Shown: piece after piece, positions 1 through 64,000 of the stretch
How the letters are laid out: each line of letters starts with the position of its first letter
Numbering within the stretch: the first letter of the stretch is position 1
From: an uncultured Chloroflexia bacterium
GTDB taxonomy: Bacteria; Chloroflexota; Limnocylindria; Limnocylindrales; CSP1-4
DNA: 64,000 nt
Assembly: GCA_963776285.1 (NCBI GenBank)
Contig: CAVZLW010000006.1
Location: 38,188 to 102,187 of the forward strand
Direction of reading: 5' to 3'
Translations under genes and position numbers: made by a program
The notes under the pieces: model-generated
What the model was told of the DNA's origin: nothing
The model's input: only the letters and a program-made list of their open reading frames with translations
Database searches by the model: none

Positions 1-48
1 CGTGCCCCCGATCGCCCACGACGTCGACGCCCGCGCCCGGTGCGGCGG

Positions 49-1125
49 TCACAGCTCGTAGCCCCCGCGAGTCGAGCGCAGCAGGGCCAGGAAGAACGGC
101 GCGCCGATGACGGCCGTCACGACGCCCACCGGGATCTCGCCGAGCAGGCGCGCCACGAGGTCGGCCGCGACGAGGAGGACCGCGCCGAGGATCGCCGCGA
201 GGGGCAGGACGTGGCGCGCGTTGGGGCCCACGACGAGGCGCACCAGGTGCGGCGCGACGAGCCCGATGAAGCCGATGAGGCCCGACACGGCAACCGCCGC
301 GGCCGTGACGAGCGTCGCCAGGCCCAGCAGGATCCCTCGCTCGCGCCGGACGTCGATCCCCAGGTGGGCGGCCGCCTCCTCGCCCAGCAGCAGCCCGTTG
401 AGCGACCGCGCGCGGAGCAGGATCGCGATGCTGCCGCCGATCACCAGCGGGGCGCAGATCGCGAGGCGCATCCACGAGGCGCCCTCCAGGCCGCCGAGCA
501 GGAAGGCGAAGATCTGGCGCAGGTTCGACCCCGACAGGTACATGGTCATCGCCAGCCCGGCCGCGAGCAGCGACCCGACCGCGTAGCCGGTCAGCAGGAG
601 CCCGGTGAGCGGGGCCATCGGGCCGCCGCGCCCCAGCCGGTACACGACTGCCACCGCTGCCAGCCCGCCGGCGAAGGCGAAGACGTTGAGGAGCCCCACG
701 CCCACGAGGGCCATGCGGACGGGGATGAGGACCGCGATCGCGGCGCCCAGCGCCGCACCGGACGCCGTGCCGAGGACGTAGGGATCGGCCAGCGGGTTGC
801 GGAGGAGCCCCTGGAACGTCGTCCCGGCCACCGCCAGGCCTGCCCCGACCACGACCGCCATCAGGACCCGGGGGAGTCGCAGCTCGACGACGATGGTCTG
901 GGCGGCCGAGGTCCAGGTCCGCTCCACCGGCAGTCCCAGCGAATGCAGGAGGATCCCGATCGTGTCCGCGGGCGCGACGGCAACTGTCCCCGCGGCGACC
1001 CCGAGCACGACGACCGCGGCGAGCGCGGCCAGCCCGGCCAGCACGAGGGCGGCCTGGCGCGGCGCGCCGGCCGGGCGCCGAACGCGGACTCGGCCGAGGG
1101 CGACGTTCCGACCGCCGATCGTCAT
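49..1125 (-). CDS. FecCD-family ABC importer permease (BtuC/FepD-like)
   Basis: The C-terminal ~359 aa of ORF 49..2112 form a polytopic hydrophobic permease typical of the FecCD family (...GTASGAALGAAIAVLIP..., ...LVAPHLVRLVVGPNARHVLPLAAILGAVLL...). The N-terminal half of the 687-aa ORF is Arg-rich read-through of the upstream gene in another frame. The ATG at 1125 (MTIGGRNVALG...) lies 6 nt after the stop of the binding-protein gene. A cognate ATPase gene probably starts just upstream of position 49 and runs off the window. Confidence 0.85.
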   Translation of the reverse strand: MTIGGRNVALGRVRVRRPAGAPRQAALVLAGLAALAAVVVLGVAAGTVAVAPADTIGILLHSLGLPVERTWTSAAQTIVVELRLPRVLMAVVVGAGLAVAGTTFQGLLRNPLADPYVLGTASGAALGAAIAVLIPVRMALVGVGLLNVFAFAGGLAAVAVVYRLGRGGPMAPLTGLLLTGYAVGSLLAAGLAMTMYLSGSNLRQIFAFLLGGLEGASWMRLAICAPLVIGGSIAILLRARSLNGLLLGEEAAAHLGIDVRRERGILLGLATLVTAAAVAVSGLIGFIGLVAPHLVRLVVGPNARHVLPLAAILGAVLLVAADLVARLLGEIPVGVVTAVIGAPFFLALLRSTRGGYEL

Positions 1126-1133
1126 CGCGTGCG

Positions 1134-2177
1134 CTACCCGCCCGGGCTCGGAGACGGCGCCGGAGGCAGGGAGACGGCCGGGTCGATGGCCAGGGCCAGG
1201 GCGCGGAGGCCATCGACGAGGCGCGGCCCGGGCCGAGTCACGACGACGTCGTTCACGGGCCGGATCTGGTTCGTCTTGACCGCGGTCATGCCCTCCCATC
1301 CCGGCCGCGTGGCGACCTGGTCGGCCTTTACGCCGTAGGCGGCGTCGCCGAGGACGATGACCTGGGGGTCGGCCTTGATGAGGCTCTCGAGCGGGATGTC
1401 CCACTTCGAGGCACTTCCGGATGTCACCGGCACCCCACCGGCGATCCTGATTGCGTCGGCGTAGACACTTGGGTCCGCGATGCCGTAGATCGTGCCATCC
1501 GAGTATCCGGTTTCGTAGAAGACGCGGCTTCTCGTGCCTCCTGCCGAGGCGATCGCGGCCTTGATTGCCTCGACGTCGGCGCCCATCGAGCCAACGAGTG
1601 CCCTCCCGGCCGCCGGCTCGCCGGCCGCCGCGGCCACGTTCTGGATATCGCTGAGCACGCCGGCCACGTCGGTCGCGTACACGACGAGCACGGGGATGCC
1701 AAGCGCGCGAATCGTCGTGATCGTGTCGGCGCTGCTGAATCCGCCGCCGCCCGCGACCACGAGGTCGGCCTTGAGGCCGACGATCTTCTCGACGTCGACC
1801 TTGCCCATGCTCACGACCCGGGCGACCTTCTTCGCGGCCTCCGGATAGTCGTCGGCGTCGGTGACCCCGACGACGCGGTTGCCGGCGCCGACGGCGAAGA
1901 GGATCTCCGTCGTCGCTGGGGTCAGGGAGACGATCCGCTGCGGCCGGGCCGGCAGGCTGACGGCCGTCCCTTCGTCGTCGGTGAGGGTGAGCGGGAAGGC
2001 CGCAGCGGCGGGCGATGCCGTCGGGACGGCCGGCGTGGCGGTCACCGCGGGCGCGATGGCGCCGGTGGGCGTCGGCCCGGTGGACGGCGACGCGGCCGAC
2101 CCGGCGCCGCACGCGGCGAGGAGGAGTGCCGCGAACGCGACGAGCGTCGCGATCCGGGACGGTAGGCCGGCGCGCAT
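1134..2177 (-). CDS. ABC importer periplasmic substrate-binding lipoprotein (BtuF/FecB-like, cobalamin/siderophore type)
   Basis: ORF 1134..2201. An internal ATG at 2177 gives MRAGLPSRIATLVAFAALLLAACG, a lipoprotein signal with lipobox LAAC. The mature domain has the class-III SBP pattern (...IVSLTPATTEILFAVGAGNRVVGVTD...KADLVV...). It lies immediately upstream of the permease in the same orientation. Confidence 0.8.
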   Translation of the reverse strand: MRAGLPSRIATLVAFAALLLAACGAGSAASPSTGPTPTGAIAPAVTATPAVPTASPAAAAFPLTLTDDEGTAVSLPARPQRIVSLTPATTEILFAVGAGNRVVGVTDADDYPEAAKKVARVVSMGKVDVEKIVGLKADLVVAGGGGFSSADTITTIRALGIPVLVVYATDVAGVLSDIQNVAAAAGEPAAGRALVGSMGADVEAIKAAIASAGGTRSRVFYETGYSDGTIYGIADPSVYADAIRIAGGVPVTSGSASKWDIPLESLIKADPQVIVLGDAAYGVKADQVATRPGWEGMTAVKTNQIRPVNDVVVTRPGPRLVDGLRALALAIDPAVSLPPAPSPSPGG

Positions 2178-2249
2178 GCGCCGGGGCGGGGAGAGATGCA
2201 CGGGAACCTCGCAGTCGGATGGAAGGGACGCGCGCGGAGGCGCGGACGG

Positions 2250-2440
2250 ACGCGAGGTCCTACGTGACGAAGATCATGCCTGCCTGCCCCTTTCTCTCGA
2301 GGGTGTGAGCGGCTGCACCGTGGGGCCGGCGACCGGACTTCCGTCCCGGAGGGGACGGTCACCGTAGCGGGACTGTGCCGGATTTGCACCGGCTTCGCGA
2401 CCACGCGGTGGGTCTGGATGACCGGCGGAGCGTAGCACGA
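2250..2440 (-). promoter_or_regulatory. candidate cobalamin (AdoCbl) riboswitch in the 5' leader of the ABC importer operon
   Basis: The 510-bp leader on the minus strand contains GAAGCCGGUGCAAAUCCGGCACAGUCCCGCUACGGUGACCGUCCCCUCCGGGACGGAAGUCCGG (reverse complement of 2358..2396 and flanks). This matches the conserved cobalamin-riboswitch core (GGUGc.AAuCCGGc.c.GuCCCGC.ACuGUaA...GGGAAG.C). It is followed by a pyrimidine/GGGGCAGGCAGGC stretch and the start codon. Boundaries are approximate. Confidence 0.55.
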
Positions 2441-2483
2441 GACGGGGCTCCGCGAGGGAGCCGAACGGCCCGGATTCGGGCCC

Positions 2484-2565
2484 GGATCCCGGGGCGCGCC
2501 GCGGGGGCGCGCCGCGGGGGCGCGTCGGGCACCGGGGGCGCGTCGGGCACCGCGGCCCACCCGCC
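2484..2565. repeat. GC-rich short tandem repeats in divergent intergenic region
   Basis: ggggcgcgccgcg occurs twice, followed by ggggcgcgtcgggcacc twice, read directly from the sequence at 2491..2555. The repeats lie between the riboswitch leader and the start of the + strand secreted-protein gene. Confidence 0.5.
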
Positions 2566-2687
2566 GCCCGCGCGTAAGTGACCGGTAAGCGGCGCGCGCC
2601 ACACTCGGCTCCAGCGGCGTCGCCGGGACGCCGCGAGACCCGCCTCCTCCCGCCCTGGCCAGACCCGCCGGAGGAGGTCACAACCGG

Positions 2688-3443
2688 ATGTCGCCCGGAC
2701 GATGGATCCGCCGTCTCGCCGCCGTGCTCCTCGCCGCCTCGCTCAGCGCCACCCCCGCCGGCTCGGCCCACGCCGGATACCCGGGGACGATCGCCTCCAA
2801 CAGGAGCGCCTTCGAGCCGCCGTGCCTCGGGTTCGTCGACGCGTACCCCACGAAGATGCTCAAGGCGGCCACCGCCGCATTCGGCGCGCTCGGTTACGAG
2901 ACGCATGCGGACACCGGCGCCGCCTTCACCCGCGCCTCGTACCTCGCGCGGACCGGGAGCGATTGGGGCACGTACGTCCACTCGCATGGGGACTTCTACT
3001 GGCACGCCGCCGACGGACGGCGCTACTCGGGCTTCCGCGAGGACTCCGGGGACTGCAGCCAGGCGGTCGTCTACTCCAAGGACATCGCCCTCAAGCGAGC
3101 CGGGAAGCAGGCGAACCTCGTCGTGATGTCGATGTGCCACGTCGGCGAGGATGCGTCGACCATGCCGGGCGCCTTCGGGATCGCCAAGAAGCGATACCCC
3201 GCGGGCACCTGGGGCGGCCCCGAGTTCTTCGTCGGCTACCTCGGCTCGGCCTGGGACAACGACGAGTGGACGTTCGAGGTCGCCTTCTGGAACGCGATCG
3301 GCCCGGGCTACGGCGCGGGCGAGGCGTACGACGTCGCGTCGGCCCAGGTCTTCACCCACGCGTTCGACGCGAACTGGTGGGGCTCCTACGCGTACACGGG
3401 CCGGGCGGGGCCGCTCCCCTCCGGCTGCGACCGGTGCCTGTGA
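2688..3443 (+). CDS. secreted hypothetical protein (Cys/His-containing, possible CHAP/papain-like hydrolase fold)
   Basis: ORF 2688..3443. The N-terminus MSPGRWIRRLAAVLLAASLSATPAGSAHA is a Sec signal peptide. Amino-acid composition is diverse and non-repetitive (HSHGDFYWHAADGRRYSGFREDSGDCSQAVVYS...MSMCHVGED...), unlike the Arg/Pro-rich overlapping frames. The fold assignment is a guess. Confidence 0.7.
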   Translation: MSPGRWIRRLAAVLLAASLSATPAGSAHAGYPGTIASNRSAFEPPCLGFVDAYPTKMLKAATAAFGALGYETHADTGAAFTRASYLARTGSDWGTYVHSHGDFYWHAADGRRYSGFREDSGDCSQAVVYSKDIALKRAGKQANLVVMSMCHVGEDASTMPGAFGIAKKRYPAGTWGGPEFFVGYLGSAWDNDEWTFEVAFWNAIGPGYGAGEAYDVASAQVFTHAFDANWWGSYAYTGRAGPLPSGCDRCL

Positions 3444-3453
3444 GGTGAGCGCC

Positions 3454-4377
3454 ATGCACGCCTTCCGTCCGCGAGCCCGGCGCGCCGGGCTCCTCGTCCC
3501 CGTTGCCCTGGCCGTGGCCGGCGGGGCGCTCTTCCTCGGCGGGCCCGGAGGACCCGCGCCAGGCGACGCGGTCGATCGCTACCGGGCCGGCGAGCCGGCC
3601 AGCGTCCGGTCCGTCGTCCCGGCCGACGTGGCGACCCGCGTGCGCGCGCTCGGCCTGGCGCGCGCCCGCGCGCTCGGCGTGCCGGTCGGCACCGGCGCCC
3701 ACGTCACCCGCGTGAACGACCGCTTCTCCGGCGCCGTCTTCGACGAGGTCGTGACCACCGACGCCAGAGGCCAACGGCTCGGCATCGTCCGGATGGACCG
3801 CGATGGCCGCGTCGCGATGGCGGTCCGGGTCGGATGGCGAGCGACGACCGCTGCTCGCGTCGACGCCGCGACGGCCCGGGCGCGGGCCGTCGCGCTGGCC
3901 GGCACGTCCGGGATCGGCGGCGCCGGCACGCCGACCGTCTCTGCGGCCACCGACGGCGGCTGGCGCGTGACCTGGGAACGCGCGGTCGGCGGCGTGCCGG
4001 TCCCCGGGGACGGAAGCACCGTCACGCTGTTCGCCGATGGCACGTTCCACGCCGCCGCCCGCCGCGAGCGGCGCCTCGCCGAGGCGCCTGCGCAGAGGCT
4101 GGCGGAGGCGGCGGCGGAACGAATCGGCCGGGAGCGCCTCGCCTCGCTCCTCGGTCCGGCAAGCGGCGAAGCGCGGATCGTGCAGTCCCGCCTCGCATGG
4201 GTCGCTCCCAACGGCACGTTCGACGAGAGCGCGCCGGACGCGCCCGACCCGGTCCTGCGGCTCGCCTGGGTCGTGGAGGTGCGCACGGTCGCGCCCCTGT
4301 CCGAACGCCTCCGTGCGCTGGAGCTGTACCTGGACGCGGGCGACGGGACGCTGCTCGGCGGGGATCTCCTCCGGTGA
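3454..4377 (+). CDS. secreted hypothetical protein
   Basis: An ATG at 3454 lies 11 nt after the previous stop: MHAFRPRARRAGLLVPVALAVAGGALFLGG (signal/TM). The rest of frame 1 of ORF 3151..4377 is Ala/Arg-rich but coherent (…GGWRVTWERAVGGVPVPGDGSTVTLFADGTFHAAARRER…). This is possibly a PepSY-like fold. Confidence 0.6.
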   Translation: MHAFRPRARRAGLLVPVALAVAGGALFLGGPGGPAPGDAVDRYRAGEPASVRSVVPADVATRVRALGLARARALGVPVGTGAHVTRVNDRFSGAVFDEVVTTDARGQRLGIVRMDRDGRVAMAVRVGWRATTAARVDAATARARAVALAGTSGIGGAGTPTVSAATDGGWRVTWERAVGGVPVPGDGSTVTLFADGTFHAAARRERRLAEAPAQRLAEAAAERIGRERLASLLGPASGEARIVQSRLAWVAPNGTFDESAPDAPDPVLRLAWVVEVRTVAPLSERLRALELYLDAGDGTLLGGDLLR

Positions 4378-4473
4378 CCGAGCTCCCGCCGGCCCCGCCG
4401 GACATCCCGGCCCTGCCGGCAGATCCGGCGCCGGGCATGCCGGCTCCGGCTGCCGGCGCGGCGGGCCGGCGGG

Positions 4474-5554
4474 ATGGCAATGGTGGCGGCCGCCGCGACG
4501 CCGGTCGTCGCGGCGGCCCTCGCCGCAGTCCTCGTCGTCGCGAGCGGCTGCCGGGCGCGACCGCCAGGGCCGGAGACGACGCCGCCGGGCCTCTCCTCGC
4601 ACGGTCTCGTCCATGCCGCCGGCCGCATCTGCCCCGCCGAGCACGTCCGGGGCGGCCTCGGCGACCCCTGCCGGCGCCACCGCGATCCCGGGCTGGAGCG
4701 GCCCACGGCTGCTCCTCGTGGTCGGCGCCCCGTCACGGCCGCGCGGCGCGATCCACGACCTCGCACACCCGGACCATCCGGGCGTGCCCCTGGAGCTGCC
4801 ACGCGCGCTGGCGGACGGCGGGCTGGCAGCGCTGGCCGCGGCGCCGGGCGGCCGGCTTGCCGCGATCGGGCAGGACGGGGCGGCATGGGTGGCGCCGGCA
4901 CCCGCCGCGGGCGAGGCCGGCCCGCCCCGTTGGACGCCGGTCGCGGCGGCGGCATCCCGCCGGGGGCTCCCGGGGCCGATCCTCGGCGGGACGTGGAGCG
5001 TCGACGGGTCGGCGCTCGTGCTCATCGCGGGCGCACCCGGCTCCGGCGCGCGGAGGACCACGCTGCTGAGCGTCCCCGTCGACGGGTCGCGAGCGGCTGC
5101 CATCGAGGTCCCCCTCGAGGCCGACGGGCCGGCCGTCGCGGCCCTGCCCCGGCGGGTGGTCGCGTTCGTCGGCCGCGACCTCCACGATCGCACCGTGCTG
5201 GCACGCGTCGCCGCCTCCGGCTCCCTCGCGACGCTGCCCGTCGCCACTCGGGCGGTCGCTGCGGGAGGCGACCTCGTGGCGGTGGTCGACGACGTCGCCG
5301 TCCGCGTCGGCACGCTGGAGGACCTGGAACGAGGCGTCCTCCCGACCGACCCGCTGCCCCTGGACGGGCCGGGCGGCATCGGCGGGGTCGTGATCGCCCC
5401 GGACGGCGGCGCGGTGGCCGTGGTCCGTCTCGACGACCAGGGGGCCGCGGTGCGCGTCGAGGTCCTCCGTCGCGTCGAGGATGGATGGGCTCACGGCCCG
5501 AGCATCCCGCTGCAGGCCGCGGACGCCACGGCTCTCCCGGCGTGGCTCCCCTGA
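4474..5554 (+). pseudogene. putative lipoprotein with beta-propeller-like C-terminal domain; apparent frameshift around 4600-4640
   Basis: Frame 1 from 4474 encodes a lipoprotein signal, MAMVAAAATPVVAAALAAVLVVASGC, followed by a PT-rich linker (RARPPGPETTPPGLSSHGLVHAA), and then degenerates. Frame 2 is junk before about 4613. From 4613 to 5554 it encodes an S/T/A/P linker (MPPAASAPPSTSGAASATPAGATAIPGW) plus a coherent domain (…WSVDGSALVLIAGAPGSG…VAVVRLDDQGAAVRVEVLRRVEDGW…). The switch occurs near gccgccggccgc/cggggcgg runs. Confidence 0.5.
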
Positions 5555-5566
5555 CCCGGACACGTT

Positions 5567-5591
5567 GGACCCCGGCGCACGGCCGGGGTCC
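5567..5591. terminator. GC-rich hairpin between convergent genes (putative bidirectional terminator)
   Basis: ggaccccggc gcacg gccggggtcc is a perfect 10-bp inverted repeat with a 5-nt loop, lying between the stops of the 4474..5554(+) and 5652..5933(-) genes. There is no U-tract, which is usual at this GC content. Confidence 0.4.
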
Positions 5592-5651
5592 AGGGCGAGC
5601 GCAGGCCGGCGACGAGGGCCGGCCGACGGGCCGGCGGAGCCGGCCGGCGGA

Positions 5652-5933
5652 TCAGTTCGCCGCGGCGACCTCCTCGACCGCCGTGAAGATGGAGACCTGC
5701 GACGCCTCGGGCAGCATCTCGCCGAGGATCTTCTGCAGGGTCAGCTGGTGAACGCAGCTCTTCCAGCTCTCGAAGTAGTGGCACGTGCAGTGCCAGGCAC
5801 CGGCGTCGAGACTCACGTGATGCGTGTCGTTGTCGCCCCGAAACGTGACGCCGAGGCGATCGAACGTCAGGCGGTCGCGCTCGCGGGCGTAGCGATTCGC
5901 CTTCTCGACCTTGCCGATGAGAGAGCTGTGCAT
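5652..5933 (-). CDS. small SWIM zinc-finger domain protein
   Basis: ORF 5652..5933 (93 aa) has diverse composition. It contains ...AWHCTCHYFESWKSCVHQL..., which matches the SWIM CxCx(n)CxH zinc-finger signature. Confidence 0.6.
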   Translation of the reverse strand: MHSSLIGKVEKANRYARERDRLTFDRLGVTFRGDNDTHHVSLDAGAWHCTCHYFESWKSCVHQLTLQKILGEMLPEASQVSIFTAVEEVAAAN

Positions 5934-6072
5934 CGCCGGGGTCCCTCCGTGGCCCGATGGGCCCTTCCAGGGGCCGCCGCCCGGCCGTGCGCTCGTCGGT
6001 CGGGAGGGGCGGTCGTCCCCACAACTCTACTCCCCGGCGCCAAGAAGAGGGCCGGGTTGCGGCAGCTGTTCC

Positions 6073-6162
6073 TCAGCCGCGGACGAGCGATTCTCCGGCG
6101 ACGAGGCAGGTGCTGGCTCAGCCGCGGACGAGCGATTCGCCGGCGACGAGGCAGGCGTCGGC
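6073..6162. repeat. 45-bp tandem direct duplication of the manB 3' end
   Basis: Segment 6118..6162 (tcagccgcggacgagcgattcgccggcgacgaggcaggcgtcggc) is the manB stop plus its last 14 codons. It is repeated immediately downstream at 6073..6117 with about 41 of 45 identities. The copy would encode ASTCLVAGESLVRG*, compared with ADACLVAGESLVRG* in the gene. Confidence 0.7.
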
Positions 6163-7602
6163 CACCGCAGCCGAGGTGGCCTCCGTGTAGACCCGGACCA
6201 GCGGCTCGGTCCCGCTGAAGCGGACGAGGAGCCACGAGCCGTCGCCGATGAAGAACTTGAAGCCGTCGTTCGTCGAGAGCTCGACGGTCCGGATGACGGG
6301 CTGCCCGGCGAGATCGGTCGGCGCCTTCTCGACCAGCTCGACGGCGAGGCGCTCCTTCATCGCCGGGTAGCTCGCCCGGTCCACGTGGACGTCCACGCGC
6401 TGGTAGAACGACGGCCCGGCGATCTCGTGGAGGTGGGCGATCGCCGAGGAGACGGGCCACCGGCCCGCGGCCCGCTCGCGCAGGAAGAGGTCCAGCAGGA
6501 GAAGGTCGGAGTAGATCCCGTCGCGCTCCGGGAGGTGCATCCCGAAGCCGTACCCGCCCGACTCCTCGCCGCCGTACATCGCCCCGGTCTCGATCATCTT
6601 CGGGCCGACGTACTTGAAGCCGACCGGGGTCTCGTGGACCGTGATCCCGTAGTGGGCCCCGAGCCGCTCGGCCATCGACGTCTCGTTCACGCTCTTGACC
6701 ACCGGCTGGCGCATCCCGCGATGCTCGGCCAGGTAGTACATCAGCAGACCGTAGACCTGCAGCTGGTGGACGAAGGCGCCCCGCTCGTCGATCGCGCCGG
6801 CCCGGTCGGCATCGCCGTCGAGGAGCAGCCCGAGGTCGAACCCGCCGCCCGCGACGACACGCAGGGCCTCGTCCACGTGCGGTCGGATCGGCTCGGGGTT
6901 CACGCCGCCGAAGTACGGGTTGCGCTCGGTGTGGAGCTCGACGACCTCGATCCGACCCCCGGACAGGAGGCGGCTGATCCAGCCGGCCCCGGATCCCCAC
7001 AGCGGCTCGACGAGGATCCGCACGTCCGCGGCCTTCAATGCCTCGAGGTCCAGGGTGCGGCGCACGAAGCGCTCGTACCCCTCGAACGGATCGAAGCGCT
7101 CGACCAGCCCGGCCGCCTCCGCCTCGGCCATCGGGCGGCGCGGGATCGGGCGCCGGCCGTTCTCCGCGATCACCGCCTCGAGCGTCGCCAGGATGTCGGG
7201 CCCCGCCGCCGCGCCGCTCGCGGCCTTCACCTTGAAGCCGTTGTCGGTCCACGGGTTGTGGCTCGCCGTGATGACCACCCCGGCCGCCGCGCCACGCTCG
7301 ACGACCTCGTAGCTCGCCATCTGGGTCGGGACGGCGTGGGCCGCGAAGGCGACGGGAATGTCGTAGGCCAGGAGCACCTCCGCGGCGGCGGCAGCGAAGT
7401 CCTCGGAGGCGAAGCGCCGGTCGTAGGCCACCACGACGCCTCGCGCCTGCTCGTGGCGGTCGGCGACGTAGCGGGCGACGCCCTCGGCGCAGCGGCGGAC
7501 GCTCTCGAACGTGAAGTCCTCGGCGATCCTCGCCCGCCACCCGTCGGTGCCGAAGACGATCGTGGCGGGAGCGGGGACGCTCTCGGCGACGGGCGTGGTC
7601 AC
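6118..7602 (-). CDS. manB: phosphomannomutase/phosphoglucomutase (alpha-D-phosphohexomutase family)
   Basis: ORF 6118..7602 (494 aa). It has the active-site Ser loop TASHNPWTDNGFK, the metal-binding loop DGDADR, and the GEESGG sugar-binding motif. Confidence 0.9.
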   Translation of the reverse strand: MTTPVAESVPAPATIVFGTDGWRARIAEDFTFESVRRCAEGVARYVADRHEQARGVVVAYDRRFASEDFAAAAAEVLLAYDIPVAFAAHAVPTQMASYEVVERGAAAGVVITASHNPWTDNGFKVKAASGAAAGPDILATLEAVIAENGRRPIPRRPMAEAEAAGLVERFDPFEGYERFVRRTLDLEALKAADVRILVEPLWGSGAGWISRLLSGGRIEVVELHTERNPYFGGVNPEPIRPHVDEALRVVAGGGFDLGLLLDGDADRAGAIDERGAFVHQLQVYGLLMYYLAEHRGMRQPVVKSVNETSMAERLGAHYGITVHETPVGFKYVGPKMIETGAMYGGEESGGYGFGMHLPERDGIYSDLLLLDLFLRERAAGRWPVSSAIAHLHEIAGPSFYQRVDVHVDRASYPAMKERLAVELVEKAPTDLAGQPVIRTVELSTNDGFKFFIGDGSWLLVRFSGTEPLVRVYTEATSAAVADACLVAGESLVRG

Positions 7603-8675
7603 GAGTCTTCCTCCCTGTCTCGGGCGAGCTCTTCGGCGATCCCGCGAACCTCCTGCGAGCGGTCGGCGGCGCAGACGAGCAGCGCGTCCGGCGTATCGAC
7701 GACGACCGTGTCGCGCAGGCCGATCGTCACGACCAGCCGGTCGCCGGCCAGCACGAGCGTGCCCTCGGAGCCGACGTCGCGGCGCGGCCCCGACCCGACC
7801 GCGCCGGCCGGCTCGCCGTCCGCCAGGGCCCGCGCCACCAGCGCGTCGCGCAGGGCCAGCCAGCTGCCGAGATCGCTCCAGCCCACGTCGGCCCGGAGCA
7901 TCGCCACGCGGCCGGCGACCGAGGCCGGCTCCATGACCGCGTAGTCGATCGACGTCGCCCGCACCGTCGCATACGCCGCCTCGAGGGCGGCCGGCCCGGC
8001 CGCCGCCCCCGCGCGGACCGCGGCGAGGATGTCGGGCGCCGACGCCGCGAGCGCCGCCAGGATCGTGTCGCGCCGCCAGACGAAGATCCCGGCATTCCAG
8101 GCGACCGGGTCGGCCCCCGCGAGGAGTGCCGCGGCGGCGTCCGCCGCCGGCTTCTCGACGAAGCGGCGAACGGCGCAGGCGCCCGCCTCGGGCCGAACGT
8201 CGCCGGCGACGATGTAGCCGTAGCCGGTCTGCGGACCGGCAGGCGCGATCCCGAGCGTGACGAGCGGGTGGTCCGCCGCGCCGGCCACCTCGGCCGCCCG
8301 CGCCAGGAGGGCGCGAAAGGCGGCTTCGTCGAGGACCAGGTGGTCGGCCGGCAGGACGGCCATCGCCTCGTCGTCGGCCCGCTCGACGGCCACCGCCGCC
8401 AGGGCGATGGCCGCCGCCGTGTTCCGGCCCGTGGGCTCCGCGAGCACGTTGCCCGGCGGGACCTCCGGGAGCTCCTCGCGGGCCAGCTCCGCGTGGCGCC
8501 GGTCGACGACCACGATCACGTCCTCCGGCCCGCCGAGGAGCGGACGCACGCGGTCGAAGGTGGCGCGCAGCAGGGTCCGCTCACCGAGAAGCGGCAGGAA
8601 CGGCTTGGGCCGGTCGGGACGCGACAACGGCCACAGCCGCGTGCCTCCGCCGCCGGCGAGGATCACGACGTACAT
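7599..8675 (-). CDS. manC: mannose-1-phosphate guanylyltransferase (GDP-mannose pyrophosphorylase)
   Basis: ORF 7599..8717 contains MYVVILAGGGGTRLWPLSRPDRPKPF, a nucleotidyltransferase G-loop; the start was taken at this internal Met. There is a 4-nt overlap with the manB start, indicating an operon. Confidence 0.85.
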   Translation of the reverse strand: MYVVILAGGGGTRLWPLSRPDRPKPFLPLLGERTLLRATFDRVRPLLGGPEDVIVVVDRRHAELAREELPEVPPGNVLAEPTGRNTAAAIALAAVAVERADDEAMAVLPADHLVLDEAAFRALLARAAEVAGAADHPLVTLGIAPAGPQTGYGYIVAGDVRPEAGACAVRRFVEKPAADAAAALLAGADPVAWNAGIFVWRRDTILAALAASAPDILAAVRAGAAAGPAALEAAYATVRATSIDYAVMEPASVAGRVAMLRADVGWSDLGSWLALRDALVARALADGEPAGAVGSGPRRDVGSEGTLVLAGDRLVVTIGLRDTVVVDTPDALLVCAADRSQEVRGIAEELARDREEDS

Positions 8676-8768
8676 GCCTGCAATTCTACGGGCCGTCACG
8701 GGATCGGTGCCCGGCATCGGGGCCGGGAGCTCGGAGAGCCGCCCGGCGACGCGCCGTGCGCCGGCCTG

Positions 8769-9386
8769 TCAGGGCCGCGGCCAGGCCCGCGAGAACGTCG
8801 TCGCCCGTTCGGGGCGCACCAGCACGTAGTCGAGATGCCACGGCTCGCGCTTCTGGGCCTCGTAGTACCGGTTGTACTGGCCGAGGAACGCATCGATGGC
8901 CATGTAGCGCACCGGCCACGGGTCGCGCGGCGACCCGAGCGGGCCCACCGCGTAGAAGCCGAGGATCTGGCGGGTCGCCGGCTTGCCGGGCACCTGGCTG
9001 ATGCGATAGCCGACGACGGACCACGCGTGGCCGCCGTGCCAGACGGTGATCCCCACCGGGTAGCCGGTCTGGTCGATCGCGTCGACGATGGCGCCCAGGG
9101 CAGCCGACCGGGTGGCATACGAGCGGTCCCGATACACCACCGGCAGCGTGTCGGGCAGGCGCCAGTTGAGCGCGCCGGCCCAGCCCCGGATGTCGTTTCC
9201 GGGGCCCTGGTAGCGGTAGCGGTTGAACCGGTACGTCACCGATGCGAGCAGCTTCTGGGTCGCGTAGCTCGTGTCGCGCGTGCCGAGGATCAGGTTCGCC
9301 ATCGTCTGGACGGACGCCGGGACGCACCAGGTGCTGGTGTACTGCAGGACGGCGGTCCCCGTCCGATACAGGTTGCGGCTGATCAC
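8769..9386 (-). CDS. peptidase C39-like (papain-fold cysteine peptidase) domain protein
   Basis: ORF 8769..9386. LQYTSTWCVPASVQTMANLIL resembles the C39 catalytic-Cys motif (Q…CGPASLAMVL). A later GGHAWSVVGY provides a candidate catalytic His. The GTG start overlaps the stop of the upstream PT-rich ORF (GTGA). Confidence 0.6.
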   Translation of the reverse strand: MISRNLYRTGTAVLQYTSTWCVPASVQTMANLILGTRDTSYATQKLLASVTYRFNRYRYQGPGNDIRGWAGALNWRLPDTLPVVYRDRSYATRSAALGAIVDAIDQTGYPVGITVWHGGHAWSVVGYRISQVPGKPATRQILGFYAVGPLGSPRDPWPVRYMAIDAFLGQYNRYYEAQKREPWHLDYVLVRPERATTFSRAWPRP

Positions 9387-9748
9387 GGCGGGCGTCGGCG
9401 ACGGGTGTCGGGACGGCGCGGGACCGGCGTCGGGACGGGCGTCGCCGTGGGGTCGGCAGCTGGCGTGGGCGTCGCGTCCGGCGCGGGCGCCGCGCTCGGG
9501 GCCGGGTCAGTCCAGGGTGACGGGGTCGGACCCGGCGTCGCCGCGGGCGTCGGGGTGGCGAGCGGCTGTGGCGCGGACGGGGCGGCGCGCGGCTGTGGCG
9601 CGGACGGGGCGGCGCCGCCGCTGGCGAGCACGCCGGCGGGGACGAGCAGGATCGCCACGAGCGCCGCGACGACGGCCCGTCGCGCGCGGCGGCTGAACCC
9701 ACGCGAAAGCCGCGCCTGCCGGCTCGCAGGCGGGAGCGGCGCGGCCAT
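9383..9748 (-). CDS. membrane-anchored Pro/Thr/Ala-rich linker protein (probable N-terminal part of the C39-like peptidase)
   Basis: The ATG at 9748 gives MAAPLPPASRQARLSRGFSRRARRAVVAALVAILLVPAGVLASGG, a signal anchor. This is followed by AAPSAPQPRAAPSAPQPLATPTPAATPGPTPSPWTDPAPSAAPAPDATPTPAADPTATPVPTPVP. The last 11 codons (RRPDTRRRRPP) look out of frame. Confidence 0.5.
   Translation of the reverse strand: MAAPLPPASRQARLSRGFSRRARRAVVAALVAILLVPAGVLASGGAAPSAPQPRAAPSAPQPLATPTPAATPGPTPSPWTDPAPSAAPAPDATPTPAADPTATPVPTPVPRRPDTRRRRPP
9562..9615. repeat. perfect 27-bp tandem repeat (2 copies) inside PT-linker coding region
   Basis: gcggctgtggcgcggacggggcggcgc occurs at 9562..9588 and again at 9589..9615. 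On the minus strand it encodes AAPSAPQPR twice. Confidence 0.9.
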
Positions 9749-9937
9749 GGCCGACCGTCCTCCGGTGGGCGGCGACGCGGGTCCGGCGACGGCCCTGGGC
9801 GGCACTCGCACTCGTACCCTCTCCACGCGGGCACGCCCCGGCGCCCGTGTCGAGGAGGATGGACCCATCGACCACCGATGGGAAGGGGTCGATCGTCCCG
9901 GTCGCGCGAGGCTCCCGGGCGTACCCCCGGGTGGGCG

Positions 9938-11125
9938 TCAGGCCTCGACAGCCTCCGGCAGCGCCAGGCCGCACGCGTCGGCGAGGAGGGCGGCCTTGTC
10001 GGTGCGCTCCCACGGCAGGTCGAGATCGGGGCGTCCGAAGTGCCCGTAGCTCGCGGTCTGGCGATAGATGGGGCGGAGCAGGTCGAGCGCCTCGATGATG
10101 CTCGCGGGGCGCAGGTCGAAATGGCCGTCGATCGCGGCGCGGATCCGGTCGTCCGGCACCCTCCCCGTCCCGAACGTCTCGATGGAGACGGAGAGAGGGT
10201 AGGCGATGCCGATCCCGTAGGCGACCTCGATCTCGAAGCGGTCGGCGAGACCGGCGGCCACGACGTTCTTGGCGACCCATCGCGCCGCATAGGCGGCGGA
10301 GCGATCCACCTTCGTCGGGTCCTTGCCCGAGAACGCGCCTCCCCCGTGGCGGGCCATCCCGCCGTACGTGTCGACGATGATCTTGCGCCCGGTGAGCCCG
10401 GCGTCGCCCATCGGCCCGCCGATGACGAAGCGTCCCGTCGGGTTGACGTGCATGACCGGATCGCTGGGACGCAGGGCGTGGGGGATCACCGGAAGGATCA
10501 CCGCCTCGACGAGGTCGTCGTGCAGGTGATCCGGCGCGTCGGCGTCGTGCTGGGCCGCGAGCACGACCGTCGTGACGCGGGCGGGACGGCCGTGCTCGTA
10601 CTCCACCGTGACCTGCGTCTTGCCATCGGGGCGCAGGTAGGGCAGCTGGCCCGACTTCCGCGCCTCGGCCAGCCGGCGCGCCATGCGGTGGGCCAGCGCG
10701 ATCGGCAGCGGCATCAGCTCCGGAGTCTCCCGGCAGGCGAAGCCGAACATCATCCCCTGGTCGCCGGCGCCCAGCTCGCGGGCGTCCACGCCGCGGGCGA
10801 TGTCGGGCGACTGCTCCTTGATGCTCACGAGGGCGCCGCAGGTCTGGTAGTCGAAGCCGTAGTCCGCGCGGGTGTAGCCGATCTCCTTGACGGTGTCCCG
10901 GACGACCGACTGGAAGTCCACGTAGACCGTCGTCGTGATCTCGCCGAGGACGGCGACGAGGCCGGTCGTCGTGGCGGTCTCGCAGGCGACCCGCGCGTCC
11001 GGGTCCTCGCGGATGATCGCGTCGAGGATGGCGTCCGAGATCTGGTCGCACATCTTGTCGGGGTGGCCCTCGGTCACCGACTCGGACGTGAACAGGTAGC
11101 TCGGGGCGTCGACGATGCTTGTCAT
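9938..11125 (-). CDS. metK: S-adenosylmethionine synthetase
   Basis: ORF 9938..11125 (395 aa) contains [29 protein letters not shown] and [28 protein letters not shown], which are hallmark MetK motifs. Confidence 0.97.
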
Positions 11126-11236
11126 GGCGCCGGCGAGCGTAGCATGCGGGACGGAGTCGGTGCGCCCGGCGCCGGCCGGACGCGGGCACCCACGGTGGGC
11201 CCGACCGCGGCGTCGCGGCCGCGTCGCTGCCGCACG

Positions 11237-11929
11237 TCAGCGGCCGCAGACGCGCGGGCGGGCGCGCGGGCGCGCTTCCGCTGGGGAGGCCGCCACGGGC
11301 GGCCCGACCTGTGTCGCCTGGAGCATCACCTTCGCCCCGGTCCGGTACTGGTCCTCGGACGTCTGCAGGACGAGGGAGTTGGCGGGCAGAGCGTAGGCCC
11401 AGGCGAGCGACTTCTGGTGGCGCCGAACGCGCGTGATGCGGTAGGTGAAGAGCTGGTTCCGGGCGGTCCAGATCTTCACCGTCCTGCCGACGAGGGCCAG
11501 CCCCCGGTTCACCCGGGACGCCTCGAGGATCGGCAGGAACATCCCCTCCTGGGCGTGGGCGTACATGTAGGTCACGCCCCCGGCGCCGGGATGCTGGAAG
11601 GCCGGTGCCCCGAAGTACTCGGCCACGTCGCACAGCGGCCACGTCGAGTTCCTGGGCGGCGTGACGACGGGGAGGTCGATCCGCAGGACCGGGATCGCCA
11701 CGCGGGTCGGGCGGGCACCCGGGTCGACGGCCGCGGGCGACGGCGAGGGGGACGGGCTGGGGATGGGGCTCGACGAGTCGACCGGCGTGGCGCCCGGGAC
11801 CGGCGTCATGGACGGAGGCGGCGTCGCCACGGCCGGCGACGGGGACGGCGTGGCCGGCGGACTGATGGCACAGCCCGCGGCGACGAGGGCTGCGAGCGAC
11901 GCGGCGGCGAGGCCCCGGGCCCGCGTCAC
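11237..11929 (-). CDS. lipoprotein with PT/S-rich linker and sortase-like (class F-like) C-terminal domain; catalytic Cys apparently replaced by Ser
   Basis: MTRARGLAAASLAALVAAGC is a lipobox. The linker is SPPATPSPSPAVATPPPSMTPVPGATPVDSSSPIPSPSPSPSP. The domain begins VAIPVLRIDLPVV (sortase L.IP.IG.D.PVV), continues PGAGGVTYMYAHAQ (His motif) and NQLFTYRITRV, and ends LVLQTSEDQY where sortases have L.LxTC. Confidence 0.6.
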   Translation of the reverse strand: MTRARGLAAASLAALVAAGCAISPPATPSPSPAVATPPPSMTPVPGATPVDSSSPIPSPSPSPSPAAVDPGARPTRVAIPVLRIDLPVVTPPRNSTWPLCDVAEYFGAPAFQHPGAGGVTYMYAHAQEGMFLPILEASRVNRGLALVGRTVKIWTARNQLFTYRITRVRRHQKSLAWAYALPANSLVLQTSEDQYRTGAKVMLQATQVGPPVAASPAEARPRARPRVCGR

Positions 11930-13893
11930 CCAGGCCCGCCGCGCCAGGGCAGCTCCGGCAGCACGTCGTCCGGCACGAAGCCGAAGACGGCCCCGTAGAA
12001 AGCGAGCTCGGCCTGCTCGGAGCGGACGATGCTCGCGGCCTGGCGAAACCCGTGGTCCTCCCCCTCGAATGCCAGGTAGACGTGGGGGATCCCCCTGGCC
12101 GCCAGGGCCGCGACGATCCGCTCGGCCTCAGCCGGAGGCACGATGCGGTCGTCGAGCCCCTGCAGGACGAGCACGGGACAGGCGAACCCCTCCGCGTGGA
12201 AGATCGGCGATCGCGCCCGGTAGCGCTCCGCCTCCGCGGGATACGGCCCGATGAGCCGGTCGAGATAGCGCGATTCGAACTTGTGCGTCTCGGCCACGAA
12301 CGTCTCGAGATTGCCGATGCCGAAGTAGCTGACGCCGGCCCGGAAGACGTCGCGGAACGCGAGGGCCGCCAGCGTGGTATAGCCGGATGCGCTGCCTCCC
12401 TCGATCGCCAGCCGGTCCCCGTCCGCCTCCCCCCGGCGCGCCATCTCCAGGGCCCCTGCGACGCAGTCGTCGACGTCGGTGATGCCCCAGGTCCCCTCGA
12501 GGCGCTTCCGGTAGGCCTTGCCATAGCCGGTGCTGCCGCCGTAGTCGACGTCGAGGACGGCGATCCCGCGGCTCGCCAGCAGCTGGTACGAGAGCGTCAG
12601 GCCGGTGTACGCCGCCGAGGTGGGGCCGCCGTGGCTCGTGACCACGAGGGGCGGCAGCTCCCCGTCGGGGGCCCGGAAGCCTGGGTTCGTGGGGCGGTAC
12701 AGGATCCCGTGGGCCGTCCGGCTGCCCGTCGTCGGGAACTCGACGGGCTCGCCGACGGAGACGGCGCCGGGCTCCAGGTCCATGTCGGACGTGGTGCGAA
12801 CCACCACCCACGTGCCGGTCGCAAGGTCGATCCGGACGAGGGCCCGGAACATCGTCGGCGCCGCCACGATCGCGGCAACCTCGGACCCGCGGACGGCCAC
12901 GTCGGTGATGGACGTGAACGGCAGGTCGAGGGCGGCGGGCTCCCGCTCCCCGGCCGGGTCGATTCGCCAGAGCCGGTCCCGCCCGGCGGCGCGCCCGACC
13001 GCGACGATCGTCCCGTCGCCGGCGAGGCCGTGCGTCGAGAGGCCGAAGACCCAGTCGGGCCCTGCGAGCTCCGCGTCGATACCCGCGGTCAGCGGCGCGA
13101 GCCCCGTGCCGTCCCAGCGGTGGAGGCCGATCCACTCTCCGGGCTCCGACGCGAGGACGAGCGACCCGTCGGGCGCCCAGCGCGGCTGCGTGGTCCACGT
13201 TGCGGCGTCCCCGGCGATCACCCGCGGCCGGCCGGGCAGCCCGTCCGCGCCGAGCTCGGCGACGACGCACTCGGTGCCGTCCCAGGGAAGGTTCGGGTGA
13301 TCCCAGCGCAGCCACGCGAGCCGCGTCCCGTCGGGCGAGAGCCGCGGCGACGAGACGAAGTCGCTCCCGTCCGCCAGCACCGTCACCGCCCCGGCGTCGC
13401 CCGCCGCGGAGCCGTCGAGCGGGATCGCGACGAGCGTGTTGGCGGCCTCCCCGGTGCCCGTGTGGTCCTCGCGGACCGCCAGGAGGCGGCCCCGCCGTCG
13501 GTCCAGCTCCAGGTCGGCGAAGCGGAACGGCCCCTCGGGCGTGATCGGCGTCGCCGCCCGGTCCTGCGCCACGCGCAGAAGGCGCCCCGTCGCGAAGTCC
13601 GCGACGACGAGCACGTCGCCGGCCGCGAGGTACGCGCCCCCGCCATACTCGTGGACGCGCGTCCTCACGTTGACGCCGGGCGGGCTCACGTCCTGCGGGG
13701 CGCCGCCGGGCCGGAGCCGGACGAGCGTCGCGCGGCCGCCTTCGTCCGGCCTGCCCTCGAGCCAGAACAGGTCGTCGCCGTCCCAGCGCACCTCGGCGAG
13801 CCGGACGAACCCGGCGACCAGCGCCTCCGGCGTGATCGTCGACCGCCAGCTCCCGTACGGCGCGACCGTGCGGCCCATCAGATCGTTCATCAT
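11926..13893 (-). CDS. S9 family serine peptidase (prolyl oligopeptidase/dipeptidyl-aminopeptidase-like; beta-propeller plus alpha/beta hydrolase)
   Basis: ORF 11926..13893 (655 aa). The N-terminal half has propeller-like repeats. The C-terminal half has the nucleophile elbow GGSASGY and a DxxHGF His motif (EGEDHGF). There is a 4-nt overlap with the downstream lipoprotein gene. Confidence 0.85.
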   Translation of the reverse strand: MMNDLMGRTVAPYGSWRSTITPEALVAGFVRLAEVRWDGDDLFWLEGRPDEGGRATLVRLRPGGAPQDVSPPGVNVRTRVHEYGGGAYLAAGDVLVVADFATGRLLRVAQDRAATPITPEGPFRFADLELDRRRGRLLAVREDHTGTGEAANTLVAIPLDGSAAGDAGAVTVLADGSDFVSSPRLSPDGTRLAWLRWDHPNLPWDGTECVVAELGADGLPGRPRVIAGDAATWTTQPRWAPDGSLVLASEPGEWIGLHRWDGTGLAPLTAGIDAELAGPDWVFGLSTHGLAGDGTIVAVGRAAGRDRLWRIDPAGEREPAALDLPFTSITDVAVRGSEVAAIVAAPTMFRALVRIDLATGTWVVVRTTSDMDLEPGAVSVGEPVEFPTTGSRTAHGILYRPTNPGFRAPDGELPPLVVTSHGGPTSAAYTGLTLSYQLLASRGIAVLDVDYGGSTGYGKAYRKRLEGTWGITDVDDCVAGALEMARRGEADGDRLAIEGGSASGYTTLAALAFRDVFRAGVSYFGIGNLETFVAETHKFESRYLDRLIGPYPAEAERYRARSPIFHAEGFACPVLVLQGLDDRIVPPAEAERIVAALAARGIPHVYLAFEGEDHGFRQAASIVRSEQAELAFYGAVFGFVPDDVLPELPWRGGPG

Positions 13894-13930
13894 GGATTCC
13901 GTTCGCGTCCGCTTACGTACTGTCCCGCGC

Positions 13931-15208
13931 CTACGTCCCCGTGTGCCAGCTGGCCATGTAGGCCTTCTGCTCGTCGGTCATGTCGTCGATCTGGACGCCG
14001 AGCGCCTCGAGCTTCAGCCGGGCGACCTCCGCGTCGATCTCCTGCGGGACGACGTAGACCGTCGGCTCGAGCTCGCGTCCGTGCTTCACCACGTACTCTG
14101 CGCAGAGCGCCTGGTTGGCGAAGCTCATGTCCATGACCGCGGCCGGGTGCCCCTCGGCCGCGCCCAGGTTGACGAGCCGCCCCTCCGCGATCAGGTGGAG
14201 CTTCTTGGGGCCGAGGTCGAACTCCTGGACGTTCTCGCGGACCTCGCGCACGTGGCCCTCGGCGAGGGCCCGCAGCGCGACGAGGTCGAGCTCGGCGTCG
14301 AAGTGGCCGCTGTTGGCCATGATCGCCCCGTCCGGCATCGCCACGAAGTGCTCGCGCCGAAAGACGTTCACGTTGCCGGTGGCGGTGACGAAGACCTCGC
14401 CCCACGGCGCGGCCTGGTCGACCGTCTTCACCTCGAAGCCGTCCATCAGCGCCTCCAGCGCTCGGACCGGGTTGACCTCGACGATCGCCACGTTCGCCCC
14501 GTGGCCCTTCATGCGGGCCGCGATCCCCTTCCCCACCCAGCCGTAGCCGGCGACGACCACGCGCCGGCCGGCGATGAGGATGTTCGTCGCCCGAAGGATC
14601 CCGTCGAGCGTGCTCTGGCCGGTCCCGTAGCGGTTGTCGAAGAGGTGCTTCGTCTCGGCCTCGTTGACCGCCACGACCGGGAACCGAAGGGCGGAGTCCT
14701 TCGCCATGGCCCGGAGCCGGATGACGCCGGTCGTCGTCTCCTCCGTGCCGGCCAGGACGCCCGGCAGGAGCTCCGTGCGCGAATCGTGCAGCAGGCTCAC
14801 GAGGTCGCAGCCGTCGTCCATCGTGATCTGCGGCTTCGTGTCGGCGATCGCGTTGAGGTGCGCGTAGTACGTTTCCCGGTCCTCGCCGCGACGGGCGAAG
14901 ACGCCGATCCCGTAGCGAGCCGTGAGCGCCGCCGCGACGTCGTCCTTGGTCGAGAGCGGGTTGCTGGCCGCGAGGGCCACCTCCGCGCCGCCCGCCGCGA
15001 GCGTGCGCACCAGGTTCGCCGTCTCCGTCGTGACGTGCAGGCAGGCCGCGATCCGGATGCCGGCCAGCGGCCGCTCCCGCCCGAAGCGCTCGCGGATCAG
15101 GCGCAGGACGGGCATCTCGCGCTCGGCCCACTCGATGCGGCGGACGCCCTCCTCGGCCAGGCCGAGGTCGGTGACGTCGTGGGGCGGCAGGGCGGTCGGA
15201 GTCGTCAT
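13931..15208 (-). CDS. ahcY: adenosylhomocysteinase (S-adenosyl-L-homocysteine hydrolase)
   Basis: In ORF 13931..15763 the first ~185 codons are Pro/Ser/Arg-rich junk. Start taken at the internal ATG 15208 ([21 protein letters not shown]...); the junk-to-coding transition is not pinned and 425 aa is at the short end for AhcY. Typical AhcY blocks include [16 protein letters not shown] and the NAD-binding motif [14 protein letters not shown]. Confidence 0.95.
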
Positions 15209-15437
15209 GGGGGTGGAGTCTCCGGGGAGGGTCGAGGGGGCGGTTCGATCACGCGGCGGGTCGATTATGCCCGAGGGCCGATCCGGCCACCTGTGGCTCC
15301 CGCGAGCCGCCGGCGCGCCGCGATGCGGGCACGTGTCAGAGGGCACTTCCCACGGGGATCGGGCGGAGTAGCGTGGGCATGCAAAGCCGGGCAGGAGCGG
15401 GGGCGAGGGCAGCGGGACGACACGGGGAGCATGCACC

Positions 15438-16595
15438 GTGGACTTCGACCTGTTCCTCCGAGGGGCTGCCGTGAGCCGGCGCAGCGTCCTGGGCGCGGTA
15501 GGGCTGGCGGGAGCCGCGATGGCCGTGGGCGCATGTGGCAGCGCCGGGCCGCCGGCCCGGTCGCCCGGCGAGGGCGGCACCCCGGCGGCCTTCGGCGACA
15601 CCGAGGGCTCCCTCTCGATGCTGAACTGGCCCGACGACGTGAACCCGGACAACGTCGACCAGTTCAAGCGTCGCTTCGGCATCTCCGCCTTCCGCGACGA
15701 CATCATTGCGAGCAGCGACGCGCTGCTCGAGGCGCTCGGGGGCGGACCTCCCGGCCGCGACATCGCCGCGCCGGCCGGGGTGCTCGTCCCGCGCCTGGTG
15801 GAGATGGGGCTGATCCAGAAGCTCGACCGGTCGCGGATCCCGAATGCGACGAACGTCGACGCGTCCTTCCGCCGTCCCGCCTGGGACCCCGCCGACGAGT
15901 ACCAGGTACCGAAGGACTACGGCACGACCGGGATCCTGTACCGGAGCAGTCTCGTCCCGGAGCCGCTGGAGTCGTGGAGAGAGTTCCGGGCCCTGGTCAC
16001 GAACGGCCGCTACAGCGGGAGGACCGTCTTCGTCGACTCCAGCGACGACGTCCTGGCCTTCCCGCTGAAGCTGCTCGGGTCGTCGGTCAGCACGGTCGCG
16101 AAGCGCGAGCTCGAAGCGGCCCGCACGATCCTGCTCGAGGTGGCTCCCCACCTCCAGGCCCTGGACTCGACGGGATACGGAGAGCGCCTGCGGTCCGGAC
16201 AGGCCGTGCTCGCGCTCGGCTGGGCCGCCCCGCTGGCGGGCCTTCGCACGGACCCCGAGGCCGTCGACACGCGGTACGTCGTGCCGAGCGAGGGGACGCT
16301 CCTGTGGCTCGACACCTGGGTCCTGCTCGCCGGCGCCGCCCACCCGAAGGCGGGCCACGCGTGGCTCAACTTCATCCACGAGCCCGAGGTCCAGGCCAAC
16401 GAGACGAACTACACGCGCCACGCGACCCCGGACCGGGCCGCCCGGGCGCTCGTCGATCCCGCGCTCCTCGCCGACCCGGCCGTCTTCCCGCCGGACAGGC
16501 TGATGGCCAGGCTGGAGGTCGCGGGGGACACCTCGGGCAGCCGGCAGCGGGCCGACATCTGGGCGGAGTTCCGGTCGAAGGTCGGCCGAGGCTGA
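15438..16595 (+). CDS. spermidine/putrescine-type ABC substrate-binding (lipo)protein, Tat signal; no adjacent permease or ATPase
   Basis: GTG at 15438. The signal is [23 protein letters not shown] (twin-arginine motif plus lipobox-like VGAC). The fold is PotD/PotF family (…[16 protein letters not shown]…[31 protein letters not shown]…). An SD sequence (ggggag) precedes the start. Confidence 0.8.
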
Positions 16596-16620
16596 CCCAC
16601 GGATCGCGCCCGCCGGCCCC

Positions 16621-17475
16621 CTAGCCCAGGGGCCCGTGGCCGCCGTCGACGCGGCCAAGCAGCCGGCGGACCGGTGCGGCGAGGGCCTGGAGAAGACCCC
16701 CGCCGCCATCCGCGTCGCGGTGGACCAGCCGCTCCTCGAAGCGGACGTGCTCGCGATAGCCGAGCTTGCGGTACGCCTGGAGCGCGGGCGGATTGTCGGC
16801 CCGCACGTTGAGCACCACCTGGTCGCAGAAGCGGAGGAGCTCCGCCGTGACCGCGCCGGTGACGGCGGTGGCGTAGCCCCGGCCCCGGTAGTCGGCGTGG
16901 GTCATGACGTTGCCGACGACGCCCAGGCGCGCCTCGGGCGAGACGACGTGCGTCCCGGCTGCGGACACCAGGCGGCCGCCGACGCGGATCCCGTAGTAGA
17001 CCCCTTCGGTGATCGCGGACGGCGGGAGCCACGCGGTGAAACCCAGCTGGTAGAGCCGGTTGAGGTCGCTCACCTCGACGGGGAGGAGGCGGGCCACGTC
17101 CGCGGGACAGGGGCGGAACGACGCGCGGTCCACCCACATCCGGACCATCTGGGGGCCCGGCTCGACGCGGTAGTGGGCCTCCAGCGCGGCCAGGCTTGCA
17201 GGCAGCACCGCCGCGTATGCCGCCCGGGGCCGAATCACGTCGCGCAGGATCGCGGAGATCCCTGCGTTGTCGCCCATCACGAAGATGGGCTGGGGAGCGT
17301 AGCCGGCGTATTCCAGGACGACGGCCGTGGGCTCGTCGGCGGCAAGCGCGACGCCCCACCGCGTGCGCGCGAACTCGCGGACGTCGAGGTCGCAGATGGC
17401 GTATGCCGCGAAGAGCCGGTCGCGCTCGAGGAAGCCGCGCAGGAGGCCGCGATCAGTCGTCGTCCGCACCGTCAC
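16621..17475 (-). CDS. GNAT family N-acetyltransferase
   Basis: In ORF 16621..17862 the N-terminal 130 codons are Arg/Pro junk that overlaps mtnA. Start set at GTG 17475; this is one of three adjacent candidate GTG starts (17469/17475/17487) and is unvalidated. The acetyl-CoA motif is VVGNVMTHADYRGRGYATAV. The protein ends at 16621, convergent with the PotD-like gene. Confidence 0.7.
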   Translation of the reverse strand: MTVRTTTDRGLLRGFLERDRLFAAYAICDLDVREFARTRWGVALAADEPTAVVLEYAGYAPQPIFVMGDNAGISAILRDVIRPRAAYAAVLPASLAALEAHYRVEPGPQMVRMWVDRASFRPCPADVARLLPVEVSDLNRLYQLGFTAWLPPSAITEGVYYGIRVGGRLVSAAGTHVVSPEARLGVVGNVMTHADYRGRGYATAVTGAVTAELLRFCDQVVLNVRADNPPALQAYRKLGYREHVRFEERLVHRDADGGGGLLQALAAPVRRLLGRVDGGHGPLG

Positions 17476-17518
17476 GCCGCGGGTGACGAGGGAGGAGGAG
17501 GCGGCGGAGGTGGCCACG

Positions 17519-18703
17519 TCAGGCCTCGCCGGGTGCGCCGGGGCGGTCCGGGTCGGCGCCGGAGCCACCGTCCGGCTCGGCGGTGACCGGCCCGGCCGCG
17601 CCCGGCCCGTCCGGGCCGGGCGAGCGGTCCGGCCGGCGCGCCTCGCGCGCCGCGATCGCGTCGGCGATGGCCGGACGGTAGGGATCCCGGAGCACGCCTG
17701 CCTCGGTGACGATCGCGGTGACCAGATCCGCCGGGGTGACGTCGAAGGACGGGTTGATCGCCGCGGCACCGGCCGGCGCGACGCGGCGCCCGGCGAACGA
17801 GGTGACCTCGCCTGCCGAGCGCATCTCCAGGCTGACCTGCGAGCCGTCCGCCGCCTCGGCATCGAGGGTCGCCGTCGGCGCCACGACGTAGAACGGCACG
17901 CCGTGGCGCGCGGCCAGGACCGCCAGCGGGTAGGTGCCGACCTTGTTCGCCGTGTCGCCGTTGGCCGCGATCCGGTCTGCTCCCACCAGGATCGCGTCGA
18001 CGTCGCCGGTGGCGAGCAGCCAGCCGGCCGCGGAATTGGCCAGCAGCGTGTACGGGATCCCGGCCTGGCCGAGCTCCCAGGCCGTGAGGCGGGCGCCCTG
18101 CAGCCAGGGCCGGGTCTCGTCCACGTAGACGTGGACCTCGCGGCCGTCGGCCGCGAGCGCCTGGACCACGCCCAGGGCCGTCCCGACCTGGCCGCAGGCG
18201 AGCGGCCCGGTGTTGCAGTGGGTGAGCAGGCGGATCGGCCTGCCCTCGGGGACGGGCAGCAGCCCCACGCCCAGGCGGGCCATCGTCGCGTGGTCGAGGG
18301 TCGCCTCGTCGATGATCGCCTCGGCCTCGGCGCGCAGGGCGGCGGCGATCGCCGGCCCGTCGTCGTGCAGCTCGCCCAGCTCGGCGTACCGCGCGAGCAT
18401 CCGGTTCGTCGCCCAGCGGACGGCGACGGCGGTCGGCCGCGCGTTGACCAGCGCGTTGGCCGAGCCGCGAAGGATCGCCCGGCGGGCGTACGGCTTCGTC
18501 AGCGTCGCGCGGCCGGCGGCGAGGGCCAGGCCGGCGGCGGCGACCTGGCCGAGGGCCGGGGCGCCGCGCACCACCATCTCGCGGATCGCCTGGGCCACGT
18601 CGCCCGCGGACTCGCAGGAGACCTCGACGAGCTCCTCGGGCAGGCGCCGCTGGTCCACCAGGATCAGCCGATCGCCCTCCAGGCGGAACGGGCTCCGGAA
18701 GAC
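17519..18703 (-). CDS. mtnA: S-methyl-5-thioribose-1-phosphate isomerase (eIF-2B alpha/beta/delta-like family)
   Basis: ORF 17519..18916. The coherent sequence begins at about FRSPFRLEGDRLILVDQRRLPEE (MtnA N-terminal signature), with later blocks VVRGAPALGQVAAAGLALAA and TLLANSAAGWLL. The start is approximate (GTG ~18703). Codons upstream of it are junk. Confidence 0.8.
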   Translation of the reverse strand, partial: VFRSPFRLEGDRLILVDQRRLPEELVEVSCESAGDVAQAIREMVVRGAPALGQVAAAGLALAAGRATLTKPYARRAILRGSANALVNARPTAVAVRWATNRMLARYAELGELHDDGPAIAAALRAEAEAIIDEATLDHATMARLGVGLLPVPEGRPIRLLTHCNTGPLACGQVGTALGVVQALAADGREVHVYVDETRPWLQGARLTAWELGQAGIPYTLLANSAAGWLLATGDVDAILVGADRIAANGDTANKVGTYPLAVLAARHGVPFYVVAPTATLDAEAADGSQVSLEMRSAGEVTSFAGRRVAPAGAAAINPSFDVTPADLVTAIVTEAGVLRDPYRPAIADAIAAREARRPDRSPGPDGPGAAGPVTAEPDGGSGADPDRPGAPGEA

Positions 18704-19053
18704 TCCCGGCGCAGGCGCCGCGGACGGGGCGGACCGCGTCGCGCCGGGGATCGCGGCGTCGCGGCCGGCGGTGACCGGGCCCGATGCTCGCGTCGGCGAA
18801 GACCGAGGTCGCCATCTCCTGGGTCGTGTCGCGAAGGGCTCCCGCCGCGCCAACCAGGGTGGCAGCGGTCCGCACGGCATCGCTGGCCATCGCCCGGAAG
18901 AAGCGTCGCCGGGCAAGGCGGAGGGCCTCGTCCGGATCCGGCGGTGCCGCCTCGGGCGACCCCGCCGTCGCGCTCGCGGCGGGCTCTGCGGGACGCTCCT
19001 GGTCGCTCATCGGACGGCGGACGGATCTCGGCGCAGGCGTGGCGTGGGCTCGA

Positions 19054-19575
19054 TCAGTACTGGATCACCGACGTGACCGTCTGCTCCACGAGCCGCTCGC
19101 GACCCTTCAGGAAGGCGAGCTCGACGAGGAAGGCCAGGCCCACGATCTCCCCCTGCAGGCGCTGCACCAGCTCGACGGTGCCGCGGACCGTGCCACCCGT
19201 CGCCAGGAGGTCGTCGACGATGAGGACCTTCTGACCCGGCTGGATCGCATCGCGGTGGATCTCGAGCGTGTTGGATCCGTACTCCAGGGCGTACTCGACG
19301 CTGATGGTCTCGGCCGGAAGCTTGCCCAGCTTGCGGACGGGCGCGAGGCCCGCGCCGAGCTCGTAGGCCATCGGCGCCGAGAAGATGAAGCCGCGCGACT
19401 CCATCCCGACGACGATGTCGATCTTCCGGCCCGTGTAGGGCGCCAGCATGGCGTCGATCGCGGCGCGGTAGGCGACGGCGTCCTTGAGGAGCGTCGTGAT
19501 GTCGTAGAAGAGGATCCCCGGCTTCGGGAAGTCCGGGATCTCGCGGATCTTCGCGCGGAGCTCGTCGGGGGTCAT
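19054..19575 (-). CDS. apt: adenine phosphoribosyltransferase
   Basis: ORF 19054..19575 (173 aa) has the PRPP-binding motif VLIVDDLLATGGT and is a full-length Apt-like sequence. Confidence 0.95.
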   Translation of the reverse strand: MTPDELRAKIREIPDFPKPGILFYDITTLLKDAVAYRAAIDAMLAPYTGRKIDIVVGMESRGFIFSAPMAYELGAGLAPVRKLGKLPAETISVEYALEYGSNTLEIHRDAIQPGQKVLIVDDLLATGGTVRGTVELVQRLQGEIVGLAFLVELAFLKGRERLVEQTVTSVIQY

Positions 19576-19655
19576 GGTCGCGGGAACCTCCAGGGCGCCG
19601 GCGCCGCGCCGGCAGATAGCGGATCGCCGGCGGCCGGATGCCGCCCGTCGAGAGT

Positions 19656-21143
19656 CTACCGCAGCGGGGCTCCGACCTGACCCTCGGGGCGCCGGCGCAG
19701 CCGTCCCGAGAGGGCAAGCCCCGCGACGCCGGCGACGGCGCCCGCGGCGAAGGCCGCCGCAACCCCGGCAGCCATGCGTCCGGGCTCCACGTCGCCGCCG
19801 GCGGACGCGCCCGCGATCACCGCCACGAGCGCGCCCCCGACCCCCGTCCCGGTCGCCGTCCCGACCACGTCCGAGAGCTGCAGGCCAGCCGTCGCGAATC
19901 CCTCCTCGCCGCTCCTCGCCTCCCGCAGCACGGTCAGCGACAGGGGTGCGTAGGCGAGGCCCATCCCGAGGCCGGCGATCCCCCAGCCGGCGATGCCGAC
20001 GACGAGCGGGACGGCGGGAGCCAGCACGGCGGCCGTGGTGCCGAGGCCCCCCAGCACCACGAGGAAGCCCACCCCGACGAACGTCCGGGCCCCGATCCGC
20101 CCGACGAAGCGGGCCTGGATCCAGGCCCCGCCGGTCCAGGCCAGCGTGGCGGCCGTGAAGGCGAGCCCGGCGACGGCCGCCGTGGTTCCCCGGACCACCA
20201 CGAGGGCCAGCGGCACGTACGCGTCGGCCGCGAAGAACGCGAACGTGAGCAGGCCGCGCAGCAGGACCGCGGCCGGGAGCACCGGACGGGCGACCAGGGT
20301 TCCCGGCGGTGTGAGGCGCCGGAACGCCGGCACCCCCACGGCGAGGCCGATCGCGAGGAGCGCGGCCGCGGCCGCCGGCGACTCGGCGAGCGCACCCAGC
20401 CCGGCGAGCGCGAGGCCGGCCCCCGCCGCCGTGGCGAGCGCCAGGGGAGCCCGGATGCGCAGGTCATCGGGGCGGCGCTCACCCTCGACGTCCCCGCGCG
20501 GCGGCTTCCGGGACGGCCCGGGAGACGGACCTGGCAGGTCAGCCAGGGGCGCGGCGGCGGCCGCCCGGCGATCCACGGCCGCGAGGGCGGGGATGGTGAT
20601 GGCGGCTGCGACGGCGATGAGGGGCAGGATGCCGAGGAAGATCCAGCGCCAGCCCAGGGCGTCCGCGACCAGGCCGGCAATCGCCGGGCCGACGAGCCCG
20701 GGGATGACCCAGGCCGTGGAGAGGACGGCGAACATGCGCGGCCGGAGAGCGTCGGGCAGCACGCGCCCGATCGCCACGTAGGCGACGGGCGGCTCGAAGC
20801 CGGCGCCGAGGCCCTGCAGGACCCGCGCCAGGACCAGGAGCGGCATCGACGGCGCCAGGCCCCCGAGAGCCAGCCCGGCCGCGAAGCAGGCGAGGCCGAA
20901 GGCCAGCGGGGGCGCCAGCCCGACCCCGCGATCGAGCAGCCCGCCCGAGATGACGATGCCGACGAGCGTGGCCAGGAAGAAGGCCGAGAAGACCCACCCG
21001 TAGAGCTCCAGGCCGCCGAGCTCGCGGGCCACGAGCGGCATCACCGTCCCGACGGCGAGCGCCTCGGAGGCGACCAGGGTGACGGTCAGGACCAGTCCGC
21101 CGGAGAGCGCACGTCGCTCGGGCGACCACAGCCCGCCGGTCAC
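19656..21143 (-). CDS. MFS transporter
   Basis: 495 aa with 12 or more hydrophobic segments and an MFS-type loop motif (GRVLPDALRPRMFAVLS). It is the last gene of the minus-strand glycerol cluster. Confidence 0.8.
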   Translation of the reverse strand: MTGGLWSPERRALSGGLVLTVTLVASEALAVGTVMPLVARELGGLELYGWVFSAFFLATLVGIVISGGLLDRGVGLAPPLAFGLACFAAGLALGGLAPSMPLLVLARVLQGLGAGFEPPVAYVAIGRVLPDALRPRMFAVLSTAWVIPGLVGPAIAGLVADALGWRWIFLGILPLIAVAAAITIPALAAVDRRAAAAAPLADLPGPSPGPSRKPPRGDVEGERRPDDLRIRAPLALATAAGAGLALAGLGALAESPAAAAALLAIGLAVGVPAFRRLTPPGTLVARPVLPAAVLLRGLLTFAFFAADAYVPLALVVVRGTTAAVAGLAFTAATLAWTGGAWIQARFVGRIGARTFVGVGFLVVLGGLGTTAAVLAPAVPLVVGIAGWGIAGLGMGLAYAPLSLTVLREARSGEEGFATAGLQLSDVVGTATGTGVGGALVAVIAGASAGGDVEPGRMAAGVAAAFAAGAVAGVAGLALSGRLRRRPEGQVGAPLR

Positions 21144-21757
21144 TTCGCCCCGAACTTCCTCTCCTCGCCACGCCGCAGGCGCCCGATGTTGTCGAGATGG
21201 AAGAGCCAGATCAGGACCGGCGCTCCGATCGAGAACCCCAGCAGGGCGAGCGGCTCACCCGCAGCCAGGATCTGCACGGTGAACACGACGCCGCCGACGG
21301 CGGCGCTGACGAGCGAGGCCACGGACGTGTAGCGCGTGACACCGAGCACGATCAGGAAGACCACCAGCGTGACGATCGCCTGGGCGGGCGCCAGGACGAG
21401 CGCCGCCCCGAACGCCGCCGACACACCCCGGCCACCGGAGAAGCCGAGGAAGGGGGACCGGCTGTGGCCGACGATCGCGGCCAGTCCGGCGAGCACCTCG
21501 ACCTCGACGCCGGCCCCCAGGGCGCGGGCGAGCAGGACGGCCAGCGTGCCCTTGAGCATGTCCAGGATGCCCGAGACGAGGGCCAGCCGCGGACCGAGGG
21601 CTCGCATGACGTTTGCCCCGCCCGTCCGCCCGCTCCCGATCGTGCGCGGGTCGGGGCCGCCGGTGAGCCGGGCCACGATGACGCCCCAGGGGATCCCGCC
21701 GATGAGGAACGCGACCGCGACGATGGCGACGGCGCGAACGGCGGCGGCGAGGTCCAT
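21140..21757 (-). CDS. plsY: glycerol-3-phosphate acyltransferase PlsY
   Basis: In ORF 21140..22000 the first 81 codons are junk that overlaps the EI gene. The ATG at 21757 gives MDLAAAVRAVAIVAVAFLIGGIPWGVIVAR…GSGRTGGANVMRALG…HSRSPFLGFSGGRGV, which are PlsY motifs. Confidence 0.85.
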   Translation of the reverse strand: MDLAAAVRAVAIVAVAFLIGGIPWGVIVARLTGGPDPRTIGSGRTGGANVMRALGPRLALVSGILDMLKGTLAVLLARALGAGVEVEVLAGLAAIVGHSRSPFLGFSGGRGVSAAFGAALVLAPAQAIVTLVVFLIVLGVTRYTSVASLVSAAVGGVVFTVQILAAGEPLALLGFSIGAPVLIWLFHLDNIGRLRRGEERKFGAK

Positions 21758-21779
21758 GGCCGGGGAGTATAGGGGGCCG

Positions 21780-23989
21780 TCAGGCCCCGGAGCCGCCCTC
21801 CCCGGCCGCCCCGGCGATCCGCCCGAGGAGCGCGGACGCCAACGTCCGGACGGCCGTCGCGTCCCGCGCGACGAGCGCGGCGCCTGCCAGCTTGCGGAGC
21901 TCCGCGCTCGTGACGGCGGCCAGCGCCAGGCGCACTTCGTCGAGCGAGCCGGCGTCCGCAGACAGCTCGTCGACGCCCAGGCCGACGAGCACCAGGGCAC
22001 CTGCAGGGTCGCCGGCGAGCTCCCCGCACACGGCCACGGGGATGCCGGCGGCGTCGGCGCCGGCCACCACGCCCGCGATCGCCCGCAGCACGGCGGGATG
22101 GAGGGCGTCCTGGAAGCGACCCAACGTGGCGTTCCCGCGGTCCGCGGCCATCACGTACTGGGTCAGGTCGTTCGTGCCGATGCTGAAGAAGGCCACCCGC
22201 CGGGCCAGCTCCGGGGCAAGCAGCGCGGCGGCCGGGATCTCGACCATGATGCCGGTGACCATCGCCTCGGCGCAGACCTGGCCGGCCGCGAGGACCCCCG
22301 CACGGGCCTCGTCGCGCAGGGACTCCAGGAGGTCGACGTCGTCGAGAGTCGCGACCATGGGAGCCATGACGTGCGGTCGCACGCCGGCCAGCCCGCCGGC
22401 TCGCCAGATCGCCCGGAGCTGGGTCCGCAGGAGCTCGGGGTCGCCGTACGCCAGGCGGATCGCCCGCACGCCCAGGAAGGGGTTCGCCTCCGCCGGCAGG
22501 CCCAGGTAGGGGATCTCCTTGTCGCCCCCGATGTCGGCCAGCCGGACGACGACGGGGCGGTCCGGGCCGAATGCCTCGAACGCGCGCCGGTACGCGGCGA
22601 CCTGCTCGTCCTCGGTGGGCGGCACCTGGCGCCGCATGAAGAGGAACTCGGTCCGGAAGAGCCCGACGCCCTCGGCGCCGGCCTCGAGCGCCCGCGGCGC
22701 GTCGTCCGGATTGCCGATGTTCGCCACGAGGAGGACGCGGGCGCCGTCGGAGGTTGCCCCGGGCGCGGCCGCGCGCCGCGGCGGCCCTGGCGCGCCGCGC
22801 GGCGAGCGCCGCCGCGCGCTCGGCCAGGGCGGCCTTTCGCCCCGGCGTCCGGGTCGATGAGGACCTCGCCGGATTCGCCGTCGAGGGCGATCTCGACCGC
22901 GACTCCCGACGCGGCGGCGTCGTCGACCGCCTCCAAAAGCCCGGCGCACCCGACGACGCACGGGATGCCGAGCCCGCGGGCAAGGATCACCGCGTGCGCC
23001 GTCCGCGACCCGCCGGCGAGGGCGATGCCGCGCAGGAACGCGGCCGGGATCTCGGCCGTCACCGAGGGCGGCAGGTCGTCGGCGATCGCGACGACGGGGG
23101 CATCGGGGAGCGCCAGCGTCTCGCCGCGCAGGATCCGGGCGATCCGCGCGCCGACGTCCCGCACGTCCGCGGCGCGCGCCGCCAGCAGCTCGTCGCCGAG
23201 GCTGGCGATGGCGAGCGCCGCCTCCGATGCCGCGGCCGTGACGGCCGCGGCCGGGTCGGCTCCGGCCGTCACGCGCTCGAGAGCGTCGTCGACGATGGTC
23301 GGGTCGGTGGCCAGGACCGCCTGGGCCTCGAAGATCCCCGCGTCGTCGGGCCGTCCTGCTGCCCGGATGCGGGCTGCCAGCGCGTCGAGCTGGGCCTCGG
23401 CCTCCGCAGCTGCCGCGCGGATCGCGGTCGCGGGATCACCGGTTGCCGCGGCCGGCGCGGCGGACGGCTGCTCGCGATAGCGCCACGCCGGTGCCGTCGC
23501 GATGCCGGCGACGGCACCGTCCCCGCGAAGGCGGCGGGCGCCCGGATCCACCGCCGGGCCGGTCCCGGCCACGGCAGGCGACGGCGGCAGGGGCGGCCCG
23601 GGCTGGGCGGCAGAGGCCCCGGGGGCCGCAGGAACGGCAGCGGCCGACGGCGCCGCGGAGGCCGGCGACGCAGCAGGCGCTGCGGCGGCCTCGGGAGCCG
23701 CGGGACGCGGGGGGATCTCCTCGCCCAGGCCGGCCTCGATCGCCGCCCTGATGGAGGCGATCGCCTCCACCTCGTCCTCGCCCTGGGCCGTGATCCGGAC
23801 CACGTGGCCCATGCGCACGCCCAGCGGCTGGACCCTCAGCATCTGCTTCGCGTTGGCGGGACCCGCTCCCGTGGACAGGTTCTGGATCGTCACGTCCGAG
23901 CGGACCTTGCCGCAGGTCCGGACGAACTGGCCCAGCGGTCGCAGGTGGAGTCCGTTCGGGTTGCGGATCTCGATCTCGAGCGTCTGCAC
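21780..23989 (-). pseudogene. ptsI: HPr–Enzyme I fusion (ptsH-ptsI) gene, interrupted by two single-nucleotide frame changes
   Basis: Frame A (23989 down to ~22845) encodes an HPr domain (MQTLEIEIRNPNGLHLRPLGQFV…), an Ala/Pro linker, and the EI N-terminal and phospho-His domains (GGSRTAHAVILARGLGIPCVVGC). Frame C (about 22840..22760) encodes the EI linker helix RKAALAERAAALAARRARAAAARG. Frame B (22760..21780) encodes the PEP-utilising TIM barrel (LLVANIGNPDDA…GVGLFRTEFLFM…FFSIGTNDLTQY…CGELAGD). The switches occur at the C/G runs at 22840-22844 and 22757-22763. Confidence 0.75.
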
Positions 23990-24006
23990 GGGTCTCCTCC
24001 CGGTGG

Positions 24007-25131
24007 TCAGGGCACGGGACGGCGAGGCTGGTCGGCCTCGGGGGCCGCCGGCGAGGCCGGACGACCGGCCTGGCCGGTAGCGAGGAGTGCGACGATGCGG
24101 GACGGCTCAGCCGCCAGGTCGGCGGCCAGGACCGGGTCGACGGTCGCCGCGTCGACGAGCGCGGCCAGGGCGGCATTGACCGGCGTCGCGACGCCGCACG
24201 CGATCCCGGCCCGGGCCACGGCCCCGTTGAGCCACGCGACCTCCGAGGGTCCCTCAGCTCCGCCCCGCAGGTGGAGCCGGAGGGACGGCGACTTTCCGCC
24301 GCGAGCCCCGCCGACCACCCGGCGCAGGGCGAACCGCGACAGCCGGCGCGGCAGGCGGATGCCGATGGCGAGGAGGGGCACGTTCGCTCCCGGGAGCCCA
24401 ACCGGCCGGATCTCCAGGGCGCGCATCACGGCGAGCGCCTCGAGCAGCTGGCGGCGCTCGACGTCGAAGAGCGCGGGGTCGGCGTAGAGGACCGCCGGGT
24501 CGCGGTCTGCGAGGGCGGAGAGCGCGTTGCCGACGAGATTGGCCAGCAGCTTCGACCACTTCATGGCCCGCGCATCGGAGATTCGCCGCGCCGGCAGGCC
24601 CGCCCCGCCGAAGTCGTCGACGAGCGCGGCCACCAGCCCGTCGACGTCCCCCGCGACACGGGCGAGGCCGATCCCGCCCCGGCCGCGCCACTCCACCTCC
24701 TGCGGGCGCGAGCGCTCGACCGGCGCGGTCAGCGAGCCGGCGACGTGGGCGATCCCCGGGCGGGCCGCCGCGACGAGGTCCTCCGCGCCGACGCCGTTCT
24801 GGATCGTCAGCACGGGAGCCGAGGGCCAGGCTCGCAGGTCGTCGAGGGCCCCGGCCAGGTCGAACGTCTTCACCGCGAGGACGACCAGGTCCGGGGACGC
24901 GGCGAGCTCGGCCGGGGTGCTCGCGCGGCGCACGCGTGCCACCACGCGACGGCCGTCCGGCTCGTGGACGACGATCTCGTCGCCCGCGTCGGGCACGCGC
25001 GGGTCCAGCAGGACGACCTCGGCGCCGGACGCGGCCAGGAGGCCTCCCAGCAGCGTCCCGACCGCGCCCGCCCCCAGCACGGCGACGCGCCGCGGCGCGC
25101 CGGGCAGGCCGGCCGCGGCGGTCGCGCTCAC
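24007..25131 (-). CDS. ketopantoate reductase (PanE/ApbA) family NAD(P)-dependent oxidoreductase
   Basis: It has the Rossmann motif VAVLGAGAVGTLLGGLLAASG, a catalytic Lys in VKTFDL, and KWSKLLANLVGNALSAL. The order and spacing of these match the PanE family. Its stop overlaps the dhaM start. Confidence 0.7.
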   Translation of the reverse strand: MSATAAAGLPGAPRRVAVLGAGAVGTLLGGLLAASGAEVVLLDPRVPDAGDEIVVHEPDGRRVVARVRRASTPAELAASPDLVVLAVKTFDLAGALDDLRAWPSAPVLTIQNGVGAEDLVAAARPGIAHVAGSLTAPVERSRPQEVEWRGRGGIGLARVAGDVDGLVAALVDDFGGAGLPARRISDARAMKWSKLLANLVGNALSALADRDPAVLYADPALFDVERRQLLEALAVMRALEIRPVGLPGANVPLLAIGIRLPRRLSRFALRRVVGGARGGKSPSLRLHLRGGAEGPSEVAWLNGAVARAGIACGVATPVNAALAALVDAATVDPVLAADLAAEPSRIVALLATGQAGRPASPAAPEADQPRRPVP

Positions 25132-25535
25132 TCCGGGATCTTGGGCAGGGTCGCGGCCTCCTCCGCCGCGGCGAGGACGGCGGCCAGGTCGTCGCCGCAG
25201 CTCGCCTGGACGGCGGCAACGACGGCGCCCTCCACCAGCGGCCCGCCCGACAGGCGGACCCGTGCCGCCGCCTGCTCCCCGAGGAGCTCCAGCGCCGTCT
25301 GGGTGGCCAGCACCGCGCTGCCCAGGTCGACGAGGACGAGGACGCCCGCCCCGGCGTCCGCGGCTGTGATCGCGGCCATGATGGCGGCGGCATCCGTTCC
25401 GAGCTGGCCGTCGGCGGTCCCGCCGGCGGCCTCGATGCGCAGGTCGTCGCCGGCCATCTGGCGGGCCAGCTCCACCGTCCCTGCCGCGATCTGCGCGGAG
25501 TGGCTGACGATGACGATCCCGACAAGCTCATCCAT
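25128..25535 (-). CDS. dhaM: PTS-dependent dihydroxyacetone kinase phosphotransferase subunit, EIIA(Man)-like domain only
   Basis: 135 aa. GIVIVSHSAQIAAGTVELARQM … GTDAAAIMAAI … LVLVDLGSAVLATQTALELLG … RVRLSGGPLVEG aligns closely to the E. coli DhaM N-terminal domain (phosphorylatable His in VSHS). It has no HPr or EI-like extension. Confidence 0.85.
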   Translation of the reverse strand: MDELVGIVIVSHSAQIAAGTVELARQMAGDDLRIEAAGGTADGQLGTDAAAIMAAITAADAGAGVLVLVDLGSAVLATQTALELLGEQAAARVRLSGGPLVEGAVVAAVQASCGDDLAAVLAAAEEAATLPKIPE

Positions 25536-25544
25536 GGCGGGTTC

Positions 25545-25937
25545 CTATGGCGCCGCGTTGATGATCGCCGCGAAGAGGACGACCCCGTAGACGACGGTGA
25601 TGATGCCGACGACCGACAGGACGTTCGTGATCCGCCGCTCCGTCCGCTCCGAGAAGCCGAAGTCGAACAGGATGGCCCGCACGCCCACCAGGGCGTGGTA
25701 CGTCACGAAGACCAGGAAGCAGACCTCGAGGACGATCACCACCGGGTTCCGCAGCCAGTCGATGACCTCCTGGTAGAAGCGCAGCCCGCTTGGCGCGACG
25801 AAGTGCTGGGCGATCATGTGCAGCCCCAGCAGGACGATCAGCGCGACGCCGCTGACGACCTGGCCCACGAAGACCGGCACGCCGCGCGAGCCGGCGGGGC
25901 GATCGGCCGGCCGTGGTTCGGTGGCCATCTCGCTCAC
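25545..25937 (-). CDS. succinate dehydrogenase-type hydrophobic membrane anchor subunit (SdhD-like)
   Basis: 130 aa with three predicted TM helices and a conserved His in HALVGV. It lies 3 nt downstream of the SdhC-like gene. Confidence 0.6.
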   Translation of the reverse strand: MSEMATEPRPADRPAGSRGVPVFVGQVVSGVALIVLLGLHMIAQHFVAPSGLRFYQEVIDWLRNPVVIVLEVCFLVFVTYHALVGVRAILFDFGFSERTERRITNVLSVVGIITVVYGVVLFAAIINAAP

Positions 25938-25940
25938 CTC

Positions 25941-26360
25941 CTACTCGCCCGCGAAGATCCGAAGCGCCCCGACGAGCGCCACGAAGGCCGCGATGACCAT
26001 GAACGCGATGAAGAGCGCCTTCTGCCGGCTCGCCACGAGCCCCAGCCCGACGAGACCGACGCGGATCCCGTTCAGGCCGTGGATCAGCATCCCCGTCAGG
26101 AGGAAGACATCGAGAAGGAGGAACGGGGGGCTGAGCGCGATGTTGACGAAGCTGTCCCAGGCGTTCGGCCCCTGGACCAGCATCGACAGGATCATCAGGT
26201 GGAGATAGAGGTAGACGACGAGGCCGAGCCCGGTGAGGCGGTTGAGGATGAAGGCCAGGCCACCGAGGCGACGGCCGCGCGGGTCGAACCAGCCGACGAT
26301 GCCCCGGCGACGCGCGGGGCCGGCTACGGGCCGCGGCCGCTCGACGGTCGTGCTCGCCAT
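25941..26360 (-). CDS. succinate dehydrogenase-type cytochrome b subunit (SdhC-like)
   Basis: 139 aa with three TM helices (…LAFILNRLTGLGLVVYLYLHLMILSM…LTGMLIHGLNGIRVG…), carrying candidate heme-ligating His residues. Its ATG overlaps the SdhB-like stop (TGATG). Confidence 0.6.
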   Translation of the reverse strand: MASTTVERPRPVAGPARRRGIVGWFDPRGRRLGGLAFILNRLTGLGLVVYLYLHLMILSMLVQGPNAWDSFVNIALSPPFLLLDVFLLTGMLIHGLNGIRVGLVGLGLVASRQKALFIAFMVIAAFVALVGALRIFAGE

Positions 26361-27106
26361 CAGCGGTTTCCTCCGAACGAGAAGAGGCGTCGCGCCCGGG
26401 CCGCGGCGGCCGACCGGCGGAGCCGCATGATCGCGGCTGCCGGGTCCACGCCGGACGGGCAGGCCTCGGAGCACTCCCAGGTCAGGTGACAGCGCCAGGC
26501 GGCCTGGTCGTCGTCCATCAGCCGGATGACGGGGCCCGGGTCGAGCCCGCGGGGCTCCTCGACCACGCGCCACGCCGCGGCGAGCGCGGCGGGGCCCACG
26601 TAGCGCGGGTCGCTGCCGGCCACCGGACAGGCGGAGAGACAGATCCCGCACTCGATGCAGTCCTCGTAGCGATCCAGCTCGTCGATCCCTTCCGCCTTCT
26701 CGGCGCCGGGGATCTTCTCCGAGGACCTGACCAGCGGCCGGCCGGCCTCGTCGAACTCGTCGAAGAAGACGTTCATGTCGACGACGAGGTCGGAGAGGAC
26801 CGGGATGTTGTCGAGCGGCTCGACGACGACCTCGGCGCCGGCCGGAACGGGCGTCACGCAGGCCAGGCCTTCCCGGCCATTCACCTGCATCCCGCACGTC
26901 CCGCACGAGGCGTGGAAGCAGGAATGCCGGAAGGTCAGGCTCGGGTCGAGCTCGCGGCGGATGGCCACGAGCGAGTCGAGGATGGTCGTGCGGGGCCCGA
27001 CGGCCACGTCGAAGGTGTCGTAGCGCAGCGCCGCGGGATCGTCGCCCTCCTTCCGGCGGGAGACGACGAAGCGGGTCGTGCGGAGGTCGGTCGCGCTGTC
27101 GGTCAT
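26360..27106 (-). CDS. succinate dehydrogenase/fumarate reductase-type iron-sulfur subunit (SdhB/FrdB family)
   Basis: The 2Fe-2S segment DPSLTFRHSCFHASCGTCGMQVNG…LAC…DLVVDM is followed by CIECGICLSACP ([4Fe-4S]), GPAALAAAWR, and CHLTWECSEACP ([3Fe-4S]). It is collinear with E. coli SdhB. Confidence 0.85.
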   Translation of the reverse strand: MTDSATDLRTTRFVVSRRKEGDDPAALRYDTFDVAVGPRTTILDSLVAIRRELDPSLTFRHSCFHASCGTCGMQVNGREGLACVTPVPAGAEVVVEPLDNIPVLSDLVVDMNVFFDEFDEAGRPLVRSSEKIPGAEKAEGIDELDRYEDCIECGICLSACPVAGSDPRYVGPAALAAAWRVVEEPRGLDPGPVIRLMDDDQAAWRCHLTWECSEACPSGVDPAAAIMRLRRSAAAARARRLFSFGGNR

Positions 27107-27116
27107 CGCTCCGCTC

Positions 27117-28304
27117 CTACGCCGCGTAGTACGCGGTGTGCGGAAGGGTCACGACCTCCCGCGTCTGGCACGGCGCCTCGACGCCGACCTTGCGACAGAT
27201 GACGTCGGCCGTCGTCTCGGCCATCGCGCGGAGGGTCGTCCCCTTGCCGCCGGAGATGGTCACGAAGCCCTCGACGCCGTCCGTCTCGCGGTGGTCGAAG
27301 CACTTGAAGGTCCGGCTGAGCTCGCGGCCGCTCTCGGCGTCCTTGGAGCCGATCAGCGGGCGGGCGGCCGACCAGGCGGCCCGTCGCTCCGCGTGGCGGA
27401 TCGCGGGGATCATGGTCGACCCCTCGACGTACATCCGCTCGACGTGGTCCTCGGGCACTCCCAGGTCGTCCGGATCGTCCACGACCCAGGAGCTGGTGCC
27501 GACAACGGAGAGGCCCCGCTGGGGCACCACGATGTCGCCGTCACCGGAGGGGTGCAGGCGGTTCACGACCATGTTGCACCAGCGGCCGCGGACGGCCAGC
27601 AGGACGCCGGGCGAGGGCCGGATGGGCACGTCGCAGCCGGCCATCACGGCGAGCTGCTCCGCCCATGGCCCGGTGGCATTCACGACGAGGTCGGCGCGGA
27701 TCTCCTCCTCGACGCCGTTCACGAGGTCGCGGACCCGGATCCCGGAGACGAGGTGGTCGGCCACCAGCATCTCGGTCACGGTGGTCCAGGGACGGACGAC
27801 CGCGCCTCCCGCCTTCGCGCTGGCGAAGAAGCGGAGGGGCATCCGCATCGCGTCCATCGTCGCGTCGGGGACCTGGACGGCCATCCTGACCTGGGGGTTC
27901 AGGTTCGGCTCCAGGCGCAGGGCCTCCTCGCGCGAGACCCGGCGCGCCGGGATGCCGCTGGCGAGGCAGGACTCGAAGAACAGGGGCTCGTAGGCCACGT
28001 CCTCGTCGGTGATGGCGACGAAGAGCCCGTCGTTCGCCTCGAAGGCGCCCGGGCAGACGCGGCCCAGGATCTGGCGCTCCTCGATGCACTCGACGGCGGA
28101 CTCGCGATCCTTGACCGCGTAGCGAGCTCCGGAGTGGAGCAGGCCGTGGTGGCGGCCGGTCGTCCCGGAGGTGATCTCGCCACGCTCCACGAGCGTCACG
28201 CGGAAGCCCCGGAGGACGAGGTCGTGGGCGAGCGCGCCGCCGGTGCCGCCGCCCCCCACGATCGCGACGTGGAAGGGCTGTCGGGGTAGTCGGGTGATGG
28301 TCAT
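27117..28304 (-). CDS. glpA: FAD-dependent glycerol-3-phosphate dehydrogenase, GlpA-type flavoprotein lacking the C-terminal BFD-like Fe-S domain
   Basis: The ATG at 28304 gives MTITRLPRQPFHVAIVGGGGTGGALAHDLVLRGFRVTLVERGEITSGTTGRHHGLLHSGARYAV, near-identical in pattern to the E. coli GlpA N-terminus. Similarity continues to ...FVTISGGKGTTLRAMAE...CRKVG. The 395-aa product corresponds to about the first 400 of E. coli GlpA's 542 residues. Confidence 0.85.
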   Translation of the reverse strand: MTITRLPRQPFHVAIVGGGGTGGALAHDLVLRGFRVTLVERGEITSGTTGRHHGLLHSGARYAVKDRESAVECIEERQILGRVCPGAFEANDGLFVAITDEDVAYEPLFFESCLASGIPARRVSREEALRLEPNLNPQVRMAVQVPDATMDAMRMPLRFFASAKAGGAVVRPWTTVTEMLVADHLVSGIRVRDLVNGVEEEIRADLVVNATGPWAEQLAVMAGCDVPIRPSPGVLLAVRGRWCNMVVNRLHPSGDGDIVVPQRGLSVVGTSSWVVDDPDDLGVPEDHVERMYVEGSTMIPAIRHAERRAAWSAARPLIGSKDAESGRELSRTFKCFDHRETDGVEGFVTISGGKGTTLRAMAETTADVICRKVGVEAPCQTREVVTLPHTAYYAA

Positions 28305-28373
28305 GTGCTGCGCTCCGCGCCCTGACAGGGAGATGCCCGGGCCCCGCGTGCGGGGCCCGGGCACCGGGAGGGT

Positions 28374-29873
28374 CTAGTCGACCCAGCCGAACGTGCGGGT
28401 GACGGCCTTCTTCCACTGCGCGTACTCGGCGTCGACCTTCGCGGGATCCATGGTCGGATGCCACTCGTGGTCCTTCGCCCAGTTCGCGCGGAGGTCCTCG
28501 ACCTCGGCCCAGTAGCCGACCGCCAGGCCGGCCGCGTAGGCCGCCCCGAGGGCCGTCGTCTCGGCGACCTTCGGCCGGATGACCGGGACCTTCAGGACGT
28601 CGGACTGGAACTGCATCAGCAGGTTGTTGTAGACCATGCCGCCGTCGACCTTGAGGGCCGTCAGCGGAACGCCGGAGTCGGCGTTCATCGCGTCCAGGAC
28701 CTCGCGGGTCTGCCAGGCGGTCGCCTCGAGCACGGCTCGGGCGATGTGGCCCTTGTTGACGTACCGGGTCAGGCCGGCGATGACGCCGCGGGCGTCGTTC
28801 TTCCAGTACGGCGCGAAGAGGCCGCTGAACGCCGGCACGAAGTAGACGCCGCCGTTGTCCTCGACCGTGGCCGCCAGGGCCTCGATGTCGGGCGACGCCG
28901 CGATCAGGCCGATGTTGTCGCGGACCCACTGCACGAGGGCGCCGGTGATGGCGATCGACCCCTCGAGGGCGTACACGGCCGGCTGGTTGCCGATCTTGTA
29001 GCCGAGCGTCGTGAGGAGGCCGCTCTTGCTCGGGACGGCCTTCGTGCCCGTGTTGAGGAGCATGAAGCAGCCCGTGCCGTAGGTGTTCTTCGCCTCGCCG
29101 GGCGAGAAGCACGTCTGGCCGAAGAGGGCAGCCTGCTGGTCGCCCAGGTCGCCGGCGACGGGGACGCCGAGGAGGTCGCCGACGGCCCGGCCGTAGACCT
29201 CGGACGAGGCCTTGACGGCGGGCAGCATCGCGTGCGGGACGCCGAGCAGCGCGGTGATCTCGGGATCCCAGGCCAGCGTGGTGTAGTTGAACATCAGGGT
29301 CCGGCTGGCGTTGGAGACGTCCGTCACGTGGACGCCGCCGGTGGTGCCGCCCGTCAGGTTCCAGATGCACCAGGTGTCGATGTTGCCGAAGAGGAGGTCG
29401 CCGGCCTCGGCCGCGGCGCGCGCGCCGTCGACGTTGTCGAGGATCCACTTGACCTTCGGGCCCGAGAAGTAGGTCGCCAGCGGCAGGCCGGTCTTGGGGC
29501 GGAGGCGATCCGGGCCGCCGTCCTTCTCGAGGTAGTCGCAGATGTCCTTGGTGCGCGTGTCCTGCCAGACGATGGCGTTGTAGACGGGCTTGCCGGTCTT
29601 CTTGTTCCAGACGACCGTCGTCTCGCGCTGGTTGGTGACGCCGACGGCGGCGAGGTCCTCGGCCTTGAGGTGAGCCTTGGCGAGGGCGCCCTTGATGACG
29701 TCCTGGCTGCGCGCCCAGATCTCCATCGGGTCGTGCTCGACCCAGCCGGGCTTCGGATAGATCTGCTCGTGCTCCATCTGATCGATCCCCACGACCTCAC
29801 CGGCGTGGTTGAAGATCATGAAGCGGGTGCTCGTGGTCCCCTGGTCGAGGGCCCCCACGAAGTTCTTCGCCAT
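28374..29873 (-). CDS. glpK: glycerol kinase
   Basis: 499 aa. [27 protein letters not shown] and KVDGGM follow the FGGY-family GlpK organisation. Confidence 0.97.
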
Positions 29874-29911
29874 GTGTGTCTCCCGATATCGGTTGACCCT
29901 GACTTGCCGGA

Positions 29912-30544
29912 CTAGTGCCCGGCCCAGACCTCTGCGGCGGACCGCAGGAGGAGATGCGAGGACGTCGCGCCGGGATCCTGGTGCCCGGCCGACCGCTCGC
30001 CGAGGTAGCTCGCCCGGCCCTTGCGGGCGACGAGCGGCACCGTGGCGAGCATGCCCTGCTGTGCCCCGTCGGCCATCCGGGCCAGGGCGTCGCCGACGGT
30101 GGCGCCGTCGGCGATCGCGGCCCGGAGAGCGTCGCGGGCGGGGATGAGGGCATCGACCATCGTCTTGTCCCCGGGCTCGGCCTTCCCGATCCGGAGGACC
30201 CCGCCGAGACCGGCTTCGTAAGCCGTGGCGAATTCCTCCAGCGTGAGGGCTTCCTTCCCGGCGATGGCGCCTCCCATCTGCATGAAGAACATCCCGTAGA
30301 GCGGGCCGCTGGCGCCCCCGACCGTCGAGACGAGCGTGGTGCCGACGGTCTTGAGGGTGGCCCCGATGTCGGGGCCCGTCAGGCCGTCCAGCTTGCCGGC
30401 CACGGCGGTGAAGCCGCGGTCCATGTTGATCCCGTGATCGGCATCGCCGATCGCCGAGTCCAGGTCCGTGAGATACGCCTTGTTCTCCGTCACGACGGCG
30501 GCGAACCGGCGGATCCAGGCGAGGATGTCGTCGTGCGAGATCAT
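29912..30544 (-). CDS. dhaL: dihydroxyacetone kinase ADP-binding subunit
   Basis: It has [19 protein letters not shown] (Mg/ADP site), GGASGPLYG and [10 protein letters not shown]. It lies immediately downstream of dhaK. Confidence 0.9.
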
Positions 30545-30592
30545 CGGCGGCTCCGTTCCCGCGTTACGGGCAGTAACGATGTGACGAACGGC

Positions 30593-31591
30593 TCACAGGC
30601 CCCAGCGGAGGCCCGGCGTGAGGACCGGTGCGTCCCAGTACTTCGTGAGCTCGTCATCGAGGCGGAGGAGGGTGATCGAGCAGCCCGCCATCTCCAGCGA
30701 GGTGATGTAGTCCCCGACCAGGTTCCGGGCGATCGTGATGCCGCGGCCGTCGAGGATCTTCTTGAGCTCGTTGAAGACGACGTACAGCTCGATGAGCGGC
30801 GTGCCGCCCATCCCGTTGACGAAGGCGAGGACCTTGTCGCCCCTCTGGAACGGAAGGTCGTCAAGGATCGGCGTGGCGAGCATCGCCGTGATCTCGGCGG
30901 CGGAGGCGATCTTCATCCGCGTCCGTCCCGGCTCGCCGTGGATCCCGACGCCGATCTCCATCTCGTCGTCGCCGAGCTCGAACGTCGGCTTGCCGGCCTG
31001 CGGGACGGTGCAGCTCGTGAGGGCCATGCCCATGGAGCGCACGTTGTCCTGGACCTTCTGGCAGAGCGCCGTGACGGTCGCCAGATCGGCGCCCGCCTCG
31101 GCGGCCGCGCCGACGATCTTCTCGGCGAGGACGGTCCCCCCGACGCCGCGGCGGCCCGCGGTGTAGAGCGAGTCCTTGACCGCGACGTCGTCCGCGATGA
31201 CGACGCTGGTGACCTCGATCCCCTCGGCCCGGGCCATCTCGGCCGCGAGCTCGAAGTTCATGATGTCGCCGGTGTAGTTCTTGACGATGTGCAGGACGCC
31301 GGCGCCGGCGTCGACCGCCTTGGTCGCGGCGAGCATCTGGTCCGGCACGGGCGAGGTGAAGACTGCGCCGGGGCAGGCTGCATCGAGCATGCCCATCCCG
31401 ACGAAGCCGCCGTGCATCGGCTCGTGGCCGGAGCCACCGCCCGAGATCACGCCGACCTTGCCGGCCCTGGGGGCGCCGGCGCGCACGACCACGTTGGGCT
31501 CGATGACCCGCACGAGGTCGCCGTGCGCCGCCACGACGCCCGCGAGAGCGTCGTCGACGACGGTTTCGGGAGCATTGATGAGCTTCTTCAT
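30593..31591 (-). CDS. dhaK: dihydroxyacetone kinase Dha-binding subunit
   Basis: 332 aa containing [25 protein letters not shown] (active-site His) and …NYTGDIMNF…. An SD GAGGA precedes the ATG. Confidence 0.93.
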
Positions 31592-31710
31592 CCGTTCCTC
31601 CTGTGGCGCATTGGGCCCGGGTGCTCGGGAACGTGCTGTGGACGGGTGCGCGCCGGCGGCGAGGCCGTCGTGCCGCCGGCGCGCGAGGGGTGCGTGCTAG
31701 AACGCCCCCG

Positions 31711-32484
31711 TCACTTGGCCGCGTTCACGACCAAGCTGACGAAGACACTCTGGTAGATGATCGCCGCGAGGACGCCGCCGACGAGCGGGCCCACGACCGG
31801 GATCCACGAGTAGCCCCAGTCGGAGTTGCCCTTGCCGGGGATCGGCAGGATCGCGTGCATGATGCGCGGCCCAAGGTCGCGGGCCGGGTTGATGGCGTAT
31901 CCGGTCGTCCCGCCGAGGGACAGGCCGATCACGAGGACGAGGAAGGCAACGGGCAGGGCGCCGAGGGACGCGAGACCGCCCGAGGTGGGCCCGACGTTGT
32001 TCCCGAAGGCGAAGATCACGAAGACCAGCACGAATGTGCCGATCACTTCGGAGATGAAGTTGAAGACGGTGTTGCGGATCGCCGGCCCGGTCGAGAAGAC
32101 CGCCAGCTTGAGGCCCGGGTCCTCAGTCTCGACCCAGTGCGGGTAGTAGTGGATGAAGACCAGGAAGGCACCCAGCATCGCGCCGATCATCTCGCCGATG
32201 ATGTACGTGCCGAAGGTCGGAAGGTCCATCGGGTTGGGCCCGCCCAGGATCAGGTCCCGGGTGTAGATGCCGATGGTGACCGCCGGGTTCAGGTGGGCGC
32301 CGCTGAACGGGCCCGCCACCACGACGCCGCAAAAGACCGCAAAGGCCCACGCCATGGTGATGACAATCCAGCCGCTGGCATTCGCCTTCGACTTGGCGAG
32401 CAGGACGCCAGCGACCACGCCGTCGCCGAGAAGGATCAGGATCATCGTCCCGAAGATCTCGGCAAACAGGATTTCGCTATTCAT
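31711..32484 (-). CDS. glpF: aquaglyceroporin (glycerol uptake facilitator)
   Basis: 257 aa with six TM segments and two NPA boxes (GAHLNPAVT, GYAINPARD). An SD GAGGGAGAG precedes the ATG. Confidence 0.93.
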   Translation of the reverse strand: MNSEILFAEIFGTMILILLGDGVVAGVLLAKSKANASGWIVITMAWAFAVFCGVVVAGPFSGAHLNPAVTIGIYTRDLILGGPNPMDLPTFGTYIIGEMIGAMLGAFLVFIHYYPHWVETEDPGLKLAVFSTGPAIRNTVFNFISEVIGTFVLVFVIFAFGNNVGPTSGGLASLGALPVAFLVLVIGLSLGGTTGYAINPARDLGPRIMHAILPIPGKGNSDWGYSWIPVVGPLVGGVLAAIIYQSVFVSLVVNAAK

Positions 32485-32809
32485 GCTCTCTCCCTCTGGG
32501 TTGAAGGAAACGCGCCATTCGCGCGGAGGGCGACGCCACGTCGCCGATCGAACCGAGGATCCGGCGAGCGAGCACCCGGTACGGGCTCACCGGCAGGGCA
32601 CAGCACGATCTGCTCGGGTCCGTCCCTCCCGTGGTGTCGCGGCCTCGGCCTCTGGCCGCGCGACCGTCTGGGCGCGGTCGGCGCACGGTGCCCGCCGGCA
32701 CCGTTGCGGCAAGGTTACGACCGGGCACGACCGGGAATCGTCAAGACATTGTCCAGATTCGTGAGGTCCCGCTGGGACGCGGCTCCGTCGGCCGGCCGCG
32801 GGCCGCCTG

Positions 32810-33466
32810 TCAGCCCCCGGCGGCGGCGTCGGCGAGGGCCCGCAGCAGGAGGGCGCTCGACGCGGCCCCGGGATCCATGTGGCCGATCGAGCGCTCCCCG
32901 AGGTAGCTGGCCCGGCCCTTGGTGGCGAGGAGCGGGATCGTCGCCCGGGCGCCGGCCTCGGCCGCCCCGGCCGCACGCGCCGCCGCGTCGGCGAGCGGCG
33001 CTCCCGCGCCGACCGCCACCTCGAAGGCCGCGCGTGCCGGCAGCAGGGCGTCGAGCATCGTCTTCTCCCCCCGGGCGGCCCGGCCCAGGGCCGCGATGGC
33101 GTCGACCGCGGCGGCGAAGGCGACGACCGCCTGGGCCTCCCGGCCCGGGGCCGGCCGCCGGCCGTCGCTCGCGGCGGGCAGGTCGAGCGAGGTCCCGGCG
33201 CGCTGGAAGCCCCGTCCGTAGAGCGCCCCGCTCGCGCCGCCGACCGTGCCGATGAGGGTCCGACCGGCGGCCTCCAGGACGAGGGGCGGTGGATCGCCGG
33301 GACACTCACCAGTGTCGAGCCGACGGATCAGCTCCCGGAACCCGCGATCGAGGTTGATCCCGTGGTCGCCGTCGCCGATCGCCGCGTCGAGGTCCGTGAG
33401 GTGCTCGCGCTGGTCGGCGACGCGGGCCGCGGCGAGGCGCAGCCATCGAACCAGGAGATCCTCCAT
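32810..33466 (-). CDS. DhaL-family (Dak2 domain) protein, paralog 2
   Basis: It has DLDAAIGDGDHGINLDRGF, GGASGALYG and [10 protein letters not shown]. Its start overlaps the stop of the second dhaM-like gene by 1 nt. Confidence 0.85.
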   Translation of the reverse strand: MEDLLVRWLRLAAARVADQREHLTDLDAAIGDGDHGINLDRGFRELIRRLDTGECPGDPPPLVLEAAGRTLIGTVGGASGALYGRGFQRAGTSLDLPAASDGRRPAPGREAQAVVAFAAAVDAIAALGRAARGEKTMLDALLPARAAFEVAVGAGAPLADAAARAAGAAEAGARATIPLLATKGRASYLGERSIGHMDPGAASSALLLRALADAAAGG

Positions 33467-33894
33467 CAGGACCCCGTGCCGGCCAGCCAGTCGGGCGGCA
33501 GCTTCGGCGCCCGGCCCTCGGCGTCCGCGGCCACCCGGACCTGCTCGCGGGTCGAGCCCCCGGCCGCCTCGACGGCCGCCCGGATGGCCCCCTCGACGAG
33601 GGGGCCCTGGCTCACGGCGACGAGCCCTCGCTCGAGCGCCGGGAGCTCCTCGAGCGCCATCTCCAGGGCCATCGCGGCACTCCCCAGGTCGAACAGCACG
33701 ACGACGCCGTCATCCGGTGACGCGGCCAGCCCCGCGTGCAGCGCGTCGAGGATCCCCGGGCTGCTCGTGCCCAGGTTCCCGACGAGGGTCCCCCCGGCGA
33801 TCGCGACGGGGACGGCGGGGGCCGCCTGGGCCACCATCGCCCTGAGCGCGCGCAGCAGGTCCGGGCTGTGGCCGACGAGCACCAGCGAGACCAT
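33466..33894 (-). CDS. DhaM-like EIIA(Man) domain protein, paralog 2
   Basis: In ORF 33466..34608 the upstream part is antisense junk of the + strand dhaL3. The ATG at 33894 gives MVSLVLVGHSPDLLRALRAMV…GVVVLFDLGSAAMALEMALEELP…GPLVEG, with the same architecture as dhaM. Confidence 0.8.
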   Translation of the reverse strand: MVSLVLVGHSPDLLRALRAMVAQAAPAVPVAIAGGTLVGNLGTSSPGILDALHAGLAASPDDGVVVLFDLGSAAMALEMALEELPALERGLVAVSQGPLVEGAIRAAVEAAGGSTREQVRVAADAEGRAPKLPPDWLAGTGS

Positions 33895-33972
33895 CGGATC
33901 GACTCCGCGCCCTGCATTTCGGGGGCGCCGGCGCCACGCGACCCCGCCCGCCGCCGTAGACTCAGGCGGCTG

Positions 33973-34686
33973 ATGAAGAGGATAGGGACCCTGGCGCCTC
34001 CCGCGCGCGTCGACGCCGTGCGTGTCCCGCACGCCGGGCTGTCCGCGTCCGACGTCCTCGGGTTCGTCGAGCGCGCGGCGACGACGCTCACCCGGCACGA
34101 GGCACTCCTCGATCGCCTGGACGCGGCGCTGGGTGACGGCGACCACGGGACGAACATGCGGATCGGCTTCGTCGCGGCGATCCCCGTGGCGCGTGCCGGG
34201 CTCGCGGAACGACCCGACGACGTCGGCGAGCTGCTCCGCATCCTCGGCCACAGCCTCGTCGGCAGCGTGGGCGGCGCGAGCGGTCCCCTCTACGGCACGG
34301 CCTTCATCGAGGCTGGCTTCGCGCTCGCGGGGCGGCCCTCCGCCGACGCCAGCGACCTGGCCGCCGCGCTGGAGGCCGGGCAGGCGGGGCTCGTCCGTCG
34401 CGGCCGCTGCGCCATCGGCGACAAGACGATCCTGGACGCGCTCGACCCCGCGGTGCGCGCCCTCCGGGCGGGTGCGGCGGCCGGCCACCCGATCGACGCG
34501 TGCGCCGCCGGCGCCGCGGTCGCCGCCGCGGCCGGCATGCGGTCGACGATCCCCCTGGTGGCACGTCGAGGGCTGGCCCTGCGGCTCGGCGAGCGGTCGC
34601 GGGGTCATCGCGACCCCGGCGCAACCTCCTGCTTCCTCCTCCTCGAGGCGATGGCCCGGGCCGTTCGCCGGGAGCCGGCGGCATGA
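33973..34686 (+). CDS. DhaL-family (Dak2 domain) protein, paralog 3, translationally coupled to sensor kinase
   Basis: The ATG at 33973 gives MKRIGTLAPP…, with [29 protein letters not shown] and …RLGERSRGHRDPGA. Its stop TGA overlaps the kinase ATG (ATGA at 34683-34686). Confidence 0.8.
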   Translation: MKRIGTLAPPARVDAVRVPHAGLSASDVLGFVERAATTLTRHEALLDRLDAALGDGDHGTNMRIGFVAAIPVARAGLAERPDDVGELLRILGHSLVGSVGGASGPLYGTAFIEAGFALAGRPSADASDLAAALEAGQAGLVRRGRCAIGDKTILDALDPAVRALRAGAAAGHPIDACAAGAAVAAAAGMRSTIPLVARRGLALRLGERSRGHRDPGATSCFLLLEAMARAVRREPAA

Positions 34687-36428
34687 CCAGGGCGACGCGG
34701 GACCAGGCGCGAAAGGCGCCTGCCGCGACGTCGACCGGCCGCCCGGCGGAGCTGGAGGTCAGGATCCGCGAGCTCGAGGCAGAACGACGGCGCGTCTTCG
34801 AGGATGCCCAGCGCGAGGCCGACGCGATGTTCGCGCAGTATCAGCTGAGCCAGCTGCTGGCGGCGGGCGGGAGCGTGGACGAGATCGCGGCCGCCGTCCT
34901 TGCCGAGGTGGCGCGAGCGTGCGGGGCGGCGGGGGCGGCGCTGTGGCTCGCCGGCCCGGGGAGCCGGGCCCTCGGGCTGGTGGCGATGTTCCCCGGCGAC
35001 GCGGACGATCCGGTCGGTCCCGGCTGGGTGGTGGTGCCCCGGGGCTTCACCGACGCCTGGGCCGCCGCGTCGTGGGCCGCGCTGGGCGGATGGAGCGGCG
35101 TCACGCTCCCCGAGGGCCGCTCGATGGGCGGCGGCGCGCCGCCGAGCGGCGGGACAGGCGCGGTCGGGTACCTCGCCGTCCGGGCGGACGGCCGCGTGCC
35201 CCTGGAGCCCGACAGCGAGCGCTACCTGGCGAGCGTCCGCCGGGAGCTGGCCATCACGCTGCGGGCCGCCCAGCTGCGCGCCTCGCTGGCCCGCGAGCAG
35301 GCGACCCTGGCGGCGATCCTGGAAGGTGCCACCGATGCGATCGTCGCCGTCGACTGGAGCCGGCGCGTCGTCCGCCTCAATGCCGCCGCGGCGGCGCTGG
35401 TCGGCACGTCGGCCCGGACCGGGACCGGGATGCGCTGCGCGGAGTTCCTGGGCTGCGTCCGTCCGATCGCCGAGGGCAGGCTGCTCGGCGACGGGATCGT
35501 CGCCGAGCAGCCCCCGGACCTCCTGTGCGGTCAGCGCTGCCCCTTCGCGGAGGTCCTCGAAGGCGGCCTGCCGATCGTCGGCCGGGAGCTCGCGGTGCGC
35601 CGGCGCGATGGCGGCGAGATCCCGGTCGCGGCGAGCGTGTCGCGGATGCCGGTGCCCGACGGCGGCGCCGTGGCCATCCTCCGCGACCTGCGCGCCGGGC
35701 GCGTGCTGGACGACGCGAAGACCAGCTTCGTGGCGGCGGTGTCACACGAGCTGCGCACGCCGCTGGCCCTGATCGACGGCTATTCGCAGAGCCTCCTGCA
35801 CCTGGACCTGGACCGCCCGACCGCGCGGCGCCACGTCGAGCGCATCGCCGACGCCGCGCGCCGCCTCGCGACCCTCGTCGACGACATCATCGACGTGAGC
35901 CAGCTCGAGAGCGACATGCTCGTCCTGCGCCGCACGCCGGTCGCCATCGACGGCCTCCTGCGCACGTACGTGGCCGAGCGAGCCGACGGGCTCGACGCAC
36001 GCCTGATCGCCCTCGCGCTGCCGCGCCTGCTGCCGCCCGTGGACGTCGACGCCACGCGGATCCGGCAGGTCATCGCCAACCTCGTCCAGAACGCCGAGAA
36101 GCACGCCGGGCCCCGCGCGCCGATCGAGATCCGGGCGCGCCACACCGACGACGCCACCGTCGTGGTCACCGTGGTCGACGGCGGTCGCGGCATCGCTCCC
36201 GAGGATCGCGACCATGTCTTCGAGCGCTTCTACCGGGGAAGGCGCGTGCGGGAGTCGCAGGTGCCGGGAAGCGGCCTCGGGCTGTACCTGTGCCGCCGCA
36301 TCGTCGAGGCCCACGGCGGCTGGATTCGCCTCGATGCGACCACCCGGGGGACCTCCATCTCGGTCGGACTCCCGGTGGCGCCCCTGTCCGGCGGCGGAAG
36401 CGGGCCGCGCCGCGAGGCCCCCGCATGA
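34683..36428 (+). CDS. cytoplasmic sensor histidine kinase (coiled-coil/GAF-like, PAS, HisKA, HATPase_c)
   Basis: MTRATRDQ… has no TM segments. It has an N-terminal coiled coil (ELEVRIRELEAERRRVF), a PAS-like segment (AILEGATDAIVAVDWSRRVVRLN), an H-box (FVAAVSHELRTPL), an N-box (QVIANLVQNAEKH) and G-boxes (DGGRGI…GSGLGL). Confidence 0.85.
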   Translation: MTRATRDQARKAPAATSTGRPAELEVRIRELEAERRRVFEDAQREADAMFAQYQLSQLLAAGGSVDEIAAAVLAEVARACGAAGAALWLAGPGSRALGLVAMFPGDADDPVGPGWVVVPRGFTDAWAAASWAALGGWSGVTLPEGRSMGGGAPPSGGTGAVGYLAVRADGRVPLEPDSERYLASVRRELAITLRAAQLRASLAREQATLAAILEGATDAIVAVDWSRRVVRLNAAAAALVGTSARTGTGMRCAEFLGCVRPIAEGRLLGDGIVAEQPPDLLCGQRCPFAEVLEGGLPIVGRELAVRRRDGGEIPVAASVSRMPVPDGGAVAILRDLRAGRVLDDAKTSFVAAVSHELRTPLALIDGYSQSLLHLDLDRPTARRHVERIADAARRLATLVDDIIDVSQLESDMLVLRRTPVAIDGLLRTYVAERADGLDARLIALALPRLLPPVDVDATRIRQVIANLVQNAEKHAGPRAPIEIRARHTDDATVVVTVVDGGRGIAPEDRDHVFERFYRGRRVRESQVPGSGLGLYLCRRIVEAHGGWIRLDATTRGTSISVGLPVAPLSGGGSGPRREAPA

Positions 36429-37174
36429 GGCCGCGTGCCCCGGGACCCATCGCGGGCCGCGGAGAGCGGATCCTGGTCGTCGAGGATGAGCCCGCCTTCG
36501 CCGAGCTGATCTCGCTCTGGCTGGAGCGCCACGGATGGCGGCCCGAGATCGCGCCCGACGGAGCCCACGCGCTCCGCTCGTTCCAGGAGGCGCCGCCGGA
36601 TCTCATCGTCCTCGACCTGAGCCTGCCCCGGGTCGACGGCTGGCACGTGATCGAGCGAGTCCGCCAGCGCAGCGCCGTCCCGATCATCGTCGTGACCGCG
36701 CGCGGCTCCGAGGCGGACAAGGTGCGGGGTCTGGCGGCCGGCGCCGACGACTACGTGACCAAGCCGCTCAGCTTCCCGGAGCTCGTCGCCCGCGTGGCGG
36801 CCGCCCTGCGCCGGGCGCGCGGCACGCCGACCGCGGCGGGTGCCCTGGCCGCGATCGAGCTCCCCGGCGTGCGGATCGACGGCCCCAGCCATCGGGTCGA
36901 GATCGCCGGCTCGCTGGTCCACCTCACGCCGACCGAGTATCGCCTCCTGCGCCACCTCGCCGAGCGGCCGGGCGTCCTGGTGCCGCACGCGGAGCTCCTG
37001 GTCGCGGTCTGGGGCAGCGGCTATCGCGAGGATCACCACCTGCTGCGGGTGGCGATCCGCAACCTGCGGGCGAAGCTCGCGACAGCATCGCCGGGGCGCC
37101 GCTTCATCGAGACGGAGTACGGCCTGGGATACCGGTTCGCCGCTCCCGCGGTCGACGCGCCGGCGATCACCTGA
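36425..37174 (+). CDS. OmpR-family response regulator (REC plus winged-helix)
   Basis: The ATG at 36425 overlaps the kinase stop. ILVVEDEPAFAELI…DLIVLDLSLPRVDG is the receiver domain, with a C-terminal trans_reg_C domain (…LTPTEYRLLRHLAERPGVLV…). Confidence 0.9.
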   Translation: MRPRAPGPIAGRGERILVVEDEPAFAELISLWLERHGWRPEIAPDGAHALRSFQEAPPDLIVLDLSLPRVDGWHVIERVRQRSAVPIIVVTARGSEADKVRGLAAGADDYVTKPLSFPELVARVAAALRRARGTPTAAGALAAIELPGVRIDGPSHRVEIAGSLVHLTPTEYRLLRHLAERPGVLVPHAELLVAVWGSGYREDHHLLRVAIRNLRAKLATASPGRRFIETEYGLGYRFAAPAVDAPAIT

Positions 37175-37194
37175 CGGGGCGAGGCAGCCCACGG

Positions 37195-40100
37195 TCAGGC
37201 GGGCGGCGCGCCCCCCTCGCGTGCGGCAGCGACCCGGGCCACGAGCGCCAGGGTCAGCGCCCACGCCCGCCCGGGGTCCCGCGGCACGCGGATCCGGACC
37301 TGGCTCGCGGCGAAGGTGACGTCGCCCGGCCGCACGCCGGGCAGCGGCGCCCCGGCCACCAGCCGCATCGCATCCCCCCGGGAGAGTCCGCTCCCGAAGC
37401 GGACCACCAGCTGGCCCTCCTCGCGGGCCAGCGAGGCGATGCCGGCCGCTTCGGCCGCGAGCCGCAGCTCGGCGACCTCGACGAGGCGCAGGACCGGCGG
37501 GGGCATCGGCCCGAAGCGGTCCGTGACCTCCTGCCGGAAGACGGCGAGGTCGCCCGCGGTCCTGGCCCGGCCGAGGCGTCGGTAGATCTCCAGCTTCTGG
37601 GCCTCGTCGGGCACGTACTCCACCGGGAGGTGCGCGTCGACCGGCAGGTCGACCGTCGCCCCGGCGGTCGCGCGGACCGGCTGGCGGCCCTCGTGGCTGG
37701 CCTTTCGGTCCTCCACCGCCTCGGCGAGGAGGCGCGTGTACAGGTCGAAGCCCACGTCGGCCATGTGGCCGGACTGCTCGCCGCCCAGGATGTTGCCCGC
37801 CCCGCGGATCTCCAGGTCGGCCAGCGCGATCTGGAAGCCGGCGCCCAGCTCAGACGCGTTGAAGATCGCCTGGAGGCGCTTCCGGGCCTCGTCCGAGAGG
37901 CGGTCGCGGCGCCGGTACAGCAAGTAGGCATACGCCCGCCGGTTGCTGCGGCCGACGCGGCCGCGGAGCTGGTAGAGCTGGGCCAGGCCAAGCGCGTCGG
38001 CGCGGTCGATGACGATCGTGTTGGCGTTGGGGATGTCGAGGCCCGACTCGATGATCGTCGTGCAGACGAGGACGTCGGCGTCGCCCCCGGCGAACGTCCG
38101 CATGACCCGCTCCAGCGCCCCCTCCGTCATCTGGCCGTGCCCCACGACGACGCGCGCGGCGGGCAGGAGGCGGCGCAGCTGGTCGGCCTGCGCCTCGATG
38201 GTCTCGACCCGGTTGTGGACGAAGAAGACCTGGCCGCCGCGGTCCAGCTCGCGCAGGATCGCGTCCTTGACGAGCCCTGCCGAGGCCTCCGCCACGCGGG
38301 TCTGGATCGGGAGACGGTCCTCGGGCGGGGTCTCGATGACCGACAGGTCGCGGACCCCGACGAGGGCCAGGTTCAGCGTGCGCGGGATCGGCGTCGCGGA
38401 GAGGGTCAGGACGTCGACCTCGGTGCGAAGCTGCTTGAGGCGCTCCTTGGCCGCGACGCCGAAGCGCTGCTCCTCGTCGACGATCAGGAGCCCGAGGTCG
38501 CGGAAGCGGACATCCTTCGAAAGAAGCCGGTGCGTGCCGACGACGACGTCGACGGACCCGGCGGCGAGCCCGGCCAGCGTCGTCTCCTGCTCCTTCCCCT
38601 GAACCGCGCGAGACAGCAGGCGCACGGTCGCCGGGAAGGCTGCGAAGCGCTGGTCGAAGGTCCGGACGTGCTGGTCGGCGAGGACGGTCGTCGGGACCAG
38701 GACGGCGACCTGGCGGCCGTCCTGGATCGCCTTGAAGGCGGCCCGCAGCGCGACCTCCGTCTTGCCGTACCCGACATCGCCGACGACGATGCGGTCCATC
38801 GGGCGGGCCGTCTCCATGTCCGCCTTCACCTCGTCGATGGCGCGCAGCTGGTCGACGGTCTCCTCGTACGGGAACGACGCCTCGAGCTCCTGCTGCCACG
38901 GCGTGTCCGGTGAGAACGCATAGCCCTCCGCCGCGGCACGCGCGGCATAGAGTCGGAGGAGGTCGTCGGCCAGCTCGGCGACGGCCTTGCGGACACGCGC
39001 GGTGGTGCGGGCCCACTCGCCGCCGCCGAGACGCGAGAGGGACGGCCGCTCCGCGCCCGCGTACCGGCTGACCCGGGTCACCTGCTCGACCGGGACGTAG
39101 ATCCGGTCGCCGCCGGCGAAGGAGAGCTCCAGGTAGTCCCGCTCCTCCCCCGTCCCGCCGCGGCGGAGCATCTGCTCGTAGCGGGCGATGCCGTGGTCGA
39201 CGTGGACCACGAGATCGCCGGGGTTCAGGCGTTCCAGGATGTCGCGGGGAACCACGCGACGCAGCGCCTTCGGGCGGCGAACCCGGACCGTGCCGAAGAG
39301 CTCGCGATCGGTGATCACGACCAGGCCGTCGGGCCCACCCCCGAAGCCCGCGTTGAGGCTGCGGCCGACGAGCGCGACGGCGCCGGGCGGAGGAGCTCCG
39401 GGCCGCATGGTGACCCCCACGGGGATGCCGGCGTCGCCGAGGAGCTCCGCCAGGCGCGCGGCCTGGTCGGACGCGAGCACGATCCGGGGGACCGGGGTGA
39501 GGGCGGTCCCCGGAGCTCGAGATGAGGGGATGGCACCCGGCGGGAGGCTGCGACGTGGCTCGTCGGCCTCCTCCTCGGCCAGCGGCACGGACGCCGGGCG
39601 CCCGGCGCGCCAGCGCTCGATCGCCCGCGCGAGACCGGCGCTCCGCCCGGGCGGCAGGACCGGCTCGCGCCAGCCGAAGACGTCGTCGAGGGCCCGGGTC
39701 CCCCCGATCGCCGCCGTCGGCCCCGGCTCCCATGTGAGCTCGAGCGTTCGGGCCTGGAGCAGCCGCGCCTTCCAGTCGCGCGGCGCGAGGTAGGCGTCCG
39801 GCCAGGCCGCGGGCAGCTCTCCCGCCGCCACCAGGTCGCGCCGGCGCTCCGTGGCCTGCTGCCACAGGAACTCGGCCGCGGCGGCGACCTCGCCTGGCTC
39901 GTCGACGACCAGCAGGGCGTCGGTGGCGAGGTGATCGAGTCCGCTGGCCGGGCACAGGACGGCCGCCCAGATCTCGGCGGCATCGCCGACGTCGAGGGCT
40001 CGCGCGCCGGCGGACGCCTCGGCGCGACGGGGGGCCGGCTCGGCAGAGTCCCCCTCCAGGCGGACGAGGTCGACCGCAAGACGCTCCGGGAGACGGCCGG

Positions 40101-40953
40101 CGAGCGTCCCGAGCCGGGCCCTGATCTCCCCGGCACCGGCGGCCGGCACCAGGAACTCGGTGGCCGGAAGGAGCTCGATCGCGTCGGCCGCCCGGAGCGT
40201 TCGCTGGTCCGTGGGGTCGAAGATCCGGATCTCGTCGATCTCGTCGCCGAACAGCTCGATGCGCACCGGCAGCTCTGCTCCCGCCGGGAAGACGTCGACG
40301 ATGCCGCCGCGCCGCGCCATCTCGCCGCGGCCGGCGACCTCCAGGACCGGCTCGTAGCCCAGGCGGAGCAGCTCTGCGAGGAGATCGGCCTGGCGCACCC
40401 GGTCGCCCCGGCGGAGCGCGCGCGGTGCGGCCGGCAGGTCGCCCGGCAGGATCGTCGGCTGCAGAAGCGCCTGCACGGACGCCACGAGGACCCGGGCTCG
40501 CCCGCTGCGCCATCGCGCGAGCGTCGCCACGCGGGCGGCCGACTCGTCGCGGATCAGCTCGCTGCGCTCGTAGGCGAGCGCGGTTCGCGGCTCCAGGATG
40601 GCCACCGCCTCCGGGTCGCCCAGCCACGCGATCAGCTCGTCCGCCACGCGGTCGCCGATCTCCGAATCGCGGGCGATCCAGCAGACCCGCTCCTCTTCAC
40701 CCAGCGCCAGCGCCGCGACGAGGAATGACTTCGCGCCGTGGGGCACGGCCGTGACGGCGGCGTGGTGACCGCGTGCCCCGGGCGGGCCGGCCAGCGCGGC
40801 GGCCAGCGAGCGGAAAGGCCCCGTCGCACGCAGAAGCGGGGGCATCGCGGAGAGGTCGGGGATCCGGCGGGCCACGGCGTCGGCCCGCGACGGGGCGGGC
40901 CCGGCGTCCTCGGCCGGCCCGGGCGCCGCCGCCTCGCGCCGCCTGCCGGTCAT
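37195..40953 (-). CDS. mfd: transcription-repair coupling factor
   Basis: 1252 aa. It has UvrB-homology N-terminal modules and a superfamily-2 helicase core (VGDVGYGKTEVALRAAF, DEEQRFGV, …QLRGRVGRS…). A C-terminal TRG motif region is present. Confidence 0.95.
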   Translation of the reverse strand: MTGRRREAAAPGPAEDAGPAPSRADAVARRIPDLSAMPPLLRATGPFRSLAAALAGPPGARGHHAAVTAVPHGAKSFLVAALALGEEERVCWIARDSEIGDRVADELIAWLGDPEAVAILEPRTALAYERSELIRDESAARVATLARWRSGRARVLVASVQALLQPTILPGDLPAAPRALRRGDRVRQADLLAELLRLGYEPVLEVAGRGEMARRGGIVDVFPAGAELPVRIELFGDEIDEIRIFDPTDQRTLRAADAIELLPATEFLVPAAGAGEIRARLGTLAGRLPERLAVDLVRLEGDSAEPAPRRAEASAGARALDVGDAAEIWAAVLCPASGLDHLATDALLVVDEPGEVAAAAEFLWQQATERRRDLVAAGELPAAWPDAYLAPRDWKARLLQARTLELTWEPGPTAAIGGTRALDDVFGWREPVLPPGRSAGLARAIERWRAGRPASVPLAEEEADEPRRSLPPGAIPSSRAPGTALTPVPRIVLASDQAARLAELLGDAGIPVGVTMRPGAPPPGAVALVGRSLNAGFGGGPDGLVVITDRELFGTVRVRRPKALRRVVPRDILERLNPGDLVVHVDHGIARYEQMLRRGGTGEERDYLELSFAGGDRIYVPVEQVTRVSRYAGAERPSLSRLGGGEWARTTARVRKAVAELADDLLRLYAARAAAEGYAFSPDTPWQQELEASFPYEETVDQLRAIDEVKADMETARPMDRIVVGDVGYGKTEVALRAAFKAIQDGRQVAVLVPTTVLADQHVRTFDQRFAAFPATVRLLSRAVQGKEQETTLAGLAAGSVDVVVGTHRLLSKDVRFRDLGLLIVDEEQRFGVAAKERLKQLRTEVDVLTLSATPIPRTLNLALVGVRDLSVIETPPEDRLPIQTRVAEASAGLVKDAILRELDRGGQVFFVHNRVETIEAQADQLRRLLPAARVVVGHGQMTEGALERVMRTFAGGDADVLVCTTIIESGLDIPNANTIVIDRADALGLAQLYQLRGRVGRSNRRAYAYLLYRRRDRLSDEARKRLQAIFNASELGAGFQIALADLEIRGAGNILGGEQSGHMADVGFDLYTRLLAEAVEDRKASHEGRQPVRATAGATVDLPVDAHLPVEYVPDEAQKLEIYRRLGRARTAGDLAVFRQEVTDRFGPMPPPVLRLVEVAELRLAAEAAGIASLAREEGQLVVRFGSGLSRGDAMRLVAGAPLPGVRPGDVTFAASQVRIRVPRDPGRAWALTLALVARVAAAREGGAPPA

Positions 40954-41636
40954 CGGTCCTCGGAGACCGGACGGATGCGGCGCCAGCCCGTCCGGGTCCG
41001 GCGCACGCCGTCGGGGCCGGGCGGCCCGTCGACCTCGCCGGGCGGGGCGGTCCGGCTCTCGTCGGCCGGGCGGAGCTGGAACGCGTTGAAGCGGTTGGCT
41101 GCCTTCGAGACGCCCTCGCGCGCCCAGGCCTCGACCGCGTCCGCCGCCGCGTCGAGCAGCTCGTCGAGCCGCTGTCGCTCGCCCGGCCGGAAGACGGAGA
41201 GGACGTGGTCCACCGCGTCCTGGTCGGGCTCGCCGATCCCGATCCGGAGGCGAGGGAACGCCTCCGTGTGGAGCTCCTCGACGATGGAGCGGAGCCCGTT
41301 GTGGCCACCGTGGCTGCCGCCCTCACGGAAGCGCATCTTCCCGAAAGGCAGGCTGAAGTCGTCGGTCACGACCAGGACTTCGTGGAGCGGGGCCCTTTCA
41401 CGGGCGATCAGCTTCCGCACGGCGATGCCGGAGTCGTTCATGTAGGTGAGCGGCTTGGCGAGGACCAGGTCGAGGCCGCGGAAGCGGCCCTGCACCACCG
41501 AGCTGGCGTCGCGCGAGCGGCCCCGCCCCGCCCAGCCGGCTCGGTCGGCGAGCCGGTCCAGGGTCATCCAGCCGACGTTATGGCGCGTCTTCGCGTACTG
41601 CTCGCCCGGGTTCCCGAGCCCGACGACGACCTTCAC
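40950..41636 (-). CDS. pth: peptidyl-tRNA hydrolase
   Basis: MKVVVGLGNPGEQYAKTRHNVGW…GSHGGHNGLRS. It has a C-terminal extension of about 35 aa. There is a 4-nt overlap with the mfd start. Confidence 0.9.
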   Translation of the reverse strand: MKVVVGLGNPGEQYAKTRHNVGWMTLDRLADRAGWAGRGRSRDASSVVQGRFRGLDLVLAKPLTYMNDSGIAVRKLIARERAPLHEVLVVTDDFSLPFGKMRFREGGSHGGHNGLRSIVEELHTEAFPRLRIGIGEPDQDAVDHVLSVFRPGERQRLDELLDAAADAVEAWAREGVSKAANRFNAFQLRPADESRTAPPGEVDGPPGPDGVRRTRTGWRRIRPVSEDR

Positions 41637-41674
41637 GTTCCCTCCGCCGGCACGCCCTCCGCGACACGCCGAAC

Positions 41675-41700
41675 GGCCCGAATCCGACGCGGATCGGGCC
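41675..41700. terminator. hairpin between ybeY and pth
   Basis: ggcccgaatccg acg cggatcgggcc forms an 11-bp stem with a 1-nt bulge. The position is consistent with a terminator or attenuator in the 127-bp ybeY–pth spacer. This is weak. Confidence 0.3.
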
Positions 41701-41762
41701 CCAGGGTTGATGGTACCCGGGCTTCCGGCCGCGCGTCACGACGGCGGGACGGCGCGATGCCC

Positions 41763-42359
41763 TCACGTCGCCTGCGCGAGGATCCCCTGCTCGATCGACC
41801 GCATCGCGGCCTCCTCCGCCTGCTCGGCATGGTCCCAGCCGCACAGGTGGAGCCCGCCGTGGACGACGAGGAGCCGCAGCTCGTCGGCCGGCGACCACTG
41901 CACGTCGCCGGTCTGGCCGCCGCGGCCGGCGGCCGCCTGCTCGATCGCGCGCTCGACGGAGACGACGACGTCACCGACGTGGAGGCGGGTGCCGGGGGGC
42001 AGGAGGAATGCTCGCTCGCGGCTCTCCGGGTGCGACCGACCCGGGGCCGGGGCGCGGCGTGGCGGCCCCCCGGCGTGCGGCGGGTAGGCCTCCGGCGGCA
42101 GCAGCGGGAAGGAGAGGACGTCCGTGGGGCCGTCCCTGCCCATGTGCGCCGCGTTGAGGGCAGCCAGCTCGGCGTCGTCGGCGAGGATCAGGCCGACCGA
42201 CGCCGGCTCGGGCGCGCCGCCGGCCCGCAGGGCGGCGCAGAGGGTGCGCGCGAGCGCCGCCGCCGGCAGCACGGGGACGACGCCGCGCCGCACCTCGAGG
42301 TCGACGCGGAACGGAGGCCGGTAGATCGAGCGGACGCCGGCGGCCGGCCCGGCTGGCAC
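41763..42359 (-). CDS. ybeY: rRNA maturation endoribonuclease YbeY
   Basis: It has the HGGLHLCGWDH zinc-binding motif (H3xH5xH). Confidence 0.85.
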   Translation of the reverse strand: MPAGPAAGVRSIYRPPFRVDLEVRRGVVPVLPAAALARTLCAALRAGGAPEPASVGLILADDAELAALNAAHMGRDGPTDVLSFPLLPPEAYPPHAGGPPRRAPAPGRSHPESRERAFLLPPGTRLHVGDVVVSVERAIEQAAAGRGGQTGDVQWSPADELRLLVVHGGLHLCGWDHAEQAEEAAMRSIEQGILAQAT

Positions 42360-42366
42360 GATCGGG

Positions 42367-44517
42367 TCAGGCGCCGGGGCCCGAGGCGTTGCGGCGGACC
42401 TCCAGCTCCACGACGTTGCTGTCGGGATATGCGATCCGCTGGTGGTACATGCCGAGAAGCTGGGCCACGAACGCCTCCCGGATCCCCTCCAGGTCCCGCA
42501 GGGTCAGGTCGCACTCGTCGAACTGGCCGTCGTAGAGGCGCTCGTCGATGATCCGGCCGACCATGGCCCGGATCGCGGCCTCGTCCTGGCTCGACAGCGA
42601 GCGGACCGACGCCTCGACGCCGTCCGAGAGCATGAGGATCGCCGCCTCCTTCGACTGGGGGCGCGGCCCGTTGTGCCGGAAGCGCCGCTCGTCGAGCGCG
42701 TCCGCGGCCGCCAGTCCCGCCGCGCTGGCGAGGCCGCCGAAGGGCGCCGCAGCCTGCTCCCGCGCCTTGGACCAGAAGAAGGCGATCCGGGCGGTCCCGT
42801 GGTGCTGCGGGATGAAGGCGATGAGGGGCTTGGGCAGCTTGGCCCTGTAGGCGATGTCGATCCCGTCGGGCACGTGCTGACGGACGATCTGGGCGCTGAC
42901 CTCCGGCGCCAGCTCGTCGTGGACGTTCACGGCGCCGGCCTGGTTCTCGATGAACGCCCCCGGGTTGGCCAGCTTGCCGATGTCGTGATAGTAGGAGGCT
43001 ACACGGGCCAGCAGCGGGTCCGCCCCGATCGCCTCGGCCGCGCGCTCGGCGAGGTTCCCGACCATCAGGGAGTGGTGATAGGTCCCCGGCGTCTCGAGGA
43101 GGAGCCGTCGCAGAAGCGCCTGCGACGGGTTCGCCAGCTCCATCAGCTGGAAGACCGTGAGGATGCCGAAGAGGTTGCCCACGACCTGGAACGTGCCCAC
43201 GGCGGCGATCGCGGCGCCGATGCCGGCCGCCAGCGAGGCACCCCACAGCTGCAGGGTGCCGGTGAGGTCGCGCGTCCCCAGCAGCGAGAAGATGGAGACG
43301 ACCACGACGTTGGCGACGACGATGGCCAGGCCGGCCTGGAGGAAGACACCCACCCGGTCGCCGCGGCGGACCGCGATGATCCCGGTGACGCCCCCGACGA
43401 AGATGTACGCCGCGAGCTCGAGGGAGAGGCCGTTGGCGGCCCCCGCCAGGATGGCCAGGAGCGCGGTGATCATCGTCGCGGGACCCGCGCCCAGCAGGAT
43501 CGCGACCAGCATCGAGGCGCCGGCGCCCGGCATGAAGAAGGGCAGGATGGAGCGGCCGGCGGTCAGCTTGTAGGCGAGCGCGGTGACGAGCAGGACGAGG
43601 CCCAGCAGCGCGAGGGCACGCGCCCGGTGCCACAGGTCCTGGCGGTAGCGCCAGACCCAGGCCAGCAGCAGCACCACGATGAGCGTCGCGAGCAGGAACC
43701 AGCCGGCGATGCGGGCGACGTCGAGGCGAGCCTCGGTCAGGCCGAAGGCCTCGAGCTTGGCGATCTCGAGAGGGGTCACCTGCTTGCCCGCCTCCACGAT
43801 CAGCGCGCCCTGGCGAATCGTGTAGCTCACCGGCGTCACGGCGGCAGCAGCCGCATCGCGTGCCTCGGCCGTGAGGGAGTCGCTGTAGGTCGCGTTGGGC
43901 ACCAGGAGCGGTGCCACGATCTCCGTCGCCAGCCCGCGCTCGTCGTCGGTGAGGGCGGCCGAGAAGCTCTCACCGAGGTTCCGGCGAACCGACTCGATCT
44001 CGGCGTCGCGGAGCGGGGCGCGTTGGACCAGGCCGAGCACGCGCGTCGCCTCGGCGCCGGTCAGGGCCCAGCGCTCGGGCGCCAGGGCGTAGAGGGTCTT
44101 CCGGGCGGCGGGCGACAGGCCGGGGAGCGCCTCGGACAGCGCGCTCTGCCTCTTCTCCGGCGTGACGCCGGCGGCGAACGCCGCGTCGACGGGTGCGAGC
44201 TCCGCGGCCAGGGCGTCGAGCTGGATGCGCGTCAGGGCCGCGGCGGTCTCCGCCTTGTAGTCGTACTGGGGTGGCACACCGTCGTGCGCCGCCTGGCGGG
44301 CGGCATCGGTCTCGACGGCGCTGTTGAAGACGAGCGTGCGGGGTGCCAGCACGTCGGCGCCCGCCAGGTCGCCCACCTGGAGGTTGACCGCGTTGGGGAG
44401 GTCGTCGATGGACAGGACCGCCGCCAGGCCGGTGATCAGGAACACGGCAGCGACCGCGAGGCGCACGGCGTCGCGGCGGGTGAAGGCCGCGACGCGGTCG
44501 AGCCGTCGGGAGAGCAT
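42367..44517 (-). CDS. 7TM receptor with intracellular HD hydrolase (PgpH/YqfF-like HD-domain phosphohydrolase)
   Basis: 716 aa with an N-terminal extracellular region and seven TM helices. HD motifs are HHSLMVGNLAE and YHDIGK. It is immediately upstream of ybeY, as in the conserved phoH-yqfF-ybeY arrangement. Confidence 0.8.
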   Translation of the reverse strand: MLSRRLDRVAAFTRRDAVRLAVAAVFLITGLAAVLSIDDLPNAVNLQVGDLAGADVLAPRTLVFNSAVETDAARQAAHDGVPPQYDYKAETAAALTRIQLDALAAELAPVDAAFAAGVTPEKRQSALSEALPGLSPAARKTLYALAPERWALTGAEATRVLGLVQRAPLRDAEIESVRRNLGESFSAALTDDERGLATEIVAPLLVPNATYSDSLTAEARDAAAAAVTPVSYTIRQGALIVEAGKQVTPLEIAKLEAFGLTEARLDVARIAGWFLLATLIVVLLLAWVWRYRQDLWHRARALALLGLVLLVTALAYKLTAGRSILPFFMPGAGASMLVAILLGAGPATMITALLAILAGAANGLSLELAAYIFVGGVTGIIAVRRGDRVGVFLQAGLAIVVANVVVVSIFSLLGTRDLTGTLQLWGASLAAGIGAAIAAVGTFQVVGNLFGILTVFQLMELANPSQALLRRLLLETPGTYHHSLMVGNLAERAAEAIGADPLLARVASYYHDIGKLANPGAFIENQAGAVNVHDELAPEVSAQIVRQHVPDGIDIAYRAKLPKPLIAFIPQHHGTARIAFFWSKAREQAAAPFGGLASAAGLAAADALDERRFRHNGPRPQSKEAAILMLSDGVEASVRSLSSQDEAAIRAMVGRIIDERLYDGQFDECDLTLRDLEGIREAFVAQLLGMYHQRIAYPDSNVVELEVRRNASGPGA

Positions 44518-44538
44518 CGGACGGCGGGCGGCGGGGCG

Positions 44539-45087
44539 TCAGCCCCGGCCGCCACCTCCACTGGCCCGCGCGTCGGTGGATCGGGCCGCCTGGCCCCCGG
44601 ATTCGCCCGCGTGGCCTGCGGCGTCGTGGGCGGCCAGGTCCGACCCGGCGAGCGCGGCGACGACGAGCCCCGACACGACCTTGCCGTCGGCCCGGCCGCG
44701 CGTGCGCGGGCCCAGCCAGCCCATGACCCTGCCGAGGTCGCGGGCGGAGGATGCGCCCGTCGCCGCGATCGCCTCGTCGACGAGCGACGAGAGCTCGGCA
44801 TCCGTCAGGGCCCGGGGCAGGAAGCCGGAGATGATCGCGATCTCCGCCTCCTCCCTGGTCGCGAGGTCTTCGCGCCCGCCCTGGCGAAAGGCCTGCACCG
44901 ATTCGCGGCGCATCTTGACCTCGCGGGCCAGGACGGTGAGAGTCTGGTCGTCGGTCAGGGTCGCGTGGTCCCGTTTCTCGATACCGTAGACGGCGCTCCA
45001 GACCATGCGCAGGGTGTCGCGGCGCAGCACGTCACCCGACCGCGTGGCGGCGGTCATCTCCTCGTGGAGTTGGTCACGGAGGGACAC
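44539..45087 (-). CDS. GatB/YqeY domain protein
   Basis: MSLRDQLHEEMTAATRSGDVLRRDTLRMVWSAVYGIEKRD is the YqeY family N-terminus. It has a C-terminal Gly/Ala-rich tail. Confidence 0.8.
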   Translation of the reverse strand: MSLRDQLHEEMTAATRSGDVLRRDTLRMVWSAVYGIEKRDHATLTDDQTLTVLAREVKMRRESVQAFRQGGREDLATREEAEIAIISGFLPRALTDAELSSLVDEAIAATGASSARDLGRVMGWLGPRTRGRADGKVVSGLVVAALAGSDLAAHDAAGHAGESGGQAARSTDARASGGGGRG

Positions 45088-45231
45088 CGGCGTGGCTCCT
45101 TCGCCGGGCGCGGCGTCCGCTGACGACGCGCCGGTGCGCTGGGGGCGTCCGGGGCCCGGGAACGGGCCGGGGAAGCAGGTGGACCGGCGAACGAAGAGGG
45201 GTGGTGCGCCCCTGGACGCCGGTCCCGGCGG

Positions 45232-45426
45232 CTAACCCTGCTGGCGGGTGGCCTTCTTGCGCTTGGCTTCCTTGCGCTTGCGCTTCACGCTGGGCTTCTC
45301 GTAGTGCTCGCGACGGCGAGCCTCTGCCAGGATGCCGGACTGCTGGATCTTCTTGTTGAAGCGACGCAGTGCGCTCTCGAAGGTCTCGTTCTCACCAACG
45401 CGGATCTCTGCCAATGCCGGGATCAC
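45232..45426 (-). CDS. rpsU: 30S ribosomal protein S21
   Basis: The GTG at 45426 is preceded by GGCGGAGGAG. The product (V)[57 protein letters not shown] is a canonical S21. The longer ORF upstream is not coding. Confidence 0.9.
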
Positions 45427-45620
45427 CTCCTCCGCCCTGGGTTCAAATCCCGCTGCCGCCGCCGGGCGAGGTCGGCAGGCGCGAACGCCCACCGACGCAC
45501 GGTTCCGTCGCGCGTCGGCGAGCCCGGCGGAGCATAGATCGGCGCCCCCGGGCGGTCAAACGTGCCAAAGGTCCCGGAAGCGGACTCCGCCGCGGCGGAC
45601 CGGCCACCGGCCAGGCCGTC

Positions 45621-45947
45621 TCAGGCGCCGGAGGGAAGCAGGTAGAGCGCCAATCGCAGCGGTGTCCGGGCCCGGATCGAATGGGGCATCCGCGCCGGCA
45701 TCCGGAACCACGTCCCGGGAGCCAGCACGTGAGGTTCGCCGCCGACCACGGAGTCGCCGTCACCGTCGAGCACGTGGACGACCGCGGCGCGGGCAGCGGC
45801 ATGCTCCGACAGCTCCTCGCCCGCGGCGAGGGCGAACAGGACGAGCCGCAGGTCGGGGCCGTCGTAGAGCGTCTGGCTGTGGATCCCCCGGAGCAGCGGC
45901 GGCGCCTCCGCGGCAAGGTCGGCGAAGAACAGCGCTGGCTCGGACAT
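45621..45947 (-). CDS. cupin domain protein
   Basis: The ATG at 45947 gives MSEPALFFADLAAE…GEELSEHAAARAAVVHVLDGDGDSVVGGEPHVLAPGTWFRMPARMPHS, which are cupin motifs. Confidence 0.6.
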   Translation of the reverse strand: MSEPALFFADLAAEAPPLLRGIHSQTLYDGPDLRLVLFALAAGEELSEHAAARAAVVHVLDGDGDSVVGGEPHVLAPGTWFRMPARMPHSIRARTPLRLALYLLPSGA

Positions 45948-46062
45948 GTGGACACCTCCGGCGCGAACGGTACGCCGAAGGACGTGCCCGGACCCCGGCG
46001 TGGCACGGGCGCCCCGCGGGATGACAGTTGCGCGGCCACCGATCGCCCGCCACGATGCCGCA

Positions 46063-47757
46063 ATGGACGAGCCACGACGCACCCTGGTCGACCTCCTCGT
46101 CGGGGCGGCGGCACGCTTCGGCGACCGGACCGCCCTGCGCCTGCGGCGCGACGACGGCTCGACCCAGGCATGGAGCTACCGGGAGCTGGACCGTCGCAGC
46201 CGGCTGGCTGCGTGGCGGCTCCGGTCCCGCGGGCTGCAGCCGGGAGACCGGCTGCTGACCTGGTCGCCCTCGTGCCCCGAGCTGGCGGCCGTCTACTTCG
46301 GCGCGATGCGAGCCGGCCTGATCCTCGTGCCCCTCGATCTGCGGATGGCGCCCGACGCGATCCGGCGCATCGCCGACCGCTCGGAGGCGCGCCTGCTGGT
46401 GATCGGGACCGGGCGCGAGGCGCCGGACCCGGCCGAGGCCGATCTCGACCACCTTCCGATCGCCACGACCGACGACCTGTGCGCCGATCCGGGCGCCGGC
46501 TTCCCCGCCGACTGGGAGGCGCGCGTCGCGGCCTGGACGCTGCCCGCGCGGGACGATGTCTACCTGCTCGTGTACACGTCGGGCACCACCGGCGTCCCGA
46601 AGGGCGTGATGCTCTCGCACGGCAACACGATCGCCGGCGTGGACGGCTTCCACCAGATCGTCCCGGACATCGAGTACCGGATCGTCTCGCTGCTGCCGAT
46701 GTCGCACCTGTTCGAGCAGGCGATCGGGCTCTACCTCACGCTCGACCTCGGCGCGGACATCCTGTACGTGCGGACGCTCAACCCGCGGGTCCTCCTCGAA
46801 GCGATGCGCGAGCATCGGATGACCGGCATGATCGTCGTCCCGCAGATCCTCGACCTGATGTGGAGCAACGTCGAGCGGGAGGTCGAGCGACAGGGCCGGA
46901 CCGCGACATTCCTGCGTGCCCGGGCCATCGCCCGGCGGCTGCCGATGGCGGCCCGGCGCCGCATCTTCAAGGGCAGCGTCCATGCGAGGTTCGGCGGCCA
47001 CCTGCGTCTCTTCGTGTCGGCCGGCGCCTTCCTCCCGCCGGCCCTGCAGCAGGCCTGGGAGGACATCGGCGTCGTCGTGATGCAGGGCTACGGCGCGACG
47101 GAGACGGGCTCGGGGGCGGCCACCACCTGGCGGGAGCACCCGCTCGGCACGGTGGGCCGGCCGATCCCGGGCGTCGAGATGCGGATCGCCGACGACGGCG
47201 AGGTTCAGTTCCGCGGCCCCACGGTCACCCGCGGATACTGGGAGGACCCCGGCGCGACGGCTGCCGCGTTCACCGAGGACGGCTTCTATCGCTCCGGCGA
47301 CCTCGGCCACCTCGACGCCAAGGGACGCCTCGTCCTCCACGGCCGGAAGAGGGACATGATCGTCCTGCCGAACGGCCTCAACGTCTTCCCGGAGGACATC
47401 GAGAACGCCCTGCGCGTCGCCGGCATCCGCGACTCGGTCGTCGTGGAGACGCAGCCGGGCCGGATCGAGGCGGTCGTCCTGGCGCCGGTGACCCAGGCGC
47501 GCATGCCGGCGGGCGGCACGGCCGTGGCGGAGACGGGCGCCTTCAATGGCGGAACGGACCTCGCGCTCGTCCGGGCGCAGGTCGATGCCGCGGTGAAGGC
47601 TGCGAATGCGACCCTGAGGGTGGAGTCCCGGGTCGGTGCCTGGCGCTTCTGGCCCGACGTCGACTTCCCACGGACGCACACCATGAAGGTGAAGCGCGAC
47701 CAGGTGCGCGCCTGGGCGACGGTCGCCGCGCCGCTCCCGGTGACCGAGGGCCCCTGA
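46063..47757 (+). CDS. AMP-dependent synthetase/ligase (acyl-CoA synthetase family)
   Basis: It has the AMP-binding motif YTSGTTGVPKGVMLSH, plus GYGATETG, YRSGDLG and a C-terminal K (…THTMKVKRD). The start is ATG 46063 or 46021. Confidence 0.85.
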   Translation: MDEPRRTLVDLLVGAAARFGDRTALRLRRDDGSTQAWSYRELDRRSRLAAWRLRSRGLQPGDRLLTWSPSCPELAAVYFGAMRAGLILVPLDLRMAPDAIRRIADRSEARLLVIGTGREAPDPAEADLDHLPIATTDDLCADPGAGFPADWEARVAAWTLPARDDVYLLVYTSGTTGVPKGVMLSHGNTIAGVDGFHQIVPDIEYRIVSLLPMSHLFEQAIGLYLTLDLGADILYVRTLNPRVLLEAMREHRMTGMIVVPQILDLMWSNVEREVERQGRTATFLRARAIARRLPMAARRRIFKGSVHARFGGHLRLFVSAGAFLPPALQQAWEDIGVVVMQGYGATETGSGAATTWREHPLGTVGRPIPGVEMRIADDGEVQFRGPTVTRGYWEDPGATAAAFTEDGFYRSGDLGHLDAKGRLVLHGRKRDMIVLPNGLNVFPEDIENALRVAGIRDSVVVETQPGRIEAVVLAPVTQARMPAGGTAVAETGAFNGGTDLALVRAQVDAAVKAANATLRVESRVGAWRFWPDVDFPRTHTMKVKRDQVRAWATVAAPLPVTEGP

Positions 47758-47820
47758 CACGCGGCGGTCCCCGGCGCATCCGGGAGCCCCTGCCGCGGCG
47801 CCGATCAGCCGTCCGCACGG

Positions 47821-48375
47821 TCAACCCCGGGGGATCGGCACCTCGGTGCCGACGCTGGCGACGGCCGCGGCGACATCCGCGGTGCGCGCGTCGGGCGACG
47901 ACCCGGGCGACCACGGGAAGAAGACGATCGTGGACCCCACCTGGCGCAGGACGAAACGCACGTCGGGCGGGTACTGCACGCGGCCCGGGCCGCTCGTCAC
48001 GAAGGCGGCCAGCTCCGTCGCCGCCGCGGCGGCGGCGGCCGTGTCGGGGAGCTCGTACACCACGACCAGCCCGCCGCCGGGGTCGTCCGGCAGGATGGCC
48101 CGGAACGCCGTCCGCGGCACGGCCGCCAGCGACCCCGGCTCGCCGGGACGGACGGCGATCCCGGTCGGCTGCAGCACGAGCCCGCGGGCGCGGAGGGCGC
48201 CATCGAGCTGCACCTGCGCCGAGGCGACGGCCGGCGAGATCGTCGGGCCGGGCGTGGGGCCGGACTCGGGGGGCGGGGTCGCGACAGCCCGGCACCCGAC
48301 CAGGACGAGCGCGACGAGGACCAGCGCGACGTCGACGCCGAGACGGCGTCCGGCGACCGCCGCGACACGCCTCAC
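47821..48375 (-). CDS. lipoprotein, hypothetical
   Basis: The GTG at 48375 overlaps the HIT stop (GTGA). The signal is VRRVAAVAGRRLGVDVALVLVALVLVGC (lipobox), followed by an AT-Pro linker and a small domain. The rest of ORF 47821..49590 upstream is junk. Confidence 0.6.
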   Translation of the reverse strand: MRRVAAVAGRRLGVDVALVLVALVLVGCRAVATPPPESGPTPGPTISPAVASAQVQLDGALRARGLVLQPTGIAVRPGEPGSLAAVPRTAFRAILPDDPGGGLVVVYELPDTAAAAAAATELAAFVTSGPGRVQYPPDVRFVLRQVGSTIVFFPWSPGSSPDARTADVAAAVASVGTEVPIPRG

Positions 48376-48719
48376 CCCGGGGGCCAGTCGAAGGCCCGTC
48401 CGCCCATCAGGTGGAGGTGCAGGTGGGGCACCGACTGGCCGCCCCACGCGCCCACGTTGGTGGTCAGGCGATAGCCGCGCTCGGCGATCCCCTCGGCCCG
48501 GGCCAGGGCTGCGGCCACCGCGAAGAGCCGGCCCAGCAGCGGCCCGTGCTCCTCGGTGAGGTCTGCGGCGGAGCCGAGGTGCTCCCGCGGCAGCACCAGG
48601 ATGTGGGTCGGAGCGCGGGGAGCGATGTCGCGGATGGCGATCACGAGCTCGTCGGCATGGACGGTCGTGGCCGCGATCTCGCCGGCGGCGATCCGGCAGA
48701 AGAGGCAGTCGGCGCTCAT
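48372..48719 (-). CDS. HIT family hydrolase
   Basis: It has the HxHxHxx motif HLHLHLMGG and a CLFCRI N-terminus. Confidence 0.85.
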   Translation of the reverse strand: MSADCLFCRIAAGEIAATTVHADELVIAIRDIAPRAPTHILVLPREHLGSAADLTEEHGPLLGRLFAVAAALARAEGIAERGYRLTTNVGAWGGQSVPHLHLHLMGGRAFDWPPG

Positions 48720-50188
48720 GCCGGCAAGCGTACGACGGGCAGCGCACGGGCGCGGGTGACTGGCCCGGAGACGAGCTCCTCGACGCGCCCGGCGACCCGC
48801 TCCGGGTCGGCCGGGTCGGGCCCGGCGATCGCCACGATGCCGATCTCGCCCTCCATGGACCGGACGTCGACGGCCGGGGTCCGGACGACCACGTAGTCCT
48901 CGGCGTGGCCGATCCAGCCGCCGGCCGGGTCGGACGCGTCGGCCGGCTCCTCGAAGAGGACGCGCCGACGTCCGCCGGTCGCCCTCGCGGCAAAGCGGAC
49001 CCGGGCGGCGGCCGCCTCCGCCAGCAGGACGGTGGCGCGGTGCTTCCGAGCCGCCTCCGCGACGTGGCCGTCCATGCGGGTCGCCGGCGTTCCCGGGCGC
49101 GGCGAGTACCGAAAGACGTGCAGGCCCGCCGGGTCGAGCTCACGGATGAAGGCGAGCGACCGGTCGAACGCCGCGTCGTCCTCGGTGGGGAAGCCGGCGA
49201 TGACGTCGGCGTGAATCGCGGCCCCCGGGATCGCCGCGCGCACCCGCTCGACGACGCGGCCGTACGCCGCCGTGTCGTAGCGCCGACCCATCCGCCGCAG
49301 CACGCCGTCGTCACCCGACTGGAGCGGCAGGTGGAAGTGGGGCAGGCAGCGCCCCGCGCCGGCCCCGGTCCACGTCGCCAGCAGCTCGTCGTCGACGTGC
49401 TGCGGCTCGATCGACGAGAGCCGGATCCGCTCCACCGGCGTCTCGGCGAGGATCCGGCGGACGAGGCCCGCCAGCGAGAGCGCGGGCCGGGCGTGGGCGC
49501 CCCGGAAGCCGCGCTCGGACCAGCCGCCGTCGTACGTCCCGATGTTGATCCCCGTGAGCACGATCTCGCGATGGCCGGCGGCCAGCGCACGGCGGACGTC
49601 GGTCAGCACCGCTCCAGGGGTCAGCGAGCGCTCCGGGCCGCGGGCCCGCGGGATGATGCAGTAGGTGCAGAAGAAGCTGCAGCCGTCCTGCACCTTGACG
49701 TAGGCCCTCGTGCGATCGATCCGGGCCCGCTCGTCGGCGATCCCGGCGACCTCGACGCCGGCGAGCGTCGGGAGCGCGGCGCCAAGCGATCCACGTGGCG
49801 CTCCCGAGCCGTCGTCCGCCGGCCCGACGAGGGCCTCGAGCTGGGCCAGGAGCCGGTCCTTCCCTTCGTTCCCGATCAGGCGCGCGGCCGGGTCCACCGC
49901 GGCGAACGGGGCGGGGTCGACCTGGACCGAGCATCCCGTGACCACGAGCGTGGCCCCCGGGCTGGCGCGCCGCGCCCGGCGCACGGCCTTGCGCGACTTG
50001 TCGTCCGCGACGGTCGTCACGGTGCAGGTGTTGACGACGTGGAGGTCGGCGGTGGCCCCGCCACCGACGAGCTGGACGCCGCGGGCCCGCAGGAGTCGCT
50101 CCACGGCGTCCATCTCGGACTGGTTCACCTTGCACCCCAGGTTGGTGATGGAGGCGCGGAGGACGGGTCCTGCCGGGCGTGGCGTCAT
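48716..50188 (-). CDS. mtaB: tRNA methylthiotransferase, MiaB-like radical SAM (MtaB/RimO family)
   Basis: It has MTTase N-domain cysteines (NLGCKVN…NTCTV…TGC) and a radical-SAM CSFFCTYC motif. Confidence 0.9.
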   Translation of the reverse strand: MTPRPAGPVLRASITNLGCKVNQSEMDAVERLLRARGVQLVGGGATADLHVVNTCTVTTVADDKSRKAVRRARRASPGATLVVTGCSVQVDPAPFAAVDPAARLIGNEGKDRLLAQLEALVGPADDGSGAPRGSLGAALPTLAGVEVAGIADERARIDRTRAYVKVQDGCSFFCTYCIIPRARGPERSLTPGAVLTDVRRALAAGHREIVLTGINIGTYDGGWSERGFRGAHARPALSLAGLVRRILAETPVERIRLSSIEPQHVDDELLATWTGAGAGRCLPHFHLPLQSGDDGVLRRMGRRYDTAAYGRVVERVRAAIPGAAIHADVIAGFPTEDDAAFDRSLAFIRELDPAGLHVFRYSPRPGTPATRMDGHVAEAARKHRATVLLAEAAAARVRFAARATGGRRRVLFEEPADASDPAGGWIGHAEDYVVVRTPAVDVRSMEGEIGIVAIAGPDPADPERVAGRVEELVSGPVTRARALPVVRLPA

Positions 50189-50454
50189 GGCCTCACCAGG
50201 GCGCCTGATTCGCGGACATCAGCAACCCAGGGAGGCCGACGGCGCTCGTGATCGCGTCGCCCGACGTGGTGCCGGCGGCAGGCCCGGGCTCCGACGCCCT
50301 GCGCGCGCGCTCCATGGAGCGGCCGCCCAGGCTGAACGGCAGGCGCCGGCTGGGCACGAAGGGCGGGATCGCCAGCGTCACGTGGGGCGCGAGGTTCGGC
50401 ATCGGTCCGGCGAGATGCTAGCGCAGGGGCGGGAGCTCCGCGGCGCGATCTTCG

Positions 50455-51441
50455 TCACGCCCGCGTGGCTTCCAGGGCCACCCACTCGCCCTCGACGTCG
50501 CCGCGCAGGACGCGCAGGCCGGCCTGCGCGAGGGCGGCCCGCACGCCGGCCTCGCGGTCGACGAAGATGCCCGAGGCGAGAAGCCGCCCGCCCGGAGCCA
50601 GCTCGCGCGCCAGGTCGCCGGCCAGGGCCACGAGGAGGGATGCGATCAGGTTCGCCACGACGAGGTCGAACGGGCGCGCTCCCGAGGGGAGCGACCCGAG
50701 GCGCGCCCCGAGCCGGCGCGCCACCCGGTTGCGGCGGGCGTTGGCGCGCGTCGCCTCCACCGCGAGCGGGTCGGTGTCCACGCCGACGAGCTCGCCGGCA
50801 CCGAGCAGGCCCGCCGCGATCGCCAGGATCCCCGACCCGCACCCGACGTCCAGCAGGCGAGCGCTCCCGTCGCGGGACCGGCCGTGCGCAAGCAGCCCTG
50901 CGTCGGCCCAGCGCTCGATGCCCGCGAGGCAGAGTCGCGTCGTCGGGTGGAGGCCGGTGCCGAAGGCCATCCCGGGGTCCATCGCGATCACCACGTCGCC
51001 GGGGCGCCGCCGGTGGCGCCGCCACGTGGGTCGGATGACGGTCCGCCGGCCGATGCGCATCACGCCGACGTGGCGCCTCCAGGCCGACGCCCAGTCCGAT
51101 TCGTGCACGACCCGGGTCGCGAGCTCGCCGATCCCCCGGAGCTCGAACGCCTGGAGGTGCCCGAGGGCCCGGTCCACCTCGTCGGTGGCACGCCGGACCG
51201 CGCCGGCGTCGCGGGCCGGCAGGTACGCCCGCACGGTGGCCGGGGCCTCCGGGTCGACAGCCGCGCCCAATCCCTCGTCGACGAGGGTGAACCCCGGCTC
51301 CACGCTGACCCCGCCGGGAGCGACCCGCGAGAGGATCTCGCTGACGGCCTCGACGGCCTCCAGGTCGCACGAGACGGACAGCTCGAGCCAGGCATCCTCG
51401 CCCACCAGCCCGTCGGCCGCCGGGTCCGGCCCGGCGCTCAT
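50455..51441 (-). CDS. prmA: ribosomal protein L11 methyltransferase
   Basis: It has the SAM-binding motif [16 protein letters not shown] and an N-terminal PrmA domain. It is downstream of dnaJ, as in Firmicutes. Confidence 0.9.
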
Positions 51442-52568
51442 CCCAGGGCGTCCTTGATCCGGTCCAGGACGCCGCCCTTGCCCGTCCCGACATTGGTCTC
51501 ACCGGACGCCGCCGCGTAGGCCTCGAGCGCCTCGCGCTGCTCCCTGGAGAGCTTGGTCGGGATCGTCACGTCGACGAGGACGTGGAGGTCGCCGCGCGCC
51601 CCGGCGCGGCGAAGGTGGGGCGCCCCCCGGCCCCGGAGCCGGATCTCGGTGCCCGGCTGCGTGCCGGGCTTGACCTCGAGGTCCTCCTCGCCGTCGGCCG
51701 TCGGCACGCGGACGACCGTCCCGAGCGCCGCCTGCGCGATCGAGAGGTCCAGCTCGTGGTAGAGCTCGGTCCCCTCGCGACGCAGGCGAGGGTGCGCGGC
51801 GACGTGGATCGCGACGTAGAGGCTGCCCGGCGGTCCGCCGCGGGGTCCCACCTCCCCCTCCGACGAGAGCCGGATCTGGTGGCCGTCGTCGATCCCTGCG
51901 GGAACCGAGACGCGGAGCCGCTTCGAGCGCTGCTTGCGGCCGTCGCCGCCGCAGTCCTCGCAGGGCGACTCGACGACCTTCCCCTCCCCGCGGCACCGCG
52001 GGCAGGTCACGACGTTGACCATCTGGCCGAGCATCGTCTGCCGCGCGTGGCGGATCTCTCCACGCCCGCTGCACTGGGGACAGGTCTGGGCCCCGGTGCC
52101 GGCCCGGGCGCCCGACCCCGAGCAGGTCGGGCAGCGGTCCAGGACGGGGAACTCGATCTCCTTCTCCGTGCCCCGGATCGACTCCTCGAACGTGATCCGG
52201 AGGTCGTAGCGGAGATCGGAGCCGACCGCCGGGCGGCCGCGCCGGACGCCTCCGCCGGCGGCAGTCCCGCCGAAGAAGGCGTCGAACAGGTCGGAGAAGC
52301 CGCCGAACCCGGCGCCCGCGGACGGATCGAAGCCACCGGCGCCGCCGATGCCCGCCTGTCCGAACATGTCGTAGGCCTGGCGGCGCTGCGGGTCCGACAG
52401 GACCTGGTAGGCCTCGTTGATCTCCTTGAACCGCTCGTCGGCGTCGGCGTCCCGGTTCACGTCCGGGTGCCACTGCTGGGCCAGCTTGCGGAAAGCCTTC
52501 TTGATGTCGGCGTCACTCGCCCCGCGTTCGACGCCGAGGATGTCGTAGTAGTCGCGTTGCGTGGTCAT
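51438..52568 (-). CDS. dnaJ: molecular chaperone DnaJ
   Basis: It has a J-domain (DYYDILGV…HPD), a G/F region and four CxxCxGxG zinc-finger repeats. Confidence 0.97.
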
Positions 52569-52648
52569 GTGCGACGCGAAGTCTACGGTGAGCGGCCCGG
52601 ACGGTCAGAGCGGGTCGCACGGCACTCGACGGAACCGGCCCGGCGGGG

Positions 52649-53707
52649 TTGGATGGACGGGTGAATCGTGGCGCCGCCGACCTGCCCGCGCTCCGCCGCC
52701 TCGCCCTGATCCGGCTCGAGGGGCGGCGGGCCGACGACCGCGAGGTGCGGGCGCTGGAGGGGGCCCTGGACGTCGACCCGTGGGTCACCCCGCTCCTGGC
52801 GGGTGCCGTCCGCGTGGACGCGGCCGGCGACCGGGTCCCGGTCCACCCGTACCAGAAGTGGCGCGGCGCCCACTGGCGCCTGGTGGCGCTCGCCGAGCTG
52901 GAGATCGGCTGCGACGTCGCGGCGGCGGCCCCACCCATCCGGGCCGCCTTCGGAGCCGTGGTGGAGTGGCTGGAGGCGCCCGGGCGGCTGGCGCGGGCAC
53001 ACCCCGTCGCAGGGCGCGCCCGCATGTGCGGCAGCCAGGACGGGAACGCCCTGTGGGCGGCCTGCCGGCTCGGGCTCGCCGCGGACCCGGCGACCGCGCG
53101 GATGGCGGCGCGGCTCGTCGCCTGGCAGTGGCCCGACGGCGGATGGAACTGCGACCCGCGTCCCGACGCCACCCACGCCTCCCTCCACGAGACCTGGACC
53201 CCGCTCCGCGGGCTCGCCGCGTACGCCGAGGTGGGATCCGAGCCGGCGCTGCGCGACGCCTGCAGGGCCGCGGCCGCCGCCGCCGCCGACTTCCTCCTGC
53301 GGCACCGTCTCGTCGAGCACCACCGCGACGGCGACGTCATCGATCCCTCGTTCCTGCGCCTCCGATGGCCGCCCTACTGGCACTACGACCTGCTGGCAGG
53401 GCTCGGGGCCCTCCGGGAGGCGGGGGCCGCGTACCTCCTCGACCCACGAGCCGGGCCGGCGCTGGCACGGCTCGACCGGATGCGCGGCGGCGACGGGCGC
53501 TGGCATCCCGCCGGGCGGTGGTGGCATCCACCCGCATCGCAGGGTTCGAACGTCGAGCTCGTTGACTGGGGCGCCGAGGGCGAGGCCGCGATGCTCACGC
53601 TCGGGGCGCTCGCGATCTGCTCGGCCACCGACCGGGCGTCGGGCGACGTCGAGCCGCACCGGGCGGCCCGGCGCGGGGTCGACGCGGTGGAGCCTTCGCG
53701 AGGCTAG
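52649..53707 (+). CDS. hypothetical protein with prenyltransferase/terpene-cyclase-like QxxDGGW repeats
   Basis: ORF 52649..53707 has diverse composition. WQWPDGGWNC and GGDGRWHPAGRWW resemble alpha/alpha-toroid repeat motifs. Its 3' end overlaps the convergent REC-MinD gene by 4 nt. Confidence 0.5.
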   Translation: MDGRVNRGAADLPALRRLALIRLEGRRADDREVRALEGALDVDPWVTPLLAGAVRVDAAGDRVPVHPYQKWRGAHWRLVALAELEIGCDVAAAAPPIRAAFGAVVEWLEAPGRLARAHPVAGRARMCGSQDGNALWAACRLGLAADPATARMAARLVAWQWPDGGWNCDPRPDATHASLHETWTPLRGLAAYAEVGSEPALRDACRAAAAAAADFLLRHRLVEHHRDGDVIDPSFLRLRWPPYWHYDLLAGLGALREAGAAYLLDPRAGPALARLDRMRGGDGRWHPAGRWWHPPASQGSNVELVDWGAEGEAAMLTLGALAICSATDRASGDVEPHRAARRGVDAVEPSRG

Positions 53708-55224
53708 ACGGCGGCGCGCTGGCGGCCGCGAGCGCGGGAACGCACCCGCACGGGGAGGCGCGACGGTGTCGCGCCGACGATCGCCGCCATCGCCCCGGCC
53801 AGCGCCAGCAGGTCCTGGCTGACCCGCGCCTCCGGGTGGGTCACCACGAACGGGACGCCCTCCTGGTTCGACGCGGAGACCAGCTGCCAGTCGGATGCGA
53901 TCAGGTGGTCGGGCTCGCGGCCCAGCGCGCGCCGCAGCTGGTCGGGCCGCAGGCCGCCCATGGCGTCGGCACGGTTGATGACGGTCCGGACCTTCGCCGG
54001 CGGGTAGCCGATGGCGGCGAACGCCACCGCCGCAGCCCGGGTGCTGTCGAGGGCGGCCGGCTCGGGGGTGAGGACCTGGAGGATGATGTCGGCCATGTCG
54101 AGGGCCGTCAGCGTCGTGTCGTTGAGGGCGCTCGGCGTGTCCACGACCACCGCCTGGTAGGTCCTCCGCAGGAGGTCGAGGATCTTGTCGAGGTCGCGCG
54201 CGGTGACCATGTCGGCCATCTCGAGCCGCGGCGGAGCGAACAGGATGTCGACCCCCGCCGGTCCCCGGCGCATCGACGCGACGAGGTCGGAGGATCGAAC
54301 GCAGTCGGTGGGCAGATCGCAGATGGACGGCTCGCCGGCATCGACGTGCAGGAGCCGCCGCAGGTCGCCGTACTGCAGGCTGCCGTCGACCAGGGCGGTC
54401 CGGACGCCCGCCGCGGCGAGGCAGACCGCAAGGTTCAGGGCCAGGGTCGTCTTGCCGACGCCACCCTTGGCCGCATAGACCGCGATCATGCGCGTCGCGC
54501 TCGAAGGGTCCCTGCTGGCGCGGATCTCGTGCGCGTCGCGGATGCCCCGCGCGAGGTCGATCGTTCCGAAGGGCAGGGCCACGACCGCGTCGGCGCTGGC
54601 CCGCGTGCGCTCCGCGAGGTCGGCGTCGGCCGGCACACCGAGGGCGACGACGGCCGCTCCCGGCAGCGTGGCGCGGATCCGCTCGAGCACCTCGAGGCCG
54701 GACATGCGCCCCTGCAGGAGCGCGTCGACGAGCACCACGTCGGCCCGCAGCTCGCGCACCTCGTGGGCCGCCTGGCGCCCGTCGGCGACCACCTCGACGA
54801 GGCGCAGCGACGCCTGCCCGCGGAGCATCTCCCGGACGTGGGCCGCCACCTCCGGCACCTCCTCCACGAGCACCAGCCGCAACGGGCGCTCGACGTCCTC
54901 CGGCGCCAGGCTCGGCTCGTCGGGCAGGAGCCCGGGAGGGGTCGCCGGCGTCGCGCGTCGCGTGCCTCGCGCCGGCCTCGCGGCCCGGGCCACCGGCCCC
55001 GCCTGCTGGCGGACCGGGGTCGGCCGCAGCGGCAGCGGGACGGGCTCGTCCGCCGGGCGCGGCTCCACCTGGCCGGCCTCCGCCCCCCCGTCGAGGAGGA
55101 GGAGCCCGGGCTCCATGGCGGCATCCGTGGTGTGGGTCGCGGTGACGGCGGCGGAATCGCTCGCGGTGGGGCTCGATCCCGGCGTGCGGCCGGGCAGATG
55201 CAGGCGAGAGCGGAACAGGGACAT
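53704..55224 (-). CDS. receiver-domain–MinD/ParA-family ATPase (CpaE/TadZ-like architecture)
   Basis: The N-terminus of about 110 aa is disordered and Pro-rich. This is followed by a REC-like segment (LRLVLVEEVPEVAAHVREML…VVLVDALL) and a deviant Walker A motif AAKGGVGKTT. No other pilus or tad genes are nearby. Confidence 0.7.
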   Translation of the reverse strand: MSLFRSRLHLPGRTPGSSPTASDSAAVTATHTTDAAMEPGLLLLDGGAEAGQVEPRPADEPVPLPLRPTPVRQQAGPVARAARPARGTRRATPATPPGLLPDEPSLAPEDVERPLRLVLVEEVPEVAAHVREMLRGQASLRLVEVVADGRQAAHEVRELRADVVLVDALLQGRMSGLEVLERIRATLPGAAVVALGVPADADLAERTRASADAVVALPFGTIDLARGIRDAHEIRASRDPSSATRMIAVYAAKGGVGKTTLALNLAVCLAAAGVRTALVDGSLQYGDLRRLLHVDAGEPSICDLPTDCVRSSDLVASMRRGPAGVDILFAPPRLEMADMVTARDLDKILDLLRRTYQAVVVDTPSALNDTTLTALDMADIILQVLTPEPAALDSTRAAAVAFAAIGYPPAKVRTVINRADAMGGLRPDQLRRALGREPDHLIASDWQLVSASNQEGVPFVVTHPEARVSQDLLALAGAMAAIVGATPSRLPVRVRSRARGRQRAAV

Positions 55225-55396
55225 GGCGATCTCCCGTGCCTAGGCACAGACCGTGGCGCCCCCGTGGCGCCGGCGCAACGCCTACGGTGGTACCGGTGGG
55301 TCGCGGCGGTGGTCCGGTCGGCGCGCACGCAGCTGTGCGATCGCAACAGGGCCGCCGGTCGGACCATGCGCCCGGGAGATGCCTCCCTCGGGCCCG

Positions 55397-56242
55397 TCAG
55401 TCGGCCGCGACCTCGTGGCTGCTCGCGGCGAGGGCGGCGCCCACGATCCCCGACGTGTTGAGGTAGCGCGCCGTCACGAGCGGGGCGCGCGACTTCAGCC
55501 ACCGGGAGTACTTGGAGTACTCCTTGCTGACGCCGCCCCCGAGGATGATGAGGTCCGGCCAGAACCATGCCTCCAGCAGCGCCAGGTACTCGCTGAACTC
55601 GCCCGCCCAGCGCCGCCAGCCGACCGCCCGGCGCTCCCGGGCGGCGCCGGAGACGAGGGTCTCCGCTTCCTTCCCGCGATAGGTGACATGGCCGAACTCC
55701 GTCGAGTCCAGCAGCTTCCCGTCCACCAGCAGGGCACTCCCGATCCCGGTCCCGATCGTCAGCAGCAGGACCGTCCCGAGCACGCCCTTCGCGGCGCCGA
55801 ACGCGACCTCTGCGAGCCCGGCGGCGTCCGCGTCGTTGATGAGACGGACCGGTCGGCCGAGGCGAGTCTCGAGCGACTCCTCGGCCGGGAAATCGATCCA
55901 GGCCTTGTCGATGTTGGCCGCCGTGACCAGCCGCCCACGCTTGACGACGCCGGGAAGGCCCGCGCCGGCCGGCATCGAGGCGTCGAGATGTCCGTCGGCG
56001 GCCAGCCGATCGAGGATCCGCCCGATCGTCTCGAGGACCGCCTCGGGCGTCGCCGGCTGGGGCGTCCTCTCGCGGATGCGGGGCGAGACGAGCTCGCCGG
56101 TCTCGAGATCGACGACCGCCGCCTTGACCCCGGTGCCCCCGACGTCGACGCCGATCGCACGGCGGTGGGCATCCGCGGGGGCGTCGGTCGGGCGACCGGC
56201 GAGGCTGGGCCCGGGTGTCGATGGGGCGTCGGACTCGCTCAT
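55397..56242 (-). CDS. ROK family sugar kinase (polyphosphate/ATP glucokinase-like)
   Basis: It has IGVDVGGTGVKAAVVD (ROK N-terminal ATPase motif) and …LTIGTGIGSALL…. Its 281-aa length fits PpgK-type glucokinases. Confidence 0.8.
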   Translation of the reverse strand: MSESDAPSTPGPSLAGRPTDAPADAHRRAIGVDVGGTGVKAAVVDLETGELVSPRIRERTPQPATPEAVLETIGRILDRLAADGHLDASMPAGAGLPGVVKRGRLVTAANIDKAWIDFPAEESLETRLGRPVRLINDADAAGLAEVAFGAAKGVLGTVLLLTIGTGIGSALLVDGKLLDSTEFGHVTYRGKEAETLVSGAARERRAVGWRRWAGEFSEYLALLEAWFWPDLIILGGGVSKEYSKYSRWLKSRAPLVTARYLNTSGIVGAALAASSHEVAAD

Positions 56243-56327
56243 GCCCGGCAGGATAGCGCCCTCGCGCTCGCGCCGGCGGATCTCGGGGGGGGGGCGCCGC
56301 GCGTCGTCGCCCGGCGCGCGGCGGAGC

Positions 56328-57128
56328 CTACTTCAGCAGCAGCCGCTCCAGGCGCCGCGAGGTGATCGTCAGCCCGATGAGGCCCATCGCCGCGAGGTAC
56401 CCGGCGTGGACCAGGAGGCCCGGCCCGACGACGCCCGTCGTGAGGCCACGGATGAGGGCGACGCCGTTGTAGAGCGGGGTCAGCTCGACGAGCGTGCGGA
56501 TCGGCTCAGGGTAGGTCGTGATCGGATAGAACGTGGCCGAGAAGAGGAAGAGCGGCAGGATCACGAGCTGCACCAGGTCGAAGTCCTGCCAGGTCCGCAT
56601 GAAGGTGGTTGCCGCCATCCCGGCCGCCCCGAACGCGAAGCTGACGAGGAGCGCCGCCGGGAGCGCCAGGATCGCCCAGGGCGACAGGACCATCCCGAGG
56701 GCGACCATCACCAGCAGGAACGCGGCGGCGTAGATCCCGCCCCGGATCAGGGCCCAGCCGATCTCTCCCAGGGCCACGTCCCCCACCCCGACCGGCGTCG
56801 AGAGGATGGCATCGTAGGTCTTGGCGTAGTTGAGCTTGAAGAAGACGTTGAAGGTTGAGTCGTAGATCGCGCCGTTCATCGCCGAGCTGGCGAGGAGCGC
56901 CGGCGCAACGAAGGCCGTGTACGGGATCTCCTGGCCGTTGACGGAGACGCCACCCACCAGGGCGCCGATCCCGACTCCGATCGAGAGAAGGTAGAACAGC
57001 GGCTCGAAGAAGCCGGACACGATCACCAGCCAGCCGCGCCGGTAGACGAGGAGGTTGCGCTCGATCAGGAGGCCGGCCCGCCGGCCTCCGAAGAGGACGG
57101 GCGGGGCGACGCGCGCAAGCAGCGTCAT
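56328..57128 (-). CDS. ABC-2 type exporter permease
   Basis: 266 aa with six TM helices and the ABC-2 family pattern (…RRGWLVIVSGFFEPLFYLL…). Confidence 0.8.
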   Translation of the reverse strand: MTLLARVAPPVLFGGRRAGLLIERNLLVYRRGWLVIVSGFFEPLFYLLSIGVGIGALVGGVSVNGQEIPYTAFVAPALLASSAMNGAIYDSTFNVFFKLNYAKTYDAILSTPVGVGDVALGEIGWALIRGGIYAAAFLLVMVALGMVLSPWAILALPAALLVSFAFGAAGMAATTFMRTWQDFDLVQLVILPLFLFSATFYPITTYPEPIRTLVELTPLYNGVALIRGLTTGVVGPGLLVHAGYLAAMGLIGLTITSRRLERLLLK

Positions 57129-57138
57129 CGCGCCCGCC

Positions 57139-57948
57139 TCACTTCACCAGCCGTCGCTGGAACGCGACGAAGGCCGCGGCGACGCCCGCGGCGGCCATCG
57201 TCCCCAGGTACGCCACGTGGATCGCGGTCGGCAGCGGCTCCGCGGTGCCCAGCGCCAGCGACCGGCACAGGTCCACGCCGTGCCACAGCGGCGTCAGCAC
57301 GGCGATCACCTGCAGGACCTGCGGGAGCTGGCTGATCGGGAAGAACGTGCCCGAGAAGAGGAAGAGCGGGATCACCCCGAACCGGAACAGGGCGTTGAAG
57401 CCGTTGGCGTCCTTCTGGGTGGCCGAGTAGGCGGCGATCGGGGCGGCGAAGGCGAGGCCCGTCAGGAGCGCCGCCGGGACGGCCAGGATCGACTCGGGGC
57501 CCGTCACCGCGCCGAAGAGGAGCGTCACGAGGTAGAAGACGCCAAGCACCAGGAGCAGGCGGAGGCCGATGTAGGTCAGCTTCCCGATCACGATGTCGGA
57601 CGGTCGGATGGGCGTGGCGATCATCCCGTGGAAGCTCTTGATCCAGACGATCCCGGCCATGACCGGGAAGGTCGCCTCGCCGGCAGCCGTCTGCATCGCG
57701 GTCGACGCCAGGAGCCCGGGCGCGAGGAAGGCGAGGTAGGAGACGCCGGCCAGCGCCGCGGCCGAGGCGCCCGCGGAGGACGACCCACCGCCGGCGGCCG
57801 CGTTCGCGTCGACGAGGCTCCCCAGGCCCACACCCATGGCGGTGAGGAAGAGGACCGGCGACAGGAAGGACGAGAAGAGGCTCCCGCGCCAGGCGCGGCG
57901 ATAGACGAGCAGCTCGTGCTCCAGGACCCGGACCGCCGGCGCCGTCAT
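57139..57948 (-). CDS. ABC-2 type exporter permease (second subunit)
   Basis: The ATG at 57948 gives MTAPAVRVLEHELLVYRRAWRGSLFSSF…. It is a six-TM paralog of the adjacent permease. Confidence 0.8.
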   Translation of the reverse strand: MTAPAVRVLEHELLVYRRAWRGSLFSSFLSPVLFLTAMGVGLGSLVDANAAAGGGSSSAGASAAALAGVSYLAFLAPGLLASTAMQTAAGEATFPVMAGIVWIKSFHGMIATPIRPSDIVIGKLTYIGLRLLLVLGVFYLVTLLFGAVTGPESILAVPAALLTGLAFAAPIAAYSATQKDANGFNALFRFGVIPLFLFSGTFFPISQLPQVLQVIAVLTPLWHGVDLCRSLALGTAEPLPTAIHVAYLGTMAAAGVAAAFVAFQRRLVK

Positions 57949-57958
57949 CGCGTTCCGC

Positions 57959-58897
57959 CTAGTCGACGAGGCTGCGGCCGGTGAGCCGGAGGAAGACGTC
58001 CTCGAGCGACGACCGGCGGACGAGGACCATCTCCGGCCGGAGACCCCGCTCGTGGGCCAGCTCGGACGCCGCCTCACCGTCGTCCGCATAGACGAGGACC
58101 CGGTCGGGGAGCCGCTCGACGCGATCCCCGAGGCCCTCGAGCTGGCCGTCGAGCGTGTCCTGGACCCCGATCGGGAAGCGCATCTCCAGGACCTCGCGGG
58201 TGGAGTGCTGCTCGATGAGCTGGCGCGGGCTCCCCTCGGCCACGATCCTGGCCTTGTCCATGACGACCAGGCGATCGCAGAGCTGCTCCGCCTCGTCCAT
58301 GTAGTGGGTCGTGAGGACGAGGGTCACGCCCTTCTGCTTGAGGCGGTAGAGCCGGTCCCAGAGCAGGTGCCGCGCCTGGGGGTCGAGGCCCGTCGTGGGC
58401 TCGTCGAGCAGGAGCAGGTCCGGCTCGTTGACCAGGCTCCGGGCGATCGTCAGCCGGCGCTTCATGCCGCCCGACAGCGGCTCGACCTGGTCGTTCGAGC
58501 GCTCGGCCAGCTGCACGAAGTCGAGGAGCTCGTCCACGCGCTGCCGGATGAGCGGGCGCGGGAGGCCGAAGTAGCGCCCGTAGATCGACAGGTTCTCGCG
58601 GACCGTCAGCTCCATGTCGAGGGTGTCCTGCTGCGGCACCACCCCGATCCGGGCGCGGATCCGGGGGCCGTCCGCGAGCGGGTCCATGCCGAGCACCCGG
58701 AGCGTGCCGCCGGTCACCGGCGAGACGCAGGCGATCATGCGCATCGTGCTGGTCTTGCCGGCGCCGTTCGGGCCGAGGAAGCCGAACGATTCACCGGGCG
58801 CCACGTCGAAGTCGATCGCGTCGACGGCCGTGAAGCCACCGAAACGCTTGGTAAGCCCGCGCGCATGAATGAGGGAGCTGTCGGGGAAGGCGGTCAT
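57959..58897 (-). CDS. ABC transporter ATP-binding protein
   Basis: It has Walker [10 protein letters not shown], the signature LSGGMKRRL, and Walker B LLLLDEP. Confidence 0.93.
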
Positions 58898-58916
58898 CGG
58901 ACGGGGAGTCTACGCC

Positions 58917-60689
58917 TCAACGCACGACGAGCGGCTGCCCCGCGTCCCACGGCGCTGGCGGGAGCCTGCCCGCGTACAGCCGCTCTGCCAGCGGATCCGT
59001 GTCCAGGACCTCCACCGCCACCCGTGGGCCGGGCGCGCCGGCGATCGGGCGGGGCGGCGTGGCCACGTACAGCAGGGTGCCGTCGGGGCTGAGGGCCACC
59101 ACGGCGAACGGCTCCGGCGCGGTCGAGTACCTGCCGCGCCAGGCGAGGTCCGCCCCGGAGACCGCCTCGATCCGGGCTCCTCGTCCGTCGGCGCCGGGTG
59201 CCAGGAGGTAGAGCCTGTCGGCTGCCGGGTCCAGGGCCATCATCGGCCGGGCGGCGGGATCCAGGTCGAGCGGGACGTTCGACGTGATCCCGGTCGATCC
59301 GGTGGACTCGAGCCTGATCGATGCGACGGCGCGCCCGGAGCCGGCCGCCGCGCGCAGGTCGATCGCCCAGAGGATGCCCGTCCACGGCGACCAGCGGTAG
59401 TAGCGGCCGCGAAGGCGGTCGATGGCCACGCCGTTCCCCGCCAGCCAGCGTGCATCGGCCCGGCTCGCCGGCGAGAACGCGATCTCATCGAGAATGGCCG
59501 CCGAGATGGGCCTGCCGGCCGGGTCATGGATGCCACCCGCGAGGGCCGGGCTGAGCGCGACCCTCCGGAACACCGGCGGCCTGCCGGGACAGACGACGAA
59601 GAGCACGTCGTTCGTCGCCCAGCCCTCTCCGAGCGCTCCGCCGCAGGCGGCCCCGCGGTCCCTCGCGATGGCGGCGGGCCCGGCAACGTTGGAGGTGACC
59701 TCGCCCGGGATGGTCGTCGCTGGCCCGATCGCGTCGCCGTCGACCGCTCCGGCGTCCACGCGCAGGACCGCCAGCCGCCGCTCCGGTGTCGTCGACGGTG
59801 CCCCGATGATGGTCACCCCGACGAGCGCTTTCGACCCGTCCGGCGAGACGCTCACGGCCAGGTCCGCCAGCGACGACGGCCGCATGTCACTCTCGACGGG
59901 CAGCGCCAGCACCTCGCGCGAGCCGGTGATCGCTGCGCCCGTGTCGCCAATGTGGAAGCGGTCGAGGCCGACGCGGTAGGTGCCGCCGTCCAGGATCGCC
60001 CAGCCCATCAGGAGGCTGTCCGGCTCGCCTCCCGGCACAGGCGCGATCGCCACGGGGTCGCCGATGACGAGGTCGCGCCGCCCGACGAGCGTCACCAGCG
60101 GATTCTCTGGCCGGACGACGTCGAGGAGGCCTGGCGACGGGTTCGCCAGCCCCCGCGCGGGCGCCGTCCGCGACCGTCCCAGCGTCACGACCCCGAGATC
60201 GTACGTCGCCAGCTTCGAGCCTGGCGGACGGGTCACGTGCCGGGTGACGCAGATGATCCGCCCACCGACCAGGACGAGCGGCCGCTCAAGCTCGCAGTCC
60301 GTCGCGGCGGCGGGGGTCCCGGTCGCGAGATCGACCCAGCGACCTCCGAGGAGGAGGAGCGGGTCGTCGGGAAGCGCCCCCGTGAGCCGCAGTCCGGGCA
60401 CCGGCGTCCCGTCGCCCGGCGAGCCGGCCGCGGACGGCGTGGTCGCCGGCCTCGCGCTCGCCCCCGGCGACGGCGTGACGCCGTCGACGCCGCCCGGTGC
60501 CGTCGCCTTCGGTCCGAGGAGGCCGGACCCAACGATCAGCAGGGCAAGACCGGCGATCGCGACGACCGGGACCCAGCGCCCGGCTCGTGCCGGTGTCCGG
60601 AGCGGCGCGGCACGCGACGATTTGCCCGGGACCCCCGCGCCGTCCGCTCGTGCCGGGGCGGGGACCTCTTCGAACGTCGGGTCGTCCAT
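58917..60689 (-). CDS. membrane-anchored hypothetical protein with large extracytoplasmic beta-rich domain
   Basis: MDDPTFEEVPAP…RWVPVVAIAGLALLIVGSGLL is an N-terminal TM anchor. It is followed by a PT linker and about 480 aa of coherent non-repetitive sequence. The start was taken at the second Met. Confidence 0.55.
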   Translation of the reverse strand: MDDPTFEEVPAPARADGAGVPGKSSRAAPLRTPARAGRWVPVVAIAGLALLIVGSGLLGPKATAPGGVDGVTPSPGASARPATTPSAAGSPGDGTPVPGLRLTGALPDDPLLLLGGRWVDLATGTPAAATDCELERPLVLVGGRIICVTRHVTRPPGSKLATYDLGVVTLGRSRTAPARGLANPSPGLLDVVRPENPLVTLVGRRDLVIGDPVAIAPVPGGEPDSLLMGWAILDGGTYRVGLDRFHIGDTGAAITGSREVLALPVESDMRPSSLADLAVSVSPDGSKALVGVTIIGAPSTTPERRLAVLRVDAGAVDGDAIGPATTIPGEVTSNVAGPAAIARDRGAACGGALGEGWATNDVLFVVCPGRPPVFRRVALSPALAGGIHDPAGRPISAAILDEIAFSPASRADARWLAGNGVAIDRLRGRYYRWSPWTGILWAIDLRAAAGSGRAVASIRLESTGSTGITSNVPLDLDPAARPMMALDPAADRLYLLAPGADGRGARIEAVSGADLAWRGRYSTAPEPFAVVALSPDGTLLYVATPPRPIAGAPGPRVAVEVLDTDPLAERLYAGRLPPAPWDAGQPLVVR

Positions 60690-60919
60690 CGGTGCACCGG
60701 CCACCATCCGCGACTTCTACACCACCCGACGCATTCGCGTTCGAGCGGGCGCCGGCGCCGGCCGCCCGGCGCGGACGGCGTGCCCGCGACGACGCGGGCA
60801 GCGCGTCGCGGACGGCGTTCTCGCGACGCGGGCGTCGCGGGGCGTGCCCCGCCGCGGTGGCCGCGCGGGCCGGCGGCGGCCGGAGGCGGGCCCGGCCGGC
60901 GCCGGGCCCGCGGTGCGCG

Positions 60920-62863
60920 CTAGACCTCCTTGAACTCGCCCTCGACGGTCTCGTCGTCGGCCGCGGGCTCGTCGCCCGGCGAACCGGGACCGGCGCCATC
61001 CGCGGACGGTTCCTCGCCCGCCGAGGCGTCGTCCGGCGAGCCGGCTGCCGCGGCAGCCGCATAGGCCGCCGTCCCGACCCGCTGGAGGACCTCGGCGAGC
61101 TCCGTCGCCCGTGTCTTGACGACGTCGACCGACTCCGTCTTGAGCGCGTTCCGAACGTCCGAGACCTTGCCTTCCACGGCGGCGCGATCCTCGGCCGACA
61201 CCTTGTCGCCGAGGTCCTTGAGGGTCCGCTCCGCCTGGAACGTCAGCGCCTCGGCCTGGTTGCGGGCCTCGACCTCCTCGCGGCGCCGGCGGTCCTCCTC
61301 GGCGTGGTCGCCCGCCTCGCGGACCATCCGGTCGACGTCCTTCTTGTCGAGCATCGAGGACGCGGTGATCGTGACCTTCTGCTCCTTCGAGGTGGCCCGG
61401 TCCCTGGCCCGCACCTCGACGATGCCGTTCGCGTCGATGTCGAAGGTGACCTCGATCTGGGGCACGCCGCGGGGCGCCGAGGGGATCCCGTCGAGGATGA
61501 ACTTGCCCAGCGTCTTGTTGTCCGCCGCGAACTCGCGCTCGCCCTGGAGAACGTGGATCTCGACCTGCGGCTGGTTGTCCGACGCGGTCGAGAAGACCTG
61601 TGACTTGCTGGTCGGGATCGTCGTGTTGCGCTCGATCAGGCGGGTCATGACTCCGCCCAGCGTCTCGATCCCGAGCGAGAGCGGCGTCACGTCGAGCAGG
61701 AGGACGTCCTTGACGTCGCCCGCCAGGACGCCGGCCTGGATCGCCGCGCCCACCGCGACGACCTCGTCGGGGTTCACACCGCGGTTGGGCTCCTTGCCGC
61801 CGAACATCGCCTTGACGGCCTCGATGACGGAGGGCATGCGCGTCATGCCGCCGACGAGGACGACCTCGTCGACGTCGGCCGCGGTGAGCCCGGAGTCCTT
61901 GAGAGCCTTCTGGACGGGTTCGGCCGTCTTCTGGATCAGGTCGCCGACGAGGTCCTCGAGCTTGGCCCGGTTGAGGGTCACGACCAGGTGCTTGGGACCC
62001 GCCGCGTCGGCGGTGATGTAGGGCAGGTTGATCTCGGTGGACATCGCCGACGAGAGCTCGATCTTCGCCTTCTCGGCGGCTTCCTTGACCCGCGAGAGCG
62101 CCTGCGGGTCGCCTCGGAGGTCGATCCCCTGGTCCTTCTTGAACTCGGCGAGAAGCCAGTCCATGACCCGGATGTCGAAGTCGTCACCACCGAGGTGCGT
62201 GTCGCCGTTGGTCGACTTGACCTCGAAGACGCCTTCGCCGAGCTCGAGGATCGAGATGTCGAAGGTCCCGCCCCCGAGGTCGTAGACGGCGATCTTCTCG
62301 TCGTGCTTCTTGTCGAGGCCGTAGGCCAGGGACGAGGCCGTGGGCTCGTTGATGATCCGCTTGACGTCGAGACCGGCGATGCGGCCGGCGTCCTTGGTCG
62401 CCTGCCGCTGGGTGTCGTCGAAATAGGCCGGGACGGTGATCACCGCCTCCGTGACCTTCTCTCCGAGGTACGCCTCGGCGTCGGCCTTCAGCTTCTGGAG
62501 GATCATCGCGGAGATCTCGGGTGGGGTGTAGCTCCTCCCCTCGCCCATGAGGACCTTGATGCCGTCGGACTTCTGGTCCTTCTCCACGGTGTACGGGACG
62601 AGGTCCTTGCTGCGCCGGACCTCCGGGTCGTCCCACCGACGACCCATGAAGCGCTTGATGGAGTAGACGGTGTTGGCCGGGTTGGTGACCGCCTGGCGCT
62701 TGGCCAGCTGGCCGACGAGACGCTCGCCGGTCTTGGTGAAGGCAACGACCGAGGGGACGGTGCGTCCGCCCTCGGCCGACGCGATGACGGTGGGCTCGCC
62801 GCCCTCCATCACGGCCACGACCGAGTTGGTCGTGCCGAGGTCGATACCGATGATCTTGCCCAT
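60920..62863 (-). CDS. dnaK: molecular chaperone DnaK (Hsp70)
   Basis: It has [22 protein letters not shown] and [10 protein letters not shown]. Confidence 0.98.
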
Positions 62864-62921
62864 TGGATGCTGCAGCTCCTCGTGCGTTGGTTGGGGGTCG
62901 AGTGGTGGTGGCTGGAAGTGG

Positions 62922-63509
62922 CTAGTTCGGGAGGCCGGCGGATGCGCTGCCGTCGCTCACGGCGACCAGCGACGGGCGAAGGACCCGGTCCCGGATCCGG
63001 TATCCACGCCGGATCTCGGCGACGACCTCGTTCTCCGGCCGGCCCGTGCCGGAGACGTGGCTCAGGGCCTCGTGGATCACCGGGTCGAACGTCCGACCGA
63101 GCGCGTCGATCGGCGTCACGCCCTCGCTCTCCAGGAGCGCGCGCAGCTTCCGGTCGATCGCGGCGATCCCCTCGAGCCAGGCCGTCTCGCGGGCGTCGGG
63201 GGGCACGTGGTCGATGGCAAGGTCGAAGTCGTCCGCGAGCGCGACGACCTTCGCCAGGAGCGACTCGTTGGCGAGCCCGAGGGTCTGCTCCCGCTCCTCG
63301 GCGGTGCGACGCTTCAAGTTGGCGTAGTCGGCCTGGGCCCGCTGGGCGAGAGCGAGGTTCTCGTCGGCTCTCGCGATCGCGGCGTCGCGCTCGGCCGCGA
63401 GGGCCTCCACGTCGGCCTGGAGCTCCACCGAGCCCGCGATGGGCTCGGTGACGGGCTCCTCGGCGCGCGCCCGGCGCTGCTGCATGGGCTGGTCTGGCTT
63501 GTCCGGCAT
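62922..63509 (-). CDS. grpE: nucleotide exchange factor GrpE
   Basis: 195 aa. It has the C-terminal GrpE beta-domain (…[17 protein letters not shown]) and a coiled-coil N-terminal region. Confidence 0.9.
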
Positions 63510-63525
63510 ACGGCTCCCCGCTGCT

Positions 63526-64000
63526 TCAGGCGTACAGGTGGTCGACGAGGTCGTTCATCAGGCCGGAGACGAAGCGGACCGTCCCGATCGCCTGCGCATA
63601 GCGGAGTCGCGTCGGCCCGAGCACGCCCACGACGCCGACGGCCGCGCCGGGGCGCCCGTACGGCGCGAGCACGAGGGCGACGTCCGCCATCTCCGCCGGC
63701 CGGTTCTCCCCGCCGATGAAGACACGCAGGCGCCCGGACCTGGTGACGTCCTCGAAGAGCTCGCCCAGGTAGGTGCGGTTCTCCAGAACGGCGAAGACGC
63801 GGCGCAGCTTCTCGGACGCCGCGAACTCCGGCTCCGCCATGACGTGGAGGAGGCCGTCGCTGAAGAGCTGCTCGACGGTGGCGGCATCGAACTCACGGAG
63901 GATCCGGAGCGCGCGTTCGCCGGCGCGCCTCACCAGCATGAACACCGGGTCGTCGGCCGGAGAATCCTCGAACCAGCGGAGCCTCTCGGCCAGGTCGGCC
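63526..64000 (-). CDS. hrcA: heat-inducible transcription repressor HrcA (C-terminal part; gene continues beyond window end)
   Basis: The C-terminal domain sequence …VFIGGENRPAEMADVALVLAPYGRPGAAVGVVGVLGPTRLRYAQAIGTVRFVSGLMNDLV is HrcA-like. The ORF is open to position 64000. Confidence 0.8.
   Translation of the reverse strand, partial: ADLAERLRWFEDSPADDPVFMLVRRAGERALRILREFDAATVEQLFSDGLLHVMAEPEFAASEKLRRVFAVLENRTYLGELFEDVTRSGRLRVFIGGENRPAEMADVALVLAPYGRPGAAVGVVGVLGPTRLRYAQAIGTVRFVSGLMNDLVDHLYA

Follow-up and report, generated by a model that had tools for sequence, protein, structure and literature searches.

A frameshift-split gene for a predicted exported papain-fold cysteine peptidase next to manC-manB in Ca. 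Limnocylindria

Sequence comparison across a 64,000-nucleotide stretch of DNA (the window) indicates that two overlapping minus-strand open reading frames, ORF-U (9868..9383, 161 aa) and ORF-D (9386..8769, 205 aa, GTG start), are one gene, spanning 9811..8769 of the minus strand and broken by a one-base frameshift in a Pro/Thr linker. The intact protein would consist of a Sec signal peptide, a flexible Pro/Thr/Ala linker and a 200-aa papain-fold domain with Gln15, Cys21, His120 and probably Asp155 as its active-site residues. We assign a probability of roughly 0.8 to this explanation as a whole, that is, to a single frameshifted gene for an exported papain-fold cysteine peptidase with a role in the cell envelope, broken either by error or by recent mutation.

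The two ORFs share four bases, GTGA. The 5' part of the gene, in frame a (9383..9811, minus strand), carries the likely GTG start, a basic n-region, the signal peptide, the PT linker and an out-of-frame tail, and ends in an apparently false TGA stop (9385..9383, minus strand). In a three-frame translation, frame a is linker-like up to TPVPTPVP, which ends at 9419, and then continues as the 11-codon, Arg-rich tail RRPDTRRRRPP (9386..9418, minus strand), for which no counterpart was found in any orthologue examined. Frame c upstream of the ORF-D GTG reads ...APSRHPSPTPA-VISRN and is linker-like from PSPTPAV, starting at 9404, where it matches the orthologue motif P-x-P-V-V-I-T-R. The first-pass annotation, made from the sequence alone, had noticed both the linker-like sequence in two frames and the out-of-frame appearance of the Arg-rich tail, and both observations hold; the double linker is not a product of chance, because the coding frame changes inside a linker rich in CCG, ACG and GCC.

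The change from frame a to frame c takes place within 9404..9421 (minus strand) and corresponds to a net 1-nt deletion or a 2-nt insertion; short C3 runs lie in or near this zone (9422-9420, 9412-9410 and 9405-9403, minus strand). A GC3 frame plot confirmed both frames, with values of 0.93-1.0 in the ORF-D domain, and is blind to the switch point inside the linker because all frames are GC-rich there. Aligning the window DNA with the two closest loci did not fix the exact position of the indel, since the linker is too variable. The closest relative (P0001, 90% identical, at locus L001) is uninformative for the break because its own locus is full of frameshifts, with metK and S9 genes fragmented too, and the protein search returned no relative exceeding 90% identity. 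A path through two insertions (a to b to c), which yields the clean linker ...TPVPTPVP-AVPT-PSPTPAVISRN, was not adopted because it needs two events. In the single-event reading, the net loss of one base within the final ~18 nt of the linker (9421..9404) would have created the Arg-rich tail and the stop that follows it.

The organization of orthologous loci argues for a single gene. Signal peptide, linker and domain lie in one ORF in all 26 full-length homologues (260-340 aa), and signal peptide, PT linker and domain do so at about 50 of 60 species-representative loci, the exceptions being cut by a contig end or being long-read MAG loci with split HSPs. All loci found belong to the Chloroflexota, class Ca. 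Limnocylindria. A tblastn search with ORF-U matched the single-ORF orthologues in their N-terminal portion, and the h-region of ORF-U is near-identical to that of the orthologues (RRAVVAALVAILLVPAGVLA versus RALVAALVAALLVPGGVLA). In the alignment, the ORF-D GTG falls on the conserved valine of VVITR, and one orthologue (L002) has the same GTGATC in frame. Read against these sequences, the apparent GTG start is a conserved internal valine of a V-I-T/S-R motif and the TGA is the Val-Ile codon pair GTG ATC read out of frame, such that these two codons would account for both the false stop and the false start. The earlier proposal of one exported protein broken by an indel of about 1 nt near 9419 is therefore supported by the single ORFs of the orthologues.

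The first-pass annotation had named the GTGA overlap as an alternative to a frameshift. On such a reading there would be two genuine, translationally coupled genes, one for a small exported PT-rich protein and the other for a separate cytoplasmic peptidase. Stop-start overlaps of the ATGA/GTGA type are a common coupling arrangement and both ORFs are open, yet we regard this organization as highly improbable: the sequence contains no Shine-Dalgarno element before GTG 9386, a codon for a conserved valine; the Arg-rich tail has no equivalent in the orthologues; and ORF-D would lack the export signal that is present in every family member examined except fragments and broken copies. Two coupled genes sharing the same overlap, the pattern that would speak for separate genes, did not appear in the orthologue survey. 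Even less credible is programmed -1 ribosomal frameshifting that joins both frames during translation. The relation of frame a to frame c does equal a -1 shift, but no X XXY YYZ slippery heptamer occurs in 9440..9383, no Rfam element is present, the orthologues, being in one frame, need no shift, and no such shift site was seen in relatives.

What broke the gene is a more balanced question, and we lean slightly towards a base-calling or assembly error in the GC-rich, low-complexity stretch over a very recent real mutation. Were the frameshift real, the gene would be a very recent pseudogene or a within-population slippage variant whose domain is no longer exported and probably not made, a scenario to which we give somewhat less than even odds. 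It draws on the clean state of the rest of the window, in which 35 other ORFs were scanned against Pfam and all 27 with a family match show no sign of truncation, on the presence at the site of C3 runs only, which are not classic error-prone homopolymers, and on the repetitive linker with its exact 27-bp duplication, such linkers being natural hot spots for slippage. The domain, however, is undecayed, keeping all 25 family-invariant residues and a GC3 of ~0.95, and the gene is kept across the class in a conserved row. Moreover, all split copies seen in the family stem from long-read assemblies, with no such copy among the short-read ones, a pattern that suggests errors as a common cause.

The protein more likely starts at GTG 9811 or 9805 than at ATG 9868, because the orthologue N-termini (VPV..ASAGP..) align there, at V20/V22 of the window protein, behind the Shine-Dalgarno-like GGAGAGGG (9817..9824, minus strand), which is read from the sequence and precedes GTG 9811 by 5 nt and GTG 9805 by 11 nt. 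A basic N-region then precedes the h-region AVVAALVAILLVPAGVLA (9623..9676, minus strand). This hydrophobic segment had been taken for a transmembrane anchor; it has instead the look of a Sec signal peptide that would be cleaved, for in nearly all orthologues a conserved A-x-A closes the h-region and an acidic or small residue (E/D/A) comes next. Cleavage is predicted after VLA, giving a mature protein that begins with SGGAAPS at 9622. The Pro/Ala/Thr/Ser-rich linker that follows in frame a (9419..9622, minus strand) comprises 68 aa, including 23 Pro, 17 Ala, 10 Thr and 5 Ser, and linkers also occupy this position in the orthologues, where they vary in length and sequence. The perfect 27-bp tandem repeat reported earlier is real and exact, consisting of 54 nt in two identical copies (9562..9615, minus strand) that encode AAPSAPQP(R/L) twice; TRF gives a period of 27 and 2.7 copies.

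Downstream of the linker, frame c encodes a domain of 205 aa plus stop (8769..9386, minus strand) that we assign to papain-fold, C39-like/endolysin-like cysteine peptidases on the basis of an AF2 model, Foldseek matches and homologues. The model (pLDDT 90.3, pTM 0.89) predicts a papain-like (clan CA) fold in which an N-terminal Cys helix packs on a His-bearing beta-sheet, with Cys21 as the first residue of helix 21-34 and His120 as the first of strand 120-132. The best Foldseek matches in the PDB are the C39 domains of PCAT1 (7n87) and LahT (6mpz), papain-like CDI toxins and UfSP, all with probability 1.0, and the best viral fold matches, in BFVD, are mycobacteriophage Lysin A (best E-value, 1.2e-4), cyanophage lysozymes and a Gordonia phage endolysin (TM 0.59/0.60). 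The Foldseek E-values, from 1e-4 to 3e-3, are modest, the TM-scores lie between 0.45 and 0.6, and all top hits are clan CA enzymes.

The predicted catalytic residues are strongly conserved among the aligned representatives of the best 150 hits. The predicted nucleophile Cys21 (codon 9324..9326, minus strand) is Cys in 131 of 131, the predicted oxyanion-hole Gln15 (9344..9342, minus strand) is Gln in 129 of 131, and the predicted general base His120 (9027..9029, minus strand) is His in 144 of 146; the candidate third residue, Asp155 (8924..8922, minus strand), is Asp in 109 of 133 and Ser or Thr in the rest. Gln15, Cys21 and His120 are invariant among 28 close homologues, and the Q-x5-C spacing matches that of clan CA and C39.

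A sequence search with the domain returned 36 homologues, and the wider family forms 798 clusters at 50% identity, all of whose members are labelled "hypothetical". PF13529 (Peptidase_C39_2) matched 14 of the 28 homologues weakly, with a best E-value of 4e-5 and scores of 18.4-20.6 bits, below the gathering cut-off of 24 bits. ORF-D itself gave no match in Pfam (none at E<=1 for PF13529), NCBIfam, PHROG or PDB sequences; PDB sequence searches, whether run with the single sequence or with profiles, yielded nothing beyond low-complexity or designed-repeat noise. PHROG endolysin families 6007, 1519 and 16428 were matched weakly in 9, 7 and 2 of 18 members, from the homologues and not from ORF-D. 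The C39-like assignment thus rests on the homologues and the predicted fold. Of the earlier proposal, the C39-like domain stands at the level of fold, together with the weak PF13529 matches of the homologues, whereas a significant C39-family HMM match to ORF-D did not materialize; the Peptidase_C39_2 search it had suggested for 8769..9386 came back empty, and BtrH_N, its other candidate family, was never matched.

Once exported and relieved of its signal peptide, the intact protein would act as a Cys-His amidase or peptidase at the cell surface. Among the catalytic domains listed for lysins of phages that infect Gram-positive hosts is Peptidase_C39_2 (PMC8223927). By analogy with such phage-lysin domains, the substrate would most likely be peptidoglycan or another wall-attached peptide. 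The PF13529 and lysin domains share the papain-like fold and the Q-x5-C ... H arrangement with the window protein, their sequence matches to the family are weak and recurrent, and lysins are the best viral fold matches; the homologues nevertheless score below the cut-off and the window protein is unmatched. Unlike phage lysins, moreover, the window protein is chromosomal, apparently Sec-exported and single-domain, with a PT linker, and a tblastn search against phage genomes matched no phage record. The C39 domains of PCAT/AMS proteins (PCAT1 7n87, LahT 6mpz) are the best matches among solved structures and have the same catalytic Gln/Cys/His layout. They are cytoplasmic, fused to ABC transporters and cleave double-glycine leaders, whereas the window protein is free-standing, predicted to be exported and ~60 residues longer, with no sequence-level match to them; no ABC transporter gene neighbours it in the window, and the homologues, of 260-340 aa, stand alone and carry an export signal at the N-terminus. 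A further parallel is provided by CWB2-anchored Firmicutes surface proteins with enzymatic domains: in two of ten distant family members the domain is joined to three CWB2 cell-wall-binding repeats, which places the domain at the cell wall in these members, whereas the window protein and its orthologues have no wall-binding module, the window protein carrying the PT linker only.

On the same strand, 51 nt beyond the peptidase gene, lies manC (7599..8717, minus strand), a mannose-1-phosphate guanylyltransferase gene with Pfam NTP_transferase (1.6e-37) and ManC_GMP_beta-helix matches, and its stop is overlapped by manB (6118..7602, minus strand), a phosphomannomutase/phosphoglucomutase gene with Pfam PGM_PMM domains I-IV. 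The row ends with a gene for a conserved 93-aa CxC...CxH protein (5652..5933, minus strand) without a Pfam match, which is 73-98% identical in 44 loci and always downstream of manB. The co-directional adjacency to manC-manB described in the first-pass annotation is real and conserved: 47 loci carry the domain gene, manC and manB on one strand, and the gap has a median of 53 nt. All four genes remain linked at protein identities ranging from 40% to 90%, and it is the upstream neighbours that have changed. Scans for promoters and terminators and for Rfam elements gave nothing useful; the gene probably shares a transcript with manC-manB within a conserved cell-envelope row of Ca. Limnocylindria. 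A functional tie between the exported Cys-His enzyme and the use of GDP-mannose, for example in processing or attaching a mannose-containing wall polymer or surface glycoprotein, seems unlikely to us, and if true would explain why the row stays together while the upstream neighbours changed.

Actinobacteria O-mannosylate PT linkers of this kind on secreted proteins with the same architecture of signal peptide, Pro/Thr-rich linker and catalytic domain, and the first-pass annotation had speculated that the gene adjoins manC-manB because GDP-mannose supplies the mannose for O-mannosylation of its own linker. The 15 Ser/Thr among the 68 linker residues and the conserved adjacency would suit this idea, which gained no support from our analysis and which we consider more doubtful still than a general tie to GDP-mannose use. 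Five orthologues without a PT linker (L015, L016, L029, L050 and L061) keep the manC-manB adjacency, which is therefore independent of the linker; in contrast to the actinobacterial case, glycosylation here is speculative. Conversely, PT linkers occur on other exported proteins of the window, such as the sortase-like ORF at 11237..11929, so that adjacency to manC-manB is not needed for them. The Pfam scan of 35 ORFs of the window, the split gene excluded, turned up no glycosyltransferase, GT39 PMT or polyprenol-phosphate-mannose synthase, and none was found in the conserved row at two distant loci.

Ca. Limnocylindria is a widespread class of soil and freshwater bacteria without cultured members. 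For annotation, our results mean that both ORFs belong in a single merged gene model flagged as frameshifted, and that the start-stop overlap is not to be read as translational coupling. The protein itself appears to be an uncharacterised and fairly ordinary cell-surface enzyme that overturns nothing known. The case nevertheless defines an uncharacterised family of predicted exported C39-like/endolysin-like cysteine peptidases, comprising ~800 clusters and missed by current Pfam thresholds, and places on record its conserved row with manC-manB in Ca. Limnocylindria, a class for which any handle on the cell envelope is useful.

At a G+C content of ~74%, the window carries on its minus strand two ORFs that overlap by GTGA: an upstream ORF of 161 aa (ORF-U, 9868..9383) and a downstream ORF of 205 aa with a GTG start, which encodes the peptidase domain (ORF-D, 9386..8769). 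In ORF-U a basic N-region precedes a hydrophobic stretch, AVVAALVAILLVPAGVLA (9676..9623, minus strand), directly followed by a linker of 68 residues, nearly all Pro, Ala, Thr or Ser; the C-terminal tail is RRPDTRRRRPP, and the frame of ORF-D 5' of its GTG reads APSRHPSPTPA. An exact tandem duplication (2 x 27 bp) occupies 9615..9562. On the same strand, manC (8717..7599) begins 51 nt 3' of ORF-D, and manB (7602..6118) comes next. Each of these elements, described in a first-pass annotation, is present in the sequence, and its structural reading of one exported protein is upheld here, but not the membrane anchor or the glycosylation link that it also proposed. The locus is a single frameshift-split gene for a predicted secreted clan CA peptidase, C39-like or endolysin-like.

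Searching ORF-D against 5.8 billion proteins revealed 36 relatives, most of 260-340 aa. All 26 full-length relatives are single ORFs comprising a basic N-region, an h-region, a PT-rich linker that varies in length and, last, the domain, which starts with (V)VITRxLYR. A species-level scan (one genome per species) found 60 loci, nearly all labelled Chloroflexota, Chloroflexia or Ca. Limnocylindria/Limnocylindrales, and ~50 of them have the same single ORF. The exceptions are two loci truncated at a contig end (L017, L031) and eight loci from long-read MAGs (L001, L009, L012, L038, L051, L054, L059, L060), several of which also have broken neighbor genes; among the 60 loci scanned, no short-read locus has a split peptidase gene. 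Judging by these eight split loci, long-read assemblies seem commonly to carry frameshift errors in this GC-rich gene. ORF-U shows homology to the N-terminal portion of the orthologous single ORFs, its h-region being almost identical to those of L004 and L007. In alignments, the conserved Val of a V-I-T/S-R motif falls on the GTG "start" of ORF-D, and in the orthologue at L002 the same GTGATC is in frame, so that the TGA "stop" of ORF-U is only an out-of-frame Val-Ile. No Shine-Dalgarno sequence precedes the GTG at 9386, and GGAGAGGG (9824..9817, minus strand) precedes the GTG codons at 9811/9805, where the N-termini of the orthologues align. The single-ORF orthologues, in which the ORF-U and ORF-D parts are joined, the homology of ORF-U and the conserved Val at the GTG show one gene here, with a change from frame a to frame c, as the earlier view of one protein split by an indel had it.

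Three-frame reading places this change, a net 1-nt deletion (or 2-nt insertion), between 9419, where the last clean frame-a codon ends, and ~9404, the first clearly linker-like codon of frame c, and the earlier estimate of 9419-9424 was about right; the linkers of different species do not align, which precludes fixing the exact base. Programmed frameshifting was rejected: neither a slippery heptamer nor an RNA element is present, and none of the orthologues needs a shift.

The frameshift is slightly more probably a sequencing or assembly error than a real, recent mutation, at odds of about 55:45. The stretch is GC-rich and of low complexity, every split copy seen in the gene family comes from a long-read assembly, and the domain is undecayed, with all 25 family-invariant residues kept and a GC3 of 0.93-1.0, all of which favors error. 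A real mutation, only a little less probable, would agree with a window that is otherwise clean, since all 27 Pfam-matching ORFs among the 35 other ORFs scanned are without sign of truncation (most align to their profiles almost end to end), with C runs of just 3 nt at the site, and with the nature of repeat-bearing linkers as slippage sites. No relative >90% identical was found among the 5.8 billion proteins searched with ORF-D.

In all 26 full-length relatives the h-region ends in A-x-A, followed by an acidic or small residue; in nearly every orthologue that residue is E, D or A, giving cleavage-like junctions (ALA/EE, VLA/DE, VRA/ED, AAA/DE), and the junction in the window is VLA/SGG. The A-x-A junction is the signal-peptidase I pattern, making a predicted cleaved signal peptide more likely than the N-terminal membrane anchor first proposed.

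In Ca. Limnocylindria the peptidase gene sits in a conserved row with the GDP-mannose genes, and the adjacency to manC-manB noted earlier is real. At 47 loci manC and manB follow the peptidase gene on the same strand, with a median gap to manC of 53 nt (<=100 nt in 41/47), over peptidase identities from 90% to 40%; the link is broken or rearranged at L011, L014 and L049, and more distant paralogues (30-36% identity) are wholly without it. The upstream neighbor varies: the window's group has metK there, the distant group an HTH-cupin regulator next to an ABC transporter. Just 3' of manB lies a gene (5652-5933, minus strand) for a 93-aa protein with a CxC-x10-CxH motif (WHCTCHYFESWKSCVH) and no Pfam match, the spacing of which resembles a SWIM zinc finger. 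This protein is 73-98% identical across 44 Limnocylindria loci, always just downstream of manB, and is therefore much more strongly conserved than the peptidase gene. Two distant loci have a cupin ORF between manB and the 93-aa protein gene (L016 9165-9554, plus strand, 130 aa; a similar one at L030 9136-9546); that of L016 matches the mannose-6-phosphate isomerase C-terminal domain, extending the mannose theme of the row, and the window lacks such a cupin ORF. Same-strand adjacency with short gaps in 47 loci makes the row a conserved, probably co-transcribed unit; a simple scan, uninformative at the window's G+C content, found no terminator or promoter.

The suggestion that the row reflects O-mannosylation of the linker, flagged as speculation when made, gains no support: five orthologues (L015, L016, L029, L050, L061) have a short N-terminal region and no PT linker and still keep the manC-manB adjacency. 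Neither the window ORFs scanned with Pfam nor the conserved row at two distant loci yielded a glycosyltransferase. A PT/PS-rich linker also occurs on another exported protein of the window, a sortase-like lipoprotein of 230 aa (11237-11929, minus strand) that combines a lipoprotein-type signal (LVAAGC) with a weakly scoring Sortase domain (22.6 bits vs a cut-off of 26.6). The gene for it, located between an S9 peptidase gene and metK, is not conserved beyond the closest relatives of the window.

Elsewhere in the window, long, very GC-rich ORFs or regions (3443-5652, 21333-23477, 52592-53704, 58920-60716) have no Pfam match, and at 3443-5652 codon-position G+C picks out no single frame. A glycerol/dihydroxyacetone row (25131-32586, minus strand), all genes of which appear intact, encodes a MIP channel, DhaK (Dak1), DhaL (Dak2), an FGGY kinase, a DAO-type FAD oxidoreductase (glycerol-3-phosphate dehydrogenase-like), an Fe-S subunit, an Sdh_cyt membrane subunit and an EIIA-man (DhaM-like) protein.

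ORF-D alone has no match in Pfam, NCBIfam, PHROGs or PDB sequences. Its C39-like character, proposed at first pass, is supported by the predicted fold and by PF13529 (Peptidase_C39_2), which 14 of 28 homologues match (best E 4e-5) at 18-21 bits, below the Pfam cut-off of 24 bits; the family is uncharacterised and lies below Pfam's thresholds. A confident AlphaFold model built from 28 sequences (pLDDT 90.3, pTM 0.89) best matches the C39 peptidase domains of PCAT1 (7n87) and LahT (6mpz) among solved structures, together with papain-like CDI toxins, Ufm1-specific proteases and a phytochelatin-synthase-like enzyme, all of clan CA (probability 0.94-1.0, with 1.0 for the C39 domains; E 2e-3 to 0.1; TM 0.43-0.55). 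Among viral predicted structures the top matches comprise the Lysin A of a mycobacteriophage (E 1.2e-4), an endolysin from a Gordonia phage (TM 0.59/0.60) and cyanophage "lysozymes", and three PHROG families, all annotated endolysin, are matched by 9/18, 7/18 and 2/18 members. Phages that infect Gram-positive hosts have lysins for which Peptidase_C39_2 is listed as one of the catalytic domains (PMC8223927).

Searching 1.84 billion cluster representatives with a profile gave 798 family members at E<=1e-3 (487 at E<=1e-10), none with a functional name. In the best 150 of the 798, the predicted catalytic residues (ORF-D numbering) are Cys21 in 131/131, His120 in 144/146, Gln15 in 129/131 and the candidate third residue Asp155 in 109/133; clan CA and C39 enzymes share this Q-x5-C...H layout. 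In two distant members there are three CWB2 cell-wall-binding repeats. Other distant members, P0036 (344 aa, 29% identical) and P0047/P0048/P0052, have a reverse order: signal peptide, domain, PT linker and C-terminal transmembrane anchor, so that the domain would be tethered to the membrane from either end, depending on lineage. The analysis establishes the fold, conserved catalytic residues and export signal of the protein, and our reading is that it would be exported and act at the cell wall as a catalytically competent amidase or peptidase of the Cys-His type, with peptidoglycan as its most likely substrate.

Follow-up and report, generated by a model that had tools for sequence, protein, structure and literature searches.

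A composite glycerol and dihydroxyacetone locus in Limnocylindrales-like Chloroflexota, with a DhaL paralog that is probably the sensor of a two-component regulator

Why should one bacterial locus encode three DhaL and two DhaM proteins together with a single DhaK? This question is raised by a stretch of 64 kb (the window, hereafter) from an uncultured high-GC soil bacterium of Chloroflexota, which is Limnocylindrales-like. An earlier note on this DNA had regarded the paralog counts as unusual, and had mentioned a divergent dhaL3 two-component operon as a side remark. In our analysis, this operon turned out to be the most interesting part.

Gene order and a probable cluster-encoded phosphorelay

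The gene map was based on a GC3 frame plot together with Pfam and NCBIfam models, and it bears out the gene identities and order given before. On the minus strand, the order is dhaM2-dhaL2, glpF, dhaK-dhaL1 and glpK-glpA'-sdhB'C'D'-dhaM1-panE-like-HPr/EI-plsY-MFS; on the plus strand, a dhaL3-HK-RR operon (histidine kinase and response regulator) runs divergently. The interval 21780-34686 assigned in the earlier note holds only part of this arrangement, as plsY, the MFS gene, HK and RR fall outside. The gap sizes of 325, 119, 38 and 69 bp are exact, and they separate dhaL2/glpF, glpF/dhaK, dhaL1/glpK and glpK/glpA' (glpA' ATG at 28304), respectively.

At one end of the minus-strand series, dhaM2 (33466-33894; 142 aa, EIIA(Man), PF03610) overlaps with its stop the start of the canonical dhaL2 (32810-33466; 218 aa; TIGR02365 195.5 bits, cutoff 138.3). 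They are followed by glpF for a MIP-family glycerol facilitator (31711-32484; PF00230, TIGR00861), dhaK for the Dak1 subunit (30593-31591; TIGR02363 491.7 bits, cutoff 406), the canonical operonic dhaL1 (29912-30544; TIGR02365 239.3 bits), whose product is 47% identical to E. coli DhaL, and the glycerol kinase gene glpK (28374-29873; TIGR01311 730 bits). Beyond the dehydrogenase genes lie dhaM1 (25128-25535; 135 aa, single-domain DhaM; TIGR02364 134.7 bits, cutoff 98.25), a gene for a PanE/ApbA-family NAD(P)H oxidoreductase (24007-25131; PF02558, PF08546; TIGR00745 144.3 bits, cutoff 141.35), the HPr-EI fusion, plsY for an acyl-phosphate:G3P acyltransferase (21140-21757; TIGR00023 155.9 bits) and an MFS transporter gene (19656-21143; PF07690), the start of which overlaps the plsY stop.

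We searched the whole window by tblastn with all cluster proteins, and the counts hold: 1 DhaK, 3 DhaL, 2 DhaM, 1 HPr and 1 EI, with no PTS parts in the other 46 kb. The DhaK scores as a DhaK and not as a DhaQ; its 274.7 bits with the DhaQ model TIGR02362 are below the cutoff of 413. Both DhaM are bare EIIA(Man) domains, as had been claimed, and both keep the phospho-His; DhaM2 retains the N-terminal His9 in the alignment with DhaM1, but its TIGR02364 score (80.6 bits) stays below the curated cutoff of 98.25. For DhaM2, DhaL2 and DhaL3, dN/dS lies at 0.12-0.45 (0.12-0.36 for dhaM2, 0.16-0.19 for dhaL3) with conserved catalytic motifs in at least 13 species-level genomes, and DhaL2 is somewhat above DhaL1. 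Judged from these ratios, all DhaL and DhaM copies are under purifying selection.

The HPr-EI fusion (21780-23989) has an Ala/Pro linker and comprises 735 aa after correction; in the window, its Pfam domains are split over two frames. Three-frame translation and a DNA alignment with four orthologues located two 1-nt insertions, in an A run at 22835-22837 and near 22765, which are within 70 bp of each other and specific to the window. The fusion is intact in a single frame in L006, L007, L010 and distant Chloroflexota and Actinomycetota loci. In L004, the closest relative, EI carries frameshifts that differ from these. Frameshift junctions in cluster genes numbered 17 in 243 gene instances from long-read MAG loci, where they also strike glpK, glpA', sdhB' and dhaL1, versus 0 in 362 from other MAGs. 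Because of this contrast we read the EI frameshifts as probable artefacts, most likely errors of long-read assembly; if they were real, the relay would be inactive in this strain. Across the 64 kb, no gene other than EI was clearly flagged; a second flag, of 255 bp (18751-19005), was taken as noise. Overall, given the conserved intact fusion in the cluster, the observations fit a cluster-encoded phosphorelay for DHA; that is, the earlier proposal stands as to the fusion, which is intact in the sisters, but the frame is broken twice here. Single-domain DhaM and ptsH/ptsI within dha clusters have already been described (PMC2405797).

Two modules and the probable origin of the extra copies

We compared 80 genome loci from Chloroflexota and Actinomycetota. 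The core glpF-dhaK-dhaL-glpK-glpA'-sdhB'C'D'-dhaM-HPr/EI recurs in ~50 of them (dhaK-dhaL-glpK-glpA' in 50/80, dhaM plus EI in 45/80), and the extra copies are restricted to the Limnocylindrales-like lineage, in which L001-L010, L019, L029, L053 and L084-86 share the same order including the extras. The plsY link is also lineage-specific: plsY is present in 13/80 loci, each time paired with the PanE-like gene. Hence the counts, which the earlier note had called unusual, are not an oddity of one genome but are conserved throughout a lineage.

Their probable origin can be read from related metagenome contigs with a simple layout, dhaL<-dhaK<-MIP<-dhaM divergent from dhaL3->HK->RR. In the phylogeny, for which the earlier note had called, the simple-layout DhaL and DhaM group within the DhaL2 and DhaM2 clades, and the DhaL2 clade is sister to an actinobacterial divergent DhaL'. 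By sequence, dhaM2 and dhaL2 are thus orthologues of the genes in a complete dhaM-MIP-dhaK-dhaL operon, and this orthology suggests that they are all that is left of another kinase operon, with MIP and dhaK absent between dhaM2 and dhaL2. Duplication of a whole operon, the outcome that the earlier note had named as contrary to its reading, is closely approached by these contigs. We read the locus as a composite, conserved in the lineage, in which two older modules have come to stand side by side, and this accounts for the paralog counts.

The 325-bp region between dhaL2 and glpF (32485-32809, minus strand) was studied by an alignment of 13 orthologous upstream regions and by RNAalifold. It contains a conserved promoter-like block, a tandem CCCGGTCGT repeat and, upstream of glpF, a leader of ~220 nt with secondary structure, for which two conserved hairpins are predicted. 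A terminator-like hairpin (site 32511-32525) ends the leader just before the glpF RBS. No Rfam match was found.

The core also includes a dehydrogenase of mixed type. GlpA' (27117-28304, minus strand as are its partners; 395 aa) is a GlpA-like DAO-family flavoprotein that matches positions 1-375 of the 530 in the GlpA model (425.6 bits), with the C-terminal region missing. It is followed in 80/80 loci by SdhB' (26360-27106), a complex-II-type iron-sulfur subunit (TIGR00384 182 bits, cutoff 88) that has the Cys patterns for 2Fe-2S, 4Fe-4S and 3Fe-4S clusters and finds E. coli SdhB (1NEK_B) as its best solved match. The small complex-II-type anchors SdhC' (25941-26360) and SdhD' (25545-25937), which accompany them in 66/80 loci, contain hydrophobic segments and score 44.2 and 50.9 bits with Sdh_cyt (PF01127). 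Going by these family matches and the gene order, this is a GlpA-type flavoprotein wired to complex-II-type subunits, and the hybrid presumably reduces quinone. We found no description of such a hybrid in the literature.

DhaL3 and the adjacent histidine kinase

The product of dhaL3 (33973-34686, plus strand; 237 aa) is a Dak2-domain protein with an N-terminal extension of ~22 aa, which scores 165.7 bits with TIGR02365 and shares 37% identity with E. coli DhaL along the full length. The nucleotide/Mg motif GDGDHG is present in every DhaL3. On the other hand, RGLALR stands in place of KGRASY in 115 of 120 DhaL3 homologs and in 12/12 loci, whereas KGRASY/RGRASY is kept in 50 of 51 DhaL1 (the sole exception being RGRAAY), in 9 DhaL2, in 20 actinobacterial DhaL' and in E. 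coli DhaL; the alignment of L. lactis DhaL (3CR3) also runs through this conserved block. DhaL2 of the window carries both GDGDHG and KGRASY. In the loci examined, dhaL3 never lies inside the kinase operon. By these motifs DhaL3 is a distinct subfamily, and it may well have lost catalysis.

ATGA overlaps join dhaL3 to HK (34683-36428, plus strand) and HK to RR (36425-37174, plus strand), which is of OmpR/PhoB type (Response_reg and Trans_reg_C). HK comes after dhaL3 in 8 genome loci, in L001-3 and L084-86, and in all 15 metagenome contigs that extend far enough downstream. According to Pfam and AF2 models (pLDDT 86.9 and 89.3), the 581-aa kinase comprises a conserved N-terminal helix, GAF, a 40-aa linker helix, PAS, HisKA and HATPase; no membrane or hydrophobic segment was found in it, consistent with a cytoplasmic sensor kinase. 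Two HK homologs without dhaL3 (L011, L018) lack the N-terminal helix. As these HK-RR homologs adjoin glp clusters devoid of dha genes, DhaL3 is not essential to this kinase family, and the PAS domain, with 4 invariant Cys, may let the kinase sense something else, e.g., redox state or a metal.

In E. coli DhaR(N), GAF and PAS form a sensor to which DhaL and DhaK bind (PMC10084136). When the full HK sensor model was compared with PDB chains, DhaR(N) ranked 2nd, 4th and 15th, at low TM-scores of 0.24-0.28; DhaR was not retrieved when the HK sensor sequence was searched against PDB. With the N-helix and GAF model alone, DhaR(N) did not rank among the best 50 and the leading hits were generic GAF domains, so the similarity is one of architecture and not demonstrated homology. 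Taken together, DhaL3 is probably the sensor of the adjacent two-component regulator, and dhaL3-HK-RR would be, by analogy, a two-component counterpart of E. coli DhaL-DhaR; the binding of DhaL3 to HK, the direction of signalling and the targets of RR are assumed accordingly in the following model.

A working model and its relation to known systems

We consider it fairly probable that the locus combines a catabolic core with a lineage-specific module, in which an operon remnant is found together with DhaL3 as the sensor of HK. In the core, glpF-dhaK-dhaL1-glpK-glpA'-sdhB'C'D'-dhaM1-(panE-like)-HPr/EI, common to many Chloroflexota and Actinomycetota, glycerol would enter through GlpF and be converted by GlpK and ATP to G3P, which the GlpA-type flavoprotein, docked on the FeS subunit and two anchors, would oxidize to DHAP with electrons passing to quinone. 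DHA held by DhaK would be phosphorylated by ATP bound to DhaL1, and this ATP would be regenerated from PEP through the HPr-EI fusion and the single-domain DhaM1. In the second module, dhaL3-HK-RR divergent from dhaM2-dhaL2, the latter pair, an operon leftover under purifying selection, presumably feeds the single DhaK. DhaL3, in which the ADP/Mg site persists without KGRASY, would no longer be a kinase subunit; it would report its own ADP/ATP state, set by DhaM~P and the rate of DHA drain, to the cytoplasmic GAF-PAS histidine kinase, and the OmpR-type RR would then control dha/glp promoters. The whole would be a two-component analogue of DhaL-ADP activating DhaR in E. coli.

It is also conceivable, though rather improbable, that three DhaL and two DhaM are all catalytic and share the single DhaK, fed by a DHA-dedicated mini-PTS (HPr-EI) as the earlier note had proposed. 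The copies would then tune flux or the supply of nucleotide subunits, and the two-component system would be an ordinary neighbour with dhaL3 as its first co-transcribed target. All three DhaL score above the DhaL equivalog cutoff and have the Asp-rich Mg/ADP motif intact, and the phospho-His in both DhaM, the conserved HPr-EI fusion and the purifying selection on every copy agree with this as well. However, the replacement of an otherwise near-invariant KGRASY is family-wide in DhaL3, whose gene stays out of the kinase operon and always overlaps the HK start in loci with enough flanking DNA. Besides, the simple-layout operon has its own DhaL, yet dhaL3 still accompanies HK there.

We regard as unlikely that the locus is decaying, with EI as a real pseudogene, PTS-dependent DHA phosphorylation switched off, and dhaM2-dhaL2 and dhaL3 as functionless relics. 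The paired frameshifts in EI and the different ones in L004, the loss of MIP and dhaK between dhaM2 and dhaL2, and the slightly raised dN/dS of DhaL2 are what such decay would leave, but the confinement of frameshifts to long-read MAGs, the intact EI of three sisters, and the low dN/dS and kept catalytic motifs of DhaM2, DhaL2 and DhaL3 argue against it. It is similarly doubtful that DhaL3 works with a different, unlinked protein that binds the substrate, much as the Dak2-type domain of FakA does with FakB, and that its link to HK is co-expression only. Fatty acid kinase is indeed a case in which a Dak2-type nucleotide module has taken on another partner (PMC9136124), and plsY, whose product consumes acyl-phosphate, is in the same locus. 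Nevertheless, no DegV/FakB-like or second Dak1 gene was found in the window or the related loci examined, and DhaL3 resembles E. coli DhaL from end to end and does not have the architecture of FakA.

Compared with known systems, the favoured model of a DhaL3 sensor combines familiar parts in another way. In E. coli, DhaL-ADP is the co-activator and DhaK the co-repressor of DhaR. The E. coli DhaKLM/DhaR system (PDB 4LRX, 4LRY, 4LRZ) has in common with the locus DhaK, DhaL, an EIIA(Man)-type DhaM and PEP-derived phosphoryl supply, a regulator with a cytoplasmic tandem sensor of GAF, linker helix and PAS, and a genetic tie between this regulator and a DhaL-type protein. It differs in that DhaR is a one-component AAA+/HTH protein, in place of HisKA/HATPase and a separate OmpR-type RR, and in that the working kinase subunit DhaL senses, while here a dedicated paralog with RGLALR instead of KGRASY is the putative sensor. 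Moreover, DhaM is here a bare EIIA domain with HPr-EI as a separate fusion protein, and the GAF domain of HK alone does not retrieve DhaR.

In L. lactis, the TetR-type DhaS has as its co-activator DhaQ, a DhaK paralog that was recruited for sensing alone, and DhaM is single-domain. NCBIfam TIGR02362 names DhaQ 'DhaKLM operon coactivator'. The recruitment of a kinase subunit paralog as sensor and the single-domain DhaM are shared with our locus, but the paralog here is a DhaL (the nucleotide subunit) and its partner a histidine kinase. The dha clusters of Mesorhizobium loti and Bradyrhizobium japonicum have their own ptsH/ptsI, and actinobacterial IIA(Man)-HPr fusions are known (PMC2405797). 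General PTS proteins in a DHA kinase operon, as in these two rhizobial cases, imply a DHA-directed relay; in our cluster HPr and EI are fused by an Ala/Pro-rich linker with DhaM separate, and the cluster further contains glpF and glpK, the genes for a respiratory G3P dehydrogenase and for a second pair of DhaM and DhaL, and dhaL3-HK-RR.

With E. coli GlpABC, the dehydrogenase shares the flavoprotein, as GlpA', encoded after glpK here, is most similar to GlpA. The region of GlpA positions 376-530 is absent from it (395 aa versus ~540), however, and its partners are SdhB-, SdhC- and SdhD-like, without GlpB or GlpC genes. With E. coli complex II (SdhABCD, 1NEK) it shares an SdhB' that passes the SdhB/FrdB family cutoff, followed by two small Sdh_cyt subunits. 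In place of an SdhA-type flavoprotein (FAD_binding_2 and Succ_DH_flav_C), a DAO-family GlpA-type protein occupies that position in 80/80 loci, and the neighbouring genes belong to glycerol metabolism rather than to the TCA cycle.

Gene content and distribution of the cluster

Since the window has ~74% G+C, raw ORF lists are useless here, and genes have been called from a GC3 frame plot together with Pfam and NCBIfam. The minus-strand genes, which span 33894 to 19656, are in order dhaM2, dhaL2 (the copy paired with it), glpF, dhaK, dhaL1 (the operonic copy beside dhaK), glpK, the genes of a GlpA-like flavoprotein and of SdhB-, SdhC- and SdhD-like subunits, dhaM1, a PanE/ApbA-like reductase gene, HPr-EI, plsY and an MFS gene. 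The plus strand carries the divergent dhaL3 (33973-34686), a cytoplasmic histidine kinase gene (HK, 34683-36428) and an OmpR-type response regulator gene (RR, 36425-37174), where each start codon overlaps the preceding stop in ATGA, at the HK-RR junction as well as between dhaL3 and HK. The gene content that the earlier note had read from the sequence is borne out by the frame plot, Pfam and NCBIfam, and its four gap sizes are exact. Its paralog counts are also recovered when the cluster proteins are searched by tblastn against the 64 kb, with 1 DhaK, 3 DhaL, 2 DhaM, 1 HPr and 1 EI.

No further PTS parts have been found in the remaining window (within 64 kb), which is occupied by housekeeping genes (metK, ahcY, mfd, pth, ybeY, dnaK/dnaJ/grpE/hrcA, ABC transporters). 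Four ORFs, at 2589-3443 (+), 8769-9506 (-), 52592-53707 (+) and 58917-60716 (-), have no Pfam match at E <= 1e-5 and show a strong coding-type GC3 signal. At 2277-2423 (-), upstream of the genes for a periplasmic binding protein (1134-2273) and a FecCD permease (49-1140), is an AdoCbl (B12) riboswitch, which scores 53.7 bits and exceeds its gathering score; the set is a B12 uptake operon of the ordinary kind.

Close homologs of the GlpA-like protein number in the thousands, and the named sources are MAGs of Chloroflexi, Limnocylindrales and Solirubrobacteraceae. A genome scan centred on this protein has given 80 loci with 10-kb flanks (L004-L083; L-numbers denote related loci from our scans). 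GlpA' is followed by SdhB' in all 80, and both anchor subunits are present as well in 66. The run dhaK-dhaL-glpK-glpA' is found in 50 loci and a downstream dhaM with EI in 45, while panE-like plus plsY occurs in 13 and dhaM2-dhaL2 with a divergent dhaL3-HK-RR in 8. Based on these counts, the core supercluster is an old unit common to the two phyla Chloroflexota and Actinomycetota. The panE-like gene, plsY, dhaM2-dhaL2 and dhaL3-HK-RR are restricted to the lineage of the window ('uncultured Chloroflexia' / Limnocylindrales MAGs), where their order matches that in the window. Twenty-one actinobacterial-type loci (L071, L013, L031, L062 and 17 more) have instead one divergent canonical DhaL paralog, with KGRASY, upstream of glpF.

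Several side observations come from the same loci. In L071 (3922-5533) the genes after the divergent DhaL paralog encode an IclR-type regulator and a protein with a PHP domain. This gives two cases in which a solo DhaL has a regulator as its neighbour. L015 has a second dhaL-dhaK pair (14235-15859) ~5 kb downstream of its main cluster, with 36% identity to DhaL1 and 49% to DhaK. The PanE/ApbA-like reductase gene (24007-25131) and plsY (21140-21757) are kept together in 13 Limnocylindrales-like loci, even where HPr-EI is elsewhere. The reductase matches NAD(P)H-dependent G3P dehydrogenase weakly, and its role might be to supply G3P for PlsY.

The dihydroxyacetone kinase and its predicted phosphorelay

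The kinase subunits are of well-known types. DhaK scores 491.7 bits against TIGR02363 (cutoff 406.25), matches Dak1 at E = 1e-134 and contains the GIHGEPG motif. DhaL1 and DhaL2 score 239.3 and 195.5 bits as TIGR02365-type DhaL (cutoff 138.3), and both have the Asp-rich Mg/ADP motif GD(A/G)DHG and KGRASY; pairwise identity among the three DhaL is ~45%. DhaM1 (134.7 bits, cutoff 98.25) is an EIIA(Man)-like DhaM with the N-terminal phospho-His, and DhaM2, at 80.6 bits, falls under the same cutoff with His9 and DLGSA retained. The DhaKLM mechanism is standard (PMC6429413; PMC9136124). In the proposed scheme, DHA would be phosphorylated by DhaK with DhaL1 (and DhaL2) and DhaM1 (and DhaM2), from PEP via HPr-EI.

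All HPr and EI domains have been found, with the gene spread over three frames. One frame covers HPr, the Ala/Pro-rich linker, the EI N-domain and the His domain, to ~22835; for the next 24 codons only the +1 frame is sensible, and the PEP-binding domain requires the +2 frame. At the DNA level, alignment to four orthologues places the breaks at two window-specific 1-nt insertions, one in the A run at 22835-22837 and the other near 22765. When these are corrected, a protein of 735 aa is obtained, which aligns in a single frame with those of L006, L007 and L010 at 81-83% identity, and also aligns with the cluster versions from Anaerolineae, Ardenticatenaceae and actinobacteria. When reading frames are scanned over the full 64 kb, EI is the sole clear flag, and a second flag of 255 bp at 18751-19005 has been judged as noise.

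Programmed frameshifting has been considered for EI and rejected, as the shifts are 1-nt insertions specific to the window and absent from the four orthologues. The window's nearest relatives are long-read MAGs, and frameshift junctions in cluster genes amount to 17 in 243 gene instances from 31 long-read MAGs versus 0 in 362 from 49 other MAGs. In addition, three assemblies of one species do not have the same set of broken genes. Given the intact orthologues, this long-read bias and the disagreement among the three assemblies, the EI shifts are quite probably assembly errors. Thus, to call a pathway intact or broken from long-read MAGs, one should first check for frameshifts.

The earlier note had interpreted the cluster as a dedicated mini-PTS for DHA, and this stands in part. 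The HPr-EI fusion is in the cluster and fits a relay for DHA. The mini-PTS is not a novelty, since ptsH/ptsI within dha clusters, IIA(Man)-HPr fusions and HPr-EI fusions are already on record (PMC2405797).

For the extra dhaM2-dhaL2 pair, the comparison comes from a metagenome scan with the DhaL3 alignment as query. In a more distant sub-lineage (L094, L097, L114, L136) the layout is simple, dhaL<-dhaK<-MIP<-dhaM divergent from dhaL3->HK->RR. Neighbour-joining trees, which give the phylogeny of the DhaL and DhaM copies proposed in the earlier note, group DhaL2 and DhaM2 with these complete-operon copies and set DhaL3 apart: the operon's DhaL is placed in the clade of DhaL2 and its DhaM, the sole operonic one, in that of DhaM2, whereas the divergent copy joins DhaL3. 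DhaL2 is sister to the actinobacterial divergent DhaL'. Because of the shared clades, the window's dhaM2-dhaL2 appears to be what is left of a complete second kinase operon after loss of its MIP and dhaK, and an odd paralog count can arise in this way by fusion of two operons. The pair is not junk, as His9, GDGDHG and KGRASY are retained and dN/dS against four relatives is 0.12-0.45.

DhaL3, the histidine kinase and putative regulatory DNA

DhaL3 passes the DhaL model cutoff at 165.7 bits and does not have the KGRASY block. This block is present in E. coli DhaL, DhaL2, actinobacterial DhaL' and 50 of 51 DhaL1 (the remaining one reads RGRAAY), and L. lactis DhaL aligns through it as well. DhaL3 has ARRGLALRLGERS, with RGLALR, which is found in 115 of the best 120 of its >2000 relatives and in 12/12 loci; the changes are R178L, S180L and Y181R in E. 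coli numbering. The Mg/ADP motif GDGDHG is retained in every DhaL3.

The two genes downstream encode a two-component pair, with HisKA at 57.6, HATPase_c at 96.9, Response_reg at 97.5 and Trans_reg_C at 70.7 bits. Wherever the flank suffices (8 genome representatives, L001-3, L084-86 and 15/15 metagenome contigs), HK always comes after dhaL3 with an overlapping start. No hydrophobic segment has been found in HK. In an AF2 model of its sensor (pLDDT 86.9), a long N-terminal helix is followed by a GAF domain, then by a helix of 40 residues and a PAS domain, and the N-helix plus GAF module is rare, with 101 hits among 1.84 billion representative proteins at E <= 0.001.

In E. coli, DhaR senses DhaL-ADP and DhaK via a GAF+PAS N-domain (PMC10084136). 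When the full sensor model of HK is searched against the PDB by Foldseek, DhaR(N) chains rank 2nd, 4th and 15th at a low TM of 0.24-0.28. This likeness is not specific, since in addition to the low TM a sequence search of the sensor against the PDB gives HisKA matches only, without DhaR, and the GAF-only model retrieves ordinary GAF domains and not DhaR. Three database proteins (P0370, P0427, P0433) that appeared as DhaL3(Dak2)-HK sensor fusions, a Rosetta-stone type of evidence, have been rejected, as their sequences contain many stretches that are out of frame; these apparent fusions are artefacts of ORF run-through or of indels in long-read contigs of high GC. The N-terminal helix is strongly conserved, and as two HK homologs without dhaL3 (L011, L018) are also without it, it is a candidate docking element. 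HK may also sense metal or redox, since four PAS cysteines, C252, C258, C282 and C286 (35436-35540 in the window; C-x5-C ... C-x3-C-P-F), are invariant in 60 homologs, which suggests a metal, Fe-S or redox-sensing site independent of DhaL3. For the DhaL3 input, the proposed route is that HK would read the DHA/PTS status from DhaL3, which DhaM~P has or has not charged, and that RR would set transcription.

Conserved sequences have also been found upstream of glpF and of dhaL3. Upstream of glpF, a promoter-like block contains the tandem direct repeat CCCGGTCGT x2 at 32717-32735 (-) with 10-bp spacing, which relatives keep as CCSGGNCGT x2; this is a candidate OmpR-type binding site, and the CCCGGTCGT 9-mer alone is not specific enough, genome-wide or in the GC-rich window, to define a regulon. 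A structured leader of ~220 nt follows at 32487-32712 (-), with two hairpins conserved across relatives. At its end, just before the RBS, CGCGCGAATGGCGCG and then TTTCCTTC make a terminator-like stem (32511-32525); the leader may be an attenuator. No Rfam match is found in the locus, the glpF leader included, and a scan for the sigma-70 consensus gives no promoter in 19000-37500. For dhaL3, GCCGCCGTAGACTC at 33950-33963 lies 10 nt upstream of the start codon and does not vary among 12 related loci, while its flanks do; it is likely to serve the dhaL3-HK-RR operon as core promoter or operator. Overall, the conserved sequences upstream of glpF and dhaL3 fit a regulated locus.

The putative GlpA'-SdhB'C'D' hybrid and comparison with known systems

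The putative dehydrogenase encoded at 25545-28304 (-) would combine subunits of two enzyme types. GlpA' covers positions 1-375 of the 530 in the GlpA model, at 425.6 bits and below the cutoff of 552.8. It is a DAO/GlpA-type flavoprotein with a weak FAD_binding_2 match, and among solved structures it is closest to G3P dehydrogenases and oxidases. SdhB' passes TIGR00384 (182 vs 88 bits) and is a genuine SdhB relative (1NEK_B). The anchors SdhC' and SdhD' pass Pfam Sdh_cyt and miss the TIGR cutoffs (43.8 and 43.5 vs 52.3 bits). GlpB and GlpC genes have been found by neither Pfam nor NCBIfam in the locus. The hybrid gene order is present in genomes of Chloroflexota and Actinomycetota. Glycerol would be taken to DHAP via GlpF, then GlpK, then GlpA'SdhB'C'D', with the electrons passing to quinone.

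The joint reading, in which a non-catalytic DhaL3 is the dedicated co-sensor of the GAF-PAS kinase and GlpA'-SdhB'C'D' is a new class of respiratory G3P:quinone oxidoreductase, is a tentative one, which we consider possible and somewhat short of probable. Searches of the papers available have found no description of a DhaL paralog linked to a histidine kinase, nor of a GlpA-type flavoprotein with SdhBCD-type subunits, and such empty searches are weak evidence. If the reading is true, DhaL3-HK would be a new coupling of PTS/DHA to two-component signalling, a 'trigger-enzyme paralog' feeding the system, and a GlpA-type flavoprotein would have taken the place of SdhA on a complex-II chassis that is widespread in both phyla. 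With GlpA' and SdhB' together in 80/80 GlpA'-centred loci from two phyla, the hybrid would extend the complex II family by a new flavoprotein module, and would give bacteria that are abundant in soil a new way of feeding the quinone pool from glycerol.

That metabolic enzymes can double as transcription signals is textbook knowledge from E. coli DhaR and L. lactis DhaQ/DhaS. If DhaL3 signals to HK, the DhaR/DhaQ logic has been moved onto a two-component system via a specialised, apparently non-catalytic paralog, and a cytoplasmic GAF-PAS kinase would then have a protein ligand as a tractable input. The architectures differ, since E. coli DhaR has a central AAA+ domain and a C-terminal HTH in one polypeptide, whereas HK has HisKA and HATPase_c, with DNA binding left to a separate OmpR-type RR. 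Likewise, the GlpABC G3P dehydrogenase has a full-length GlpA with GlpB and GlpC, whereas GlpA' is without the C-terminal region and without these two partners. Complex II has an SdhA/FrdA flavoprotein with SdhB and anchors, and the window has a DAO/GlpA-type flavoprotein instead. Overall, compared with these systems, the locus is a variant built of known kinds, not a categorically new one.

Follow-up and report, generated by a model that had tools for sequence, protein, structure and literature searches.

The window, by which we mean the whole stretch of DNA analysed here (64,000 nucleotides), contains a locus in which, in coding-strand order, an EIIA(Man)-like gene with a second DhaL gene is followed by genes for a GlpF-like MIP, DhaK, DhaL and GlpK, then by an FAD-dependent G3P dehydrogenase with an SdhB-like Fe-S subunit and two Sdh_cyt-like membrane subunits, and finally by a DhaM EIIA domain, an ApbA/PanE-like reductase, an HPr-Enzyme I (HPr-EI) fusion and PlsY. 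The locus is syntenic with that of relatives. DhaK, both copies of DhaL (TIGR02365, 239.3 and 195.5 bits, each exceeding the cut-off) and DhaM stand together in the window, each in a single frame, and GlpF and GlpK are likewise intact, which bears out the DhaKLM context given in a preliminary description of this DNA. The components of the kinase lie at the following positions:

30596-31591, minus strand: DhaK, intact (TIGR02363, 491.7 bits, exceeding the cut-off)
29918-30544, minus strand: DhaL, intact (TIGR02365)
25128..25535, minus strand: DhaM EIIA-type phosphoryl donor domain, intact (TIGR02364, 134.7 bits, exceeding the cut-off)

Synteny and the intact DhaK, DhaL and DhaM genes together point to the HPr-EI gene as the predicted PEP-dependent phosphoryl donor of a DhaKLM-type dihydroxyacetone (Dha) kinase. 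In this family, phosphoryl groups are relayed from PEP to the EI histidine, HPr-His15, DhaM, DhaL·ADP and finally DhaK-bound Dha. The window lineage also carries a private 1.44-kb MFS gene insertion at 19692-21130, and the region has thus been rearranged in this lineage.

The HPr-EI gene (ptsI) runs along the minus strand from 23989 to 21780, and its successive parts occupy three different reading frames, labelled A, B and C in order of translation:

21780..23989, minus strand: whole HPr-Enzyme I (multiphosphoryl transfer protein) gene, with its stop codon at 21780-21782
23735..23977, minus strand: HPr domain (PF00381, residues 5-85), frame A, from a profile match and direct reading of the sequence
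23349..23713, minus strand: Pro/Ala-rich low-complexity linker from HPr to EI, frame A, from alignments and a codon-position HMM
22868..23527, minus strand: EI N-terminal HPr-binding domain (PF05524) and phospho-His swivel domain (PF00391) with the motif GGSRTAHAVILARGLGIP, frame A
22765..22834, minus strand: EI linker helix AALAERAAALAARRARAAAARGR, frame B, from three-frame translation, ortholog alignment and the HMM
21780..22763, minus strand: EI PEP-binding barrel (PF02896) with the CGELAGD motif, frame C, up to the stop codon

Translation starts at a GTG codon (23989) with a Shine-Dalgarno sequence, GGGAGGAG, just before it. Read directly from the sequence, the HPr active-site His15 lies within NGLHLRP, and the position equivalent to HPr Ser46 is occupied by Gln. 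All frame A domains fall within a single open reading frame (22163..23989, minus strand), including PF05524, matched over its full profile (1-121, E 2.4e-12), and PF00391 (E 4e-14). PF02896 falls within another (21780..22961, minus strand), where its match in frame C (E 1.1e-96) begins at profile position 10, near 22766. When positions 22990-22640 were translated in all three minus frames, a further piece (...RKAALAERAAALAARRARAAAARGR...) became visible in the third frame, and AALAERAAALAARRARAAAARGR agrees residue for residue, without gaps, with the orthologous linker helix of 45 intact orthologs. These matches confirm both the identity of the HPr-EI fusion, with its PF00381, PF05524, PF00391 and PF02896 domains, and its split over three frames, as the preliminary description had proposed from the letters of the sequence.

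Codon usage tells the same story. A seven-state codon-position HMM, trained on 18 neighbouring genes and run over the whole window, placed segment borders within the gene at 22749/22750 and 22835/22836, enclosing a middle segment of 86 nt that is read in the third frame. Across 22720-22930, the codon position of highest GC content (position 3) shifts from window phase 2 to phase 0. Together, the HMM segmentation, the phase shift in codon-position-3 GC and the translations establish that the three-frame anatomy is real and no chance product of open frames in 74%-GC DNA. As assembled, the gene therefore has no uninterrupted full-length reading frame above the curated TIGR01417 cut-off, being split at 22835-37 and at 22764.

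To locate the breaks at single-base resolution, the syntenic DNA of seven relatives (L001, L002, L003, L004, L007, L009 and L027; 81-87% nucleotide identity) was aligned with the window. In this alignment, the window gene carries exactly two 1-nt insertions that are private to it:

22835..22837, minus strand: insertion 1, an extra A in GCGAA[A]GGC (ttt on the plus strand), absent in 7/7 relatives
22764, minus strand: insertion 2, an extra G in GGCCGC[G]CCCGG (c on the plus strand), absent in 7/7 relatives

At the first site, L001, L002 and L007 read GCG-AAGGC where the window reads GCGAAAGGC; the gap is present in all seven relatives, with flanking bases that differ in L003, L004, L009 and L027. 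At the second, L001 and L002 read GGCCGC-CCCGG (GGCCGCCCCGG) against GGCCGCGCCCGG in the window, and G22764 interrupts a coding-strand C4 run found in L001, L002, L003, L004, L009 and L027. Only insertion 1 is thus a change in homopolymer length (A2 to A3), insertion 2 breaking up a run. Aligned pairwise with L001 and L002, the window gene shows no other gap outside the Pro/Ala linker, whose length differs between relatives, and the gaps there all span a multiple of three bases. The frame steps from 1 to 0 to 2, a net change of +2, and the insertions do not compensate one another. They lie 73 nt apart and flank the GC maximum of the gene (92.5% over the 80 bases at 22740-22819).

The two 1-nt indels of the preliminary description accordingly stand, but their location does not: it had placed them in C/G runs (22840-43 and 22757-60) that lie 3-4 nt away. 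Instead of changes in the length of such runs, the seven-relative alignment reveals AA becoming AAA at the A-run 22835-22837 and a G inserted between C's at 22764. Indels inside the G4/C4 runs were considered and rejected on parsimony, as removal of a G from either run needs extra substitutions. The junctions left by such removal, DAGRK and RGRARAT, are unlike any ortholog, whereas removal of A22837 and G22764 yields DAGAK and RGRPGAT, as in orthologs.

Conceptual removal of A22837 and G22764 gives a product of 735 aa with no in-frame stops, which aligns without gaps to 45 orthologs across the linker region examined. The repaired protein matches TIGR01417 (PTS_I_fam) in one stretch (3-563/565, 447.7 bits against a cut-off of 341.7) and the HPr model TIGR01003 with 57.2 bits (cut-off 47.9), and its alignment to the EI crystal structure 2hro is continuous (351.7 bits). 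Within that alignment, the His motif GGSRTAH (GGSRTAHAVILARGLGIP) is paired with GGRTSHSAIMSRSLEIP of 2hro and CGELAGD with CGEMAGD, and the cysteine motif of the PEP-binding barrel is present. A protein search with the repaired product returned more than 2,600 relatives, among them 45 four-domain HPr-EI fusions of 715-757 aa and 75-88% identity from Limnocylindria/Chloroflexota metagenomes. That search gave no match above 88% identity and no near-identical fragments; the genome contigs scanned held no same-species assembly, the closest relative having 87% nucleotide identity, and the metagenome contigs scanned held no same-species sequence, the best match having 85% amino-acid identity. Exact look-ups of two window proteins in the protein collection likewise gave no match.

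We next asked how the part of the gene downstream of both shifts has evolved. Over its 298 codons, private substitutions number 7 at codon position 1, 5 at position 2 and 31 at position 3, and 10 codons carry amino-acid-changing differences as against 29 with synonymous differences only; the corresponding ratios of changing to synonymous codons in four intact orthologs are 6/21, 13/24, 17/44 and 22/42. Neither relaxed selection nor further decay was found in these 298 codons, which contain no stops and no deletions. Since the substitution pattern is that of intact orthologs, the part that would stay untranslated in the gene as assembled has experienced normal purifying selection along practically its entire terminal branch.

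A further frameshift lies two genes downstream of HPr-EI, ~4 kb away, in a gene that resembles mtnA:

18700..18789, minus strand: net +1 frameshift in the variable linker of the mtnA-like gene, from anchor spacing compared with relatives

The conserved N-terminal extension of this gene (…EALRLARRRFFRAMASDAVRTAATLVGAAGAL…) and its isomerase body (…FRSPFRLEGDRLILVDQ…) lie in different frames, and the distance from EALRLARRRFF to FRSPFRL is 229 nt in the window (1 mod 3) compared with 210, 201, 213 and 207 nt in four relatives. This shift, unmentioned in the preliminary description, bears directly on whether the lesions are errors or marks of a pseudogene. It was found by tblastn and had escaped the HMM because it sits in a low-complexity stretch. 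With two switching penalties, the codon-position HMM detected no further frameshifts across the 64 kb; only ptsI was flagged robustly, the extra short segments at low penalty being gene-end noise. Rfam and tRNA scans likewise returned nothing of relevance to the ptsI frameshifts.

All three window events are net +1 when read as single-base insertions, and they span 4.1 kb around the private MFS-gene insertion. By our own estimate, the chance of three random events falling so close together in 64 kb is ~1%. Such clustering, together with the GC maximum between the two ptsI insertions, would fit a locally poor consensus, for which difficult sequence, low depth or strain mixtures might be responsible.

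Sister assemblies provide a direct view of comparable lesions. Across ~10.2 kb comprising eleven conserved genes, we counted private frameshift-type indels and found none in L001, L002 and L003, 2 in the window, 5 in L007 and 17 in L027. Of the 22 indels in L007 and L027, 19 add a single G, C or A, in many cases without extending a homopolymer. They fall in AdoHcyase, GlpK, G3P dehydrogenase and APRT, with translations 87-98% identical to orthologs at the amino-acid level, and both assemblies have private shifts of their own elsewhere in the HPr-EI gene. Because they are for the most part 1-nt insertions in conserved genes that are otherwise 87-98% identical, these lesions, as judged from the alignments, cannot have a biological origin.

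The named relatives (MFD…bin…) come from the long-read catalogue of Microflora Danica, whose MAGs were built from Nanopore reads only, using Flye and one round of Medaka (PMC12313526). Its authors looked for Nanopore-associated errors among these MAGs and noted that coding density was low in a few of them with lower coverage (PMC12313526). In the literature, insertions and deletions of this kind are said to derive from homopolymer regions and to call for short-read polishing (PMC9262707, PMC12313526). The window gene shares with the Nanopore-only indel errors of L007 and L027 the presence of single-base lesions that break otherwise perfectly conserved ORFs. In contrast to the homopolymer-derived errors of the literature, the events in the window and in the sister MAGs consist almost entirely of insertions, with no change of homopolymer length in many cases.

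Collectively, the private nature of the insertions, the absence of decay, the lesions in sister assemblies, the third +1 shift and the intact pathway favour consensus insertion errors of a long-read assembly, rather than biology, as the probable source of the two ptsI bases, and further support comes from the match between three net +1 events and the insertion bias of the sister assemblies and from the position of the two ptsI insertions on either side of the GC maximum. The gene would then be an ordinary, functional HPr-Enzyme I fusion into which two spurious single bases, an A at 22835-22837 and a G at 22764, had been introduced as residual consensus error in a long-read (Nanopore-type) metagenome assembly made without short-read polishing; the window would stem from such an assembly, and the two bases would be absent from the real DNA. 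Several observations pull the other way. Compared with L007 or L027 the window is much cleaner and gives no sign of an assembly that is noisy throughout; two broken genes out of ~55 are within the range of real pseudogene frequencies; and insertion 2 does not change the length of a homopolymer. The preliminary description had offered assembly error and pseudogene as alternatives, and the evidence favours the former while leaving the latter a minor but appreciable share of the probability. A true and very recent pseudogene, in which two real 1-nt insertions inactivated the organism's only EI-HPr, is on balance unlikely, as is its corollary that the DhaKLM kinase lacks a phosphoryl donor and glycerol is used via GlpK and G3P dehydrogenase only. 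The lesions do stand in the sequence as given, the remainder of the window is clean and its assembly not obviously error-prone, the parallel ATP-dependent route encoded in the locus (GlpK and G3P dehydrogenase) could make the loss tolerable, and the private MFS insertion (19692-21130) attests to rearrangement of the region in this lineage. Against this, selection is not relaxed downstream of the shifts, there is no other lesion, stop or deletion, DhaK, DhaL and DhaM are intact, and neither lesion is shared by any relative. It is also unlikely that a 2.2-kb gene that is otherwise pristine acquired two insertions 73 nt apart through separate recent mutations. All three window events are insertions, as are most of the artefacts in the sister assemblies, whereas among real bacterial indels deletions usually predominate. 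Should all three insertions be real, the one in the mtnA-like gene included, a Limnocylindria soil lineage would very recently have lost its only EI-HPr donor, a scenario we regard as improbable. It would capture a first-step snapshot of PTS/Dha-kinase decay, with DhaK, DhaL and DhaM still kept, possibly tied to the insertion of the MFS gene.

Two further explanations would preserve a function for the gene as assembled. It is highly improbable that the gene has been naturally truncated to a DhaM-like HPr-EI(N) protein with a dispensable EI-C part, a reading suggested by a partial match to NF008478 and by E. coli DhaM, which has a truncated EI N-terminal domain and no PEP-binding barrel. EI-C is under purifying selection equal to that of intact orthologs, frame A has no stop at the shift and continues through ~220 nonsense residues to 22163, and no second EI occurs within the window. 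A functional split into separate HPr-EI(N) and EI-C proteins was rejected on similar grounds, namely the missing frame A stop at the junction and the selection on EI-C. Programmed recoding, by which one protein would be made through two +1 ribosomal frameshifts or transcriptional slippage, verges on the inconceivable; the sole point in its favour is that each of the three frames is open and well conserved. Its sites are not conserved, the seven relatives and 45 orthologous proteins being single-frame there, and GCGAAAGGC and CGCGCCCGG contain no obvious slippery motif or stimulatory stop or rare codon by eye. An A3 run does not reach the length needed for slippage, and a pair of such sites within 73 nt would have no precedent. 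Nor does the local sequence fold better than its shuffled versions (z = -1.6), which leaves no significant stable hairpin there, whether as cause of the lesions or as recoding signal. Recoding was rejected on the lack of site conservation, of a slippery motif by eye and of a fold distinguishable from shuffles.

Consensus error, the reading we prefer, matters mainly for annotation quality. Gene callers will produce an HPr-EI(N) protein of 608 aa that ends in a nonsense tail, along with a separate EI-C fragment, and metabolic reconstructions based on these frameshifted calls would then count the PEP-dependent dihydroxyacetone kinase as incomplete. In high-GC Chloroflexota long-read MAGs of this family, residual errors are mostly single-base insertions and extend beyond homopolymers, and such MAGs therefore need frameshift-aware annotation or short-read polishing before any gene is called a pseudogene. 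If the lesions are real, PEP-dependent Dha phosphorylation would be disabled unless another EI/HPr is encoded elsewhere, and the gene would be an unremarkable recent pseudogene.

The underlying gene type is ordinary and already well known, with nothing new about it. Like the HPr-fused PtsI proteins annotated as 'multiphosphoryl transfer protein' or 'FPr' (P0001-P0045), the window gene has the four-domain architecture PF00381, PF05524, PF00391 and PF02896, with 80-88% amino-acid identity to them, and it shares with these HPr-EI genes of Limnocylindria/Chloroflexota MAGs the gene order DhaM, ApbA-like reductase, HPr-EI and PlsY. It differs from them in being spread over three frames through two extra bases, whereas P0001-P0045 are each encoded in a single frame. 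More distant relatives (P0072-P0095) combine PF03610, HPr and EI all in one protein. With the E. coli-type DhaKLM system the window shares DhaK, DhaL and an EIIA(Man)-type domain of DhaM, each above the NCBIfam cut-offs. In E. coli, however, DhaM is an EIIA-HPr-EI(N-terminal fragment) protein served by the general EI and HPr, whereas the window encodes the EIIA domain as a protein of its own (135 aa) and HPr in fusion with a complete EI.

The window's three frameshifts, two in the gene encoding the HPr-Enzyme I (EI) fusion and one in an mtnA-like gene, are grouped around an inserted transporter gene that lies between them:

19692-21130 (ORF 19656..21143), minus strand: DHA2-like MFS transporter gene, with a weak TIGR00711 match
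19010..17519, minus strand: mtnA-like gene (S-methyl-5-thioribose-1-phosphate isomerase, TIGR00512)

The MFS transporter gene is an insertion between PlsY and APRT: direct DNA comparison revealed that L007, a syntenic relative, does not carry it, and the PlsY-APRT gap in a second relative, L001, spans only 159 nt.

Frameshifts caused by 1-nt insertions were also abundant across the whole loci of L007 (MFD05942.bin.2.132) and a further relative, L027 (MFD02134.bin.2.86), both of which are public species-representative MAGs. Per ~10 kb of conserved genes, we counted at least 5 such events in L007 and at least 17 in L027, with AdoHcyase, GlpK and glycerol-3-phosphate (G3P) dehydrogenase among the genes struck. 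Because conserved genes are affected in this way, protein predictions from both MAGs are unreliable.

Two features occupy the stretch upstream of the fusion gene:

25545-28364, minus strand: FAD-dependent G3P dehydrogenase, then an Fe-S subunit resembling SdhB and two membrane subunits resembling Sdh_cyt
24007-25131, minus strand: ApbA/PanE-family reductase, between DhaM (the EIIA-type phosphoryl donor domain of the DhaKLM dihydroxyacetone kinase) and HPr-EI

The first set, which is kept in five relatives (L001, L002, L004, L007 and L027), appears to be a G3P:quinone oxidoreductase whose partner subunits are similar to those of succinate dehydrogenase. The reductase gene overlaps the DhaM stop by 4 nt, and the DhaM-reductase-HPr-EI arrangement is common to the relatives.

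The fusion itself may differ in L004 (MFD00905.bin.2.8; 10001-10300 and ~11100), where the first ORF stops at 94 aa, the EI portion, as matched by tblastn, begins in another frame, and the interdomain linker is ~236 nt shorter in the alignment; together, these features suggest that this relative may encode HPr and EI in two distinct genes. A private insertion of 35/36 nt, made up of repeated CGTGGTCCCTGCGGCGAC-type sequence, is also present in the EI region of L004.

Elsewhere in the window, the gene at ~1134-2273 has a riboswitch upstream:

2277-2423, minus strand: AdoCbl (B12) riboswitch (RF01482, 53.7 bits versus a gathering score of 50)

The 1.2-kb interval at 45069-46277 (73% GC) yielded no codon-position signal in the frame-tracking HMM and no Rfam or tRNA match.

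Finally, the mtnA-like gene occupies a single frame in the relatives, and in the window a net +1 frameshift at 18700-18789 separates its conserved N-terminal extension from the isomerase body. This extension of ~100 aa is conserved in the clade's MtnA homologues (window 18790-19010, minus strand; L001 13567-13800; L002) and contains a twin-arginine-like motif, LARRRFFRAMASDAVRTAATLVGAAGAL. Such an extension is unexpected on MtnA, a cytoplasmic salvage enzyme.

Follow-up and report, generated by a model that had tools for sequence, protein, structure and literature searches.

Four adjacent minus-strand genes in the 64-kb stretch of DNA analysed here (the window) probably encode, at odds that we put at about three in four, one membrane-bound, complex-II-like glycerol-3-phosphate (G3P):menaquinone oxidoreductase whose flavoprotein has been swapped: a short GlpA (GlpA-short), an SdhB-like iron-sulfur subunit, and SdhC- and SdhD-like membrane anchors. 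As predicted from the sequence, GlpA-short would dock on the SdhB-like subunit at its N-terminal ferredoxin domain, possibly helped by a conserved aromatic C-terminal tail, and this ferredoxin domain would replace the BFD cluster that GlpA has lost. Electrons would travel from G3P through FAD, a [2Fe-2S], a [4Fe-4S], and a [3Fe-4S] cluster, and one or two hemes b to menaquinone, and the product DHAP would be released to glycolysis. This transfer is exergonic, with G3P at about -200 mV and menaquinone at -75 mV according to the supplement of PMC11962113.

Gene layout and the glycerol setting

The four genes are tightly packed inside a glycerol cluster of the order glpF-dhaK-dhaL-glpK-glpA-sdhBCD-dhaM (Table 1), with plsY about 4 kb downstream. 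The sequence-only reading that preceded this analysis had placed them in a glycerol context, and profile searches agree, with GlpK, DhaK, DhaL, DhaM, and PlsY (157.5 bits) scoring above their cut-offs and the MIP channel just below. The DNA comes from a soil-type Chloroflexota genome of high GC content (about 74%), and the organism appears to be of the Limnocylindria type, its closest relatives being MAGs with that label.

Table 1. Positions and assignments of the features of the glycerol cluster
Feature	Position	Strand	Remarks
MIP-family channel, likely glycerol facilitator GlpF	31711..32484	-	TIGR00861, 164.1 bits, just under cut-off 171.25
dhaK, dihydroxyacetone kinase subunit	30593-31591	-	TIGR02363, 491.7 bits, above cut-off
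dhaL, dihydroxyacetone kinase subunit	29912-30544	-	TIGR02365, 239.3 bits, above cut-off
glpK, glycerol kinase	28374..29873	-	NF000756, 771.6 bits (cut-off 498); directly 5' of glpA
Hairpin	28332..28365	-	GC-rich 15-bp stem inside the 69-nt glpK-glpA spacer
glpA-short	27117..28304	-	395 aa; ATG 28304, stop 27117
sdhB-like	26360..27106	-	248 aa; ATG 27106, TGA 26362-26360
sdhC-like anchor	25941..26360	-	139 aa; ATG 26360, stop 25941
sdhD-like anchor	25545..25928	-	127 aa from ATG 25928; 130 aa from GTG 25937; stop 25545
dhaM, EIIA-Man-type phosphoryl donor	25128..25535	-	TIGR02364, 134.7 bits (cut-off 98.25); directly 3' of sdhD

The spacers within the quartet had been given as 10, 0, and 3 bp. 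The first stands, as 10 nt read from the sequence; the second is really -1, the sdhB TGA and the sdhC ATG sharing one nucleotide (TGATG); and the third holds only if the sdhD-like gene starts at GTG 25937, which is the less likely choice because ATG 25928 is preceded at 8 nt by GGAGG and gives a spacer in keeping with those of close orthologues (9-13 nt). The description of GlpA as "fused" into the membrane module was likewise loose wording, given that the four genes are separate and coupled in translation, and a natural GlpA-SdhB fusion was not found among the relatives compared either. The hairpin between glpK and glpA may form a stem-loop between the two cistrons in the RNA: folding of the 91-nt stretch gives -53.8 kcal/mol (z = -3.7), a value that none of 200 shuffles reaches. 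The stem recurs in nine close loci, four of which (L003, L006, L009, and L012) show paired changes, and the hairpin is not followed by a T-run.

Genes for SdhA, GlpB, and GlpC, which the sequence-only reading had reported to be absent from the window, were indeed not found there by Pfam scans of 20 ORFs, namely 19 of the 20 candidates of at least 347 aa with coding-type GC3, plus the ORF of the HPr-EI gene, which in the window is split over two frames; the remaining candidate (15372-16595, +) overlaps a scanned AdoHcyase gene. In a tblastn search of the window, the queries for SdhA, GlpB, GlpC, and CCG matched the ferredoxin motif of the SdhB-like gene and otherwise reached an E value of 0.23 at best; a canonical glpABC locus (L090) used as positive control was detected, and the SdhA query was an approximate sequence without such a control.

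The flavoprotein, the iron-sulfur subunit, and the anchors

GlpA-short matches the GlpA model TIGR03377 with 425.9 bits (E 2e-127) over profile positions 1-375 of 530, the match ending at residue 386 of 395, and the Pfam DAO domain at 2e-42. The GlpD equivalog models reach only 86.6 bits (cut-off 360) and 69 bits (cut-off 352), and the best SdhA-family model 15.9 bits; a weak N-terminal FAD_binding_2 match (27.5 bits) is present, and the profile searches did not return the FAD_binding_2 plus Succ_DH_flav_C architecture of SdhA/FrdA. The AF2 model (pLDDT 82.8) has the DAAO fold, with GlpD and GlpO as best PDB folds (TMq 0.78-0.83). By both HMM and fold the protein is thus of the GlpA clade and is neither SdhA nor L-aspartate oxidase (NadB), an assignment to either of which would have spoken against the earlier proposal. 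What it lacks is the C-terminal extension: the Pfam scan found neither Fer2_BFD (PF04324), which canonical and fused GlpA relatives do show, nor DAO_C (PF16901), and beyond the fold the model has only a 4-residue helix at 391-394. Ten residues (R51, H53, H57, R61, Y62, R315, R331, H338, K354, and R359) are identical in 17/17 GlpA-clade proteins compared, and four of them, the same in canonical GlpAs, we take to bind G3P. The protein ends in the conserved aromatic tail HTAYYAA, a feature of all seven SdhB-linked GlpAs compared and of those only.

The length of about 395 aa and the stop position recur in dozens of independent assemblies and in thousands of database proteins. This conservation effectively refutes the idea, to which we give next to no weight, that the locus is an error of assembly or annotation, such as a canonical GlpA cut short by a frameshift while glpB and glpC disappeared or were misread. 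Frameshifts do occur in the window, as in the HPr-EI gene, and in related long-read MAGs, and at L090, where canonical glpABC is broken into fragments, the first piece looks like a short GlpA of 408 aa; the ORFs downstream of GlpA-short, however, are full-length SdhB and Sdh_cyt proteins and not fragments of BFD, GlpB, or GlpC.

The SdhB-like subunit scores 182 bits against TIGR00384 (cut-off 88), carries Pfam Fer2_3 and Fer4_8/17, and finds its best PDB matches in SdhB of E. coli (1nek_B, 1e-38) and of Mycobacterium smegmatis Sdh2 (6lum_B, 1e-35). Its sequence holds the ligands for a [2Fe-2S], a [4Fe-4S], and a [3Fe-4S] cluster (C63-x4-C68-x2-C71-x11-C83; C150-x2-C153-x2-C156-x3-C160-P; C206-x5-C212-x3-C216-P), and all 11 of these cysteines are invariant in 70 orthologues. 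The GlpA-linked SdhB-like proteins share 33-50% identity with one another and 29-37% with E. coli SdhB; being only marginally closer mutually, they do not demonstrate a dedicated SdhB clade.

Both anchors exceed the Pfam Sdh_cyt cut-off of 25.8 bits (sdhC-like, 46.6; sdhD-like, 50.9), the first having Sdh2 SdhC as its best PDB match (6lum_C, 4.5e-11) and the second matching 6lum_C (7e-8) and E. coli SdhC (5e-3). Invariant in 69 orthologues are H54 and H94 of the sdhC-like protein and H37, H42, and H78 of the sdhD-like protein. H54 and H94 align with His47 and His87 of 6lum_C, the heme bD and heme bP ligands, respectively, of M. smegmatis Sdh2 (PMC7447783). The predicted pair of three-helix anchors, each with one TM1 histidine for heme bD and one TM2 histidine for heme bP (H54/H94 and H37/H78), corresponds to the type A pattern of two subunits and two hemes. 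The profile searches and the invariant Cys and His residues together uphold the composition first proposed for this locus, namely a short GlpA devoid of the BFD domain, a three-cluster SdhB-like subunit, and two heme-type anchors.

Conservation of the GlpA-SdhB pair and alternative roles

The gene neighbourhood was surveyed in 91 fetched loci, of which 80 genome loci form the related set (about 32 from MAGs labelled Chloroflexota and 47 from MAGs labelled Actinomycetota). The SdhB-like gene lies directly 3' of glpA in 80/80 related loci, often with a spacing of -4 or -1, and both anchors follow in the order of the window in 73; the other seven comprise three loci that end at contig edges and four Solirubrobacterales loci in which the SdhB-like protein is fused to a CCG domain. 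Most related loci have glpK upstream of glpA, as do L081, L083, L084, and L091, and dhaM after sdhD, and the position of the MIP channel is also conserved; GlpB and GlpC were not found downstream of glpA in these loci. In five short-GlpA clades at a greater distance (43-53% identity), SdhB again comes right after glpA in every case, with a membrane module that varies from separate SdhC and SdhD through an SdhB-SdhC-SdhD triple fusion, which retains the four His, to none, and the GlpA-SdhB type occurs in a Bacillota MAG as well. Control loci with CoxG-type archaeal and canonical GlpAs have no SdhB neighbour, and CoxG neighbours stand only beside archaeal 434-aa GlpA relatives. The adjacency in 80/80 loci and 5/5 distant clades strengthens the earlier proposal, made from the sequence, that the quartet would act as a G3P:quinone oxidoreductase.

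The same survey bears on the very unlikely alternative that GlpA-short passes electrons to quinone by itself, like GlpD and the Sulfolobus G3PDH, and that the sdhBCD-like genes serve a succinate:quinone oxidoreductase with an SdhA encoded elsewhere. Short CoxG-type GlpAs of Sulfolobus do reduce quinone directly, without an Fe-S partner (PMC11962113), so that the chemistry does not require the Fe-S wire; the short GlpA of L091 stands alone, without a partner gene, and the SdhB-like protein passes a generic SdhB/FrdB family cut-off. Against this, the glpA-sdhB adjacency holds across phyla, stop and start codons frequently overlapping, and persists while the membrane module changes; an SdhA homologue was found neither in the window nor, at any of the 91 loci, within 5-6 kb, and an orphan sdhBCD split from sdhA but always found beside glpA would be an odd coincidence.

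Somewhat less improbable, though still unlikely, is that GlpA-short and the SdhB-like subunit do form a complex but with another role, whether with a different 2-hydroxy or amine substrate, with a soluble acceptor where the anchors are missing, or in reverse, as a quinol-driven DHAP reduction supplying G3P for lipids. Complex II enzymes are generally reversible, plsY lies in the window, and three glpA-sdhB pairs (L084-L086) are anchor-less, two of them without an adjoining glpK. This reading is, however, opposed by the putative G3P-binding residues, which are those of canonical GlpAs, by the catabolic layout of the window and most loci, where the genes are flanked by glpK and the dha genes and glpF lies upstream, and by the fact that biosynthetic G3P normally comes from the NAD(P)-dependent GpsA.

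A broader proposal, which we advance only tentatively, is that the short-GlpA/SdhB pair represents a "head swap" on the complex II chassis that is widespread in bacteria and has gone unrecognised, with a new docking interface (perhaps the aromatic tail), an SdhB wire, and an interchangeable membrane end (diheme SdhCD, fused SdhBCD, a CCG domain, or none). If so, an anchor-less GlpA-SdhB head might share a housekeeping SdhCD anchor with SdhAB, and diheme versions might couple G3P oxidation to transmembrane electron transfer.

Relation to known G3P dehydrogenases and complex II

The sequence-only reading had held that a GlpA-SdhBCD arrangement was not a described architecture, a claim that fails: "GlpA-SdhBCD (T. 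pendens)" has been named from the synteny of Thermofilum pendens Tpen_1127 (PMC11962113, Commun Biol 2025, Fig. 9b; bioRxiv 2024), where GlpAs of this type almost entirely lack the C-terminal extension, and the SdhB, SdhC, and SdhD counterparts that follow glpA were read as an electron-transfer module, anchored in the membrane, for the oxidation of G3P. The window system is a bacterial example of this already predicted enzyme type. Compared by the published description, the two have in common a GlpA-clade subunit whose terminal helix, if present, is very short, followed by SdhB/C/D; they differ in that the Thermofilum type is archaeal and known from synteny, whereas the window system is bacterial, lies amid dhaKLM, and has relatives with a variable membrane module. 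According to the same study, glpA of bacteria is consistently accompanied by glpB and glpC, which is contradicted by the occurrence of the present design in MAGs of Chloroflexota and Actinomycetota and in a Bacillota MAG. What is new is that this design is frequent among uncultured Chloroflexota and Actinomycetota of soil and freshwater, that its conserved core is the GlpA-SdhB pair, and that the membrane module is exchanged in a manner resembling that of complex II types A to F. Should the complex form, the Fe-S/heme module of complex II would not be bound to SdhA/FrdA but could serve a structurally different flavoprotein, and GlpD and GlpABC would be joined by a third major type of respiratory G3P dehydrogenase. 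When MAGs are annotated, these sdhBCD genes should not be taken as evidence that a succinate dehydrogenase or a complete TCA cycle is present.

The G3P dehydrogenase of Sulfolobus acidocaldarius (GlpA-CoxG) and GlpD likewise place a short or BFD-less G3P-oxidising flavoprotein at the membrane, held there by CoxG or by its own surface, and reduce quinone directly; the operon in the window has no coxG neighbour, its GlpA has no DAO_C domain, and an Fe-S/heme wire is encoded instead. Canonical GlpABC (E. coli, Haloferax) has a flavoprotein of the same family with the same putative G3P-site residues and, like the proposed window enzyme, sends electrons out through Fe-S clusters to menaquinone; GlpC, moreover, has the ferredoxin plus CCG design of the Solirubrobacterales SdhB-CCG variant. 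In place of the BFD [2Fe-2S] domain on GlpA, of GlpB, and of GlpC, the window enzyme is predicted to use an SdhB with a plant-ferredoxin-type [2Fe-2S], a [4Fe-4S], and a [3Fe-4S] cluster, together with integral heme-b anchors. For these subunits the counterpart is M. smegmatis Sdh2 (PDB 6LUM), a type A, diheme, two-anchor enzyme whose chains are among the best PDB matches of all three, with every Fe-S cysteine conserved and the SdhC-like histidines aligned with the bP and bD ligands. The flavoprotein of the window system, in contrast to that of Sdh2, is not SdhA, and its predicted substrate is G3P rather than succinate, so that the reduction of menaquinone would be exergonic and need no help from the proton motive force.

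Gene order and flanks of the operon

In this window (G+C ~74%), four tightly packed minus-strand genes (25545-28304) encode a short GlpA flavoprotein, hereafter GlpA-short, followed by SdhB-, SdhC- and SdhD-like proteins, with GlpK, DhaL, DhaK and a MIP channel encoded on the upstream flank and DhaM, an ApbA/PanE-family reductase, an HPr-Enzyme I protein and PlsY on the downstream flank. The sequence-only reading had presented a GlpA fused into an SdhBCD-type module with spacers of 10, 0 and 3 nt: the four-gene arrangement and the first spacer stand, the word "fused" needed a small correction, the second junction is a one-base overlap, and the 3-nt spacer exists only if sdhD starts at an alternative GTG (25937). 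It had also reported no SdhA, GlpB or GlpC in the window, and none was recovered from the 64 kb by Pfam scans (20 ORFs: the HPr-Enzyme I ORF and all but one of the 20 candidates of at least 347 aa with coding-type composition) or by tblastn with SdhA, GlpB, GlpC and CCG (GlpC-type domain) queries, the SdhA query being approximate and without a positive control.

Coordinates of features in the window and in fetched loci of GlpA relatives (L numbers)
Locus	Feature	Position	Strand	Remarks
Window	glpA-short	27117-28304	-	395 aa
Window	C-terminal tail HTAYYAA of GlpA-short	27117-27137	-	residues 389-395
Window	sdhB-like	26360-27106	-	248 aa; 10-nt spacer after glpA-short
Window	sdhC-like	25941-26360	-	139 aa; ATG shares one base with sdhB TGA
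Window	sdhD-like	25545-25928	-	127 aa from ATG preceded by GGAGG
Window	glpK-glpA spacer hairpin	28332-28365	-	
Window	ApbA/PanE-family gene	24007-25131	-	overlaps dhaM stop
Window	HPr-Enzyme I fusion gene	21780-23989	-	two reading frames; switch between ~22763 and 22834
Window	second DhaM-like ORF	33466-33900	-	
Window	histidine kinase gene	34137-36428	+	
Window	ORF	58917-60716	-	599 aa, stop to stop
Window	ORF	52592-53707	+	371 aa, stop to stop
L081	SdhB-SdhC-SdhD fusion	7220-8935		571 aa; overlaps glpA by 11 nt
L084	anchor-less SdhB-like gene	6222-6887		221-241 aa (L084-L086)
L085	anchor-less SdhB-like gene	6212-6883		
L086	anchor-less SdhB-like gene	6212-6937		
L032	SdhB-ferredoxin-CCG fusion	7185-8768		
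L034	SdhB-ferredoxin-CCG fusion	7184-8767		
L039	SdhB-ferredoxin-CCG fusion	7193-8779		
L028	SdhB-ferredoxin-CCG fusion			frameshifted
L069	GlpC-like gene	12094-13164	-	
L090	ApbA-family gene	9074-10123		

In the 69-nt glpK-glpA spacer lies a GC-rich hairpin, its 15-bp stem perfectly paired and its loop 4 nt long, with no T-run after it. A 91-nt stretch folds here at -53.8 kcal/mol (z = -3.7); nine close relatives keep the stem, with paired substitutions in it, and the hairpin may act between the two cistrons as a processing or stability element, setting the ratio of glpK to glpA-sdhBCD expression. The ApbA/PanE-family (2-dehydropantoate-reductase-like) oxidoreductase gene within the glycerol/dha cluster has homologues in 20 related loci, an ApbA-family gene (Pfam only) also lies directly 3' of glpC in L090, an unrelated canonical glpABC locus, and the enzyme could be the missing glycerol/dihydroxyacetone oxidoreductase feeding DhaKLM. 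The HPr-Enzyme I gene, split between two frames in the window, has an orthologue in a single frame in L003 and one with several frame changes in L001, which indicates either indel errors in the long-read MAG assemblies or a pseudogene. A second DhaM-like ORF, of the EIIA(Man) type, lies upstream of the glycerol cluster beside a histidine kinase gene; its TIGR02364 score of 84.5 bits misses the cut-off (98.25). Two long ORFs with coding-type GC3 match no Pfam family at E <= 1e-5.

The flavoprotein and its probable redox partners

GlpA-short scores 425.9 bits against TIGR03377, the anaerobic GlpA equivalog, matching profile positions 1-375 of 530 only: the Pfam DAO domain is present, and the C-terminal [2Fe-2S] BFD domain is absent. 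Its AlphaFold2 model (pLDDT 82.8, pTM 0.84) finds GlpD and GlpO as nearest fold neighbours (TMq 0.78-0.83), with glycine oxidases next and no SdhA among the matches, and SdhA-family models reach only ~16 bits. The HMM scores and the fold search thus rule out an SdhA or NadB identity, a closer kinship to L-aspartate oxidase or SdhA having been named in the sequence-only reading as one of two findings that would overturn it. A canonical GlpA truncated by a frameshift is likewise ruled out, as the 395-aa length and the stop recur in dozens of independent assemblies. We take R61 (in a GGxRY motif), R315, R331 and K354 to be G3P (glycerol-3-phosphate)/FAD-site residues, presumably the counterparts of GlpD Arg54, Arg317, Arg332 and Lys354; the comparison covered 17 GlpA-clade proteins, canonical GlpAs among them, and all four residues are identical in every one. 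An aromatic tail, [H/Y/F]-x-x-[Y/F]-[Y/F/R], ends all seven SdhB-linked short GlpAs compared and is absent from the stand-alone, CoxG-linked and canonical GlpAs in the comparison, making it a candidate docking element.

The SdhB-like protein scores 182 bits with the SdhB/FrdB family model (cut-off 88) and aligns over both domains with SdhB of E. coli (1nek_B, E 1e-38) and of M. smegmatis Sdh2 (6lum_B, E 1e-35); pairwise scores do not clearly separate GlpA-linked SdhBs from E. coli SdhB. None of its eleven cluster cysteines varies among 70 orthologues, and His207, which corresponds to the quinone-site histidine of E. coli SdhB, is invariant too. Both anchors are Sdh_cyt members, and their best match is to the M. 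smegmatis Sdh2 anchors (6lum_C; 4.5e-11 for the SdhC-like and 7e-8 for the SdhD-like protein). SdhC-like H54 and H94 align with 6lum_C His47 and His87, the ligands of hemes bD and bP, respectively (PMC7447783). The SdhD-like protein has H37 and H78 at the equivalent TM1 and TM2 positions, and all four histidines, invariant in 69 orthologues, are also kept in a Bacillota SdhB-SdhC-SdhD triple fusion. To judge from sequence, they are the signature of a predicted diheme, type-A anchor, the kind used with menaquinone.

Conservation of the pair and variation at the membrane end

A genome scan with one genome per species yielded 172 relatives, and the neighbourhood survey that the sequence-only reading had proposed placed an SdhB-like gene directly 3' of glpA in 80/80 of the best 80 loci, with an overlap of 4 or 1 nt common at the junction. 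No protein record matches GlpA-short exactly. Among the scan matches the closest is a Chloroflexia/Limnocylindrales MAG (95% identity); the best 80 comprise ~32 Chloroflexota-labelled MAGs (Limnocylindrales, Anaerolineae, Ardenticatenaceae, Promineifilaceae) and ~47 Actinomycetota-labelled ones, including Solirubrobacterales, and an artefactual arrangement is scarcely credible. The usual order in these 80 is glpF-dhaK-dhaL-glpK-glpA-sdhB-sdhC-sdhD-dhaM, both anchor genes being present in 73, with three of the other seven loci ending at contig ends. In four Solirubrobacterales loci SdhB and the anchors are replaced by one fusion protein of 527-528 aa, similar to TfrB or GlpC, in which the N-terminal [2Fe-2S] domain of SdhB is joined to a ferredoxin domain, complete in its second motif (CxxCxxCxxxCP), and to a CCG domain; neither sdhC nor sdhD lies downstream of its gene. 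Separately, a Solirubrobacteraceae locus with a full glpA-sdhBCD (L069) carries a GlpC-like gene (ferredoxin plus CCG), 48% identical to L090 GlpC, on the opposite strand ~3 kb past sdhD.

More distant short GlpAs, sampled from an exhaustive representative search with inspection of their contigs, extend this variation. The Bacillota MAG GCA_014896355.1 (L081, 50% identity) has glpK, glpA and the triple fusion; in an Anaerolineae-type genome (45%) the order is glpK-glpA-sdhB-sdhC-sdhD, with no dha genes; and three loci (L084-L086, 43-53%) have glpA-sdhB pairs with 11/11 cysteines retained, no adjoining anchor genes and, in two of the three, no adjacent glpK. As controls, archaeal Nitrososphaeria 434-aa relatives adjoin coxG, as in Sulfolobus, and one short GlpA stands alone. 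The "408-aa short GlpA" of L090 (P0165) proved to be a frameshifted canonical glpABC and was left out of the counts. No GlpA-SdhB fusion protein occurs among the 80 loci or the long representatives, of which the 920-1000-aa two-domain relatives are GlpA-GlpB fusions (DAO, usually Fer2_BFD, GlpB-type FAD_binding_2) and a 1013-aa relative has DAO only.

Because the pairing persists across varied membrane modules, the conserved core is the flavoprotein plus the SdhB-like protein, with an interchangeable membrane end. This constancy argues strongly against a stand-alone GlpA-short beside orphan sdhBCD genes serving an SdhA encoded elsewhere, as does the lack of an SdhA-like sequence in every one of the 91 fetched loci (tblastn; approximate query), and we regard that arrangement as very improbable.

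Predicted reaction and relation to known systems

At a probability of about three in four, we read the operon as encoding a complex-II-like G3P:menaquinone oxidoreductase, whose parts, with their ligands, linkage and context, are in place. Glycerol would enter through the MIP channel and be phosphorylated by GlpK, and G3P would be oxidised at the FAD of GlpA-short. Through a predicted GlpA:SdhB contact, the N-terminal [2Fe-2S] domain of the SdhB-like protein would do the work of the BFD cluster that GlpA-short lacks, electrons probably passing by way of [4Fe-4S], [3Fe-4S] and one or two b hemes to menaquinone as the likely acceptor. For G3P (~ -200 mV) and menaquinone (~ -75 mV; values in the supplement of PMC11962113), the reaction is exergonic, unlike succinate:menaquinone reduction. 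That the GlpA-SdhB complex is real and has another role or direction is unlikely, if less so than orphan sdhBCD genes.

To the sequence-only reading the architecture was new; PMC11962113, however, already names it and draws a "GlpA-SdhBCD (T. pendens)" complex in its Fig. 9b. A full-text literature search found the term in no other paper. The same work states that bacterial glpA is always accompanied by glpBC; contrary to this, bacterial glpA occurs in the loci examined here without adjoining glpBC. MAG annotation is affected as well, since GlpA-linked sdhBCD genes can pass wrongly for succinate dehydrogenase, and the predicted GlpA-SdhBCD system is common in uncultured soil bacteria. By architecture, the window operon belongs to the Thermofilum type and falls outside GlpABC, GlpD and GlpA-CoxG, as well as outside bona fide complex II, having no SdhA. 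It is thus a real and conserved bacterial case of an enzyme type that archaeal synteny had already led others to predict. New with respect to the literature are its spread over MAGs of Chloroflexota, Actinomycetota and Bacillota, a membrane end that varies around a constant GlpA-SdhB core, the putative diheme-type anchor signature, and the C-terminal tail specific to GlpAs with an SdhB partner.
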